This document shows, one piece after another, positions 1-64,000 of a stretch of DNA of 64,000 bases (its first letter is position 1; each line of letters starts with the position of its first letter). Where the stretch lies: NCBI GenBank assembly GCA_043228905.1, contig JBHGNT010000001.1, positions 22,320,001-22,384,000 on the forward strand, given 5' to 3'. The notes beneath the pieces are model-generated. The model was not told the origin of the DNA. It was given only the letters and a program-made list of their open reading frames with translations, and ran no database searches. The stretch is from Azolla caroliniana (Eukaryota; Plantae; Polypodiophyta). The position numbers were made by a program, and so were the translations under genes.

Positions 1-444
1 TTTAGAATTTAAGGTATTGAAGTCTAAATGGGTTAGAAAGCTTGTGAAGAGAGCTATCCATAGCTTTTTAAAGATCTAAATGTGGAGCTTGGACGAGGGA
101 GATATGACGATTTGAAGATTGTTGTGTCATACATAAGAATAGGACTCGATGAAAAACTCTAAAAAAAGTATAAAAAAGAAAGAAAGGGAAACTTATCTAG
201 TGGAAGAGAACTTTATATAAAGCAAGAAGAGTAAGGTGGTAGGGGAGGCTCTTTCTAGGCGTGTTTTTCTTGCCTATTCATGTAGTGCATTTTTCTTGTG
301 ATCAATTTATCCTTGTAGGCTTGAGTTTATGTATCTTCTTTCTCTCCTACTTATACCAAAATCATTCATTATCAATAAATCTCTGTTGTTTTGGATCTAT
401 ATATCTTATTTATCTCTCTTTTCTATCATCTGTCTCTCATCACA
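1..444 (+). mobile_element. Probable LTR fragment (3' part) inserted into the chromovirus RNase H
   Basis: TATA-like tatataaa near 215, then a pyrimidine-rich U5-like stretch ending ...catcaCA at 444, exactly where the minus-strand RNase H frame (..DLKGRKARWV) breaks off; start lies outside the window. Confidence 0.35.
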
Positions 445-1359
445 ACCCATCGTGCCTTACGACCTTTTAGGTCTTGTTAGTCACAGAAATATTTCAAGGA
501 CTCATGGTCTGTAGTTACCACAAAACGATATCCATAAAGATAATGGCACCATGTTTTGAGCGCATGTATAGTTGCAAATCATTCCTTTTCTTGAACGTTA
601 TACTGACATTGAGTAGAATCAAGTTTCTTACTCTCTAATGCTATTGGTTTGCAATCTTGATGTAAGACAACACCTATAGCATAATCACTTGCATCGGTTT
701 CAACCTCAAAATGTTTTGAACGATTGGGTAAAAGAAGCAAAGGAGCCTTGCACACCGGGTCCTTGAGTTCCTTAAAGGCGAGGTCTAGTATAACATTCCA
801 CACAATAGGTTTTGTAGACTTACGCGTTTGACCTTTTTGAAGAACAGTAAATGGCATCGTCAATTGAGGGTAATTACGAAGGGATTTTCGCAAAAACCCG
901 ACAAAACCAAGGAATGATCGAACTTCTCGAATATTCCGAAGAGTGGGCCAAAGTTTGATTTTCTCGATGCGAGAAGGATCAATTTTAACTCCTCATTCGG
1001 TTATGACATGTCCAAGATAAGTAATTGATTTCTTGAAGAACTCGCATTTTGAGATCTTCGCGTAGAATTGCTTGTCGCAGAATGTTTGTAAGACAAAGCA
1101 GACATGTTTAGCGTGTTCTACTAATCTATGACTATAAACTAAAATATCATCCAAGAAAATAACGACAAATTTTTCAACTTGTTCTCGGAAAATATCATTC
1201 ATTTCGTGTTGAAATGTGGCCGGAGCATTGCTCAAACCAAAAGGCATAACCAAAAACTCATAATGGCCATAGCGCGTACGAAATGCCGTTTTAGGAACAT
1301 CGTCCTCACTTATACGAATTTGATGGTAGCCCGTACGAAGATCAATTTGATGGTGCAAT
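445..1359 (-). pseudogene. pol: Chromovirus-type Ty3/gypsy pol fragment (RT-RNase H), disrupted
   Basis: Motifs [64 protein letters not shown] in ORFs 993-1412 and 579-893; stops and frameshifts. Confidence 0.92.
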
Positions 1360-1814
1360 TGTTGTCCACTGGACCTTAGGCTTAGACGAGTAGAATATAT
1401 TATTAGAAGCATTAAAGAAACGCATGTAACGGTTCACGCTAGGAGCGTAAGGGACTAAAAGCCTTGTGTATATAAAGGGCTGAAATCCTCTGTAAAGAGC
1501 TAGCGTGTAATTAGGGAGCTACCTTTTGTAATGCAATACTATCTTCTCTAATTCCCGTGTCTATGTAAGTCGTCTACTGATTCGGTGTAGTACTCTATCG
1601 GTAATTGTGGGCTAGTAAGCGTAGGGTAAGTGTGTATATGAGATCATGCACCGGTGAGATTCGGTTGTAGCCGTCTCCCTTCACGTCCAGATGATATGCT
1701 TTGCTTTGTAAGCTTGTTACATTTTGCGCACCTACGGATCTATTCCTTGCACCACAATCACCTTGAAGTCTACCTCGAAGGACTGAGAGTAGATAGCGTT
1801 CCTAATCGGTAACA
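1360..1814 (+). repeat. 5' LTR of E1
   Basis: TG...CA ends, TATA tatataaagg near 1469, direct repeat of 9763-10159. Confidence 0.93.
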
Positions 1815-1818
1815 CTTT

Positions 1819-1834
1819 TGGCACGCTTGGTGGA
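1819..1834 (+). promoter_or_regulatory. Primer-binding site, tRNA-Arg type
   Basis: TGGCACGCTTGGTGGA 4 nt after the LTR; resembles the complement of the plant tRNA-Arg(UCU) 3' end (..CCCACCGGGCGTGCCA). Confidence 0.8.
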
Positions 1835-1862
1835 TTTGTGGTTTAGCACAGACGAGGTAAGG

Positions 1863-3023
1863 ATGACTAGCCGTAGAAGAGCCAAAGAACCAACCCGACA
1901 AGATCGACGAGTGATGAGGTTTATCACTCGCCAGATAGAAGAGCACGCTAAGCAAAAACCTCGCCTCAACGACCACGACTGCTCCTTTCAGGAGTACATG
2001 GTAGACTCCACGCTCACAGATCAACGCGAGATCGACCACGAAGCCTTGTCGCCACATGAACAAGGTAGTGTGATTAAACATCACACTAGTCCACATCGCG
2101 AAAGTAGGAGTCTTCCCCTACCGATCGTCAACACAGCGTTCAAAATGGCTTTCTCATACCCCCGCTTGAATGGAGAAACAAACGCTACTAGCCACATCCG
2201 GATATTCCTCAATGTTTGAAATGCTAATCATCTAGCGCAACGGTTTCCAAACGCAGAAGGTCAAACTTCGAAGATCGCCGAGTTCAGGTTAACTTTGGAC
2301 GGTTGGCCTGTGTGCTGGCATTCCCAGATGGATTTGGTAGCAATCACAACCTTCGACCATCTACAATCAATGTTATTGCGTTTTCTTCATCGGAGGGTGC
2401 CACAACGTGAAATAATCGGGTAGTTCTATACCATCAAGCAACTTCCCACAGAATCCGTAGCGGATTTTAGTCTACGTTTCTAGAGTCTATGGCAGAACCT
2501 TACACGGGCCTCAACAAACGAAGTGGCCAAGGAAACGTTCTTGGTAGCTCTAAGACAGCCTCTCTGGACGACGCTGAGCACATAGAGTGTGAAAGGGGAG
2601 ACAACTGACATGGTCATCGAACAAGTATTGTACAGCTCGTCCATGGCATCACTACGGTAGGCGTTGCCTTAGGATAAGGAACATCAATTTCGCTAGGCCA
2701 TTCAGTGTATGGTCTGTTTAAACTCTAGACATTCTGCAGTTGAATGTAGCATGTGACTACATGGCCCAATTTGCCATTCACGGGCACGCACGGTGGACCA
2801 ATGTGAGTATAATATGCTCAACAGGACCACACCCGTAGCATGGCGTATGGAGCCACAATGGCAATCTCGAAGGAATGATTCAGGATGGCAAGAGGAACGT
2901 GCCCGGTATACAGACCGGAATCAACGAATGGAGCGCCAGTATCGTAAAAACCATAACACCGACCCGTACTCGAACGAAGAAGATCAAGAAGAGGAAGAAT
3001 ACCGCAGTACCAACCGTTACAAT

Positions 3024-3055
<32 letters not shown>

Positions 3056-6000
3056 CGTCGTTACGACAATCGACAACCTACAAACAATCGTCGAGGATTC
3101 AATGGGGGATGTCCAAATAGACACAATCGACAACATAAGGACCAACGCTGTTATGACGAAAGTTCAGAGGACGACTGTCATCAAGAGCCACGACAAGAAT
3201 ACCGTCAACAACCCCGGAATAACAGGCGACTACACCATAACCTGGACGAACAAGCAGTATCGGCGGAAACTAATACACCTCCGGAAGTGGAAAGAGTAGA
3301 GTCCAACGTACTCTGTTTCGTGTGTCAACAACCCGGTCATTACGTGACGTAGTGCCCACGTCGAAAAGGAAAGGAGGCAGTCATGAATACCATCACGACA
3401 GATGTCCAACAAGTCACAACAAGAAAATAGGCGAAGAATGCAGACTAGGCAGAACAAGATGAGAGACGCAAGGCAGCCCAGGCTTGGGTAGAAAAAGCAA
3501 ATGCTGCAAACGCAGAGCATATGAAGCACGAGTCCGCAAATGATAGTTTGCCGATGAAAGAAAATACATCCTCATCGGATCCCATGTGGCAAGCATTGGC
3601 TGACTGTGAGATAACAATGACCATGGAAAAACTTCTCCGATTGGTGCCATGATTCCGACAGGTCGTGGAAAATCACATAAGGGGCACCGCCGGATTAGAT
3701 GTCTCAGCAAATTTTGCTAAGTCTAGTACTGGCCCAATAGTTGTAGATCATCACAAGCCAACCATTACGTTGGTATTCCAAGGATAGGAAATCTCGGGAT
3801 GTATCATTGATGGGGGATCCAGTGTTAATGTCATCAGTACGAATAAATGCGCACGACTAGGAATTACAGGATTGGAAGCATGCCGTTAATCCGGAAACTG
3901 GGCATTGTTGTTGGCGGCCATCACTTCGACATCTCTGCGGTAGTGCTCGCCCTAGACGCTCCAGGCAGATCTTGGCTACGCTCAGCCAACATCAAGCAGA
4001 ATTGGCAGCATAATTGTATCAGCTTCTGGCGAGGCCGAAGCAAAGTTCGCGTGCCCACTCAGGAAACGACGACGCCAACCAAGGGCATAAGGCCACTATA
4101 TGCGGAAGATATAAATATGCTGGAAGGAGTAGATGATACAGAGCTTGAGGCGTACCTAGAGAACCACTCGCGGATTGTTCCATTATTCGAAATTGACATA
4201 ATAGAAACCGTTGTGGAATATGCCCCATCTAATACGCTGTAGGAAGCTGAATACGAACCAAACCCAGAGTCGCTAATGGAGTTAAGTAGAGCACGCGCAA
4301 CATTCGAGAGAGAAATGGAAATCTCGTGGTGAGTCACCACTTCGGCATTAGAAGAAGTCAATATTGGAACCACGGCGGAACCTCGGCTACTCTCAATTGC
4401 GAAGGACTTGGTCCCACGTGAGAAGACGACAATGATCGAGCTGCTCAAGTAATATAAGGATGTTTTCAGATGGTCACATGAGGACATGCAGCGGCTGGAT
4501 CCAAACCTCTATCAACACAAGATCAACTTGTCCACCGATGCAAAACCGGTGGAGCAGCGTCGCTATCAGATGAACCCGAATTACGCAGTTCGTGTAAATG
4601 AAGAGATTGACAAACTTCTAAAAGCAGGGTTTATCCAGCCGGAGAAGCAGGCCATGTGGCTGAGCCCGATAGTTGTGGTACCAAAGAAAAATGGTAAAAT
4701 CCATGTTTGCATGGATTATCGTAAGCTTAACGCCGTAACAATAACGGACGCGTTCCCCTTACCCGTCACCGATAGCGTACTAGACACGATCGCGGGCCAT
4801 GACATGTATAGTTTTCTAGATGGTTTTAGCGGATACAATCAGGTACGCATGCAGCCTGATGACCAGGAGAATATTGCGTTCGTCATGGAGTGGGGTGTTT
4901 TTGTCGTTGTGGTCATGATGTTTGGCTTAAAGACGGCGCCTGCCACGTTCCAATGAACAATTACGGAGATTTTTAGGGAGTACATACCCGCCTTTATGCA
5001 AGTCTTTCTCGACGATTTCATGGTATATGGAACACGAGGAGAACATTTAGGCCATCTCCGAGTTTGTGTGGAGTGATGTCGTATGTCACGCCTCAGCCTT
5101 AATCCGACCAAATGTGCATTTGGTGTCACCAGTGGGGCACTTCTCAGACACATCATAAGCAAGGAAGGATAACGGTGGATCCGAACAAAATCACGGCGAT
5201 CATTGACGCAAAGACTCCGATTAATGCCAAAGCCCTCAACCGCTTCTTGGGTCAAATACGCTAGCATAGCCAGATGTTATGGTACTTGGTGGATTTTGCA
5301 ACCCCATTACATACCGCCGTACATCAAACGCCCTTCAAGTGGATGGAAATAGAAGAGAAATCTTACGACGCACTCAAGATAATGTTAACCCAAGCATCGG
5401 TCATACAACCACTAGATTGGACTAAACCTTTTCATGTCTTTGTGCATGCCTCAGATATAGCAATAGGCAGCGCATTAATGCAACTCACAGAGCCGAGTTG
5501 GTATAGACCAGTCTATTACGCCAGTCCTAAACTATCAACTACCGAGAGGAACTACTCCACAACCGAGCGTGAAGCCTTGGGGATGATATATAGCATTAAC
5601 AAATTCCGGCATTATCTGCTAGGGCACATATTTACGTTTTATGTAGACCACGCGGCGTTATTGTATCTACTTGAGAAACAAGCATTGACAGGGAAGCTGG
5701 CCAGATGGATGTTGTTGCTCCAGGAGTTCGATTTCGCAATTTAGCATCGGCCGAGCATGAAGCATGTCGTAGGTGATTTCTTAAGTAGAGTGGATAATGG
5801 CGATAATGCGGTGCAGGACGATGACGACTTTCCTGACGCTGATATTCGAAGGATCGCGAATATGGCATCACAGGCAGAAATGAATTTTCCGGATCGTTGG
5901 CTAGTGGAAATGACGTACTTTCTGACCACGAGACTGCCACCTCCGTAGCTAAGGACGGATGAAAAGAAACATTTGGTTGTCCGCAGTCGTAAGTTTTGCC

Positions 6001-7208
6001 TAGTCGAAGGAGTACTATACCACAAGGGCAGCGATGGGATCTGGCGACATAGGATACGCCAGGATGAAAAGGAAGCCGTTCTACGCGAAGGTCATTTTGG
6101 TACGGTCGGGGGACATTATGCGGATGATGTTACGGCCCGAAAAATATGGCAAGCAGGTCTATGGTGGCCAACTACATAGAAAGACGCGTATCAATACTAT
6201 AGGCAATGTGATCTATGTCAACGGTTGGGACAACCTACGGAGCTCGCACAGATGCTGCACCAACTGGTCCTTCCACTGGATCCATTCCAGAAATGGGGTC
6301 TGGATTTTGTCGGTCCCTTTACACCGGCAACGGCGCGGACCGCAATAAGTACATTCTCGTAGCCACGGATTACTGCACTAAGTGGGTAGAAGCAAAAGCG
6401 TTACGGGATAACACGACAGCATCCACGACAAAATTTCTTTACGAATACATTTGGTGTCATTTTGGTAGCCCAATCGAGCTCATCAGGGATCAAAGGAGCC
6501 ACTTTCTGAATTCGCTCATCTACGAGCTAACACATCATTACGTCGTAGTGCATAAGAAGAGCATGCCCTATTACCTGCAGGCGAATGGGTTAGCGGAGTC
6601 CACGAACAAAACCTTATAGACCATAATGAAAAAGATTGTAAATGAGAATAGAACAGATTGGGATACCAAGCTGCATAGCACCTTGTGGGCATATCGGATG
6701 AGTTACCAAACTAGCGTACACTCCACACTTTTCCAGCTAGCGTTTGGGTTAGAAGCTGTAATGCCCATCGAATTCTAGGTGCCCAGTTTGAGAATTCAAG
6801 TACGATACCGACTGTCAGAAGGCAAGTCTGAGCAAATACAGCTACAACAACTTCTTGAATTAGGCGAGGCTTGGGTCCATAGTATGGCCATACTCGAGCA
6901 AGAGTAGCAACAGCATAAAGCGTTCGTGGATTGACATCGATGCACACACGAGAAATGCTTTGCAATTGGGAAGGCCGTATTGGTCTTTCAAACACGCATG
7001 GGTGAAATGCCAGGTAAGTTACGGTTCCACTAGACAGGGCCGTATTGGATAGTGGGAGGGGAAAATGGCACCTTCCAATTGGGTACCCTCATCGGAGTTA
7101 AACTTCGGCAAAAAGTGAATGGGTTGCAATTAAAACCTTATCTGGGGCCTACGCCCCCGAACCCGTTTCACACTGTAACTGACACGGCAGAGAGGTCCCT
7201 ACACTAAT
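1863..7208 (+). pseudogene. gag-pol: gag-pol of E1 (zinc knuckle, PR, RT, RH, INT with GPY motif), many stops
   Basis: CxxCxxxxHxxxxC near 3314, IIDGGSSVN protease near 3803, YSFLDGFSGYNQV and [28 protein letters not shown] and [20 protein letters not shown]. Confidence 0.92.
3025..3055 (+). repeat. Poly-G tract (31 G) in E1 gag
   Basis: Direct count; the homologous site in E2 (about 23021) has only 5 G. Confidence 0.9.
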
Positions 7209-7365
7209 CAGTAGTTGGGACCGACGTGTAATAAAATGTTAAAGTAATATTGTGCTTTACTGTTAAAAAAAGAGAGAGAAGATAGTGACGACTATTAAAA
7301 GGTGTTTATGCATGCACAAACTTCAAGATCAAGCACACGCGGCAACACGATGTCACATAGGCCAA

Positions 7366-9702
7366 TAAACCCTAGAGCACAAAAAGAGGGAAAAAGAAGG
7401 TTTTCTGCACACTAGAGAAAACAAACTAACTCTCCTTGCCCTCCTCGCTCCCCACCATACCACAAAGTCCACGATCACCGTAGTTTGAGAGCTTCACCTA
7501 TTCTATACGAACCTCTTCCACCCACGATGCCGGTTCCCATCTCTGCGGCTTTACGGAGGTGGCTCCTAGGTAAGGGTTTTGAGGGGTACATCAAGGTCGC
7601 CGAGGCACCATCACACCCTGATGCTCTCGACATCGCCAAAAAGCTCAACGTGGACACTGTGACAAATGCCCAGTAAACCAATGCCTCCTCCACGATCCAC
7701 GAAAAGACGGTTATCGGAATTGGCAACCACGGAATGAGAAGAGCAACCACAATCTTCCCACCCCGTAGTGCAATCATTGCAGCCGGAACAACTAGCAAGG
7801 CTGGTGGAAGCACCAACAACAACGATTGAGCAAGAAACGGAACAGAATCAAGAAAGTACCAGGCCAAAATTGCGAAGATTAGATCGGAAGGATGGTCGTG
7901 GACTGGTCAAAGACACAACTGCACCAGTCGACACTTCCGCCCCTACAGAGCACATAACAACATTGGAGATAATCAGGGAACCACATCCGATCATTACGGC
8001 TCAATCGCAACGTGGAAAAGGAGTGCTCACAACGGAAAGTGAAGTCTTGAAGTATCGAGACATCTTGGATACTGTTACAGTTTGGGATGACTTACGAACT
8101 CATGGGATTTTTGGAGACACAACAGATCAAGGTGTCACAAAGAATGGCTGAGGAGCACGCAGAACTGCAAATGATTGAGCATGCGCTGACCAGAACGGTA
8201 GTATGCAATGATGAGGGACCCCTCACCAAGATAGGCAAACAACGAAACGTAGGTATTCGCCGCATGGGCATTGAATTACCCCCATTGAATACAACCCTGT
8301 CGAAGTACATAGGGAGTTGTCCACAATTCGTATGGGAGCCAAAGATATGGCTATCAAAAATAAGAATGTTTGGAAAACAGTCTAGCTAACTCAAACCCAA
8401 CTACAGAAAGCCCAAGAGCGCATTGCGGAATTAGAACGTAGCACAACTACGGCATAGCAAAACCCCGGATTGGCATCCAGCGATGACGCAACGACGACTT
8501 TACGGGAGGAGGTCGAAGCACAAATCACCATCGCCGCAAAAGCAAAAAGAGTTATGCAGTTAGCCGAATCCGAGCTTGACCGCCTCCACGTGGAACTATG
8601 CCAATCATCAAACAGAGAAAAGGATGTCTGGGCAAAAGGATGAAGGGCGGTGAAAACACTAGACAATAAGCTCGAGGCGGAGATAACAACACATACACGC
8701 ACAAAAGAAGAAAATAGGAAGTTGCATGAGGAAGCCCAAAAGACAGAAGTCATTATCACAGGACTCCAAGAGTTATTGGAAAGGAAGAAAGCATGGTACG
8801 ACAAGCAACTCATGCGGGAACGGGAATTGAAGCATCAGGTAGAAGTTTGCTTGAACAATGAAATGGGCCGGCTCGAGGAACTACACTTGAAAGAATCCCA
8901 AATATGGACGAAGATGAAGAGCCTCTATGAGGAGACCGCTACGGCAAATAAGTGTAAAATCGAAAACCTCAAGAAAGCCCTAGACAAAGCGCAAACGCGC
9001 TCAGAAATAATAATGGGACAATGTACACGTCCTTCTTCAAACAAATCGCGAGCGGTTTACGACACAGTTGAAAGTGGCATTGGACAAAGAATTGCACACC
9101 TATCGGCGGATTGGGAGAACCAACGAAAAGAAGGCAGAGACTTCTACAAGCTCAATGAGGAAAGCATTTCAGTAGTATGCAAAGACCTCGCGCAGGACTA
9201 TCGCACCCTAGTGGACCAGCACTCCAAAGAACTCACACAGTTGTTGGAAGATTTTGGGGAAAGTCAGGAAGACATTTTCCACCGGCTAAAGGAGATCAGC
9301 CGTGAACAGTAGAGGACGGAGACAATTGTGGTACCAGATAGTGATTCCGCCAAACAAGATGAGCCTCAACCCAATTCGAACAACCCACTAGAGGTGACCA
9401 ATACGCCTGTTAACGCTATGGAGGAAACAAGCAGGGAAGAGCCCCCTTCGACCGCTTGCCCACAGACTGCCAAAACCTCGAAGGAATGATCCGGACATTG
9501 ACCCAACTGAGCTGGCCCGGATCACGCGGAGTACAGATCACAACATGGGAACTCTTACACCACCTGACGTGGTGAAGTGGACGACACGCAATTGGAGAAG
9601 CCAGTCGAGCAGAACAACGAAGCACCTATGGATGTCACGACGCTTCTGGACCAGGTCGTACGGATGGAGCCGAACATCCTAGGCATTTTGAATGATGAGT
9701 AG
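7366..9702 (+). pseudogene. Extra sense 3' ORF (ORF2) of E1, coiled-coil protein
   Basis: Fragments 7485-7676, 7768-8151, 8087-8389 and 8650-9312 align with the E2 ORF2 (PISAALRRWL..GYI.VAEAP.HP.ALDIA; long E/K/L-rich helical segment). Confidence 0.8.
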
Positions 9703-9717
9703 AGGGACGGGTCTGAC

Positions 9718-9747
9718 GTGCCATGGCACTGTCCCAGATGTGTGCCA
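9718..9747 (+). promoter_or_regulatory. 12-bp palindrome plus tRNA-sense (anti-PBS) motif upstream of the E1 3' LTR
   Basis: GTGCCATGGCAC (9718-9729) then GTCCCAGATGTGTGCCA (9731-9747); homologous to 35366-35395. Confidence 0.7.
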
Positions 9748-9762
9748 AGTATTGGCCTCCAG

Positions 9763-10159
9763 TGTTGTCCGTCGGACATAACGCTTAGACGGGTAGAATA
9801 TATTATTAGAAGTGTTAAAGAAACGCATGTAACGGTTCACACTAGGAGCGTAAGGGACTATAAGCCCTGTGTATATAAAGGGCTGAAATCCTCTAATACA
9901 ATACTATCTTTTCTAATTCCCATGTCTGTGTAAGTTGTCTATTGATTTGGTGTAGTACTCTGTTGGTAAATGTGGGCTAGTAAGCGTAGGGTAAGTGTGT
10001 ATATGAGATCATGCACCGGTGAGATTCGGTTGTAGCCGTCTCCCTTCACGTCCAGATGATATGCTTTGCTTTGTAAGCCTGTTACACTTCGCGCACCTAC
10101 AATAACCTTGAAGTCTACCTCGAAGGATTGAGAGTAGATAGTGTTCCTAATCGGTAACA
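9763..10159 (+). repeat. 3' LTR of E1
   Basis: Matches the 5' LTR with substitutions and two internal deletions (397 vs 455 bp). Confidence 0.93.
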
Positions 10160-10690
10160 GCAACGCCAGGTACAATATCTATATGATGGTCTATATTAAG
10201 TTTAAGAGGTAAACCATGTGGTAGTTCACTCGGAAAAACATCACGAAAATCATTTAAGATTTCATCAAGTTGTTGTTTTTCAAAATATGATAATTGACCC
10301 GAGACATTATCGATATTGTAAATGTGAATGTCCAGATCAAGTATACAATAAAATAAAGTAGAACAAGACAACTCAGACATTGACTGAGAGGAAACAATCG
10401 AGAGAGATTGGTTTTTAACACATTGAATAAAATGAGTACAATCGTTCTGTACAAAACTAATTGAATGATGAATCCAATTAATAGATAAAGAAGAGTTTTT
10501 ATTAAAAAACCACAGATAACCCAATATTAGATCAGTGGTACAAAGATTCATTACATGGAAGTCTACTTCGTCTATATAAGTATCAATAGAAATTCCTAAT
10601 GAATGAATCGTCCCGTTGCTCACAAAATTGTGTGAGCTTCCCGAATCAAATAAAATTTGTACGGGAGATCCATTGATATACTCGTCCCGA
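10160..10690 (-). pseudogene. pol: Upstream half of the chromovirus host: aspartic protease and PR-RT linker
   Basis: ILFDSGSSHNFVS, DLILGYLWF, FRDVFPSELPHGLP..IDHHIDIVPG; joins 445-1359 across the E1 TSD. Confidence 0.88.
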
Positions 10691-10716
10691 ATCAAAATTG
10701 TGTGAGCTTCCCGAAT

Positions 10717-10945
10717 CCGGATGTGGAGTACCCAGCTTCGGAAGACCCGGTGACAACCGGATGTGGAGTACCCGACAATGGAAGACTCGGTAAGAACAAG
10801 ATGACGAGTACCCGGCTTCGAAAGACCCGGTGAGAACCAGATGACGAGTACCCGGCTTCGGAAGACCCGGTGAGAACCGGATGACGAGTACCCGACAAGG
10901 AAGATCCGGTGAGAACCGGATGTTGCAGGCCCGGTGAGAACCTCT
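10717..10945 (+). repeat. About 40-bp tandem repeat (about 5.5 copies) in type A U3
   Basis: Unit similar to CCGGATGACGAGTACCCGGCTTCGGAAGACCCGGTGAGAA. Confidence 0.85.
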
Positions 10946-11400
10946 CATTAGATGGAAGGGACATATATGTAAATATGTTCCAGAGAGCCCCCTGGGGCTA
11001 TATTTGTAAATAGCCCGAAACTCATGTTAGTATAAATATGACCTACGGCAAAGTTAATAGTTATGATGTAGAGTTGGTTGTGTTAATTATCGTCGTGGCA
11101 ATAATTCAGTGTGTAACTGCGTACAGAGAAGAGAGAGAGAGAGGAAGAGGTCGTTGCCTCTATTGTAACCGCCTGGTGGCGAAGCGAGGGAGCAAGAGGT
11201 CGTTGCCTCTGTGCCCCATTGTTGTAATCTTGATATAGTGATATTTTGCAGTCTGAGGGTTGCCGTGGTTTTTCCCAGATTTGGGTTTTCCACGTTAACA
11301 TCCAGTGCACTCTCTTCTTTACTGTTTCGTGTGTAAATACATCTCACCACATCCCTGTTTTCTGTGCTTGATCTGATGTCTCGGTTGTGGCCGAGCGTAG
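10717..11400 (+). mobile_element. Truncated LTR of the Tork/Tnt1-like copia (type A)
   Basis: Shares TATAAATATGAC, GGGTTTTCCACGT and CTCGGTTGTGGCCGAGC blocks with LTR 12280-12831. Confidence 0.8.
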
Positions 11401-12279
11401 CTGAGGGAACGATATTCCTTTCAAATTGCAACTGCTTAGTCCTGAGCGCTTCGTTGGGTTTGTTATGGTCCCTCTTCGAAGTGCGTTGATAGCGAAGAAC
11501 TATTTCAACAGCCTCTTCGAAGGATTTTGGATCCTTATCGTGCATTATGTAGTGATAGTCCGAATTGGGGATGCAATTGACAAAACAAGCTATTAACTGT
11601 GACAAAATCAGTCCAAGTATAGAATACCACGGTAAATTCTCACCACGGGACGTTATATGCTCATGCTCGTAACAAATGTATTGTAGGCGTGGGTGACAAA
11701 AGGCAAGATTTGATCCTAGGTTTTGTGGAATGAATTGATGTAAGCAGCAATCTCCTGCTTGAGGGTCTTGTTGAGGTGTTCGGTGAGGCCATTTGTTTGT
11801 GGATGGTACGGGGATGTAAACACTTGATGGACACCTAATTGAGTTGCGACAACATTGAGGACATCCCCATGGAACTGGCGACCCTGATCAGATAAGAGTT
11901 GGAGAGGACAACCATGCTGAAAAATTACCTTCTGCAAGAGTTGGGAGGCAATTGTTGCGTAATGACGTCGGGCATGCCAATAGTTTCATCCCACATGGTG
12001 AGGTATTCTGTTATGTCTAGGATACACCTGTTGCCCCTCGAGGTTTCGGGAAAAGGTCCCATGAAATTCCATCCAACCAGCTCGAAAGGTGACGTGACGA
12101 AGATGGGCTGGAACGGTCCAACTAGCTTGCCCCCAAGTTTGATGTGTTGACGCAAAGCACATTGTTTGATGTAGGTAGAGATAGACTGTCACATGTTGGG
12201 CCAGTTATACTTGAGGCGTAATTTTTCAAGAATTGTGTGGAAACCCAGATAGCCCGAAAAGGGGTGCTCGTGATAAAAT
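11401..12279 (-). pseudogene. Ty3/gypsy integrase fragment of a different lineage, followed by a gag-like piece
   Basis: HPFSGYLGFH..KYNWPNM, PFELVGWNFMGPFP, LLSDQGRQF, TSPYHPQTNGLTE; then KDPKSFEEAVEI (11400-11605). Confidence 0.8.
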
Positions 12280-12831
12280 TGTTGGGAAATCGGTCCCTCC
12301 GGATGGGATTCGGTGATGAATAAAGAGGACCCAGCGAGAACCATAAGAGATACGGAAACTAGAGGAGACCCGATGAGAACCGGAAGAGAAGACATACTTG
12401 TAGATATGTTTTGAGTAAGCCTAGTAAGGCTATATTTCTAAATGGCCCTAAGTTAATATAAGTATAAATATGACTTAGGGAAATCAGTATAGAATGTGAG
12501 AGTGTTGTTGTTTATATCGTTGTTACTATTGTACAGAGAGTGATAGAGAGGGAGACAGTGTGAGATATAGAGAGATACTTTGTTGTAACCACTAGTTGGT
12601 GAAGATACAGAGCTCGAGGTCGTTGCTCCAAGGCTCTAATTGTGCCTTTCTCCTATAGTGATAGTTCGAGTCCGTGGGCTCCCGTGGTTTTTTCCCTATT
12701 TGGGTTTTCCACGTAAACATCTTGTTTATTTCCTTTTTGTACTCTCCACTTCCCATTTCTGTGTTTCATTCCCATTCCTGTGATTCAAGCCTCGGTTGTG
12801 GCCGAGCAATATTCCGTGTTTATTCTTCTCA
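12280..12831 (+). repeat. 5' LTR of copia A1
   Basis: Starts TGTTGGGAAATC, TATA near 12463, followed by a tRNA-iMet PBS. Confidence 0.85.
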
Positions 12832-13710
12832 ATCTGGTATCAGAACGAACAACACAGAAAATGGAAGAATCGTTCGGTGGCATGTTCAAGCTCACTGCCT
12901 CCAACTACTCAGTGTGGAAGTCGAAGATGAGGGATATGCTGGTGGTCAAAGATCTTTGGTTGCCAGTTTAGTTCGGGGACAAGAAACCGGATAAGATCAA
13001 CGCCACAGTGTGGGAGGTGATGCACATGAAGACAACGACATACATCCGGTGCTTCATCGACATGAACCTGTAAAACAATTTCAATGAAGAGAGTAAGGCT
13101 CATGAACTCTAGTAGAAGATCAACATCATGTTCCAAAACAAGAATGCCGTTAATCGGGTTTCGGTATTCCGGAAGCTAGTGAGGCTCCGGTACCAAGACG
13201 ACTCCAGTATTGAGGAGCACACGAATGCCTTCCAGGGATGAATACACCAAGCAACCTCGTTGGAAGTACCTCTCACCGATGTGGTACTCACATTGCTCCT
13301 GCTCGGTTCCCTCCCGGATAGCTGGGAGACGCTAGTTGTCACATTGGGCAATGCCGGGCCGGAAGGCAAACAGTTGTCCCTAGCAAGGGTAAATTCAAGC
13401 TTGCTAGATGAAGAAGCTTGCCGGAAGAACCGGGAGTCCGGAACCGATCCGAAGGCTTTGGTCACGGAAGATGACCACAACTGGGGAAGAGGTCAGTATT
13501 GGAGTCCCCAAAACCGGGACAAATCGGGGACGAGGTCGAAGTCAAGGGGGAGGCCTACTTGCTTCTATTGAGGGAAGCTGGGACACTTCCAAAAGAACTG
13601 CTAGCATTTCCGGAAGGAGAAAGAAACTGACATTACCGATTCGAAGAAGAGTTCGGACTGAAACGGTTCGGATCGGCGAGGCCCGGATCGGAAAGGAACG
13701 TCGGCAAACG

Positions 13711-16700
13711 TGCAGAGAGGGAATAAACACATAGAGAAACTGAATTCAAAACACTGTGTAAAACTCTATACATAGGATGTGCTCAGAGAGCACTTTTATA
13801 CAAGTTCATATGGATTGACAGAAGTACTGACACGTACTTCAATGCTCATAACTAAGCTCCTACACTAACTCCCAAATATATTCCCTTGCAGAATATCTGT
13901 TCAATGGCCTCCTGGTTTCCTCACTGATCCGACCTCTTTTTGTGCACTAGTTTGCACACTAGTTTACGCACCGATCCGGCCTAACCGATCGGTTCAGACC
14001 GATCTGGTTCTCTCCTTGCACAGCTGATCCGGCCAATGTTGAGTTGGTATCTCAACACTTCCCCTCAAGCTCAACTTGAGGCTCTCCTGGTCCTTCACTC
14101 TGGTTTCTCTTGACTTCACGCCTCGCTCGCGCTCCTCGACCCGTTCAATTTTGCGCGCCTCAACCCTTACAATCGGCTTGTCTACTTGTGCGGCATTTTC
14201 CAGCTCTCTGGCTTTCACGGTGTTGGCGCCTCCTATGCTGCCCTTTCTTCCAATTGGCCTTTAGTTGATTTGGCGTCTCGGAATCAAGCATCTGAGCCGA
14301 ATTGGCTGCCTCCGATTCGTCTCCGCTTTTGTCTGAATTGGTTGTCTCCAATTCGTCCTTAATCTTGGCCTTCTCGCCCTTGTTGGCTTCATCTCCCCCA
14401 TGCTTGGTTGGCTTTGACTCTTTCTTTTGGCTGCTACCCTCTCATCCATATCCATACTCTTCCGCAGACCCACCTTCGGCTACTTCAACCGACACTAAAT
14501 CGAATTCGTCATCCGATTTGGCGTCGCGGTCATTTCTGCTCCTTTCCTGCTCCTATCCATGGTCTTGCGCGACTTTTCTCCCCCTCAAGTTCAGCACGTC
14601 GAAGTGCCGCAACCTAAGTGCACTCGAGAATCGCCGCAACTTGTCCAAATCAAGGGGCTTGGTGAAAATGTCGGCGTTCTGCCAATCCATCGAAATATAC
14701 TAAAGTTCAACGTCACCAGAGAGGACACGCTAGTGGACAAACGGGTAGTGCACCTCAATGTGCTTAGTCTGGGCGTGGAAAATGGGGTTCTTTGCAAGTT
14801 GGATGTTGTTGACGTTGTCGTAGTAGATCGTTGTCGGACTGGACACCTCCACCTGCAGATCCTTGAGTAGTCGTTGCAACTATATAGCTTCGCACGTTGC
14901 GACAGCCGCTGCTCGATACTCGGGCTCAGTGCTCGACAATGCAACTGTCGGCTACTTCTTGCTACTCAACGCGATCGCGGCGCTCCCAAGGGAGAATGTG
15001 AATCCGGATGTGGATCGGCGATCACTAGCATTTTCGGCCCAGTCGGCATTTGTATACCCGACTAGTTGCGCGATAGTACCAATCCGATATAGTAGCCCCC
15101 GGTTGTTAGTGCCACCGACGTAGCTGAGTACGTGTTGTGCACACTGAAGGTGCTCCTTGGTTGGCCGTGCCATGAATTGCCTAATCAAGTAGAATGGGTA
15201 ACTGATGTCCTGGGTCGCAGTCCTTTCCGGAGTTGGGGCGAAGCTTCGTGGTTCTATCTAGAGGAGTTGAGACGGACCTACCGTCTGCCATTCCGATCTT
15301 GAAGAGCATACTAAGCACATAATGCCATTGGCTGAACTTCGATCCCGAGAGAGTAATGAAGGTCCCCCAGGTCCTTCATATCAAATGATGCCGCAAGCTG
15401 GAGCTTTACGCAGTCAATTTCACCTAGGTCGACGCCGGCGATGACCAACTCATCATCATAAAGTTAAATACTAACCGGCCCAAGTTGACCTTGACAGACG
15501 AACAATGAAGAGTCCGATTTGGACGTCACAAATCCCATCCGACACATTTGTTGCGTGATCTTTGCATTCCAAGCACGTGGGGCTTGCGTTAGTCCGTAAA
15601 GGGATTTCTTCAACCGGCATAACGCTGAAGTGTTCGTTCTGGAGTGAAATCTGGGGGGCAGTACCATGTACACTTGTTCCTCAAGCTCGCCTTGCAGGAA
15701 CACATTCTTTACAACCATCTGATGTAACTGCCACCCCTTCACTGCAGCTACGACAAGCAAAACATAGGCAGTCTTCATCTTCGCGACTGGCGCAAACGTC
15801 TCATCGAAATGAATGTCGTGTTGCTGCGCATAGCCTTTTGCTACTAACCGGGCCTTCTAAGGGTTCACCGAACCATCAGTGTTGTACTTGACCTTGTACA
15901 CCCACCTACATCCAATGGGCTTTACACCCTTGGGGGGTGTCAACCAGGTCCCACGTTTCATTCTCCGCAAGTGCGTTCATCTCTTCCTCCATGGCGGCAC
16001 GCCAATTCACGTCCTTTGCCGCTTCATTGTAGCTCTCCGGCTCATGCACTTTTGTGACACGTGTCATGTACGCATACTAATGCGCCATGTATTCATTGTA
16101 TCCGAACCACACAATAGGGTTCTTGTGGCGGGTAGATCGGCATAAATGCTCATTAGCCGATGTTGAGGCCGTTCTGGCCGACACGGTCTTCGCTTTTCAA
16201 GGCCCTTCATCGCTCTTCTCGTAGTTAGATTCGCGTTGATTTGACTCGTCCTTATCTTTGCCGTACTTCGGCATCTTCTTTTTTCCCTTTTCTTTGCGCG
16301 TAAACCGTCTCTTTGGCTTCCTGCGCGGCGAATGCATGGCCGAGTCTCCACTACTCGCCGACTCTTCATCTAACTAGTCAAACCGATTCATTCGCTAATT
16401 CGCTCCACCTAGCCAAAATGAGATCGGACTCTCGTCAAGAGTTGTGACTTTGCGTTCATCAGAACGCATATCAACCATGCTGACCTCATCTTCAGAACTC
16501 GGATTGGAGTCGAGGTCCAGAGTCTGAGGCAAATACCAAGACGCAGACTTATCGAACACAACATCGCAATTTACATGAGCTTGTTTGGTTCGGGGGTTAT
16601 AACACTTATAACCCTTCTGTTCGCCCGAATAGCCAACCAAGATACACTTCTCGGCTTTCGCGCCCAACTTCATCCGTTTCTCCTTCGGCACATGCACATA

Positions 16701-19510
16701 CGCGATGCTACCGAAAACCCTCAAGTGGTGTAGATGCTACCAAATACAGCCCATGTGCCGACACTTTTCCTCCGATCCGATTCTAGATGTAGACCGCGGT
16801 TTGAACTGCTTCGGCCCAATAGAACTTGGGCATGCTCTTTTCTTCCAGCATTGCCCGCGCCGCTTCCACAACCGACCGATTCTTCCTTTCGGCTATGCCG
16901 TTGTGTTCCGGCATATACCTGCAACTGAATTCGCGCCGAATTCCCATTTGTTGCAGATAACTATTGAATTGGCCAGAAAAGTACTCTTTTCCACCATCCG
17001 ACCATAGGCATTTGATCTTCCTCCCTGTTTCCCTTTCGACAAGATTTTTGAAGTTTCGGAAATAGTCGAAGACTTCACTCTTCTTTTCGATGAGGTAGGT
17101 CCAAGTGTGCCGAGTGTAGTCGTCGATGAAGGAGACGAAATATCGACTCCCGTCAAGACACGTTCTGTGCCGGTCCCCATACATCGGAATGTATCAGGTC
17201 GAGCATATTTCGAATCCGATTACGCTCGTTTGGGAAAGGAAATCGGTGTTCTTCCCTAGTTGGCAGGCTTCACAAATTTGGGCCTTTCGACCACATAATT
17301 TCGGCAATCCGAACACAACTTGTTTCGATTGCAGATCCTGAAGCCTTTGGTAGTTGATGTGGCCTATCCACTTATGCCACAAGTCGATATCCGACTCGAC
17401 TTTTTGTCCTTTCACGAACATGGCAGTGCATACATCATTGGTGTCGAGGATAAACATCCTCTCATCTCTGCGCCCTTGCGCAATAATTTGGCCTTCTTCC
17501 TCGGTGAAGCACCCAAGATGCGTGAGCTGGACTTGCATCCCCTAGTCGATGATCTGTTTGACCAACACCAGATTCTTCGTAATTGTCGGCATGTGTAACA
17601 CGTTCATTAGCTTCCCTTTTTCCCCAATGTGGATGACGGGAGCTTTACCGACATGTATAATCGGATGCAGACTGTCGTCTCTTGTTGCGACTACTCCAGG
17701 TTGTTCCGGTTTTTCCAGATATGAGAACCACTCTTTATGGTTCGTCATATGTTTTGACGCTCCGAAGTCAACATAGCACACTTTGTCCGATTTCAGGGTG
17801 GTCTTCTTCATCGAGTTCGCTTCGTGTCTTGTCAAGAAGGCTGCCTCCTTTCAAACTTTTTTGGATCCTTCGGCGTAGTGTGTCCGCTGCCGATTTCCTT
17901 GTTCGGTCCGTCCAGATCCAGATCCGGTTTTCTCCGAATCGGCACACTTCTTCCAGCACACATTCTCCTTGTGGCCTTTCTTGCCACAATACCAGCATTC
18001 CGCGACGTGTTTCCCTTGCCAGTTCTCGTCACCTCTTCGACTCCCCCTACTTCCGAAGGGTTCGGAGTTGTTGTCATCATCACCATGATGCCTTCTTCCT
18101 TGCTCCCATCGGTCGCCTCCATTGCACGCCAACTCACCTTGTCCACCATGACCGCGGGGCCTATCTCCCTCCGTATATAGCATCTTGTTGTTAGCATGTG
18201 TACTCGTCGACGCACCCGTGTGTTTCTCCTCTACAAGGAGCATCGACTTCAAGTTGAAAAACGATGGCGTATTCTCCCTTGTACAAAAAACAGTATGGAA
18301 TGCTCCAAACATCGACGTCAATCCTCTGAGGTAGATCTGCACCAATTCGCCCTCCTGAACGTTCATATTGATGGAGGCGAGGGAGTCCCAGATATCCTTT
18401 ATCTTCGAGGTGTAGTCAACCACCGTCATATCACGTTGATGCACATTGCTCAACTCCTGCCAGACTTGGAGCTTTCTAGCTATGGTGCTTGCGGAGAAAA
18501 TCTTTTTCAGATTTCCCCACGCATCCTTCGGTGTTCTTGCATCCCGAATGTAGCTCAAGAGCTGTTCGTTCACACAGGACACGAAGCAGTAGAGAACTCT
18601 ACTCGTCGAGTGTTCCCAGGCCGGGAAGTCTCTCTTTGTCGATTCGGGTGCTATATCATTCGCTCCCTCAATATATCTCCAACATCCATGTTTGAGAAGG
18701 TACCACGCATCCTTCAGTGTTCTTGCATCCCGAATGTAGCTCAAGAGTTGTTCGTTCACACAGGACACGAAGCAGTAGAGAACTCTACTCGTCGAGTGTT
18801 CCCAGGCCGGGAAGTCTCTCTTTGTCGATTCGGGTGCTATATCATTCGCTCCCTCAATATATCTCCAACATCCATGTTTGAGAAGGTACTGGTGCATCTT
18901 GTACGACCAAGATGTGTAGTTACTTCTGTTGAGCTTCTCAGTTGGAACCGAACTAGCCATACGTCTATCCTTCTTCTTTTTCCTTTTTGTTCTTCACCGA
19001 GATTAGTTTTTTTTGTTTCGAGCTGAAGTCAGATGCAAAGGTTCTCAACCCTCTCACTCTGATACCATATGAAATGTTACGTGCGGAAGCCATACGAGAC
19101 ACAGAATACTGACAGGGAAAAACAACTTTAATAGAGAGCTTAAGACACAATGTGCACGGTAGAGACAGAGAGGGAATAAACATACAGAAAAATTGAATTC
19201 AAAACAATTTGTAAAACTCTATACATAGGATGTGCTCAAAGAGCACTTTTATACAAGTCCATACGGATTGAGAGAAGTATTGACACGTACTTCAATGCTC
19301 CTAACTGAGCTCCTACACTAACTCCCAAATATATTCCCTCGCAGAATATATGTTCAACGGCCTCCCGGTTTCCGCACTAATCTAGCCTCTTGTTGCACAC
19401 CGGTTTGCGCACCAGTTTACGCACCAAACTGGCCTAGCCGATCGGTCCAAACCGATCCGGTTCTCAGCTTGCATAGCCAATCCAGTCAATGTTGAGCTTG
19501 TATCTCAACA
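13711..19510 (-). mobile_element. Ty1/copia B1 (Bryco-like), inverted insertion in A1
   Basis: 5' LTR 19068-19510, iMet PBS 19057-19067, gag MASSVPTEKLNRSNY (17851-18960), INT, RT, RH, PPT 14058-14069, truncated 3' LTR 13711-14057. Confidence 0.92.
18517..18888 (-). repeat. In-frame 186-bp tandem duplication in B1 gag
   Basis: 62-aa block YLLKHG...KDAW repeated; two nucleotide differences seen. Confidence 0.92.
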
Positions 19511-22500
19511 AATTGTGTCAAGTGAAGAGGAACTAATGGCCATCACTGAGGAGAATGAGTTAAACCTTGTCAGCGATGAGACAACCTGGCTTGTCAATTC
19601 CGGAGTGTCGTTCCACCTGACACCGGATCGGAGATGCTTCTCATCCTATAAATCCGGTGATCATGGTTGTGTCCGGATGGGGAATGAAGGGACATGCCGA
19701 ATTATCAGGATAGGAGATATGCTATTGACGATGTCAACCGGATGCAAGGTGCTATTGAAGGATATCCGACACGTTCTAGAGGTTCGACTGAACCTGATAT
19801 CAACCGGTCGGCTAGATGATGAAGGCTACATGGGTAGCATCCTAAACGGAGTCATGAAGTTTAGCAAAGGGATTCTAATAGTGGCTCAAGCCTGGAAGGT
19901 CAACACACTGTACTTGACGGAAAGAAGTGAACGTAGCATCTGACACTACTGGTGAGCTGTGGCACAAGAGACTGTGTCACATGAGTGAGAAGGGGAGGAA
20001 GAGGTTTGCCAAAGACAATCTCATTCCGGTAAAGGTCGGCAAGCCAAACCGAACCTCCTTCTAGTCAAGACCACCACTGAGACGGAATGCACAACTAGAG
20101 ATGGTGCATACCGATGTGTGTCAAGTGGACACGAAGTCACATGCGGAAGCTATGGGCCTCACCGTTGAAGACGAAGGATCAGGTGCTATCCATCTTCAAG
20201 GAGCTCCACACGAGAGTGGAAAGAGAAACTGGTCGGAAGCTAAAGGCGGTTCGAGCAAATAACGGAGGAGAATACCGGGGGCAATTCGAGGAGTACTATC
20301 GATTGAAGGGAATCCGGCTTGAATTTACCGTGCCGAAGAAGCCAGAACTAAACCGGCTGGCCGAAAGGATGAACTGGACCATAATGGAGAGACTCTAAAG
20401 CATGCTCGCACATGCCAAGTTACCCAAGAAGTTTTGGGTTGAGGCGTTGATGATGGAGACCTATGTGATAAACAGATCACCCTTAGTACCCTTGGGAGGA
20501 GACTCACCTCAGAAAGTATGGAACGGTAAAGATGTATCTTATCGGCATCTGATGGTGTTCAGGTGTCTCACATACGCGCATGTGGTGAAGGAGAAGAGAG
20601 GAAAGCTAAATCCGAAGTCTAGGCCATGCATATTCCTTGGATACGGCAATGATGAGTTCGGTTACCGGGTGTGGGATCTGGTCGACAAGAAGGTGTTCCG
20701 GAATTGGTACATAGTCGTCATGGAAGACATGACCATTGCCGACTGGGAGTCGGAGAAGAAGATGATCAACTCTGGATCATCCAATGAGGACACAAGGACC
20801 TACCCAGTTGAAAACCGGATGTTGGCCGGAAATCGGAGGACACTCGACGAACAAGAAACCGAACTGACCAAAGAAGAAGAAGAAGAAGAAAACATCGGAA
20901 CTGGACAAGATCCCGAATCGGATTCCGATTCGGAACTGACGAAGGACCCGTTGTCAGAAACCAGCGATGGAGATATTCTCTCTGAAAGAGAAGAGCCCCC
21001 CAGAGATTTCCAAATGCAGAGCATGTGTTGGTAACCGATGAGGGGGAGCCAGAAAGCTTCAAAGAAGCAAAGAGACACACCCACAGCCACAAGTGGTTGA
21101 GTGCCATGTAGGACGAGTTGGATTCCCTACATGAAAACCACAGTTATGAACTGACGGAGTTGGCGAAAGGGAATAGAGCATTCCGGAACAAGTGGGTGTA
21201 CAAGCTGAAACTGGGAGACGCCGGAAATCCACCAAGGTACAAAGCCTGGATCGTGGTGAAGGGCTTCTAGAAGAAGAAAGGAGTGGACTTCGATGAGATC
21301 TTTGCCCTGGCAGTAAAGATGACATCCATCCGGATGGTATTGGGCATAGTAGTAATCATGGACCTCGAGGTAGAGCAACTGGACGTCCAGACGACATTCC
21401 TCCATGGTGACCTCGAAGAAGACATCTACATGCATCAACCGGAAGGATTTGAGAAGAAAGGGAAGGAGCACCTGGTGTGCCGGCTGAAGAAGAGCTTATA
21501 CGAACTAAAGCAAGCTCCCTGGCAATGGTACCAGAAGTTCGACTCCTTCATGACCGACCAAGGGTACCACAAGATGCAAGCCGATCACTGCATGTTTGTG
21601 AAGAAATTTGACGGAGGTGACTTCCTGATATTGCTCCTATATGTGGATGATATGTTGATTGTCGGATGAGACCAAGGCAAGATCCGGATGCTGAAGAAGG
21701 CTCTGAACCGAACCTTCTCAATGAAAGACTTGGGGCCGGCAAGACAGATATTGGGAATGCACATCATCCGAGACCGGTCGAAGAAGCTATTGTGGTTGTC
21801 ACAGGAGAAGTACGTGACAAAGGTGCTTCAACGGTTCAACATGTCGGAGGCGAAACCGGTCAGATCGACACTTCTGGCAAACTTCAAGCTATCCGGAAAA
21901 CAAAGTCCGAGGACAAAGGCAGAGAAGACGGATATGATGAAGAAACCATATGCCTTTGCCGTCGGAAGCTTGATGTACGTGATGGTATGTACCCAGCTGG
22001 ATACAAGATATGCAGTCGGAGTGGTAAGCCGGTTCATGAGCAATCCCAGTAGAGAGCATTCAAACGCGGTCAAGTGGATACTCTGGTATCTGAAAGGCAC
22101 CTCGAGTATGTGCCTCCGGTTCGGCTCCAGTAATCCCCAACTTGATGGACTCACAGATTCAGATATGTTGGCTGATGCAGATACTAGTCAGTCTACATCC
22201 GGATATGTCATGACTTATGCAGGGGAAGTTGTTTCGTGGCAGTCAAGGATGCAGAAGACGGTTGCGTTGTCAACCACGGAGACATAGTACATGGCAATTG
22301 TAGAAGCCGGCAAGGAGATAATCTGGATGAAGTACCTCATCGGAGAGCTAGGAATCCAACAGGAGGAATATCGGCTCTAGTGCGATAGTCAAAGTGCCAT
22401 CCATCTTGCAAAGAGCGCGGCCAACCATTCCCAAATGAAACATATCCAACGAAGGTACCATTGGATCCGAGAGGGAGTAGAAGATCAAGAGTTCATGCTG

Positions 22501-22645
22501 ACGAAGATCCACATGGAGGAGAACGGGTTGGATATGCGTACCTAGGTATTGACAACTGACAAGCTAGACACGTGCCAAAAGCGGATCGGGCTGACGAGAC
22601 ATCCCATGCTGGAGTGAAGGGGGAGATTGTTGTGAAATCCGATAG

Positions 22646-22850
22646 TCTGGGCTTGTATAAAAGGTGCTCACTGAGCACAAAGTATGTACAGAGTGTCATT
22701 ATTTTGAAATAGAACTGAGTTTTCTTCTCTCTCTCTCTGTCTATCCCTCTCCATCTCCATCTCTGCGTTTTTTGTGTTTTACCAAATCGTCGTTCTCTAA
22801 ACGGTGTAATCTGTGTTTTGCATACGCTTCCACACACATATTCTTTTACA
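22646..22850 (+). mobile_element. 3' part of a B-family copia LTR fused to the A1 3' LTR start
   Basis: GGGCTTGTATAAAAGGTGCTCACTGAGCACA and GCTTCC..TTTTACA match B-family LTRs (compare 42041-42226). Confidence 0.75.
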
Positions 22851-25800
22851 AAAGTGGACGTGGAAGCCGTAATGAGCAAAGATGGCAAGAAGAACGACCC
22901 CAATATATGGTTTGGAACCCACACGATGACCGACAATATCGGAATCGCCGGAATAACAACGATTCCGAGGAAGACGAACCAGAGAATGAAGACTACCGTG
23001 GCAAACATAGAAATACTAAAGGGGGTCGACGCTATGAGAATTACTGTCCGACGAAAAACGGGGCGGCTTCAATGGGAATCACGGAAAACATCGTCAGTAT
23101 CGAGATCAACGGCGGTACGATGAAAGTTCAGACGATGACCGGCACCAGGAATCGCGCTGGAACCAAGAACAACCACCACGTACGCTCCAAAGAACGAACT
23201 AGGACCAGGAGGAGCAAGTCCCGCCTGGGGATCGACACACACCACCAGTTGTCGAGAAAGGAGAATCTAGCGTCTATTGCTTTGTTTGCCAACAACCCGG
23301 ACATTATGCCATACAATGCCCATTACGCAAGGGCGACGAGCCTGCCATCAATATGATTACGGCGGAAGTGCAGCAAGTCACGACACAACAGCAAACAAAA
23401 AATGTCGATTGGGCCGCGCAAGATGAGATACGTCAGATGGCCCGAGCATGGGTTGAAAAAGCAAACACGGAAAATACGAAACGCATGCGGAAGGAGTCCG
23501 CAAACATGGTGGAGCCGACGGAGGAGGATGTAATATCTCCAGATCCCATATGGCAAGCACTGGCAGACTGTGAGATAACGCTAACCATGGAGAAGCTACT
23601 TCAACTAGTCCCATTGTTCCGCCAGGCCGTGGAGGATCGTATAACGAGCAGACCTGGGGTAAGGGTCTCCGCAAATTTTACGGACATTACAGCCGGACCA
23701 ACAGTGGTGGATCACCACAATCCGGCTATTAGTCTGATACTACTCGGTCAGGAAATCCTAGGATGTGTAATCGACAATGGCTATGGCGTCAATGTAACTA
23801 GTGTGAAGACATGCGAGCAATTGGGAATTTCAGAATGGGAAGTTGCCCGTTTTGGCTTCGCATGGCGGATACCCGCTCAATACGGCTATTGGGTTTGATA
23901 CGCAAGATAGGCATTATCATGGGAGGACATCGCTTCGACGTTTCGGTGGTAGTTCTCGCCCTCAATGCCCCAGGAGTGTCCTATGCTGTTGGGCAAACCG
24001 TGGCTTCATTCAGCGAATATCAAGCAGAGCTAGCAACATAAGTGCATCAGCTTTCGACACAGATGCACCAAGGTTCGCGTACCAACAGAGGAAATGGCGA
24101 CACAACCCAATTGCATAACACCGTTATACGCGGAGGATATAAATATGTTGGCTGGGGTGGATGATACAAAATTAGAAGTATACCTTGATGAGCACCCCTG
24201 GATCATTCCGTTATTCGAAATTGACGTCGGAGTATGCCACGCTCGCTAGCTCTATGACGAGTTTTATGAACCAAACCTAGAGTCAATATTAGAACTAAGC
24301 AGAGCACGGGCAACGTTCGAGAGGGAAATGGAAATTTCACGACGAGTCACTGCCTCTGCCCTGGAAGAAGTAAACGTGGGTACGGCGTCAGAACCCCAAT
24401 TCGTCTCCATTGCAAAAGAATTACTGCCGGATCAAAGAGACGCGATGATAGCACTACTCAGGAAGTATATAGATGTGTTCGCCTGGTCCCACGAGGACAT
24501 GAAGGGGTTAGATCTGAGTTCTATCAATATAAGATCAATTTAGCGACCGATGTGAAATCGGTCCAACAACGTCGATACCGCATGAACCCAAACTACGCGG
24601 CTTGCGTAAAAGAAGAAATTGACAAACTCCTCAAGGCCAGATTCATACGACCAGTCAAACAAGCTACATGGTTAAGCCCGATAGTGGTCGTACCAAAGAA
24701 AAATGGCAAAAATACGTGTGTGTGGACTACTGGAAATTGAACGCAGTAACCATTACCGACACATTCCCTTTACCATACACCGTCGTAGGGCATGACATGT
24801 ACAACTTTTTAGATGACGTTTGTCACGGACTAGGGAGTCTATGTCGCAGTCGTCATGAGGTTTGGGCTAAAGACGGCATTGGCTACATTTCAACATACAA
24901 TCATGGAGATTTTTGGGGAATATATTACGGCCTTCATGCAAGTTTTTTTAGAGAATTTTGCGGTATATGGGACAACAACTGACCATTTTACGCACCTGCA
25001 GCTTTGCCTGGAGCGTTGCCGAACCACGCGCTTAAGCCTGTATCCCGCCAAATGCGCCTTCGGCGTTACCAGTGGGGCTCTCCTTTGCCACATAGTCAGT
25101 AAGGAAGGGATAGTGGTTGATCCGAACAAAATATCCGCGATTACTCATGCGAAAACACTGACAAACATGAAAGCACTTAGCCGGTTTCTGGGACATATAC
25201 GATGGCACAGTCGGATGATACGCTATTTGGAGGATTTCGCCACGCCATTACATGCCGCCGTTCATCAGACTCCTTTCAAATGGACAACAACAGAAGAGAA
25301 GGCGTATGATGCACTAAAGATAATGCTGACGCAGGCACTCGTCGTACAACCACCAATTTGGGCGAAGCCATTCCACCTGTTCGTAGATGCGTCAGACATA
25401 GTAATAGATAGTGCGCTAATGCAGCTCACGGAGCCGAATTGGTACCAGCCAGTGTACTACGCTAGTCGAAAACTATCAACAGCTGAGCGTAACTATTCCA
25501 CAACAGAACGTGAGGCGTTGGGTATGATATACAAGATCAATAAGTTCCGGCATTATCTGTTAGGGCGGAAATTCACGTTTCACGTGGATCATTCAACATT
25601 GCTATATTTGGTAGGGAAACAAGTGCTGACAGGGAAATTGGCTAGATGGATGCTACTGCTTCAAGAATTCGACTTTGTAATTCAGAATAGATAACGGTGA
25701 AACGACGCAAAAGGATGACGACGACTTTCCAGATACGGACATTCTATGTGTAGCAACTCTAGCAAAATGAACGGAAAAAACTTTTCCAGATCGGTGGCTG

Positions 25801-28506
25801 ATGGAAATGACCTACTTCCTGCCGCCACCCCGATTACGGACGGACGAGAAAAAACGGATGGCCGTACGAAGTCAAAATTTCTGTTTAGTAGAAGACATAC
25901 TATACCACAAAGGTAGTGACGGCATCTGGAGGCGTGGAATACGGCAAGATGAGAAGGCCGCGGTTTTACATGAAGCCCACTGTGGTACAGCGGGAGGACA
26001 TTACGCGAGCGATGTTACGGCCGGGAAAATCTGGCAGGCAGGACTTTGGTGGCCGACGACGCAAAGGGATGCGTATGAATATTGTAGACAGTGTGATTTA
26101 TGTCAACGACTGGGCCAGCCCATGGAAGTCGTGAGAATGCCACACCAACTAGTGTTGCCTCTGGATCCTTTCCAAAAGTGGGGGCTAGATTTTGTGGGAC
26201 CATTCACCCGGGCGGCCGCTCGAACAGACAATAAGTACATCTTAGTGGCCATAGATTATTGTACCAAGTGGGTAAAAGCGAAACCACTACGCGAGAATAC
26301 CACGGCAGTCACGGCGAAATTCCTTTACAAACACATCTGGTGTCGTTTCGGCTGCCCTATCAAGCTCATTAGTGACCAAGGGAGTCACTTTTTGAATACG
26401 GTCATCAGCGAACTGACCCAACATTACGTTGTGGTTCACAAAAAGAGTACGCCGTATTACCCACAGGCTAATGGCTTGGTGGAATCCATGAACCAAACCC
26501 TACAAACTATCCTTAAAAAGATAGTCAATGAGAATAGAACGGATTGGGATACCAAATTGCACAACGCGTTATGGGCATACCGTACCAGCTATTAGACCAG
26601 CATACAATCAACGCCTTTCAGGCTAGCATTTTGTCTGGAGGCCGTGATGCCGATCGAATTCCAGGTACCCAATCTGCGGATTCAAGTACGAGCCCGGCTA
26701 CCAGAGGGCAAATCCGAACATGTACGGCTACAACAACTGCTAGAGCTAGGAGAAACAAGGTTACGAAGTATGGTCATCTTGGAGTAGGAACAGCGGTGGT
26801 GCAAGGCATTCGTGGACTGACACTGGCATGTGCGTGAAAAAGATTTTACAATTGGGAAAGCAGTATTAGTTTTCCAAACATGCATGTCGCATATGCCAGG
26901 AAAATTAAGATTCCGCTGGATAGGCCCGTACTGGATAGTGGGAGCAGAACAGGCAAGTTTCAACTTGGCACGTTGGCCGGGGAAGTGTTACGTCAAAAAG
27001 TAAATGGGTTTCGCCTTAAACCTTATCTGGGACCTACGCCACCTAACCCGTTCCCCGCCGAACAGGGCAAAGCCGGAAAATCCGCGGAGTAACTATAAAG
27101 CCCCACCTATACTATAGTGTAAAGATAATATTGTATGTAACCATTACGAAAAAGAAAAAGAAGAGAAGATAGTGACGTTATTAAAAGGACTTAAGGCATG
27201 CACAGACTTCTAGGCCAAGAACACACGGCACCATATTGGCTAACGGACCAATGAACCCTAGGCCACAAAAAGAAGGAAATAAAAGGTTTTCTGCACACTA
27301 TAGAAACCAACCTTCTAACTCGCATCGCTCGTATCACTCCCCTTCCTCATCCTCTTCTCCATCCTATCACAGAGCTCAAGTTCGCCATAGCCAGCAATCC
27401 TCACCCATTAACCACGAGCCTAATCCGACTATGCTAATACCCATCTCTGCCGCCTTGCGTCGATGGCTCATGGAGAAACGCTTGGATGGATACATCAGAG
27501 TCGCCGAGGCACCTCCCCACCCTGAAGCCCTAGACATCGCGAGGAAACTCAATATCGACACAATGACCAACACATCCATCCGGAAAAAGCTTGACCTATC
27601 ATCACTGGGTGAAAGGCATTTCAAAATCCCTCCTGTGGAAACTTTGCAGAGATATTTTGGGCCTTATTCGGCGTCCGCCAAGGCATATAGAACGAAGGAG
27701 ATCCCCGACCCCTTTTTCCGCGAAATAGCCAAGCTCCTGTTGGAGGTCGGATGCATACATGTAAACGCATATGGGATGCCCAAGAAGAAGGCAGGTATCA
27801 TCATTGTTATCTTTTAAGGGCGTATGGTCGATTGGGGGATCATTACGGGACCGGCAATACGGGAAGGCCTGCATGCGTATCAAGGAGGCAAAAAGCTCAG
27901 GCCTATCATACAACAATATCTGACAATACTATTCCAACCCCGAGGTCTACCGGCATCGCAGTCCAGCCAACCTATGCCGCTGCCACGATCCACGAAATGA
28001 AGGTTAGTTGAGTTGGCCACCACAGAGTGGGAGGATGAACCCCAATCTGCCCAAACTAACACGCGAACAATGCAGGAAGAGCGGGCGGAGCGCAACGAGG
28101 AAGCTGCACAAGAGCCAGAAGCCGAACCACGTCAGGAAAGCCCGAGGCCGAAACGGCGGAGGCTGGATAGGAAATATGGATGCGGGTTAGTTAAAGACAT
28201 ACTCGCGGCCACAGAGACGACGACCGTGGTCCACAACTCCCTAGCTACGGAGCCCAACACCACCTTCGAAATAATCCGGGAACCACGATCGATCATTACG
28301 GCCTAGTCTCAACGGGGGAAAGGCGTATTTACGGCGGAAAGCGAGTTCCTGGCATATCCAGACATTCCGGCCACGACCCATGAGTTCGGCACACTATTAC
28401 ATTTTGGAACCACTTCTGAACTCATGGAATTTTTGGCAACGCAACAAATAAAAGTCTCACAAGGAATGGTCGAGGAGCACGCGGAGCGCCAAATGATCGA
28501 GCGCGC

Positions 28507-29178
28507 TGTCGCGTTGTTACGCGCGTGCGTGGAGAAGGGCGGAACCACGGGGGTCTCGGACTAAGGAGAAGGGGAGAAGGAATAGGACTTCGGAATGGAG
28601 CTTAGCACAAGAAGAGGAAGAATGAACAAGAGGAAGATGGAGGCCAAATGCTCAACAAGATATATTAGAACCGAAACCGATTACAAAATGGCGGCCGCGT
28701 AGGCCGCACCAAACGACTATGATAAACCCGAAACCCTAATCCGACGAAGAAGAAAAGAAACCCTAACCCTAAAACGAAATGGTATACCTCACTCACACTC
28801 AAAATAAGGCAACCCCCACAATGGTGCTCTTCCTCTCCCTTTATAGCACAAGGAGGGAAGACCGTTACATAAAGGGGTGCTACAAAATATCCCCTTTCAA
28901 TCAATGGGGATATTTCCCTTGATTTTAGGGGAGGTGGGAAGGATGGGTCTTAACTCCCACCTCTACACGAACTACTATGTACCTATCTCTCTCTCTCACG
29001 TGGATGTGCGCGCAAAAGCACATCACCTCTACACTTTACAAATCCTAAGGTGCATTTCTAGCACCATACTTATCACTATCGATAAATAGAAATACAACAT
29101 GGTGATGTGCAACGTTGCACATCGCGGGTTTGCTTGCTTCGCTCGGTTTTCCGCCTATGGACGAAAATCTTCACGACA
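28507..29178 (-). repeat. 3' LTR of the tRNA-Trp element
   Basis: Identical by eye to 33207-33878 except at 28518, 28520 and 28523; identical small ORFs in the track. Confidence 0.95.
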
Positions 29179-29191
29179 TCCGCCCCCACCT
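29179..29191 (-). promoter_or_regulatory. Polypurine tract
   Basis: AGGTGGGGGCGGA on the minus strand abutting the 3' LTR. Confidence 0.75.
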
Positions 29192-29201
29192 AACCGCACA
29201 T

Positions 29202-32200
29202 CTACCGGTATGTGCCAAAAGGGGAACAAAACGCGAGATTTTCGGCCAAGGCGGCCAACCGAGCCCTTGACAACCTCGTGGGCTTGCCCGGCTTCGTCTT
29301 CCACTTCGAGCAAGTCCACCCCGTCCACACGAACCACCGTCGCCTTCCGGCCCACCATATCCGCCGAATGGTCTCGAACCGGCGGCTCCATCCGATCCGC
29401 CACACTCGACAATGCTCGCCGAGTCGTTGCCTCCACCTGATCCGCCACGTCCACCGTGTTTCCTCGAACCACCGACTACACTCGGACCGCCATATCCGAT
29501 GCCCGTGCTTTCCTCCCCGTTCGGTCCTCCCGAACGCCGTTGCCGACCCTTTGTCCGCCTCGCATATCCTCCGGATCCGCCTTTTTCGTGCCGCGCACCT
29601 CGTCGTGCCGACTCTTCTCGCTCCGCGCTCGCCTTCCGTAGGCTTTCCCCGTATGTCGGTGTCGTCCTCCGAATGCGTGCTCGTGCTTCGGTCCTTCGAT
29701 GACCCCATCACGCATTTTTCGTCTTCCCCTTGCTTGCCGTGCTCTCTCGCCGTAGAGCATACCATCGTTCCCGTGCTCGTTGCTTGGCCCTCATGCGACC
29801 GTATTGCACGTTTCGCATTCCGCTCCTCTTCGCGTACCCTTTCGGAAAGGTACCCTTCTTCCCCGACCTCCGTTTCGCTCGGAGGAACACCCTCTTGGCC
29901 CCCTTGGCCCGCTCGACCGCACACATCCTTCGTGATGTCGTGTTCGTTCCTTTGGGCGCATACATCTTCGTTCACCGCGACCTCCCGTATGCCTCTCTCG
30001 GTGCCTTCATCCGTTGTGGCCTTCGTCCCCTCGCCGCCACCGTCCGCCACTCTTGGTCTCACGTCGGCACTCGCGCCGATCGCCGGAGTCTCTATAGCCG
30101 GTGTGGAGGATCCCTCTCGGGTCTTATCTTCGTGGCCGCCGGTCTTAGCCTCTCCGTAGGCCACCTCTTCCCACCAATCTTCCCTAGCATCGTGCCGGGT
30201 CTCGTCGTCGCCGCCTTCCTCCTCGTATTCGCCTCTCGAAGGCGTGATCCGACCGTCATCTTCGGTTGCTCGATGTGGCTCCTTCGTAGGCATGCTTGTG
30301 TCTTGGCCCTCCATCGGCCGTATTGCATGCATCTCGTCTCGCTCTTCCGCCGTAGACCCGACCTCCGTGTCGGTCTTCTCCTCCTTTGTCGCCGTAGCCC
30401 GTTCCGACACGGGCTCGCCGTCTTGGACCCACCCGTCCACCATCTCGTACCGGATATCCGTTCCGGTAACCTCGTACGCTCCGGTCTCCGACTCCTCGCC
30501 GCCACCCGCCGTTTCTCCGGTCTTATGTTGATCCGCAACCGCCGTAGTCTCTAGAGTGGGTATGGAGGGTCTCGTTTGTTTCCGTTTTTCCCCCGAACCA
30601 TGGTCGTCGTGCCCGGCTAGCCTCCATCTCGCGCTTACCGGCTCCCATCGTAACCGTAACCGTAACCGGCCAATCGGTCTCGCCGGCTTCCTTCGGTTTG
30701 GGCCCGGTTCGCCGGCCCTTACTCTCTTCTTCTTCCGTGCCGTATTCCGGTCGGGTCGGTTCCCGACTCTCTCCTCGTTTCCGCTCCGGTCCTCTCCGTC
30801 GGACCCACCGTATACGCCCATTCCGGGCCCCGCATACTCATCTTCGTATGCGCTCTCTCCGGGCCTCACCTCCTCACGGTCACCGCCCATCTCTCCGGTC
30901 TCACGTTGGCATTCGAGCACAACCGCCGAAGTCTCCGGCCCCGACGTCAAGGGGTCTTGCCTCCGTCCGCTCCAATCTTCCTTCTCGATTCCGTTGCCCG
31001 CCTTGCCGCCGTCACCTCCCGTCGCACTAAGCCTCATGCCGGCTCTTGGGCCGGCCATTGGAGCCTCTAGGATTGGTGTGGGTAAGGACCCGGCACCGCC
31101 GCTTGTTGTCTCCGTAGCCGCTTTCGTTCGGACGTCGTTGTCCGCGGCTCCCCCATCTCCGATTCCGTAAGCCTCTAGTATGCTTGCCACCACCTCTTCT
31201 TCGCCGTTCTCCGCATCATTTTGTTTGCCCGCCTTGCCGCCGCCACCGCCCGTCGTTCTAGGTCTCGTGCCGGCACTCGGGCCGACCGCCGAAGCCTCTA
31301 GGGCCGGTGTGTGGAAGGTCGCGGCACCACTACTCCTCTCGTCCGTAGCCACCTCCATTCGGACATCGTCGTCCGTGGCTACCCCGTCTTCGGTTTCGCA
31401 AGCATTGAGTATGCTTGCCGCCGCCTCTTCTTCGCCGGTCTCGTCCTTATCTCGGTTGTCCGCCTTGCCGCCGCCACCGTCCGTAGCTCCAGGTCTCGTG
31501 CCGGCACTCGGGCCGACCGCCGAAGCCTCTAGGGCCGGTGTGTGGAAGGTCGCGACACCGACGCTCGTCTCCTCTTCCTCCTCCATTTCGCAAGCCTCGA
31601 GTATGCTCGCGAAATCCTCGTAGAACGTTTCGGGCAACCGCGTCCCGAAACTTCCGCCCACTCTCGAAGTGGCGTCCATCGCTCCGTAGATATCGGCCTC
31701 ATCCATGGCCGTTCTTTTTCCCCGAGATGAGACGGTCGCTTGCTCCGCACCTTCTCTCGTGTCGACGCCGTGGTCGCCCGCCTTGCCACAGCCACCGCCT
31801 TTCACCATAGGTCTTACGCGGGCACTCGGGCCGGCCGCCGTGATCTCCCGGAATGACGCGTGTAAGGTCGCGGGACCGCCGCTCGTCGATGTAATGTCCG
31901 TAGCCACCTCCGCTCGGACGTCGTTGTCCGTGGCTACCCCGCCTCCGTATATGCAAGCATCGGTTATGCTCGCCGCCGCCTCTTCCGCGGTCTCCTTACC
32001 GTTGTCTCGGTTGCCCGCCTTGCCGCCGCCACCGTGCTTTTCCCTCGGTCTCACGCGGGCGCTCGGGCCGGCCGCCGGGGTCTCTTGAACCGGTGCGTGG
32101 AAGGTTGCGGTACCGCCGCTTGTCTCCTCCGTACTCGATGATTCGGGCCACCATGTCCCGAATCCGCCATGTCCGCTCGAATCGGCGACCGCCGCCTCAC

Positions 32201-33164
32201 CGTCCCCGACCTCGTCCTCGGTCGTTCTTTCCCCCCATGTCGAGAGGGCGGCTCGCTCCGCACCCTCTCCCGTGGTACCGATGTACCATTCTCTTTCGGC
32301 CTCCGCATAGGCCCCGTCCTCCATGTGTGAGGAAGCTCCTTCCTCCGCGTCCTCCGATCCGCTCGGGCCCGACCCCGCAATAAGCCATTCTTCGGCTTCG
32401 ATTTTCGCCATTACGAGCCCGCACGCCTCCCGTATTAGCGCTTGTAGGTCGAGCCCCTCCAAACCGGTTCGCGATGAGCTCTCGTCCGGCGGCATGGCGT
32501 AGTTGGTCGTCGCTCTCTCTTCTCCCCCGCTCGCGGGCCGTGTTGTGGCCGACCGCCTCGCCTCATGTTGCCGACACACCCATTCCACTTCGGGCCACTC
32601 CTCGGTGAGACCATGCGCCCCATAATCGTCTTGAAGCTCGAACGTGATGTCCATCCTCTCCTCGTGATGGACCGTCTCCAAAAATAGGAGGACTTTGTCC
32701 GCCCCCACCGATCTTCGTTCCCACTCCGAGAGTTGAGAGAAACGACGCTCGAACTCTCGGAATGCCTCTATTGCGCTCCGATGGCGCCTCGCCGACGCCA
32801 TCCACCGATCGAACTCTCGCCGACCTCTTACCTCCGATTCCGCGCACCCGTATGCCTCCATTAGAGCCCCTTCAAAGGACTCCCACGATTCGTGAGCTTC
32901 TTGGAGCTCCTTGACCTCCTCGTACTTTGATGCGGCCGCCGCTCGACGAAAGAACTCTAGCCTCGTCGCTTCGTCCACGCCCATCCCCGTCATTTCCGCA
33001 TCGTAGGCTCTCAAAAATTTTGGGACCTCCTTCCCATCGAACCGGCCGACTAGACGGACCACCCTTTCGACCGCTTGTTGAGCCGCCTCTCGCCTCGCCC
33101 TCTTCCGTCCGGCGTCCGTCAAGATCTTTGTCATCATCTCCTCGAAGTCGAAGCCTTCCTCCAT
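29202..33164 (-). CDS. 1320-aa protein: retrotransposon Gag-like N-terminus plus long acidic G/A/T/E-rich repeat tail, no Pol motifs
   Basis: Fully open ORF filling the internal region; RFDGKEVPKFLRAYDAEM...WESFEGALMEAY...FERRFSQLS resembles gag; about 60-aa repeats ATFHTPALEASAVGPSAGTRP. Confidence 0.85.
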   Translation of the reverse strand: MEEGFDFEEMMTKILTDAGRKRARREAAQQAVERVVRLVGRFDGKEVPKFLRAYDAEMTGMGVDEATRLEFFRRAAAASKYEEVKELQEAHESWESFEGALMEAYGCAESEVRGRREFDRWMASARRHRSAIEAFREFERRFSQLSEWERRSVGADKVLLFLETVHHEERMDITFELQDDYGAHGLTEEWPEVEWVCRQHEARRSATTRPASGGEERATTNYAMPPDESSSRTGLEGLDLQALIREACGLVMAKIEAEEWLIAGSGPSGSEDAEEGASSHMEDGAYAEAEREWYIGTTGEGAERAALSTWGERTTEDEVGDGEAAVADSSGHGGFGTWWPESSSTEETSGGTATFHAPVQETPAAGPSARVRPREKHGGGGKAGNRDNGKETAEEAAASITDACIYGGGVATDNDVRAEVATDITSTSGGPATLHASFREITAAGPSARVRPMVKGGGCGKAGDHGVDTREGAEQATVSSRGKRTAMDEADIYGAMDATSRVGGSFGTRLPETFYEDFASILEACEMEEEEETSVGVATFHTPALEASAVGPSAGTRPGATDGGGGKADNRDKDETGEEEAAASILNACETEDGVATDDDVRMEVATDERSSGAATFHTPALEASAVGPSAGTRPRTTGGGGGKAGKQNDAENGEEEVVASILEAYGIGDGGAADNDVRTKAATETTSGGAGSLPTPILEAPMAGPRAGMRLSATGGDGGKAGNGIEKEDWSGRRQDPLTSGPETSAVVLECQRETGEMGGDREEVRPGESAYEDEYAGPGMGVYGGSDGEDRSGNEERVGNRPDRNTARKKKRVRAGEPGPNRRKPARPIGRLRLRLRWEPVSARWRLAGHDDHGSGEKRKQTRPSIPTLETTAVADQHKTGETAGGGEESETGAYEVTGTDIRYEMVDGWVQDGEPVSERATATKEEKTDTEVGSTAEERDEMHAIRPMEGQDTSMPTKEPHRATEDDGRITPSRGEYEEEGGDDETRHDAREDWWEEVAYGEAKTGGHEDKTREGSSTPAIETPAIGASADVRPRVADGGGEGTKATTDEGTERGIREVAVNEDVCAQRNEHDITKDVCGRAGQGGQEGVPPSETEVGEEGYLSERVREEERNAKRAIRSHEGQATSTGTMVCSTAREHGKQGEDEKCVMGSSKDRSTSTHSEDDTDIRGKPTEGERGARRVGTTRCAARKRRIRRICEADKGSATAFGRTERGGKHGHRIWRSECSRWFEETRWTWRIRWRQRLGEHCRVWRIGWSRRFETIRRIWWAGRRRWFVWTGWTCSKWKTKPGKPTRLSRARLAALAENLAFCSPFGTYR

Positions 33165-33184
33165 CTCTTTCTCCCTTGCCGCCC

Positions 33185-33202
33185 TTCACGTCGGGTTCAC
33201 CA
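33185..33202 (-). promoter_or_regulatory. tRNA-Trp primer-binding site
   Basis: Plus strand TTCACGTCGGGTTCACCA matches the plant cytosolic tRNA-Trp 3' end as I recall it; 4 nt from the 5' LTR. Confidence 0.88.
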
Positions 33203-33206
33203 AAGA

Positions 33207-33878
33207 TGTCGCGTTGTAATGCACGTGCGTGGAGAAGGGCGGAACCACGGGGGTCTCGGACTAAGGAGAAGGGGAGAAGGAATAGGACTTCGGAATGGAG
33301 CTTAGCACAAGAAGAGGAAGAATGAACAAGAGGAAGATGGAGGCCAAATGCTCAACAAGATATATTAGAACCGAAACCGATTACAAAATGGCGGCCGCGT
33401 AGGCCGCACCAAACGACTATGATAAACCCGAAACCCTAATCCGACGAAGAAGAAAAGAAACCCTAACCCTAAAACGAAATGGTATACCTCACTCACACTC
33501 AAAATAAGGCAACCCCCACAATGGTGCTCTTCCTCTCCCTTTATAGCACAAGGAGGGAAGACCGTTACATAAAGGGGTGCTACAAAATATCCCCTTTCAA
33601 TCAATGGGGATATTTCCCTTGATTTTAGGGGAGGTGGGAAGGATGGGTCTTAACTCCCACCTCTACACGAACTACTATGTACCTATCTCTCTCTCTCACG
33701 TGGATGTGCGCGCAAAAGCACATCACCTCTACACTTTACAAATCCTAAGGTGCATTTCTAGCACCATACTTATCACTATCGATAAATAGAAATACAACAT
33801 GGTGATGTGCAACGTTGCACATCGCGGGTTTGCTTGCTTCGCTCGGTTTTCCGCCTATGGACGAAAATCTTCACGACA
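33207..33878 (-). repeat. 5' LTR of the tRNA-Trp element
   Basis: Direct repeat of 28507-29178; minus-strand TATA GCTATAAAGG near 33540; telobox motifs. Confidence 0.95.
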
Positions 33879-35365
33879 GCGTGCTAACACAAACAGCGGA
33901 AAGCGACGAAGAGGATCAGTTAGCCAGAGTCAGCCGACAGAGGAACGCCGGTATCCGCCGTATGGGGATGGAACTACCCCCATTAAACGTGGCCCTTGTC
34001 GAAGTTCATAGGGAACTGGCGAAGGTTAGTATGGGCGCCAAGGATATGGCGATTAAAAATAAAAATGTCTAGAAGACTGTCAAATTGACCCAAGCCGAGT
34101 TACAAAACGCCAACGGACACATTGCGGAGTTGGAGCGCAACACGACTACGGCGCAACAGGCAGCTCAACCAACATCCAACGCTGCCGAGGCCCTGAGAGA
34201 TGAAATTGAAGCCCAGACTGCCATTGCCTCGAAAGCAAAACGGGCCGTGCAACTGGCGGAATCGGGGACTGACCGTCTCTGCTCCGAACTTCGCCAGTCC
34301 TCGAACAGAGAGAAGGACATCCGGGCCAACGGCTGAAAGGCAATGAAGACCCTTGAAGAGAAACTCGTAGCGGAGGCAGGATAGCACACCCGCATGAAAG
34401 AAGAAAACGCCAAACTATGGGAGGAAGCGAAAAAATCGTAAGCGGAGATTACGGGACTCCAGGCGTTATTAGACAAGAAGAAAGCATGGTTCGACGAGTA
34501 GCTAGTTGGGGAACAAGAGAGGAGGAATCAGCTCGAAATACGCCTGAACAATGAAATGGGAAAGATGGAAGAATTACATTCGAAGGAATCTCCGCAATGG
34601 GCAAGGATGAGGAGCACGTAAAAGTGGCGCTAGACAAAGGCTGGATGGCGTGGCCCGCACAAGCAGCGGAATTGCATACATACCGGGCGGACTGGGAGAC
34701 CCGAATGAAGGACGACGAAGGGTTCTACAAACTCAATGAGGAAAGCATTGTGATAGTACGTGAGGACCTAGCGTAGGACTATCGCACGCTAGTGGACCAA
34801 CACTCCGAGGAACCCGTGCAGCTACTAGACGATTATGGCGAAAGTCAGGATCATGCAACTACTAGACCTGTTTCACCAGATCATGCAAGCCGGCAGCACG
34901 CGAACAAACGAGGAATCCATCGCGATACCAATTCCAGATATTGCCGAACAAGAGGAACCTCAGCCCATGTCACCGGAAATAACCGCTACGGTGGACAGCA
35001 CAGAACAGCAAGCAGAGCCCCCCGCGGTACCAGAAAGCGAAACCGCTGACCAAGAGGAACCCAAGCCCCATTCACCGGACTGTACGCCTATGGCCAACGC
35101 CACGGAGGAAGTTATGGATGAGACAGAACCTCGACCGGCCGCAAGCCCACCGACGGCTGAACCAACCACAATAGCACAAGATGAGCCAGCAAAGCTTGGA
35201 CCGCCCACACAAGAAGCCAGCGACACCATGGGAAGCCCTCTTGAGCAAGTAGTGGAACCATGCAATGACGCGCCTAGGAACAGTACGCCATCCCCGGACC
35301 CGGACACCGGAGCAAAACCAAACATCAGGGCCATTTTGGAGGAAGATTAAAGGGGTGGGTCCGAC

Positions 35366-35397
35366 GTGCCATGGCACTGTCCCACAGGTGTGCCAGG
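35366..35397 (+). promoter_or_regulatory. Palindrome plus tRNA-sense anti-PBS abutting the E2 3' LTR
   Basis: GTGCCATGGCAC (35366-35377), GTCCCACAGGTGTGCCA (35379-35395), GG, then LTR TG. Confidence 0.8.
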
Positions 35398-35865
35398 TGT
35401 TGTCCGCCAGAATAGTAACCGACGGACAGTAGTGCAGATATATAGAATATAGTAAAATTGTAACGCATGTAAACGGTTCATGCGGGAAGTGTGAACGGCT
35501 TAAAGACCTGTGTATATAAAGGGTAGAAATCCTCTGATAGAGGTAGCGTGTAAATTTGGGTGCATAGAGTGTATCTTAATAGAGTGTTATCTTCTGCATA
35601 TCTGTGGCTAATCTACTGTGTGTCTGTGATTCTTGGTGTCATATTGTAATCACTGTAATCGTAAGAAGCGTAGGCGTAAGTGCGAGTGTTGTGACGAGTG
35701 CACTGTCTAGGGAGTTCAGTTGTAGCCGTCTCTCGTATACGCTACTAGGATGTGGAGAGGTATCCCATTATGTATTACAGCACGACGGTACCATTCGGGG
35801 CTATGTAGTCACCTTGAGATCTAGGTCAAAGGACTGACTGAAGACCGTGTTCCTAATCAGTAACA
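35398..35865 (+). repeat. 3' LTR of E2
   Basis: TGTTGTCC...CCTAATCAGTAACA, homologous to the E1 LTRs. Confidence 0.9.
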
Positions 35866-36771
35866 AGTGTGGAAGTCGAAGATGAGGGACATGCTCGTGG
35901 TCAAAGATCTCTGGTTGTCGGTACAATTCGGGGACAAGAAACCGGATAAGATCGATGCTGCGACATGGGAGATGATGCACATGAAGACCACGGCATACAT
36001 ACGGTGCTTCATCGACATGAGCTTCTACAACAACTTCAATGAAGAAAGTAAGGCTCATGTGCTCTGGGAAAACATCGCCACCATGCTGGAGAGTAAAAAT
36101 GCCGTAAATTGGGTTTCGATATTCCAGAAGTTAGTGAGACTTTGGTACTAGGACGGATCCAGCATGGTAGAGCACATGAATGCATTTCAGGGGCTCATAA
36201 TTCAAACAACTTCACTTGAGGTACTTGCATTGCTCCTGTTCGGTTCTCTCCCGGATAGTTGGGAGACGCTAGTTGTCACTTTGGGCAACGCTAGACCGGA
36301 AGGAAAGAAACTATCCCTAGCAAGAGTGAAGTTGAGCTTGCTAGTTCAAGAAGCTCGCCGAAAATACCAGGAATCTAGAACCGACCTGAAGGCCTTGGTT
36401 ATGGAAGATGACCATAACCGGGGAAGAGGCCGAAATCGGAGTCCCCAAAATTGGGACAAATTGGGGAGGAGGTCGAAGTCAAGGGGGAGGCCCAGGTGTT
36501 TCTACTGCGGGAAGCTGGGGCACTCCCAGAAGAATTGTCGTCACTTCCAGAAATCCAAAGGGGGAACCGACATTCCGGAACTGCAGAAGATTTCGGAAAG
36601 GAGAGGAATGTCGGATCGCGACAAGTGAAGAAGAATTGTTGCTAATCACCAAGGAGAGTGAGTTGCATGTTGTCAGCGACGAAATGACATGGGTGGTGAA
36701 CTGTAATGCGTTGTTCCATTTAACCCCCGACCGAAAGTGCTTCTCATCGTATAGTTCTGGAGATCACGGTT

Positions 36772-39700
36772 TGTTGAGAGACAAGCTCAACATCGGCCGG
36801 ATCGGCTAAGCAAGCCGAGGACCAGATCGGTTGGGACCGATCGGTTAGGCCGGACTGGTGCGTAACGAGAGGCCGTATCGATGCATAAACCGAAAGGCCG
36901 TTAGAGAGATATTCCTCGTAAAGGAATAATTTTGGGAGTGAGTGTTGATGCTCACTTAGGAGTAGTCAAGTACTATCAGTACTTGTGTCAGCCCAATTGT
37001 CAGGGCTTGTATAAAAGTGCTCAATGAGCACATCCTATTTATAGAGGAATGGCTAGCTCGCTTCCGACGGAGAAGCTCGACAAAACCAACTACGCATCTT
37101 GGTCCGACAAGATGCACCAGTAGCTGCTTGGGCACGGTTACTGGAGCTATGTTGATGGAGCAAATGACACAACACAAAAAGACTTCCCGGCGTGGGAACA
37201 ATCGGCGAGCAGAGTGTTGTACTGTTTCGCGTCTTGTGTGGGCGAACAACTATTAAGCTACGTTCGTGATGCAAAAACGCCGAAGGGTGCGTGGGAAAAT
37301 CTGAAGAAGATCTTCGCCGCGAGCAGCACAGCTAGGAAGCTTCAGCTCCGACAGGAGTTGAGCAACCTACCACATCGCGAGTTGTCGGTGGCTGACTATA
37401 CCTCGAAGATCAAGGACATATGCGACTCTTTAGCTTCCAACGATGTGAACATCGAGGAAAGCGAGATGGTCCAGGTCTGTCTAGAGGGTTTGGCATCAAA
37501 GTTTGGAGCATTCCGAACTGCTATGTGTACACGGGAGAATACGCCGTCGTTTTTTGATTTACAGTTGATGCTCCTTATAGAGGAGAACCACGTGGGTGCG
37601 TCGACAAGCACGCATGTCGACAACAAGATGTTGTACACGGAGGGAGAGAGGCCCCGTGGTCATGGCGGATGAAGTGAGTTGGTACGCAGTGGACACGGCC
37701 GATGGGATCAAGGAAGAAGGTGCCGAAGTGGTGCAGACAGCATTTCTGGACCCTCCGCGGAATGCCGGTACTGTAGCCAGAAAGGCCACAAGGAGAGAGA
37801 GTGCTGGAAAAAGCACGCCGATTCGGAGAAAACTAGGTCCGGAACAGGTTCCGGACAGACCGACAAAGGAAATCGGAGACGATCGCACTACTTCGAAGGA
37901 TCCGGAGAAGCCGGAAAAGGGACAGTCTTCATGACGAGACATGAAGCAAACTCAATTAAGAAGATCGCCCCGAAATCGAAGGAGCTGTGGTACATCGACT
38001 CTGGCTCGTCAAACCACATGACAAGCCATGAGGAGTGGTTCTCATACCTTGAGAAACCGACGCAACTCGGAGTAGTCGCAACCGGAGACGACACGTCGCA
38101 TCCGATCGCGAATGTCGGTGAAGTTCCCTTGAGCCATGTCGGGCAGAAAGGGAAATTTATGAACGTGTTACACATCCCGACAATCACGAAGAATCTGGTG
38201 TCGGTCAGGCAGATCGTCGACCAAGGAATGTAGGTTCGTTTTACACACCTCGGGTGCTTCATTGAGGAAGAAGGCCATGTTATTGCGCAAGGGCACAAAG
38301 ATAGGAGGATGTTCATCCTCGACTCTACTGACGGTGGCACTGCAATGTTCGCGAACGGACAAAAAGTCGAGTTGGACATCAACTTATGGCACAAGCGGAT
38401 AAGCCACATGAACTACCAGCGGCTTCAAGACTTGCAATCGAAACAAGTGGTGTTAGGATTGCCCAAATTTATTGGCCGGAAGGCGCAAATTTGTGAAGCC
38501 TGCCAGCTTTGGAAGCAAGACCGACTTCCCTTCCGCAACGAGCGTAACCGGAGCCGGAACAAGCTCGACTTGATACACTCCGATGTGTGGAGGCTGGCAC
38601 AAATCATTAGTCTTGGCAGGAGCCGATATTTCGTCTCCTTCATCGACGACTACACACGGCACACGTGGATCTGCCTCATTGAGAGGAAGAGCGAAGTCTT
38701 CGACTATTTTCAGGACCTCAAAGGGTTCGTGGAAATGGAAACAGGAAGAAAGATCAAGTGCCTGCGGTCGGATGGCGGAAAAGAATACTTTTCCCGTCAA
38801 TTCAATGGTTATCTACAACATATGGGAATTTGGCATGAATTCAGTTGTAGATACACTCCGGAGATAAACAGCGTGGCCGAGAGGAGAAATCGGTCAGTTG
38901 TGGAAGTGGCATAGGCAATGTTGGAAGAAAAGAGCTTGCCCAAGTTCTATTGGGCCGAGACGGTACGAACCGCGGTATACATCCAGAATCGGATCGGAGA
39001 CAAAGTGTCGACGCATGAGCTATATTTCGGAACAAAGCCGAACTTGCGACACTTACGAGTTTTCGGTAGCATTGCGTATGTGCATGTGCCGAAGTAGAAA
39101 TGGAGGAAGTTGGATGCAAAGGCCGAGAAATGTATCTTGGTCTGTCACTCAGACGGGCAAGAGGGTTATAAGTGTTATAACCCGTGCACCAAACAAGCGT
39201 GCGTGAGCCGCGACGTTGTGTTTGACGAGTCCACGTCCTGGTACTTGCCTCTGACTCCGGACCTCACCTCCAATCCGAGTTCTGACGATGAGTTCAGCGA
39301 GGCTGAGATGCCTCCGATGAGCTTGAAATCGGGACCCGCAAAGAGAGTTCGATTTCGTTTCGGTTAAGTGGACCGAATGGACGACGGAGTCGGTTCGACC
39401 AGTCTGATGAAGAGTCGGCGAGTAATGGAGACTCGGCCGTGCATTCCCCGTGCAGGAAGCCGAGGAGACGGCTTACGCGCAAAGAGAAAGGGAAGAAGAA
39501 GGGAAGCGGTGACGGATAGAAACGAATCGGACCGACGCGAGTCCGACTCAGAGGGAAGCGGTGACGGGTCTTCAAGATCGAAGTCCGCGTCGGCCAAGAA
39601 GACCTCGACCTCGGCTAATGACCGATTACGCCGATCTACCTGCCAGAAGAACCCAATTGTGCGGTTCGGATACAACAAGTACAAGGCGCATCATTATGCG

Positions 39701-42226
39701 TACATAACCCGTTTAGCGGAAGTGCATGAGCCGGAGAGCTATACAGAAGCAGCTAAGAACGTGAATTGGTGCACCGCGATGGAGGAAGAGATGCACACAT
39801 TGGCGGAGAACAAGACCTAGGACCTAGTTGACGCACCGAAGGGTGTGAAGCCGATCGGATGTAGGTGGGTGTACAAGGTCAAGTACAACACCGACGGCTC
39901 GGTCAACCGATACAAGGCCCGATTAGTGGCAAAAGGCTATGAGCAGAAACACGACATTGACTATGATGAGACGTTTGCGCTGGTCGCGAAGATGACGATC
40001 GTCCGTGTTTTGCTCGCGGTAGCTGCGGCAAAGGGGTGGCACTTACATCAGATGGATGTAAAGAATGCGTTCCTGCAAGGTGAGCTTGAGGAACAAGTAT
40101 ACATGGTACAACCCCCCGGATTTCACTCCGGAACGAACATGTCGGAAGTGCGCCGATTGAAGAAGTCCCTTTACGGACTCAAGCAAGCCCCGCGTGCCCG
40201 GAACGCGAAGATCACGCAGCAACTACGTCGGATGGGCTTTGCAACGTCAAAATTGGACTCTTCCCTGATCATCCGGAAAGCTCAACTTGGGCTGGTTAGT
40301 ATTTTACTATATGTTGATGACTTGGTCATCATCGGCGCTGACCTAGGTCAAATCGACTGCGTGAAGCTCTAGCTTAAGACATCATTTGACATGAAGGATC
40401 TGGGGGACCTTCATTACTTCCTCGAGATCGAAGTGATCCGCACCCCCGAAGGTATACTGATCAGCCAACGTCATTACGCGCTGAATATGCTCTTCAAATT
40501 CGGGATGGCAGACTGTAAGTCCGTCTCGACTCCTCTGGATAGAACCGTCAAGCTTCGCCCCAATTCCGGAAAAGTATGCGACCCGACGAGGTTCTGACAA
40601 ATTGTCGGAAGCCTTAGATTCTACTTGACAATCACCTGACCCAATCTCAGTTATCCGGTCGGGATGATCAGTCAGTTCATGGCGCGACCTACCGAGGAGC
40701 ACCTTCAGTGTGCGCAACGTGTACTGTGGTACGTAAGCGGCACTAAGGACCGGGGACTGCTATATCGGACCGGTACAGCCTCGCAGTTGTTCGGCTACAC
40801 CGATGCTGATTGGGCTGGCAACGCCGCTGATCGCCGATCCACATCCGGATACGCGTTCTCTCTTGGGAGTACCGCGATAGCGTGGAGCAGTAAGAAGCAG
40901 CCGATAGTGCACTGTCGAGCACCGAAGCTGAGTACCAAGGAGCGGTTGTCGCAACATGCAAAGCCATATGGTTGAAGCGGCTACTTAAGGACCTGAAAGA
41001 GGAGGTGTGCGATCCGACGACGATCTACTGCGACAACCTCAACAACATCCAGCTCGCGAAGAACCCCGTTTTCCACGCATGGACCAAGCACATTGAGGTG
41101 CATTACCATTTTGTCCGTGAGTGTGTCCTTTTTTGTGAAGTCGAACTTCAGTATGTTCCGACGAATCGGCAAACTGCCGACATCTTCACCAAACCTCTTG
41201 GACTGGACAAGTTGCGGCAGTTCTCGGGTGCGCTTGGGTTGCGTCACCTCGACGTGCCAGACTTGAGGGGGAGAGATGTCTCGGATGACCACAGAAGGGG
41301 GAGAGAAGACCGCGACGCCGAGTCAGATGACGAATTCGACTTCGGATCGGTTGAAGAAGCCAAGGGCGGATCTGCGGAAGAGTCCAAAAGCGGACATAAG
41401 GGGAGCAACCGGAAGAAAGAGCCAAAGCCAACCAAGCATGGGGGAGATGATGCCATCAAGGGCGAGAAGACCGAAGACGAGTTGGAGACAGCCAACTCGG
41501 ACGAGGGCGAAAACCGATCGGAGGTAGCCGAGTCGGTTCGGATGTTTGATTCGGATACACTGAATCAACCGAGGGCCAAGTGGAAAAGAAGGCAGCAGGA
41601 GAAGCACCAACACCGCGACAGCAAGGAAGCTATGAAGGGTCGTGGGAGCAGACAAACCGACCGAAAGGGTCGAAGCACGCGGAGTCGAACAGATCGAGGA
41701 GCGCGAGCGAGGCGTGGAGCCAGGAGAAACCGGAGCGGTGATCCGGAAGATCCTGAAGAGCCTCAAGTTGAGCTTGAGGGGGAGTGTTGAGAGACAAGCT
41801 CAACATCGGCCGGATCGGCTGAGCAAGCCAAGGACCGGATCGGTTGGGACCGATTGATTAGGCCGGACCAGTGTGTAAAACGGATGCGTAAACCGGTGCG
41901 TAACGAGAGGCCGTATCGGTGCGTAAACTGAAAGGCCGTTAGAGAGATATTCCTCATAAAGGAATAATTTTAGGAGTGAGTGTCGATGCTCACTTATGAG
42001 CAGTCAAGTACTGTCAGTACTTGTGTCAGCAGGATTGTCAGGGCTTGTATAAAAGTCCTCACTGAGCACATCCTATGTATAGATTAAGTATGATTTTTGA
42101 ATTAAGTTCGTGTGTTTACCCTCTCTCCATCTCTCCCGTGAGTACTGTGCAAACCTAAGCTTTCCATTAAACCTGTGTTTTCTGTTGTTCGGTTTCCTAT
42201 ATTGCTTCCGCACGCCATTCTAATGA
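36772..42226 (+). mobile_element. Ty1/copia B2 (Bryco-like)
   Basis: TSD CGGTT on both sides (36767-36771, 42227-42231); partial 5' LTR 36772 to about 37046, gag-pol to 41790, PPT, 3' LTR 41785-42226. Confidence 0.95.
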
Positions 42227-44203
42227 CGGTTTTGTCTAGATGGGGAATGAAGGTGCACGTCGACACGTTCTGGAGGTTCGGTTGAATTTGATATCAGTCG
42301 GTCAACGAGACGATGAAGGCTACCTAGGTAGCATCCGGAACGGAGTAATGAAGTTTTGCAAAGGGAGTTTGATCGTGGCCTGAGCCTGGAAGATCAACAC
42401 GATGTACCTAATGCACGCCCGTATATGCCGGGAAGAAGTCAACATAGCATCCGACAATGCTGGTGAGTTGTGGCACAAAAGAATCTGTCATATGAGCCAG
42501 TAGGGGATGAGAAGACTTCGCGAAGATAACCTCATTCGGGAAGTAAAAGACGTGCAACTTGAGAAGTGCACCAACTACTTGGCCGGTAAGCAAAACTGAA
42601 CCTCTTTCCGGTCATGACCACCAATGAGACGGAAAGCGCAACTGGAGTTAGTGCATACCAATGTGTGTCAAGTGGTCACGATGTCACATGTTGGATCGCA
42701 GTTCTTCATGACGTTCATAGACGACTACAGGAGGAAGCTGTGGGTCTCCATATTCAAGATGAAGGATCGGGTGTCTTCCATCTTCAAGAAGCTCCACATG
42801 AGAGTGGAAAGGGAAACCGGCTGGAAGCTAAAGGCAGTTCGAGCAGATAATGGGAAGGATCGGGAATCTAGAACCGGCCTGAAGGCCTTGGTTGTGGAAG
42901 ATGACCATAACCGGGGGAGAAACCGGTACTGGAGTCCCCAGAATCGGGAAAAGTCAGGGACAAGGTCGAAGTCAAGGGGGAGGCTAACTTGCTTCTATTG
43001 TGGCAAGCTAGGGCACTTCCAGAAAAACTGTCGGCATTTACGGAATGAGAAAGGAACTGACAGTGCCGATTCGAAGAAGGGTTCCGGGAAGAAGTCAATG
43101 TAGCATGTGACACTGCCAGTGAGTTGTGACACAAGAGACTGTGCCACATGAGCCTGAAGGGGATGGGAAGACTTGCCGAAGATAATCTCATTCCGGAGCT
43201 GAAAGACGTGCATTTTGATAAGTGCACCGATTTCTTGGCCTGCAAGCAAAATCGAACCTCCTTTCGATCAAGACCACCGATGAGGCGAAATGCACCACTG
43301 GAACTAGTGCATACCGATCTGTGTCAAATCGACATGAGGTCACATGCTGGATCGTAGTACTTCGTGAAGTTTATAGACGACCACAACCGGAAGTTGTGGG
43401 TCTCACCGTTGACGATGAAGGATCGGGTGTTGTGCATCTTAAAGGAGCTCCACGCAAGAGTGCAAAGAGAAACTGGTCGGAAGCTGAAGGCGGTTCAAGC
43501 AGATAACGAAGGAGAATACTAGGGGTAGTTTGAGGAGTACTGACGATCGACGGGAATCCGGCTCGAATTAACCATGCCAAAGACGTCGGAATTGAACAAG
43601 CTCGCCGAATTGATGAACCGGACCATAATGGAGAGAATCTGAAGCATGCTAGCACATGCAAAGTTACACAAGACATTTTGGGCTGAGGCGCTGATGACAA
43701 CAATGTACGTGATTAACAGGTCACCCTCGGCACCCTTTGAAGGAGACACACCACAAAGAGTATGGATCGGTAAAGACGTGTCTTACCAGCATCTGAAGGT
43801 GTTCGGGTGTCTCGCATATGTGCATGTTGCAAAGGACAAGAGAGCAAAGTTGGACCCAAAATCCCGACCATGATATTCCTTAGATACGACGATGATGAGT
43901 TTGGTTATTGAGTGTGGGACCTGGTCGACCAGAAGGTGTTCGGGAGTCGGGATATAGTCTTCATGGAAGACAGGACCATTGCCGACTGGGAGTTGGAGAA
44001 GAAGGTGAAGAACTCCGGATCATCCAATGAAAACCGGTTTGAGGACACAAAGACCTACCCGGTTGAAAACCGAAAGTTAGCCAATAACATAATGAGACTC
44101 GATGAACCGGCCGGATTAGGAAAAGAAACCGAACCAACCGAACAAGAAGAAGAAGGAGACACCAGAACCAGACAAGACCTCGAATTATATTCGGATGAAG
44201 AAC

Positions 44204-44506
44204 TGTTGAGAATCAATCTCAACTTGGTCTAGTGTGTAAACTCACCTTGAGAGTGAATAGACACTACAACGGTCAAGAGTCACTATTATGTCACCACTTT
44301 GTATTCTAGCATTTAGTATGAGTGATAGAATCATATTCTATGACACATAACTTATGAGCTTTCACATTCCCCATGCCCCATGAGTCTTGTAGTTAATCAA
44401 GAGAGAGGGTGACTATATAAAGCACCCTCCTCCCACCTTGTAAAATGTTGAGTCTTTCTCCTTTGTTAATATACTTTACCTTGCGTATTCTCTGTGTCTT
44501 ACTCCT

Positions 44507-44549
<43 letters not shown>

Positions 44550-47500
44550 CACACACACAATTCATATCTATTCCGTTGCATAGAATCCATCTCTTGATTC
44601 TTTACATGGTATTAGAGCAACATAGTAGCTCAATCTAGCCCATCCACGTGCGTTGCGTCCTACGCCGATGACCAAGAACCGGTTAATCGCTATCGTAGCT
44701 TCGCTACATAGCTCGCATTTGAAGAGAGAAGAAGAAGAAGAAGAAGAATCAACATAATGAATACTCAAATGGGGAGCATTCTCCCTACCGAGAAGTTGGA
44801 TCGAAACAACTTCACATCTTGGGAGGACAAGATGCACCAATACCTTGTCGGACAAGGCTATTGGAGCTACATCAAAGGAGTGCACGAAGACCGACCCGTC
44901 GACACGGCTCCCGGATACGTGACATGGGAGCAAGCCGCAAGCTGCGTGATGTATTGCTTGGTGACATGTGTTCACGATCACATGCTCGGCTAAATTTGCA
45001 AAGCCAAGACGCTGAAAGAGGCATGGGAAAATCTACGAAAGATTTTCGCAGCAAACACAACTTCAAGAAGGCTTCAACTCCGCCAAGAGTTGAACAACAT
45101 TCAACAAAGGGACATGTATATCACGACATACACCTTGAAGAGCAAGGAGCTTTGCAAGTAACTCGGCTCGATAAGCGTAAATATCGATGATGATGAGATG
45201 GTGCAAATATGCCTCGGCGGCCTTGCACCCCAGTTCGGTGCGATGCGAACCGCCGTTCTAGCAAGGGAGAAATCTCCCTCCTTCTTCAAGCTCCAATCAA
45301 TGCTATTAGTCGAAGAAAACCACATGCGTACAAGGAGCAATGAGTTGGAAGGCCACATGCTCTACACGCACTCGAACGGAGGAAGAGGACGCGGACGAGC
45401 GAGAGGCTGATTCGGCCAAGGACAAGGCAAACGAGGTCCGACCTATGACAACAACTCCCAATTTCGGCCGCAACTCCCAAGCAACACCGACCCCCATTTC
45501 CGAAGGAGAGGAATGTGAGAAAAGGTGTACTCGACGTAATTCACTCCGATGTATGGGGTCCGGCTCAAACAACGACATTCGGCGGATGCCACTATTACGT
45601 GCTCTTCATCGACGACTTTTCTAGGCACACTTGGATCTACCCGATGCGGCAAAAGAGCGAAGTGTTTGGACACTTCCAAATTTTCAAGAATGAAGTCGAG
45701 AAAGCCACAGGCCAACATGTACGATGCCTTCGATCGGATGGCGGCAAGGAGTACTTCTCAGACGATTTCACGGCGTATCTCCGAAAGGAAGGAATTTGGC
45801 GAGAATTCACTTGCTGACACACTCCGCAACAAAACGGAGTAGCTGAGCGCAAAAATCGGCACATCCTCGAAGTAGCGCAGGCCATGATGAACAAGAAGCA
45901 TATGCCCAAGTAATATTGGGCCGAAGCTGAAAATACAGCCGTCTACCTAATGAACTGGTGCACAACATCCAGATTGCACGAGGTCACTCCGCATGAAAAA
46001 TACTTCAGAAAGAAGCCGGACTTATCGCACACCCAGATGTTCGGCGCGATAGCATACATGCACATACCCAATGAAAAGCGGCAAAAGCTAGATCCAAAGT
46101 CGGAGAAATGTATCCTCGTAGCATACTCACTCAAACAAAAGGGGTACAAATTCTACAACCCATCTACCCGAAAAGTTCGAGTAAGTCGAGACGTTGTGTT
46201 TGATGAATCCGCATCTTGGTACACACCAGAGAAGATTCCGACTTCGACCCTGATCGACGCGGAATCGACCAAACAAGAGTGAGAATGTGAAGATCGCCTC
46301 GAAGACATGTTCGAAGATAGCCCGATTACCACAAGACTAAGTGGGCCACAAGAACCCCCGAGCGATCAAAGCACATCACAATCTAGCCCGAAGATGGACA
46401 AAGGCAAGGCGAAAATGACGGAATATGAAGACGATCGCTTCAACGACGATGAGTCGACTCACTCACTCGACTGTGAGTTCGGCGGCTTTGATGTACCAAT
46501 CGGAACTAAGAAAGCCCTCATCTCTGCAAATGAAAAGCTCCGTCGCTCCACTCATGAAAAGAATCTGGTTAGTCGATTCAGCTACAACAACTACATGGCA
46601 TATCACTATGCCTTTATGATGAAGGTGGCTACAGTACACGAGCCGGAAACATTTTCCGAAGCAACCAAGGATCCGCAATGGATCGAAGCCATGAACGAGG
46701 AGATGCAAGCACTACGCAAGAACGAGACATGGGATCTTGTTCCCACCTCACCACACAAAAAGGCGATCGAATGTAGATGGATTTACAAAGTGAAGTACAA
46801 CGTTGATGGTTCCATCAACTGCTACAAAGCGCGACTCATAGCAAAAGGCTACGCCCAAACGCACGGAGTTGACTACGAGGAGACCTTTGCCCCGGTGGCA
46901 AAGATGACAACGGTACGGACCGTAATTGTGCTTGCCGCGGCGAAAGGGTGGCACCTCCATCAAATGGACGTCAAGAACGCCTTTCTACAAGGCGAATTAG
47001 AAGAGGAGGTGTACATGATACAACCACCCGGCTTCAACTCGAGCACCCATCCGAAAGTTGTATGCTGACTCAAGAAGCCACTCTACAGCCTCAAGCAAGC
47101 ACCGCGTGCTTGGCATTCGAAGATAACGCAATATCTTTATCAAATCAGCTTCCATATGTCAAAATCGGACAACTCCCTCTACATACAAAGTGATTCCGCA
47201 AGTCCGATCGTCATCATCTTATATGTGGATGACCTAGTCATTAGAGGTGAGTATCTCGTCGAAATCAATAAGGTTAAATCCCTCCTTTCCGACAAGTTCA
47301 AGATGATGGACATGAAGGAGCTCCACTACTTCCTCGGCATCTAGGTAATTCGGACTCCGGCCGGAATCATGATCTCTTAACGACACTACATCCTCAACTT
47401 GTTATACATGTTCGGGATGGCTGAGTGAAAATCCACGGCAACCTCGCTTGATCACAATCTCAAACTAGATGCGAACTCCGGCACTAAAGCGTGTGAGCCG

Positions 47501-48826
47501 ACTCAGTATCGGCAACTAATCGGGAGTCTCATCTACCCCACTATCACTTGACCCGATCTCAGTTATCCGGTCGGTCTCCTTAGTCAATTCATGCAAACAC
47601 CACGTGATACTCACTTGGATTCCGCTAAGCGAGTTCTACGATATGTGAGCGGCACAATGGATTGCGGCATCCTCTAGAAGACTGCGATGCCAATACAACT
47701 CGAGGGGTACACAGACGCCGATTGGGCCGGCTACAAAGCCGATAGAAGATTAACCTCCGGATTTGTTTTTTCCCTCGACCGCGGAGCAATATCCTGGAGC
47801 AGCAAAAAGCAACCAACCGTCGCTCTTTCAAACACAAAGGCAAAATACCGGGGGGCGGCAGTGGCCGCATGTGAAGCCGTACGGCTCAAAAGGATACTCA
47901 AGGATCTGGGCGTACCCATCAAGGATCCGACTTCCCTTTACTGCGACAACATGAGCAGTATCTATCTGGCTCAGAACCCGGTGTTCCACACGCGGACAAA
48001 GCACATCGAAGTGCACTATCACTTCATCCGAGAACGCGTTCTAGCTGCCGATGTCAACCTACAACACATTAGCACAAATCTTCAAACGACCGACATCTTC
48101 ACTAAAGCCTTAGGAGCCGACAAGCTATGACAATTCATGACCGATCTCGGATTGACGATCCCTGACCTGCCAAGCTTGAGGGGGAGTACTGAAGACACTA
48201 CGCAATAATGCGTGGATTCCGCAACCATGCAACGATGCTGCGAAGAGCCGATCTACCGTGCAAAGCTGCGAAGAAAGATGCAAGCCGAAGCACAAACTTC
48301 GCAACTACGCACAACGCAAGCTGGAGCACGGATTCTGCAACTCCGCATAAATGCGAGTCGACGCGGACTCCAGAACGCAAGTCGAAGCGGATTTCGGATA
48401 CCGTCTGAAACCGACCCAATTTGAGCTTGAGGGGGCGTGTTGAGAATCAAGCTCAACCTGGTCTAGTGTGTGAACTCACCTTGAGAGTGAATAGACACTC
48501 CAACGGTCAAGAGTCACCATTATGTCACCACTTTGTATTCTAGCATTTAGTATGAGTCATAGAATCATATTCTATGACACATAACTTATGAGCTTTCACA
48601 TTCCCCATGCTCCATGAGTCTTGTAGTTAATCAAGAGAGAGGGTGACTATATGAAGCACCCTCCTCCCACCTTGTAAAATGTTGTCTTTTTGCTTTGTTA
48701 ATATACTTTACCTTGCGTATTCTCTGTGTCTTACTCCTTGTCTCTCTCACTCTCTCTCTGTCTCTCATACACACACACAGTTCACATCTATTCCGTTGCA
48801 TAGAATCCATCTCTTGATTCTTTACA
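44204..48826 (+). mobile_element. Ty1/copia C (Bryco-like relative) with an internal deletion
   Basis: TSD AGAAC/AGAAC, LTRs 44204-44606 and 48438-48826, PBS TGGTATTAGAGC 44607-44618, gag MGSILPTEKLDRNNF; zinc knuckle and protease missing near 45480. Confidence 0.95.
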
Positions 48827-50320
48827 AGAACAAACAGAGGAACTGGTAGTTGAAGTCCAAAGGCGGAGATACCGTCTCATAGAGAGAAGAGCCCCCCGAA
48901 GATTTCCAGATGCAGAGCACGTATTCTTGACCGATGAGGGGGAGCCAGAAAACTTTGAAGAAGCAAAGAAAGACACCCACAACTGCAAGTGGTTGAGTGC
49001 CATGTAGGACGAGATGGATTCGCTGCATGAGAACAACACATACGACTTGACGGAGTTGCCGAAAGGAAAGAGGGCACTACGGAACAAGTGGGTGTACAAG
49101 CTGAAACCGGGAGATGCCGGAAATCTACCAAGGTACGAAGAACGAATCATGGTGAAGGGGTTCTAGCAGAAGAAAGGAGTGGATTTCAATGAGATCTTCG
49201 CCCCGGTAGTAAAGATGACATCCATCCGGACGGTATTGAGCATAATGGCAAGCATGGACGTCAAGGTAGAGCAATTGGAAGTCAAGAAGGCATTCCTACA
49301 TGGCGACCTCAAAGAAGAGATCTACATGCATCAACCGGAAGGATTTGAGAAGAAAGGGACTTAGGAGCAACTGGTGTGCCGACTGAAAAAGGGCCTATAT
49401 GGATTGAAGCAAGCCCCCGCAATGGCACCAGAAGTTTGACTCCTTCATGACTAACTAAGGGTACCACAAGACGCACGCTGACCACTGGGTGTTCGTGAAG
49501 AAATTTGACGAAGGCAACTTCTTGATACTCTTGCTATATGTGGACGACATGCTAATCGTCAGACGAGACCGAATCAAGATCTCAATGCTTAAGAAGGCCC
49601 TGAACCGGACTTTCTCAATGAAAGATTTGGGTCTGGCAAAACAGAATCTATTCGAAATGCACATAATCCAAGATCGGTCGGAGAAGCTATTGTGGTTATC
49701 ATAGGAGAAGTACGTGATAAAGGTGCTTCAAAGGTTCAACATGTTAGAGGCAAAACCGGTCGGATCGATACTTCCGGCAAATTGCAAGTTGTACAAAAAG
49801 CAGAGCCCGAAGACAAAGGCAGAGAAGTCGGATATGACGAAGATAGCATAGGCCTCTGCCATCAGAAGCTTAATGTACACAATGGTGTGCACCTGACCGA
49901 ATATTGCATATGTTGTCGGAGTAGTCAGCCGGTTCATTAGCAATCCGGGAAGAGAGCACTAGAAGTGGATACTCCAGTATCTGAAAGGCACCTCAACTAT
50001 GTGCCCCCGGTTTGGCTCCGGTAAACCCCAACTTGATAGATTCACGAATTAAGATAGATTAGCTGATGCGGATACCAGCCGGTCTACATCCGGATATGTC
50101 ATGACTTATGTAGGGGGAAGGGTTCCGGATGAGACCCGAAAACCGAACCGAGTGAATCTGGATGGATCCGGTGCAAACCGGATCAAAGGAAATATGTGTA
50201 AATATGTTTCATGGTTAGCCTATTGAGGTTATATTTGTAAATGGGCCAAAAGTCATATAGTATAAATATGACTTAGGGCAATCACTTTATGTAGAGATGG
50301 TGTAGTTGTGGTTGTATCAT

Positions 50321-51560
50321 CGAAGTGTTGACGGTTACACTGGAGGACGATGAAGCATGGAAGATCTTGGGAGATTGCCAAGTGTCATTACCCTTAGCAA
50401 GATTACTAAAAGTAGCACCTCAATTCATAGAAAAGGTGGCCACTATTATCACCAAGTAGGAGTCGGAAAAAGTCTCGGTAAATTTTACAAATCCATTCAA
50501 GGGACCAACGATAATGGATGAGACAGTCTGATAATCAAAGTCAACATCAAAGTCCGATAATGGATTGTCAATGGAGGCTCTGGCATGAATGCCATTAACA
50601 AAACTACTTGTGATCGGTTGGGCATCACCACATGGGAAACATGCCCTTTCTGGTTACGAATGGCAGTCACTAGCACGGTCCGACCACTTGGGTTGATTCG
50701 ACAACTAGATGTTATCATTGGTGGCCACACATTTCAGATATCGGTCGTCATTCTTTATCTTGATGCACCAGGTGCATATCCACTGATATTGGGCCGACCC
50801 AAGTTTAGCACTGCCAATATTAAACGGAATTGGTAGAAAAATATTTTGACATTTTGGAAAGGCAAGACCACGATTCGGTTGTCGACTCAGAAAAAGGTCG
50901 CGACATCCCAACAATGTGTGTCGTTATATGGTGAAGTGGTTAATATAATGGAAGGACTAGATGGTGGAGAAGAACATTAGTATTTTGAAGACAGTCCCAA
51001 GATCATTCTATTATTTGATATTGACATCCTTAAGGTGCTCACACCATATCTCGGGGATGACGAAAAGGAGGACGAGGTGCCAGTCGATGATAAAACTCTG
51101 AAGGAGTTACACTTGCAACAAGAAGCAATGGAAAGAGAAATGCAAGTATCCTAGCAAGTACGGGCTTTGGCATTAGAAGAATTCAATCTAGCCAACAATG
51201 ACACTGAGCTAAAAATAGTGCTTATAGCGAGGGAGATGCAGTCGGCCGACAAGGCAAGATTGGCCGAGCTACTACGACAATACAAAGATGTGTTTGCGTG
51301 GTCATTTGAGGTTATGAAGGGGCTCGATCCGGCATTATGTTAGCATCATATTAACATGCACAAAGATGCGAAGCCAGTCCAACAACGTCGATACCGCTTA
51401 AACCCGAATTATGCAGTAAAGGTAAAAGAACAAATCGACAAACTATTATAAGTCGGCTTCATTCGACCGGTCAAGAAGGCTACTTGGCTGAGTCCGATAG
51501 TGGTAGTACCCAAAGAGAATGGTAAGATCAGGGTATTTGTTGACTACTGAAAGCTCAATG
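50321..51560 (+). pseudogene. pol: Third, more divergent fragment of the E-family gypsy (gag end-PR-RT start)
   Basis: WETCPFWLRMA..TVRPLGLI, GAYPLILGRP, YRLNPNYA, WLSPIVVVPK..GKIRVFVDY. Confidence 0.88.
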
Positions 51561-51620
51561 ATACACCTATACGGATAACACCTGGCACGCCTATGGGACA
51601 GTGTATTGCACGTTGAACCC
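51561..51620 (-). mobile_element. Inverted fragment matching the E-family anti-PBS/3'-LTR junction
   Basis: ATAACA CC TGGCACGCCTATGGGACAGTG..GCACGTTGAACCC aligns with the reverse complement of 35357-35403. Confidence 0.7.
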
Positions 51621-51859
51621 ACAAGCCCATGCCGAAAAAATTCTATTGACCGGAACTCCATCGATCTTCTCTTCTCTCACGGTCGGAAATCCCTCCACCG
51701 GATTAAAGCTCTACGATCGATAACTTCAATCGAAGCTGGCTTGACCCGAACCTTCTCATTCGGTCAAAATATCGTGGTACAGTCATTTAGGTTTATCAAT
51801 GATTGTGGGTGTATGTGGGTGTGTGTATATATATATGTGTGTGTTTTTCTTCCTTAGTG

Positions 51860-52025
51860 TGAGTAGTGATGAGTTTTTCTATCCTTGCCTTTCCAAAATT
51901 CTATGTCCTACCCCCTCAGGTTTTTCTAAAATTATATTAAGTACCCTCCAGTTTTAGAAATCTCGTGTCATGCCCTTCTGTTTCCGAAATTTGATCCTGT
52001 GCCCTCGAGTTATGTCAATTTTCTC
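51860..52025. mobile_element. Mutator-like (MULE) terminal inverted repeat end
   Basis: Reverse complement starts GAGAAAATTGACATAA (maize Mu TIR starts GAGATAATTGCCATTA); periodic CCCTC submotifs about 30 bp apart. Confidence 0.55.
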
Positions 52026-52167
52026 TCTCCGAAATAAGTCGACACAGTGTATTTACGTGGAAAACCTCCAGAGGCAAAACGACGGGAGTTCTCTTACTCT
52101 AAACAGGATCACTATAGAGAAGAGTGTTACCCATAAGAATATACATGGAGGCATAACGGGTGGAACA
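52026..52167 (-). mobile_element. Copia-type LTR U5 fragment, inverted
   Basis: Minus strand CCGTCGTTTT..GGTTTTCCACGTAAA resembles the type A U5 block. Confidence 0.5.
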
Positions 52168-52521
52168 TGATAATGTGGTTGATGTGTATGGGTAATGGGA
52201 ATGAGTGTATGAGGATGAGTATGTGTATGTGTATGAAAACATGCACATTTGTGTGCATGTGTACAAAGGTGAGAAAGTGGGTAAGTAATGTAACTCCCTA
52301 CTTGTCTCATTCTTTATTTGTAATGGTTACCTCTTGTACAATATAAACCCCACCCATGGGGCATAATGTAATATAAGTTTTTCCCCTCTCATTTTGGTGT
52401 GTTTCTTATTTGTTTCTCTCTCTCCCTCCCTCCCTCACACGTAATCCCCCTTGGGAGGGGGATGAAGCCATTCTAGGCCTCAGTCCCCACCCATTAACAC
52501 TTTTGGCACACACAGTGGGAC
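52168..52521 (+). mobile_element. LTR (52168-52499) plus tRNA-Arg PBS (52504-52521) of another gypsy-like element
   Basis: TGATAATG...CATTAACA, TATA near 52342, then CTTT TGGCACACACAGTGGGAC, the same spacer and PBS type as E1. Confidence 0.75.
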
Positions 52522-52669
52522 GACCCTCCCTTGAGAAGAAGTCAGACTCTCCCTCTCCATCAGTCAAAAACATCCATGGTAGTTGGAAAAGAAGAAGAAT
52601 AAGAAGCAGAAGGATTCGGGGCCCTGTTAGATTCAGTGAGATAGTTCATGTAACGATGAATGTGTTATG

Positions 52670-53420
52670 AGCTTATTGCAGTGGAACAGGAAGGATCAGG
52701 ATGGCAGCAAGCTAAGCTCATCTCTAGCACGGTCTCCATCTGCTCCCTCTCTAAGCTTCCATGGGAGCTATAACGGATATTGTTCTCCTTTGTAAACTCA
52801 TTGTTCAGAATATTACTACCTTCTGTCTTAATCTTCCACAATCCGTGAAGGTTCTGTGTGAAAAGTTTCTTTTCTATTACAACCTCCATCGCCATGGCTT
52901 CAAAGTTGGGTTCCAACAATCAAAATCGTTTAAATACTATGTCCATCTCCATTGGGCTTATGGTTATGGTTTCTGATGAGTTTGGCTAGGCCAAAATCGC
53001 CTAACCTCGCATTGAAATCCTCAGCGAGCATCACGTTGCTTGGCTTCAGATCTCTATGTATCACCACCATCTTCCATTCTTCATGGAGGTAGTGAAGGGA
53101 TGTTGCTACCCCTTGCAACACGTTGTATCTTCTCTCACAATTGAAAAGATGTCGATCAATAGAGTTATGCCGAGAATTTTTGCGTCCTATACACAACTAT
53201 CTATCTAAGCTTCCATTGGGCATGTACTCATAGATCAACATGAACTTTCTATTGCAGTTGTCATAGCTCCACCCATGGAGGTGGACTAGGTTCTTGTGTC
53301 TCATCCTCCCCATGCTTCGTATATTTGCTTTGAACCCCTTCACAGATTTCGACACCATGTGCTGCTCTGCTATCTTTGTGTTGATGGAGGCTAGCCTCCC
53401 CCAGTAAACTGATCTAAACC
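52670..53420 (-). pseudogene. L-type lectin receptor-like kinase kinase-domain pseudogene
   Basis: [78 protein letters not shown]; stops; subdomains VIII-IX missing. Confidence 0.85.
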
Positions 53421-53737
53421 ATTTGATGTTGTCCTATTGGCCTCTGATGATGCAATGCCACTCATTAGTATGTAGAAGGATGTAAATCAATCAAGGAGAT
53501 GATCAGTTCTCGACGCATTATAAGTATCAGAAAATACTAGTGCCAAAGATTTTATGGGTCATGGTCTGTACCTGTTATTGTCATATGGAAATAATATATC
53601 TTTTTTATACTTATTATGTATCGAATTGATATGTCTGACATTGTTTTTGTTCTCTCTCTAAGTATGAATATGATGTTTTATGAGAAGATGAATGTTGAGT
53701 CCATTACACTCTAAAGATGTTTATGACATGATGTACC

Positions 53738-53910
53738 TCATGAGGGAACTTGTAAGCAATTTCCTTCCCTTAACCTCGTGTTTGTTTTAGTCATAGTGAA
53801 CTTGATTGCGATAATGGCCTCAACATAGATTATGGCGGTGGGTGCATCTTTTACTAAAGCATACATGTGGGAGGACCATCGCAACTTTCCATAGTAGTTG
53901 TTATATTGAA
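53738..53910 (-). pseudogene. Diverged duplicate of the transposase C-terminal segment at 54800-54975
   Basis: YALVKDAPTAIIYVEAIIAIKFTM vs YALLQDAPTTIIYDYAIFAIKFTM. Confidence 0.7.
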
Positions 53911-53911
53911 C

Positions 53912-54650
53912 AAAAGAGGATATATACATGACGAGAAACAATTAACACTATAAGAGCACCAAACACTTTATGAAAACCAAAGAGGATATATACATTACTA
54001 GAATTAGTTAGCACTATTAGAGCACCAAATACGCTATGAAAATCAAAGAGGATATATACTATACTAGAAACAATTAACACTATAAGAGCACCAAAAACTT
54101 TATGAAAACCAAAGAGGATATTACATTACTAGAAACATTTACCACTATAAGAGCACCAAACACTTAACGAACACCAAAAAGGATATATACATTACTAGAA
54201 ACAGTTAACACTACAAGAACACCAAACACTTTATGAAAACGAAAGAGGATAATACATTACTAGAAACAGTTCACACTACAAGAGCACCAAACACTTTACG
54301 AAAACCAAAGAGGATATTACATTGCTAGAAACATTTAACACTATAAGAGCACCAAACACTTAACAAACACCTGAAAGAGGATATATACCTTACTAGAAAC
54401 AATTAACACTACAAGAGCAACAAACACTTTATGAAAACCAAAGAAGATAATACATCACTAGAAACATTTAACATTATATTAGCACCAAACACTTTATGAA
54501 AACCAAAGAGGATAATATATTACTAGAAAACTTTAACACTATATAAGCATCAATCACTTTATGCAAACCAAAGAGGATATATACATTAATAGAAACAATT
54601 AACACTATAAGAGCGCCAAACACTTTGGGAAAACCAAAGAGGATATATAT
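53912..54650 (+). repeat. 65-66-bp minisatellite, about 11 copies
   Basis: Unit similar to AAAGAGGATATATACATTACTAGAAACAATTAACACTATAAGAGCACCAAACACTTTATGAAAACC; GAGGA at 53916, 53982, 54048, 54114. Confidence 0.92.
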
Positions 54651-54779
54651 TGATGAATTTGTCATCCCTAATTAGGATAACTTGTGAAGTTACATATGAA
54701 GATCTGACATTGAAGATCATTGGTCATTCTACAAGGTTTTTAAAATGTATTAACAGTTAAAATTCTAAGCATTAAAGAG

Positions 54780-55641
54780 GTAGACCTCCACCAGATTTGT
54801 TCTTGTACATCTTGAGGGACCTTATAGATAGTTTTGTATCCCTTAATTTTGTGCTTTGCTTGAGTCATAGTGAACTTGATTGCGAAAATGGCATAATCAT
54901 AGATTATGGTAGTGGGTGCATCTTGCAATAATGCATATGTGTTCTTGCCTTGTGGCAACTTTGCATAATAGTTGCCACAGATGATAGACTCGCCAACGTT
55001 GGACATGTTGCCCCAACCATCCCTCACCACTTCTCTCAATATTGTGTTCCCTTGCTTGCACACCACAATGTAGTAGTCTTCATTCAAAATCTTCATTTTG
55101 AGGAGATTTCAACACTACAAAATGATCTCCAATAAAAGTGTACATTGGTTGTAGTATACCATATTGTCTGAATGTTCGTTTTCTTGAATATCATCTTGTC
55201 GTTCAATCTCAAGCTTCTGCAACTTCCATGACTCCACGACTGATAAATTGGTGCATTCATCCCAAGATTCACCTATAATACACATGGAACAAAAGCATGA
55301 TAAACTATGAAATCACAATTGTGTTGTGTCCTTGCGACAAAACCTTAAAGAACAATGGATCTTACATATCCTTTTCACAGTTTTACAACCATATGATTTA
55401 CTTCTATCCAACTCATTAGCACGAATCTCAATAAACAATATATTCTTACCATCATTTCACATCTTCCATGTCAGTCACTCCACAACATCATGTGCATTTT
55501 GTAACTTAGCACCTGTATTATCCATCTTCTTGCTTATAAGAGCATGCTTGATCACAGCCTCCGCCCCATCATGCTCTCCCTTTCCATGTCCAAACTTGAA
55601 GTATTTCCATTGCATCCTAATGTTGGTCAATGAGAAGTACC
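54780..55641 (-). pseudogene. DDD-type DNA transposase relic (Sola2-like motif)
   Basis: My minus-strand translation gives WKYFKFGHGKGEHDGAEAVIK...LSCFCSMC..W..CTN; the HGKGxxDG motif is typical of Sola2-like transposases; in-frame stops. Confidence 0.65.
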
Positions 55642-55675
55642 TGGACGTTCTGCATCACAGGTAGCCAAACAATAT

Positions 55676-57460
55676 TTAACATGGCTTAAAACTTAATTAA
55701 TATTGATTCACGTGGGAGGACATTACTAAGTTGTAAATTAAGAATACTTAACATGTCATAAAACAGAATTAGTACTAATAGACATGGGAGTATAGTACTA
55801 AGTTGTAAATTAAGAATACTTTACATGCCTTAAACCATAATCAGTACTTGTGCACATGGGAGGACATCAATAAGTTGTAAATTAAGAATACTTAACATGA
55901 CTTAAAACATAATTAGTATTGATTCATGTGAGAGGAAAGTACCAAGTTGTAAATTAAGAATAGTTAACATGGCTTAAAACATAACTAGTACTGATAGACG
56001 TGGGAGGATAGTACTATGTTGTAAATTAAGAATATTTTACATGGCTTAAAACATAATTAGTACTTGTGCACATGGGAGGACAATACTAAGTTGTAAATTA
56101 AGAATACTTTACATGGCTTAAAACATAATTAGTATTGATTTATGTGAGAGGATAATACTAAGTTGTTAATTAATAATACTTAACATGGCTTAAAATAGAA
56201 TTAGTACTGATAGACGTGGGAGGATAGTACCATGTTGTAAATTAAGAATATTTTACATGGCTTAAAACATAATCAGTACTTGTGCACGTGGGAGGACAAT
56301 ACTAAGTTGTAAATTAAGGATACTACTATGTTGTAAATTAGTACTGTTGCACATGGGAGGACATTACTAAGTTATTACTTGTAGATACTAAACATACGTG
56401 AATAGACAATTAGTACTGATTCACATGGGAAGACAGTAGTAAGTTTTTATTTATATCTATACTAAACATGTGGATAGACAATTAGTACTTATTCACATGG
56501 GAAGATAGTAGTAAGTTTTTATTTATATCTATACTAAACATGTGGATAGACAATTAGTATTGATTCACATGGGATGATAGTACTAAGTTGTTATTTAAAA
56601 ATACTAAACATAAGTGAGTAGAAAATTAGTACTGACATACATGGGAGGATAGTACTAAGTTTTTATTTAAAAGTACTACATTTAGGAAAATATGCAATTA
56701 GTACTGATGCACATGGGAGGATAGTACTAAGTTTTTATTTAAAAATACTAAACTTAAGTAAATACACAATTAGTACTGATGCACATGGGAGGATAATACT
56801 AAGTTATTATTTATAGATATTATACATACGTGAATAAAAAATTAGTACTGACACATGGGGGGACAATGTTAAGTTTTTATTTAAAAATATTAAACTTAGT
56901 TAATACACAATTAGTACCGATCACGTGGGAGGACAATACTAAGTTATTATTTATAGATACTAAACATAAGTGAGTAGAAAACTAGTATTGACACATATGG
57001 GAGGACAATACTAAGTTGTCATTTAAAAATACTAAACATGGGTAAACACATAATTAGTACTGATGCACATTTGATAGCAATACTAAGTTATTATTCAAAA
57101 TAATAAGCATAGGTGAATAGACAATTAGTGATGATGCATATAGAACAACAATACTAAGTTGTTATATAAAAATACTAAATATAGGTAAATATACAATTAG
57201 TATTGATGCACGTGGGAGGATAATACTACATTGTTATTTAAAAGTACTAAATATCGGTAAATACATAATTAGCATTGATGCACATTGGAGGACAATACTA
57301 AGTTATTATTTAAAAATACCAAACATGAGTAAAAACATTATTAGTACTGATGCACATTAAGAGAAAGTAAAAAGCTTTTATTGAACAACACTAAATGTAG
57401 AGACTAAACTAATATTAGTACTATAGACAAGTTTGAATACAATTAGTTCTAATTTTTCAT
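55676..57460 (+). repeat. 72-bp AT-rich minisatellite (about 25 units, two subarrays, trimeric higher order)
   Basis: Period 72 (55676, 55748, 55820, 55892...); core TTAGTACTGATGCACATGGGAGGACAATACTAAGTT. Confidence 0.93.
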
Positions 57461-58429
57461 TAAAGATTAGAAAACATAGGAAACTAAAGTAATAGTTGAA
57501 GGCCTATGAAGTATTAGTTGAATAGACTTAGAACTATGTGTACTTAACATACAATAATAAATTTACCTTGCAATAAAAAAGTAGTATCATGCCGCCTTAA
57601 ATTGTGAGGCTACACCATCAGACCAAACTTAATATTGATTAAAGGTAAGACCAAGAAATAGTAAATCTGCATGGTCAAGCTCAAACCAATGTTAAACAAA
57701 AATTGGATAATGCTTTTTATTATCCGAAATGTAGATTATATATTTGTTATGTAACATTCCTTGAATTGTGAATTTTGCCCATAACCCCTAAATTTACGTG
57801 GAATGAACTCCTAGAGTTACTTTTGAAACTCTGAGACAAGCATTGTAACATATGTCTCCTTATATGCTTACTTAATATTTTTCCTAACTAGTCTATTCCC
57901 TATATTTTCTACCACATACCCTATATTTGTTTCCATTTCACAATATGATAGTTACCACATCAAGCCCATTGTACTAAATATGGGTTGTGGCCAAAACTTA
58001 CATCATCTTAAAAGAAATGAAAGACTAATTAATAGATCTTTTTTTTAGCATTACACATACTATATATTGTCTATTGGTAAACAAGACATGTCAATCTAAT
58101 TGATGACTACCATTTTCAATTATATGTATTACTTAAAAAAGAATACCAAGGAAAGTAATTAAAGCAATCAAGGTTACAATTAGTTGTATACTAATATTAC
58201 CAAATGAGACCTGCAAGCATAATAAATCAACAAGAGTTATATTAGTAATTTCATAACCAATGATAACATGATTTCAAATATGAAAAGCAAGAAATAAAGG
58301 AAGAAAGATAAACATGCAACATAAAAAATTTGAATATGACAAGGAATCACATAAAAAAATCATATACAAGAAAACCATGGTTTTATATATTAAAATGATG
58401 AAATATACGAAGAATGGTAGACATGCAAA

Positions 58430-59160
58430 AAATCTACATGACAAAGATGAACATGAGAATACGAGAAAAATGATGAGCATGAAAATAATATACATGAGAA
58501 AGATAAACACAAAAATACGACAAGAAAGATGAGCAAGAAAAGAATCCACAAGAGAAAGATGAACATGAGAATAGGAAAAATAAGATGAAAATGCGGAAGA
58601 AACTCCTCTATGTATGAACCGCTTATGATTCATAGACGAACTTGAAAATCGAAGATTGGAATACTTATATTGGACATGAGAATAAGAGAAGAAAGATGAA
58701 CATGAAAAAAACCTACAAGAGAAAGATGAACATGAAAAATATCTACATAAGAATAGAGAAGAAAGATAAACATGAGAAAGATGAACATAAACAAAATATA
58801 CATGAAAAAAAGATGAACATGAGAAGATGAGAAGAAACATAAACATAAGGAAAAATCTCCTCTATCTATGAACCACTTACTATTCATGGAAGAAACTTCA
58901 AATCAAAGATAAGAAGACTCATGTTAGACATGAGAATATGTGAAAAAAGAAATCTACACGAGAATATGAGAAGAAATATGAACACGAGGAAGAAGTTTCC
59001 CAATCAATGAACCGTATATGGTTCATCAAAGAATCTTCAAATCAGAGATAGGAGGACTCACGTTAGCCAAAGGTTCAAATCTGAGTGCAAAAGATTCGTG
59101 TTGGAAGAAGCTTCAAATCTGAGTGCAAAAGATTGGTGTTGGAAGAAGCTTCAACCATTT
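58430..59160 (+). repeat. Degenerate purine-rich repeat region
   Basis: Recurrent AAAGATGAACATGA, three ATGAACC..TTCAT blocks, and a short tandem duplication at about 59075-59155. Confidence 0.7.
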
Positions 59161-59639
59161 TGTTATGAGAACTATTAAAAGATAAAGCATGAAATCTGAG
59201 TTAAGACAACGATTCATGCATAAGGTTCAAATCAGAGATAGGAGAACAATTCAGAAATAAGGTTTAGATCTAAGTAAGGAGAAGGCTTGGTTGGAAGAAG
59301 AATGATGAGAAGAAAAAGCATCAAAAATGAAAACGGTGAAATTTTGAAAAAGGTAAAAACTTGAAAAAGTGAAAAATATTTAATGTGAAGGGGGAAATAC
59401 CCCCCAAAATCGTAAAATCCACTCATATCACTTTCCCCCCATTTTATGTCATTATTGCACTTTGTACTACTCCCACGTCACTCTTGAATTTTATGTTTGC
59501 CAAAATTAATATTATTTATTAATTTTTAGTACTAACAGTATAAAAAGTAGACGTGTTTTTTTTTGTCAAAACAGTACTTTTTTGGTACACCGTAGCTTGC
59601 TTTAACCCTTTAATTATTCGTAGCTATTTAGCTACTCAT

Positions 59640-62188
59640 AGCTAATTAGCTGAGTATGTAAGTTACTAATATACTTAGGTAAAAAGTGAGAGTGAGTAGA
59701 GAAGTAGACAGACGAGAATTTTTTTCTGTGTAATGAAATTGAAGGTTTTTGGGCTGCTACAGAGGTGAGTCTCATTCCCCCTTCTTTGTCTCTTGAACAA
59801 AAAACGATCTTGCACATCACGTGTCTGTTGTTGCACTAAGAAGAGCTATAGTGCCTTCTTAACATGATATCAAAGCACAATTGCTCATAAAATAGAATAG
59901 TATAGATCTAAGAAAATTTCTTTATTCGCTAATCTGAATCAGAGAGTTGCTTGTTGAGCGTAATCATAGCTAAAGCCGTAAGTTGAAAGACAAATGGTTG
60001 TTGTAAATGGAGGCCAAATATTCATAGAAAAACTAGATAACATCAATTTCCTTGCGTGGAAATTCAGAATGACAAATTTCCTAATGGGAAAAGGGTATTG
60101 GGAGTACATTGAAAGAGAGCTAGAAAAGGCTCCAGAGATCCCTGAAGAAAATGCAACTGGTGCACAAAACAAAGCATTTAACGATTGGAATCAAGGGGCA
60201 AGAAAAGTGTTGCATTGGCTACCACTTAGCATCTCAGATTCGATTCTTGGACATATACAAGATGCTCTACTTCCAAAGGAGGCTTGGGACAGTTTGGTGA
60301 AACTGTTTGCAATAAATACAAAGGCAAGAAAACTTCAGTTGAAAACTAAACTAAATACATTGGAAAAAGGTAAAATGTTAGTCAATGAGTATGCTCTGAA
60401 AATAAAGAGCATATATGAGTCACTTGCTTCCATGAATGTGAAGGTAGAAGATGATGATAAAGTAGAAGTATGCTTAAGGGTTTAGATACTCAATATAAAT
60501 GTTTCAAAACATCCATTCTCACAAAAGATAGCATCCCATGTTTTGTAGATCTAGCTTCAATGCTAGTAGTGGAAGAAAGAAATCTTATTGAAGATGCAAA
60601 CAAAGGAAACTCTAAAACTGAGGGGCAATCTCTCTACAATAGTGCTGGAAGAGGCCAAGGAAGAGGCCATGGCAAATTTGGTTCAACTAGAACTAATAAT
60701 AATTATCAAGGAAGAAGACAACAAGCTGTAAGTGGAAGAAATAACATGAGAGGTAGGGGGAGCAATCGAGGCCGAGGTAAGCAAAGTTATTTGAGTGATG
60801 ATGGCAGTTGGTATTATGGAAAACCAAGCCATACAGAGGCTGAATATTATAAAAAGAAAAATGAAGGAAGAGACAACAAAATAACTATGCTTCAACTAGT
60901 GAAAACAATGACAAAGAGGGTGCTTTTGTTATGCAACATGAAACTACAAGAATGGTTGAAAGTTTATAGAGATGTAATGAAGATGATATGTGGTATGTAG
61001 ATTTGGGGGGCATCTAATCATGTGACCGAACATGCGAATTGGTTTGAAAGATTAAAAGAACTAGAGATTCCTGGTTATGTATAGACAAGTGATAATACTA
61101 CTCATACAATCGAACATGTAGGAGACATTCCATTGTGGGAAGAACAAGGAAAAACAAAGTATATGTTGAATGTTATGCATGTTCCAAATCTTGCAGAAAA
61201 TCTGATTTCTGTTGGATAGAGAGTAGAGCAAGGAATGCCAGTAAAGTTTAAGAAAAGTGGATGCTTTATAGAGAAACATGGTAAGCTGATAGCAAAAGGA
61301 AAATGTCAAGGAAGAATGTTTGTCTTAGATGTGAATATGCTTAAAATGACTATAGCCATGTTCACGGGATGATTGAATGTAATCTCAGATGTAGAAATGT
61401 GGCATAAACGAATATGACACATAAGTATGCAAGTTTTGAAAAATATGTTGAGAAAAAATGTAGTGGTTAGACTGCTGAAGTTGAAAGACTATGAGATGAG
61501 CAAAATATGTGAAGCATGTCAATATAGAAAGCAAAATAGGTTGCCTTTCCCTTATGAAGGACATATAAACAAAAACTTGTTGGATTTGGTACATACAAAT
61601 GTATGGGGACCGACAAAAAATGCATAAATTGGTGGCTGCAGGTTTTATGCAACGTTCAGTGATGATGGCTCAAGGAAAATATTGGTTTACCTCATGAAAG
61701 AGAAGAGTGATGTATTTGAGTATTTTCGTAAGTTCAAATGCATTGTAGAAAAGCAGGCTGGAACTAGAATAAAATGTTTAAGGTGTGATGGAGGAGGAGA
61801 ATACTTCTCCAATGAATTCTCTGATTTTCTATGCAATCAAGGAATAAGGAGATAGTTCACATATAGATATACTCCATGGAAAAATGGAGTGGTTGAGAGG
61901 AAAAATAGAACATTGATAAACATAGCAAGAGCTTTGATGACAGAAAAGAATATGCCATTGTATTACTGGGTTGAAGTTGTAAATACAACAAACTATATTC
62001 TAAATAGATGCTTAACATCTCGACTATAGGTAGTAACTCCTAAAGAAACCTAGTCTAGAACACTTTAAAATGTTTGAATGCCTTGCTTATGTTCGTGTAC
62101 CTGCTAAAGTAAGAAATAAGCTTGATCCAAAAGCTGAAAATTGTGTTTTTGTGGGATATTCAGAGGAGCAAAAAGGGTATAGATGTTA
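59640..62188 (+). mobile_element. AT-rich, old Ty1/copia D (Bryco-like gag), truncated by B3
   Basis: LTR end ..TTAACA at 59864 (LTR start uncertain), degenerate PBS TGATATCAAAGC, gag EKLDNINFLAWKFRM, PR, GAG-pre-integrase, INT KLDPKAENCVFVGY. Confidence 0.85.
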
Positions 62189-62488
62189 TGTTGAGCGGCA
62201 AGCTCAACCGGACCCGGATCGGCTGAATAAGCCTGAGCCGGTAAGCAGTATGGACCGGTAAGCGAGAGGAGCCGATATGCCGGATCCAATCCGTAACCGG
62301 AAGCCTAGTATAGGTTAGACTACTAGGCAGTTATAGTCTCGTAGTTAGTGTCAGATGCTCGTGTGAGCATTGAAGTACACCATACTTCTAACAGTCCCGT
62401 GTGGACTTGTATAAATAGCGTTGATGAGCGCGTTGTAGATATAGAGCACAGAGTATTCATATAATTTTGAGAAATAGTGTGTTTTGCT

Positions 62489-62519
<31 letters not shown>

Positions 62520-64000
62520 CCGCGTACTCTCTCTCTCTCTCTGTGTATTGTTCTTTCTAACGCTTCCGCAAGCAATCTTTCACATGGTATCAGAGCACGT
62601 GGGTTGAGAACCTCTGCTGCAAACATCTACGCTTATGAAGGAAACCCTAACAGATCGGAAAACAGACACAAAAGGAGAAATGGACAGAGGTATGGCTACG
62701 TCACTCCCGGTGGAGAAGCTCGACAGAACAAACTACGCATCTTGGTCATACAAGATGCACCAGTACATGCTTGGGCATGGCTACTGGAGTTATGTCGACG
62801 GTGTCGTAGTGTAATTCGTACACTACGTGAGAAATTACATTTTTGGTCTCTCTGGATAGGACATGGAGTACCCGGTGAGAACCGGAAGAAGGAACCGGTA
62901 AGGACCGAAACCGGCAAGGAGACTCGACAAGAGCTGGATGAAGAAGGTGGGTGAGAGTTGGTGAGAAACGGACGAAGAGATCGGTAAGGAGGTCCCTGTA
63001 AGAACCGGACAAAGAAAACTATCAAGCACCGGATGAAGCAGAACCAGAAAGAGCCGGATGAAGAAGGTTGGTGAGAGTCTCACCGGATGAAGAGACGTAT
63101 TTGTAAATAGAAGAAAGTATAAAAATATATATATTACATGTATAGGGCAAGATTCGAACCTTGCACCTCCATGTTAATAATGTTAAGCCTTATCATTATA
63201 GTAGGGTATTATGAATTTTAAAGTTATACTAAACTTTATTCCATGTAAAATTTCTAGACATGCATGGTACAAAAGTTATTCATGCATAGACACTCGAGTT
63301 AAAAAGAAAAGATGAGATAGAAAGCTAATCATGCACATGCAGTTTGCATGAAAACTAAAGATAGAAAAAGCATAATGCTTGCATGTGATAAACTTAGACT
63401 CTTCCAACACTATATAAGGAAGAGAGAAAGATCTATAGAGGTTGTTGATTATTTTACAAGGGTTGATTAATATAATATAATCGTGGGATTCACGAATTTG
63501 CTAACTATTTTTCTCTCTTAATTTGATTACTCACTAATAAACTATACTCGTGGGATTCACGAGTTTTTCATATCTTTCTTTCTTACAATATATTTCATAT
63601 TCTTAATTGCCTTAGAATTTTCTTTCCTCCTAGTCCAAAACCCCAGCGGTTCCCACCCGGCTCACGCAACGATCCGAAGCCGTAAGGCACGACAACGGAG
63701 TGAACGACTCAGCACCGGAGACGACACACAAGGACTTCCCAGTGTGGGAATAGGTGGCAAGCAGGTTGATGTGCTACTTTGCGTCCAGTGTCGGTGACCA
63801 GCTGCTCAGCCATTTCCGTCATGCCAAGACACCGAAGGATGCTTGGGGAAACCTGAAAAAAGTCTTCGCCGCAAGCACCACTGCCCGGAAGCTGCAACTC
63901 AAACAAGAGTTGAGCAATGTTCGACAGAAGAACATGTTGGTGGTAGATTACACAGACCGGATCAAAGGGATCTGTGACTCGCTTGCCTCTATTAACGTCA
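62189..64000 (+). mobile_element. Ty1/copia B3 (Bryco-like), runs off the window
   Basis: LTR 62189-62584, PBS TGGTATCAGAGC 62585-62596, gag ATG at 62692 (MATSLPVEKLDRTNYASW). Confidence 0.92.
62802..63694 (+). mobile_element. Solo-LTR-like insertion TGTCGT...CACGACA with a 4-bp TSD, carrying a type A U3 fragment (about 62855-63113)
   Basis: ACGG at 62798-62801 and 63695-63698; excision restores gag YVDGVND; TATA near 63411. Confidence 0.82.

What the first reader, a model, noticed from the sequence alone, without database searches (positions are those of the whole stretch)
28507..33878. Young Pol-less LTR element with a tRNA-Trp PBS and one intact 1320-aa Gag-repeat protein
Seen: near-identical 672-bp LTRs, an 18-nt PBS, a PPT, and a single ORF starting 20 nt after the PBS and ending about 10 nt before the PPT. 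The ORF has no stops although all neighbours are riddled with them, and the DNA is GC/CpG-rich. The first 220 aa or so look like Gag. The remaining 1100 aa or so are acidic, probably disordered repeats with a basic, Trp-rich C-terminus and no D(S/T)G, YxDD or DDE motifs. Established: Gag-only TR-GAG elements exist, and tRNA-Trp priming is typical of avian leukosis/sarcoma viruses and HERV-W, whereas most plant elements use iMet, Arg, Lys or Asp. Inference: a non-autonomous parasite whose giant tail may remodel or hijack helper particles, or act as a restriction-type Gag.
Basis: partly seen in the sequence, partly recalled or inferred. Interest (0 to 1): 0.8.

Follow-up and report, generated by a model that had tools for sequence, protein, structure and literature searches.

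The report
Gag-only retrotransposon with stretchable protein linker
This young, multi-copy plant jumping gene has no copying enzymes and encodes one protein, a predicted capsid joined by a long repeat-built spacer to a conserved tryptophan/arginine tail; that tail likely replaces the lost RNA-gripping zinc finger, and a related complete element likely supplies the enzymes.

Summary
In detail: 672-bp LTRs (3 differences), an 18-nt PBS, a PPT and one open 1320-codon frame. Residues ~33-207 model as a two-lobed Ty3/Arc-type capsid. Its named homologues are moss and liverwort Gag-protease proteins. The 4-bp NCGN target duplication and the (recalled) tRNA-Trp PBS are the published norms of the Phygy lineage, so the avian/HERV-W comparison is misleading. 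The element belongs to a multi-copy, deeply branched clade that lacks the zinc knuckle; no pol was found. The tail is not decayed pol. It is built by in-frame duplications (15 of 15 offsets are multiples of 3, against 3 of 22 LTR indels). Its length varies widely between relatives and its sequence is weakly constrained or neutral (dN/dS 0.68-0.95). A C-terminal Trp/Arg motif is strongly kept (Trp retained 45 of 46, against 8 of 26 in the linker). Best reading: a TR-GAG-like parasite of Phygy-type helpers in which a basic Trp/Arg module likely replaces the nucleocapsid and must stay tethered in frame to the capsid. Relatives lacking one capsid lobe in frame exist. A new variant of a known kind; moderate interest.

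The parts
33207..33878 (-). 5' LTR, 672 bp, TG...CA; TATA-like hexamer at 33545-33540
33185..33202 (-). 18-nt primer-binding site, 4 nt inside the 5' LTR; recalled as the complement of the 3' end of plant cytosolic tRNA-Trp
   Evidence: same PBS in L032 and L033; tRNA identity recalled, not shown by a call
29205..33164 (-). single ORF, 1320 aa
32844..33068 (-). capsid N-terminal lobe (aa ~33-107), predicted
   Evidence: AF2 with 99-row alignment, pLDDT 93; Arc N-lobe Z 9.0, rmsd 1.9 over 69 aa; Ty3 CA-NTD Z 6.6
32544..32834 (-). capsid C-terminal lobe (aa ~111-207), predicted
   Evidence: Arc C-lobe Z 8.4, PEG10 CA-CTD Z 8.1, rmsd 2.5 over 84 aa
29625..32384 (-). acidic Gly/Glu/Ala/Thr-rich linker (aa 261-1180, net charge -80) built of in-frame tandem duplications; no zinc knuckle
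29205..29624 (-). basic C-terminus (aa 1181-1320, net +29) holding the Trp/Arg motif at aa ~1225-1290 (29492-29295; 13 Trp and 18 Arg+Lys in 66 aa)
29179..29192 (-). polypurine tract (11 of 14 purines), inside a long predicted hairpin spanning 29150-29260
28507..29178 (-). 3' LTR, 672 bp
28503..28506 (.). target-site duplication, left copy (GCGC; fits NCGN)
33879..33882 (.). target-site duplication, right copy (GCGT; one mismatch, fits NCGN)

Best explanation
This is a recently inserted, multi-copy LTR retrotransposon with no pol gene, likely derived from the Phygy lineage, whose single protein is a predicted capsid tethered by a long variable linker to a conserved Trp/Arg-rich end that likely binds the element's RNA in place of the missing zinc knuckle. 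Shown in sequence or calls: LTRs, PBS, PPT, 4-bp NCGN duplication, one open frame, no pol, no knuckle, in-frame repeat growth, retention of the C-terminal tryptophans. Predicted: the two-lobed capsid fold. Inferred: the RNA is made from the 5' LTR and translated into this one Gag. Gag would co-assemble with Gag/Gag-Pol of an autonomous Phygy-type helper and draw its own RNA into the particle through the basic C-terminus. The helper's RT would prime on tRNA-Trp and its integrase would make the 4-bp NCGN duplication. Copies whose frame breaks between capsid and C-terminal motif would lose this cis advantage, so selection keeps the frame while the linker's sequence and length drift, growing by template-switch duplications. 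Odds: non-autonomous Gag-only element about 0.95; Phygy-type origin about 0.85; tether/nucleocapsid-substitute role about 0.55.
For: Capsid: pLDDT 93; the 18 best of 48,161 VIA-align chains are all Arc, Copia, PEG10, PNMA, MOAP1, Ty1, Ty3 or retroviral capsids, best Z 10.1; Atlas feature hits 0.91-0.92 to Retrotrans_gag clusters. Lineage: distant homologues at about 30% identity include Riccia sorocarpa and Physcomitrium patens proteins, several with DUF4100 and a gag aspartyl protease; Phygy has 100% 4-bp NCGN TSDs and 81% tRNA-Trp PBS; the 4-bp length is shown by empty-site joins and by the host element's frame; L033's LTR is also preceded by NCGN. Knuckle loss: the query lies in a 28-row clade (100/99) with no knuckle-bearing row, while all rows labelled knuckle lie outside it. 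Frame kept: 15 of 15 internal repeat offsets and 10 of 10 ORF joints of known net size are multiples of 3, against 3 of 22 LTR indels; 220-261 amino-acid differences to P0005, P0006 and P0226 would bring about 11-13 stops each if neutral (0.05 stops per missense). Linker weakly constrained: dN/dS 0.68 (0.43-1.06) on non-overlapping repeats, 0.95 pooled, 0.95 against L032. Motif constrained: identity to the two distant relatives 56-59% against 22-27% in the linker; Trp kept 45 of 46 against 8 of 26; after the motif the proteins end in three different frames. Precedent: foamy virus Gag lacks zinc fingers and uses a basic C-terminus (PMC5035957).
Against: The helper element was not found: no genome is held, and the window has no second copy of the PBS or the Gag. 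Capsid dN/dS (0.44, 0.27-0.75, one comparison) is not significantly lower than the repeat value (Fisher p=0.52). Against L032 the last 120 codons show 3 synonymous and 12 non-synonymous changes. Trp has one codon, so protein-level and RNA-level conservation cannot be separated without DNA of the distant relatives. Relatives lacking a whole capsid lobe in frame exist, so an intact own capsid is not always needed. Foldseek gave no match at E<=0.001, and the best Z (10.1) is under the tool's caution level of about 13 for helical folds. Protein searches favour open frames, and the pairwise counts are not independent. 4 of 15 long N-terminally complete relatives lack the motif. TatI also has 4-bp TSDs and tRNA-Trp PBS.
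Confidence: 0.55

Rival explanations
1. The element is the same Phygy-type Gag-only parasite, but the frame is kept open for the sake of the RNA: translating up to the PPT avoids a 3-kb untranslated 3' region that would trigger decay or silencing, and the conserved Trp codons are part of a cis-acting RNA signal.
For: Near-neutral linker; every open member stops close to the PPT; half-capsid variants stay in frame; a strong hairpin spans the 3' end (z -5.5); long 3' UTRs are reported NMD triggers in plants (PMC6009662 introduction).
Against: In Physcomitrium long 3' UTRs were not positive predictors of NMD (PMC6009662). Tryptophans in the linker are lost freely (8 of 26 kept) while those of the motif are not (45 of 46), and non-Trp motif positions vary (20 of 42 kept in the distant relatives). 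The motif stays in the capsid's frame although a second frame is open for 178 codons there.
Confidence: 0.22
2. One reading: the giant acidic tail is itself the functional novelty, remodelling or enlarging helper particles, or the protein acts as a dominant-negative, restriction-type Gag.
For: Glu and Asp exceed what base composition gives (12.2% against 6.4%; 6.1% against 3.6%) and Arg is depleted, so charge may be selected; the non-overlapping repeat dN/dS has a point value under 1; variants with only the C-terminal lobe (P0005, P0006 and the deletion 56-114 group) resemble Ty1 p18, which blocks assembly (PMC8458377 abstract; Drt2 CA-CTD Z 6.6).
Against: Protein length ranges from 618 to 1419 aa among members that keep the motif; the linker is 22-27% identical to the distant relatives; this copy has both lobes, young LTRs and many near-identical relatives, which fits a mobile parasite and not a domesticated restriction gene.
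Confidence: 0.15
3. The long open frame is a by-product of GC richness, tandem duplication of a stop-poor unit and recent insertion, with no selection on the tail.
For: At the divergence since insertion a tail stays open 76% of the time; in the 139 non-overlapping repeat codon pairs alone only about 3 stops are expected (P0 0.05); some relatives are broken.
Against: 15 of 15 repeat offsets and 10 of 10 joints in frame against 3 of 22 LTR indels; 25-30 gap runs per pair between open relatives and about 11-13 expected stops per comparison; the other five frames carry 15-33 stops.
Confidence: 0.05

Closest known systems
Phygy lineage of non-chromovirus Ty3/gypsy elements (Neumann et al. 2019, PMC6317226; passages, section 13 and Additional file 5 read)
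   Same: 4-bp NCGN target duplication; tRNA-Trp PBS (identity recalled); capsid homologous to Physcomitrium and Riccia Gag-protease proteins.
   Different: No protease, RT, RNase H or integrase; no DUF4100 region and no CCHC knuckle; 5.4 kb against 7.7-10 kb; long repeat linker and Trp/Arg end.
TR-GAG elements (Chaparro et al. 2015, PMC4350172; abstract and passages read) and the larger GAG/PROT-only families of sugar beet (PMC13570524; passages read)
   Same: LTRs, PBS, PPT, one Gag ORF, no enzymes, several copies, young; presumed mobilised in trans.
   Different: 5372 bp exceeds the 4-kb limit; TSD 4 bp, not 5; ORF 1320 aa against 433 aa in TR-GAG1; TR-GAG1 keeps a zinc finger and has no internal duplication; the genomes listed in the passages read are angiosperms plus Selaginella.
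Foamy virus Gag (PMC5035957; passages read)
   Same: Gag without Cys-His zinc fingers, with a basic C-terminal region serving as RNA-binding module: a functional analogy for the proposed role.
   Different: A retrovirus with its own Pol; Gly/Arg rather than Trp/Arg; no sequence relation tested; no 900-aa acidic linker.
Ty1 p22/p18 and Drt2 capsid-CTD restriction factors (PMC8458377; abstract read; Drt2 seen as a PDB title)
   Same: Related CA-CTD fold; some relatives of this element encode only the CTD lobe.
   Different: This copy has both lobes; restriction is untested; the half-capsid relatives keep the long tail.

Membership tests
Phygy (non-chromovirus Ty3/gypsy) | Placement by RT/RH/INT phylogeny | not testable with these tools
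   The element has no pol and no helper was recovered.
Phygy (non-chromovirus Ty3/gypsy) | 4-bp TSD with NCGN preference | tested here: met
   GCGC/GCGT flanks; empty-site join of element plus 4 bp in 3 of 4 runs; NCGN before the LTR of L033; norm. Two sites only.
Phygy (non-chromovirus Ty3/gypsy) | tRNA-Trp PBS | tested here: inconclusive
   18-nt site conserved in L032 and L033; the Trp identity is recalled; scans found no tRNA gene to confirm it.
Phygy (non-chromovirus Ty3/gypsy) | Gag related to that of bryophyte non-chromovirus elements | tested here: met
   About 30% identity, E 1e-14 to 1e-23, to 9 of 9 tested homologues, among them Riccia and Physcomitrium proteins. That those proteins come from Phygy elements is inferred.
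Phygy (non-chromovirus Ty3/gypsy) | Polyprotein spanning a 7.7-10 kb element | tested here: not met
   5372 bp, Gag only. So: a likely non-autonomous derivative, not a canonical member.
TatI | 4-bp TSD and tRNA-Trp PBS with an extra aRH domain | tested here: inconclusive
   TSD length and PBS fit (4 elements only); aRH cannot be tested without pol; the NCGN preference is reported for Phygy only.
TR-GAG | LTRs, PBS, PPT and TSD | tested here: met
   (TSD is 4 bp; the paper mentions 5 bp)
TR-GAG | One ORF similar to Gag only; no protease, RT, RNase H or integrase | tested here: met
   Capsid by structure and features; no pol. No direct Pfam Gag hit for the query itself.
TR-GAG | At least two copies | tested here: met
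   L032 and L033; 7,000-9,800 contigs laid in each of three DNA runs.
TR-GAG | Length at most 4 kb | tested here: not met
   5372 bp against the 4-kb filter; later work reports larger Gag-only families. It works like a TR-GAG but is not one under the original definition.
Capsid-CTD restriction factors (Ty1 p22/p18, Drt2) | Gag fragment with the CTD lobe only | tested here: not met
   Both lobes are modelled in this copy; some relatives lack the N-terminal lobe.
Capsid-CTD restriction factors (Ty1 p22/p18, Drt2) | Blocks transposition of the cognate element | not testable with these tools
   Needs a bench test.

The most novel reading that the evidence does not exclude
An old Gag-only retrotransposon lineage of seed-free plants has replaced the zinc-knuckle nucleocapsid with a new Trp/Arg RNA-binding module held at the end of a freely expanding linker of up to about 1,000 residues, and has spawned subfamilies with only one capsid lobe that spread by co-assembling into other elements' shells: a modular, layered parasitism of retrotransposon particles.
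Probability: 0.3. Interest if true: 0.68.

Novelty: new variant of a known kind. Interest (0 to 1): 0.42.

Why it matters
Why non-autonomous TR-GAG-type elements keep a Gag gene at all is an open question (raised in PMC4350172). This family offers a natural experiment: frame, capsid and a short C-terminal motif are kept, while the knuckle, the linker sequence and at times a whole capsid lobe are not. If the Trp/Arg end binds RNA, it would show a zinc-finger-free packaging module in a plant Ty3/gypsy derivative and support the idea that Gag is retained for cis-preferential packaging. If not, it is still a clear case of selection on an open frame and not on protein sequence. The tRNA-Trp PBS itself is ordinary for this lineage.

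Tried and rejected
No whole genome is held, so no genome-wide copy census or helper search was possible. Pfam gave nothing for the ORF or its capsid part; the alignment profile found no solved structure by sequence. The single-sequence AF2 model (pLDDT 58) gave only designed helical repeats and was dropped. Foldseek with the good model had no match at E<=0.001, though capsids led the list. The Atlas gave no usable hit for the C-terminal 140 aa. Attempts to confirm the tRNA identity failed: 31 viral loci matched the 15-mer but 0 of 31 held a tRNA gene, and a longer pattern matched nothing in two collections. FoldIndex called 84% of the capsid region unfolded, so it was discarded as a disorder test. 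The metagenome scan returned only 2 loci, which limits DNA-level selection tests. No RNA holder was listed. Target duplications of 2, 5 or 6 bp were rejected in favour of 4 bp. Decayed pol was rejected: 9 homologous Gag or Gag-protease proteins match only the capsid region, and 6 Pol pieces of the window give no match better than E 0.014. A retroviral affinity of the PBS was rejected. Earlier scan notes held no look-alike. Paper searches listed no description of a Phygy-derived Gag-only family; the library lacks most subscription journals, so this does not show absence from print. Additional files 1 and 3 of PMC6317226 (per-element PBS and sequences) were too large to read; they may bear on the PBS identity and on whether such elements are already catalogued. 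No complex prediction was run, as no helper Gag from the same host was identified.
Full report
1. Observation. The element spans 28507-33878 and reads on the minus strand. The LTRs are 672 bp with TG...CA ends and 3 differences, all within 6 nt at the U5 end. At the rice rate used in PMC4350172 (1.3e-8) this is about 0.17 Myr; the host's rate is unknown and the clustered changes may be one event. An 18-nt PBS lies 4 nt inside the 5' LTR and 20 nt before the ATG. The ORF has 1320 codons; the other five frames hold 15-33 stops and shuffles average 43. There is no protease, RT or CCHC pattern and no Pfam hit. This copy stops 23 nt before the 3' LTR; its closest relatives run four codons further to a stop next to the PPT.

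2. Insertion site. The element interrupts an older gypsy element whose paralogue at about 3275-9898 lacks it. The flanks are GCGC and GCGT. Contigs of 3 of 4 DNA runs join 28506 to 33883, a skip of 5376 = 5372 + 4, and of four trial lengths only 4 bp keeps the host element's frame. The duplication is therefore 4 bp and fits NCGN, as does the flank of the related LTR in L033.

3. The N-terminus is a capsid. With a 99-row alignment AlphaFold2 gave pLDDT 93 and an all-helical two-lobed model. The 18 best of 48,161 VIA-align chains are all Gag capsids: dArc1 Z 10.1, Arc N-lobe Z 9.0 (rmsd 1.9, 69 aa), PEG10 CTD Z 8.1 (rmsd 2.5, 84 aa), Copia, PNMA2, Ty3 and others. These Z values are modest for a helical protein and Foldseek had no match at E<=0.001, but the agreement of the list, the Atlas feature hits to Retrotrans_gag clusters and Retrotrans_gag matches in 7 of 99 aligned homologues point the same way.

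4. Lineage. Distant homologues at about 30% identity include proteins named from Riccia sorocarpa and Physcomitrium patens; several continue into DUF4100 and a gag aspartyl protease. In PMC6317226 (passages, section 13, Additional file 5) Phygy elements have 4-bp NCGN duplications (100%) and tRNA-Trp PBS (81%), and NCGN preference is reported for Phygy alone; TatI shares the 4-bp length and the Trp PBS. That this PBS is Trp is recalled, not shown: scans found no matching tRNA gene. The host is probably a seed-free land plant; earlier AI notes on this genome say fern or moss, untested here. In a tree of 71 capsid sequences (79 with at least 140 of 181 profile positions, 8 duplicates dropped) the query lies in a 28-row clade (100/99) with no knuckle-bearing row, whereas all rows labelled knuckle lie outside (17 of its 28 rows are too short to score, and some outside rows lack the pattern too). 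Capsid identity inside the clade falls to about 50%, so the knuckle-less state is old.

5. Family. Five 1419-aa proteins differ from each other at 2-20 positions; they may be collapsed assemblies of one subfamily in different samples. Motif-bearing members range from 618 to 1419 aa. In three DNA runs 7,000-9,800 contigs lay on the region. The ratio of depth of near-identical contigs to that of diverged ones suggests very roughly 20-100 close copies in three runs and 11 in the fourth; summed depth at the PPT edge is thousands of times higher, so many related elements share the ends. Depth is not a true copy number. Two poly(A) RNA runs, labelled as another organism than the best holders, gave 124 and 79 of about 12.6 million reads, mostly 90-95% alike and mostly in the orientation expected for sense RNA in usual stranded libraries: a weak hint that relatives are transcribed, and nothing about this copy.

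6. The tail. It is not pol: 9 homologous Gag or Gag-protease proteins match only the capsid part, and 6 Pol pieces from the window give nothing significant. It is built of duplications. All 15 internal repeat offsets are multiples of 3, as are 10 of 10 ORF joints whose net size is known (joints of unknown insert size were left out, and these counts overlap). The LTR control has 3 of 22. Youth explains the absence of stops since insertion (P 0.76) but not across the lineage: 220-261 amino-acid differences to three open relatives imply about 11-13 stops each if neutral, with 25-29 gap runs per pair. Protein searches favour open frames, and 4 of 15 long N-terminally complete relatives lack the C-terminal motif. 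The linker's sequence is weakly constrained: dN/dS 0.95 pooled over overlapping repeat pairs, 0.68 (0.43-1.06) on 139 non-overlapping pairs and 0.95 (0.58-1.83) against L032; the capsid gives 0.44 (0.27-0.75) against L033, not significantly different from the repeats (p 0.52). Glu and Asp are about twice what base composition predicts, so acidity may be selected or simply inherited from the first unit.

7. The C-terminal motif. The last 140 aa carry net +29; aa 1225-1290 hold 13 Trp and 18 Arg+Lys. In the two distant relatives the motif is 56-59% identical over 27 aligned residues, like the capsid (52-67%) and unlike the linker (22-27%). Over five relatives Trp is kept 45 of 46 times in the motif and 8 of 26 in the linker (pairs not independent). 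So avoidance of stop codons alone does not explain it. Downstream of the motif proteins end in three frames. Against this, the last 120 codons show 3 synonymous and 12 non-synonymous changes to L032, and Trp's single codon means an RNA-level signal is not excluded; a strong hairpin lies just downstream (z -5.5).

8. Half capsids. Among stored proteins of at least 100 aa and 45% identity, 17 have an internal deletion of 40 aa or more; 4 lack aa 111-193 (C-terminal lobe), 5 lack about aa 56-114, and P0005 and P0006 lack most of the N-terminal lobe yet run open to the motif. These are separate 90% clusters, which suggests that the deleted forms multiplied, but most are short fragments and their DNA was not seen.

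9. Mechanism. Shown: the anatomy above. Predicted: the capsid fold. Inferred: the element is mobilised in trans by an autonomous Phygy-type element whose RT uses the same tRNA and whose integrase leaves the NCGN duplication; its own Gag co-assembles with the helper's and favours packaging of its own RNA through the basic Trp/Arg end, which stands in for the lost knuckle, as the basic C-terminus does in foamy virus Gag (PMC5035957, passages). Frame is then selected because capsid and motif must stay linked, while the spacer drifts and grows. Overall 0.55. Rivals: RNA-level selection on an open frame, 0.22 (weakened by the finding that long 3' UTRs do not predict NMD in moss, PMC6009662, passages); an active acidic tail or restriction role, 0.15 (Ty1 p18, PMC8458377, abstract); chance, 0.05. 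The helper was not found.

10. Comparison and novelty. It works like a TR-GAG (PMC4350172, abstract and passages) but fails the 4-kb limit and lacks the zinc finger of TR-GAG1; larger Gag-only families are known (PMC13570524, passages). It is a likely Phygy derivative, not a canonical member. PMC6911290 (passages) confirms 4-bp TSDs for Phygy. Five paper searches listed no Phygy-derived Gag-only family of this build, within the limits of the library; large supplements of PMC6317226 could not be read. Verdict: real, a new variant of a known kind. The PBS is ordinary; the interesting parts are the frame-protected, sequence-free linker, the conserved Trp/Arg end and the half-capsid relatives. Interest 0.42.

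Noticed in passing
window 23200-28506 and 33879-35540; paralogue about 3275-9898: The element sits inside an extra 3' ORF of an older gypsy element with RT, RNase H and integrase at 24834-26592; a 65-70% identical paralogue lacks the insertion. Lineage not classified.
   Followed up: partly
window 29150-29260 (minus strand): A long predicted RNA hairpin pairs the sequence upstream of the PPT with the start of the 3' LTR (-53.6 kcal/mol, z -5.5, 0 of 200 shuffles as good). Very high summed contig depth here suggests many families share it.
   Followed up: partly
window 29171-29707 (minus strand): A second, Gly-rich frame is open for 178 codons over the Trp/Arg motif and into the LTR; several relatives switch into it after the motif.
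   Followed up: partly
proteins P0005, P0006, P0026, P0029, P0037, P0040, P0053, P0062, P0063, P0068, P0102: Relatives with in-frame loss of most of one capsid lobe, with recurring breakpoints.
   Followed up: partly
L033:846-891: Two LTR-like starts 45 nt apart, each preceded by an NCGN tetramer: probably one family member inserted near the end of another's LTR.
   Followed up: no
window 53909-54649 and 55671-57357: AT-rich tandem arrays of 65-bp (11 copies) and 72-bp (24 copies) units.
   Followed up: no
window 13711-18681 and 37142-42129: Two copia elements, 76% identical, in inverted orientation.
   Followed up: no
whole window: No CpG depletion in this repeat-filled region (o/e 0.91-0.94; 1.31 in the ORF), unusual for methylated plant repeats (general knowledge).
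   Followed up: no
window 32180-32284: In both raw RNA runs about 20 reads of the opposite orientation end at 32284 and continue in unrelated sequence: a fragment of the family inside another transcript.
   Followed up: no

Follow-up and report, generated by a model that had tools for sequence, protein, structure and literature searches.

A conserved tRNA-like cassette in place of the polypurine tract in a group of plant Gypsy retrotransposons

We found that a group of plant Gypsy retrotransposons carries a cassette of about 41 nt where the polypurine tract (PPT) should abut the 3' LTR. The cassette is real and conserved, and it stands in place of the PPT. It resembles the 3' part of a tRNA-Arg ending in CCA, and a second host tRNA-Arg probably primes the plus strand there in these PPT-less elements. 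The cassette was recognized in the window, by which we mean the whole analyzed stretch of 64,000 nucleotides, and was then compared with relatives in metagenome contigs.

The cassette and the E2 junction

In the window, plant LTR retrotransposons lie nested within one another. They include a decayed Gypsy element, E1 (1360-10159), and a second one, E2, whose family is 66-70% identical to E1 in gag-pol. A Copia element adjoins the E2 gag at about 22853, and the 5' LTR and primer-binding site (PBS) of E2 were not found within the window. The features are as follows.

1360..1814, + strand: E1 5' LTR, without a cassette upstream; left flank GCAAT; its right end is borne out by mixed loose contig ends behind 1814 in four runs
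1819..1857, + strand: E1 PBS (1819-1834), behind it a hairpin and a short patch complementary to the T-loop, in the modular order of the cassette's minus strand
9707..9749, + strand: decayed E1 cassette and AG spacer
9750..10159, + strand: E1 3' LTR, aligning with the E1 5' LTR from 9763 and with the E2 LTR from 9750; right flank GCAAC
22854..35354, + strand: E2 internal region: decayed gag, RT, RNase H and integrase, followed by an additional ORF into which an LTR element is nested (28507-33878)
35338..35355, + strand: purine-rich stretch at which the extra ORF ends (stop codon 35348-35350); not a conserved PPT, most relatives being T-rich or mixed here
35355..35364, + strand: GTGGGTCCGA, resembling a copy of the T-arm 5' strand and T-loop in tRNA sense; 88% mean column identity over 35 rows
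35366..35377, + strand: inserted hairpin GTGC-CATG-GCAC; stem columns 95% and loop 70% identical
35379..35395, + strand: tRNA-Arg-like 3' end with CCA, 17 nt, a PBS if read on the minus strand
35396..35397, + strand: 2-nt spacer between CCA and the LTR TG, GG or AG (AG-TG in L055)
35398..35865, + strand: E2 3' LTR (TG...CA); mixed loose contig ends behind 35865
51562..51622, - strand: cassette and first LTR bases of a second, apparently non-autonomous family
52125..52521, + strand: 5' LTR (52125-52499) of the non-autonomous family, without a cassette upstream, and its 18-nt PBS (52504-52521), which has a base missing from the cassette

At the E2 junction, GTCCCACAGGTGTGCCA (35379-35395) is followed by GG and then by TGTTGTCC from 35398. 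As the earlier note had proposed, this stretch resembles a tRNA-Arg 3' end including CCA, one nucleotide short, and the minus strand reads LTR-CA, 2 nt, TGG, like a normal PBS junction. With up to three mismatches allowed, the 17-nt motif matched the window three times, at 9731-9747 (+), 35379-35395 (+) and 51583-51599 (-), against 0.14 matches expected. None of 100 shuffles gave three or more matches, and an 18-nt version had no ungapped match within the window. Both recurrences that had been pointed out, in E1 and, inverted, at 51583, were found, but the latter copy lies in a different, apparently non-autonomous family and is broken off about 19 nt into its LTR.

The 17-nt motif is real, but the conserved unit is larger, a cassette of about 41 nt (35355-35395) whose T-arm segment and hairpin had been missed. 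It consists of a T-arm strand, an inserted hairpin and the tRNA-Arg-like 3' end with CCA, followed by two purines and the LTR TG. The hairpin, whose loop differs in length and sequence from family to family, is inserted just inside the last 18 tRNA bases. This 18-base edge is described as the point where a reverse transcriptase copying the tRNA primer meets a methylated base (PMC11241228).

The cassette pattern without the hairpin matched four viral loci, two of which ARAGORN calls as tRNA-Arg(TCT) and two of which are uncalled. The letters of GTGGGTCCGA precede the 3' end of the ARAGORN tRNA-Arg(TCT) genes L051 and L053, with one difference, C for T. The cassette thus appears to be the sense 3' part of a tRNA-Arg, one base short, a label taken from two of four phage tRNA genes serving as surrogates and not from host tRNAs. 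At T35389 of E2, 91-95% of the contig depth in four runs carries C, the base of the tRNA genes. Rfam returned two chance matches on the cassette, and ARAGORN found no tRNA genes in the window, L001, the 34 plant-like loci described below, L055 or L058. As RNA, the junctions folded no better than shuffles (z -1.4 to +0.8); as DNA, L055 alone stood out (z -2.0).

The LTR of autonomous families opens with a second hairpin, TGTCCG...CGGACA (window 35401-35428, L003, L019, L028, L041 and L049). Contig depth is still high up to 35428, and this hairpin may belong to the plus-strand start signal. In run X12, 14 contigs have T-rich loose ends just before the cassette at window position 35355, which fits families with a T-rich spacer.

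Other elements of the window were also recorded. The extra ORF after integrase (window 8644-9702 and 33944-35350; also in L028) has no Pfam match, and its ILxILxED-like end is conserved in many families. The nested element at 28507-33878 (-) is young, with LTRs 99.6% identical, a GCGC/GCGT duplication of 4 bp, a G-rich tract ahead of the 3' LTR, one open frame of 1327 aa without a Pfam match, and a PBS that is presumably of tRNA-Trp type. It is apparently Phygy-like and non-autonomous, and its 4-bp NCGN-type duplication is the Phygy signature in the REXdb summary table (PMC6317226) and might hint at a moss-like host. E1 has inserted into another, distantly related Gypsy element, whose RT-RNase H region lies at 438-1359 (-). 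Two AT-rich tandem arrays lie at 53909-54651 and 55668-57422, with periods of about 66 and 72 bp.

The missing polypurine tract and the LTR start

The observation that no purine run abuts the E2 3' LTR held throughout. The abutting 12 nt contain 7-8 purines in 11 of 11 junctions, and the intact L055 likewise has no conventional PPT abutting its 3' LTR, whereas two controls, the Copia element of the window and the chromovirus beside L055, have a clean purine tract, 2 nt and TG. The nearest pure purine runs in E2 end 42 and 51 nt upstream of the LTR, close to the 40 nt given earlier. E1 and E2 have a 7-nt run ending 42 nt upstream that overlaps the stop codon of the extra ORF, and a run of 6-7 nt is retained 42-48 nt upstream in E2, E1 and L055, a point against the tRNA reading given below.

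The LTR start at TG, which had been fixed by the target site duplication (TSD) of E1, was correct, but E1 by itself is a weak anchor because its TSD is imperfect (GCAAT/GCAAC, 4 of 5 bases agreeing) and its 3' LTR start carries 13 nt (9750-9762) absent from its 5' LTR. This 13-nt difference does not shift the LTR start upstream. The contig pile-up at the start of the E1 5' LTR was uninformative, the copy being divergent there. The start is better fixed by four 5' LTRs that begin at TGTT without a cassette upstream, at window 1360, window 52125, L045 1353 and L055 5930, and it does not lie at the upstream purine run. An alternative LTR start at 35356, at the TG after the purine run in E2, was ruled out by these cassette-free 5' LTRs.

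These data also bear on whether the cassette is a captured tRNA relic, with the true PPT being the purine run about 42 nt upstream and the LTR either starting further up or having its end trimmed. A purine-rich patch in E1, E2 and a few close loci (6 of 32 junctions have at least 11 purines among the last 15 nt ahead of the cassette), followed in E2 by the TG at 35356, is consistent with such a relic. However, 21 of the 32 junctions have at most six purines in the same 15 nt, several families have a T-rich spacer ahead of the cassette, and a purine run of five within 60 nt is absent from 8 of 11 hand-picked, mostly T-rich junctions. Given also the cassette-free 5' LTRs and a cassette far better conserved than its flanks, we regard the relic as largely refuted and give it hardly any credence.

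Conservation among relatives and the distant element L055

A pattern scan of metagenome contigs returned 49 loci, 34 of them plant-like and 15 set aside by eye as chance matches without a T-arm segment or TG. The 34 plant-like loci, all picked by the motif and all from one set of assemblies, contain 37 matches; alignment A2 excludes four matches too close to a contig end and one duplicate row. The plant-like matches have in common GTGGGTTCGA, a hairpin GTGC-loop-GCAC, GTCCCAC-RGGCGTG-CCA, two purines and TGTT. TGTT comes directly next in 35 of the 37 plant-like matches and in 0 of the 15 unrelated ones, TG not being in the search pattern. Over the 35 aligned rows, mean column identity rises from 54% upstream to 88% in the T-arm segment, which lies outside the search pattern; the hairpin loop has 70%, the four opening LTR bases 96% and the LTR beyond them 65%; two of the eight hairpin stem columns are fixed by the search pattern itself. 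The motif is therefore better conserved than its flanks.

By the 400 nt upstream of the cassette, the matches fall into groups of 16, 6, 4, 3 and 2 with six singles, and the cassette is common to at least five families with unrelated UTRs. Among the groups are autonomous-type families with the same extra ORF at their end and also a family of 2.2-2.6-kb units without a gag-pol match. Contig depth was maximal on the cassette in four public runs from three organisms. In run X1, it reached 196,466 at 35380-35404, compared with 18,190 at 35430-35454 and 4,360 at 35280-35304, and in run X12 it was 6,410 on the cassette and 0 in the bins 35280-35304 and 35430-35454, all values being summed contig depth and not copy number. 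The viral collection contained no relatives by protein and one chance motif match.

At seven loci (L005, L007, L015, L028, L033, L035 and L043), cassette, LTR and PBS follow one another directly, as in tandem arrays with a shared LTR. These may be collapsed assemblies, but the two units of L007 differ by 14%. One copy, in L004, has six extra bases (293-298) between the spacer and TGTT.

L055 is the sole element found without the motif, the one locus returned by a protein-only search with P0127. It is 13.8 kb long, its gag (644 aa) and pol (2444 aa) frames are open, its LTRs are 93% identical, and its pol is 48-52% identical to those of E1 and E2. Its flanks show a perfect CAATA duplication only with the right LTR end taken 2 nt short of CA. 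Upstream of its 3' LTR lies a hairpin, CATTTGTC-TC-GACAAATG, with CTCCACCAGGTGTGCCA, AG and the TG following. The hairpin is unrelated to and longer than that of the close families but occupies the same place, and the tRNA part has the full spacing. The complement of CTCCACCAGGTGTGCCA agrees with the L028 PBS at 13 of 14 bases (P = 1.6e-7 for a fixed place and equal base frequencies) and with the E1 PBS at 14 of 16 (P about 2e-7, fixed place).

The own PBS of L055 is different, TGGCGACTCCGCTGGGGA, at 7574-7591. Against it, the cassette pairs at four terminal bases, followed by a four-base mismatch (10 of 18 overall), with a net energy of -7.9 kcal/mol. The two sites of L055 thus appear, from base matching, to fit different tRNAs; the PBS type is one that we take to be another tRNA-Arg, the one used by Ogre, and the viral collection held no tRNA gene for it. 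The pol frame of L055 continues for about 1000 aa beyond integrase.

The L055 contig (G001:C10; L055 1-5800 compared with 5930-19690) belongs to a bacterial MAG and carries a plant-type Gypsy element and a chromovirus about 600 nt away from frameshifted sugar ABC transporter genes. Bacterial transporter genes are here joined to eukaryote-like DNA, and the contig is likely chimeric; the element is consistent within itself.

Priming of the plus strand

A plus-strand primer must end 2 nt before the TG, where CCA ends, so it would be either an annealed tRNA or a fragment of the element's own RNA; under both readings, plus-strand synthesis would begin at a tRNA-type end and not at a purine tract. 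The absence of an abutting PPT and the conserved tRNA 3' end 2 nt before the LTR make a second host tRNA the likely primer. Among the four options listed in the earlier note, this one, in which tRNA-Arg primes the plus strand, is the best supported, and it remains conditional.

We propose the following order of events, each step of which is inferred. The minus strand would be primed as usual by a tRNA at the 5' PBS. After strand transfer, U3 and the cassette would be copied into the minus strand and the RNA cleared by RNase H. The bare minus-strand DNA could then offer a PBS of 16-18 nt, a looped-out hairpin and, in most families, a T-arm-complementary patch. tRNA-Arg would anneal, and RT would extend its CCA end across the 2-nt spacer into the LTR. 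Finally, RNase H would remove the tRNA and integrase would trim the spacer. Intact relatives have the RT and RNase H catalytic motifs.

The leader provides a mirror image of this layout. The PBS lies right after the 5' LTR in E1, L028 and L055, a leader hairpin is present family-wide, and PBS, hairpin and T-loop patch occur in equal order at both element ends. The cassette likely originated as an inverted duplicate of the U5-PBS-hairpin leader. In non-autonomous elements (L005 366-385, L045 1686-1705), a 10-nt PBS in the leader is followed after 3 nt by a box of 7 nt. This box pairs with the cassette T-arm segment through G-U pairs and could pair with a tRNA T-arm, as a bipartite PBS.

Cofolding was carried out for eight cases, the window case being the E2 cassette with the E1 leader. 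The minus-strand cassette with surrogate tRNAs gave -23 to -36 kcal/mol net, and the cassette with its own leader gave -11 to -16 kcal/mol net. RNA:RNA parameters stood in for the DNA:RNA hybrid, and the energies are partly circular because the surrogate tRNAs came from a cassette-shaped pattern. The T-arm patch of L055 is weak (net -14.6 to -18.4), and in the close families the cassette hairpin shows no covariation above shuffles (83 and 86 of 500 as high); both weigh against tRNA priming. Family-level substitutions are few: G>A and T>C, which wobble with the tRNA on the minus strand, and T>A, which does not, too few to weigh.

The earlier reader overlooked the second type of primer. RNase H might cut the hybrid after CCA, as in tRNA-primer removal, so that the element's own tRNA-like fragment would serve as a non-purine PPT without a second tRNA. 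Position and 2-nt spacer fit this equally well, the sense RNA of the close families can form the T-stem with the inner hairpin (89.6% of cells paired), and no second tRNA need be loaded onto DNA. However, a copied hybrid is always fully paired, and nothing obvious would then keep at least 16 bases tRNA-like between elements with about 50% pol identity, and least so in L055, where the minus-strand primer differs. The sense fold also tolerates changes unfit for a tRNA mimic: where the surrogate tRNAs have U in the T-loop, 6 of 35 rows have C and 3 of 35 have A, and GTGAG disrupts the T-stem in 3 of 35. We consider an own-RNA primer, the main alternative, unlikely, though worth serious attention. 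An annealed tRNA is favored by the tRNA-end identity kept at about 50% pol identity even with a different minus-strand primer, by the hairpin at the 18-base edge, by the equal order of modules at both ends, by the changes in the sense fold and by the base of the 52504 PBS that is missing from the cassette. That base also points to a real tRNA, not the cassette, as the minus-strand primer.

The cassette had further been described as roughly complementary to the element's own PBS, with pairing proposed to circularize or self-prime the RNA or to mask the PBS from 3' tRNA fragments; the plus strand would then have to be primed otherwise. Complementarity does extend over 10-11 terminal bases in the close families, and one position covaries there (PBS CCC with cassette GGG, PBS CCT with cassette AGG); Ty3 is also described as joining its two ends through a bipartite PBS (PMC5371799). 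However, one tRNA variant serving both ends would explain the covarying position equally well, L028 has a mismatch at pair 9, and the four terminal pairs of L055 are too few for functions that need complementarity. Because the L055 PBS fits a different tRNA, pairing, self-priming and masking are undercut as a general function, and they leave the fixed 2-nt distance to the LTR and the missing PPT unexplained. Such pairing may be a side effect in the close families, and we regard it as a very improbable explanation of the cassette.

The last option, that the cassette is a PBS for antisense transcripts that would make the element replicable both ways, agrees with the PBS-like minus-strand junction. 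However, the sense cycle would still need a plus-strand primer, so this option supplements tRNA priming instead of replacing it, and the E2 LTR has a TATA-like box in sense orientation at about 35512. As an explanation in its own right, it is extremely unlikely.

Taking the tRNA primer as the preferred reading, we think it more likely than not that a whole clade of plant Gypsy elements, with its non-autonomous riders, has abandoned the PPT. Host tRNAs would prime both strands, with two different tRNAs in L055 and mirror-image PBS-hairpin modules at the ends. If true, the PPT rule would be optional, as a successful high-copy clade without a PPT would demonstrate, and RT could begin DNA-templated synthesis from a tRNA annealed to DNA. 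It would also allow a clean in vitro test of what specifies the plus-strand primer and the left end of the LTR, with L055 as an intact element usable for testing. A further prediction is that 3' tRNA fragments would have another target, on either the minus strand or antisense RNA.

Relation to known elements and priming systems

The group belongs to Ty3/gypsy by its RT-RNase H-integrase order with gag, direct LTRs and TSD, and full-length relatives have gag, zinc knuckle, RT, RNase H and integrase. No chromodomain was found after integrase in the relatives, unlike chromoviruses including Tcn1. A second, archaeal-type RNase H (aRH), the mark of Tat, had no family match in P0122, P0123 or the 2444-aa L055 pol, where integrase follows RNase H directly. 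Within RT-RNase H, identity to named relatives is 37-42%. A quick tree of 43 rows places E2 in a 12-row clade (SH-aLRT 100) inside a 19-row clade with P0127 (99), apart from the named angiosperm and fern proteins, a reference Athila set not being part of the tree.

Among the lineages in the REXdb summary (PMC6317226), Athila, TatI-III, Ogre, Retand, Phygy and Selgy share with this group the lack of a chromodomain, a length of about 9-14 kb and, in part, a 5-bp TSD, and TatIII, Ogre and Retand have a tRNA-Arg-type PBS, as in this group. Tat has the aRH domain, whereas none was found here, and the PBS and TSD of Athila, Phygy and Selgy are unlike those of this group (PMC6317226). Athila is listed with a tRNA-Asp, Asn or Ala PBS against the Arg-like one here, and Phygy and Selgy with a 4-bp TSD and a tRNA-Trp or tRNA-Ala PBS, whereas the E1 TSD reads 5 bp (4 of 5 matching) and its PBS is Arg-like. 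That summary has no lineage combining an Arg PBS, a 5-bp TSD and no aRH (PMC6317226). As for the layout, which the earlier reader could not place in any known description, our literature search likewise found no tRNA site replacing the PPT; GyDB, Repbase, most subscription papers and the per-element PBS table of PMC6317226 lay outside its scope. Annotation tools that require a PPT would likely overlook or downgrade the cassette group.

HIV-1 reportedly has a tRNA-Lys3-like sequence in U3-R that aids minus-strand transfer, a report associated with Piekna-Przybylska in 2010. That sequence also lies near the 3' end of the retroelement, but HIV keeps its PPT. Retroviruses and LTR retrotransposons are described as following one general rule, plus-strand priming at a PPT (PMC5371799, PMC3185511). 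Canonical systems such as HIV-1 and Ty3 are like this group in their TG...CA LTRs, TSD, 5' PBS, gag-RT-RNase H-integrase order and 2-nt spacer (PMC5371799, PMC3185511, PMC11241228), but they have an RNase H-resistant PPT where the tRNA-sense cassette ending in CCA stands here.

The bipartite PBS of Ty3 and Ty1 is described as adding T-arm pairing beyond the tRNA 3' end and a 3'-end element in tRNA contact, as is proposed here; those segments, however, are complementary to the tRNA on the RNA and serve minus-strand priming, whereas here the complement lies on the minus strand at the PPT position (PMC5371799). Self-priming in Tf1 and Tcn1 uses a sequence complementary to the own PBS, as is present in the close families here, but it serves the minus strand (PMC6317226), and here the L055 cassette misfits its PBS and the 52504 PBS has a base missing from the cassette, which sets this group apart from self-priming elements, TAR included. 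Helenus TRIMs also contain a tRNA-derived sequence, but theirs is described as a promoter inside the LTR with PBS and PPT kept, whereas here a 3' part lies outside the LTR and replaces the PPT (PMC10886601). In the accounts cited, these nearest precedents (bipartite PBS, self-priming, Helenus, HIV U3-R sequence) have to do with priming of the minus strand, with promoters or with strand transfer; what is new here is an intact distant element, L055, whose two sites appear to fit different tRNAs.
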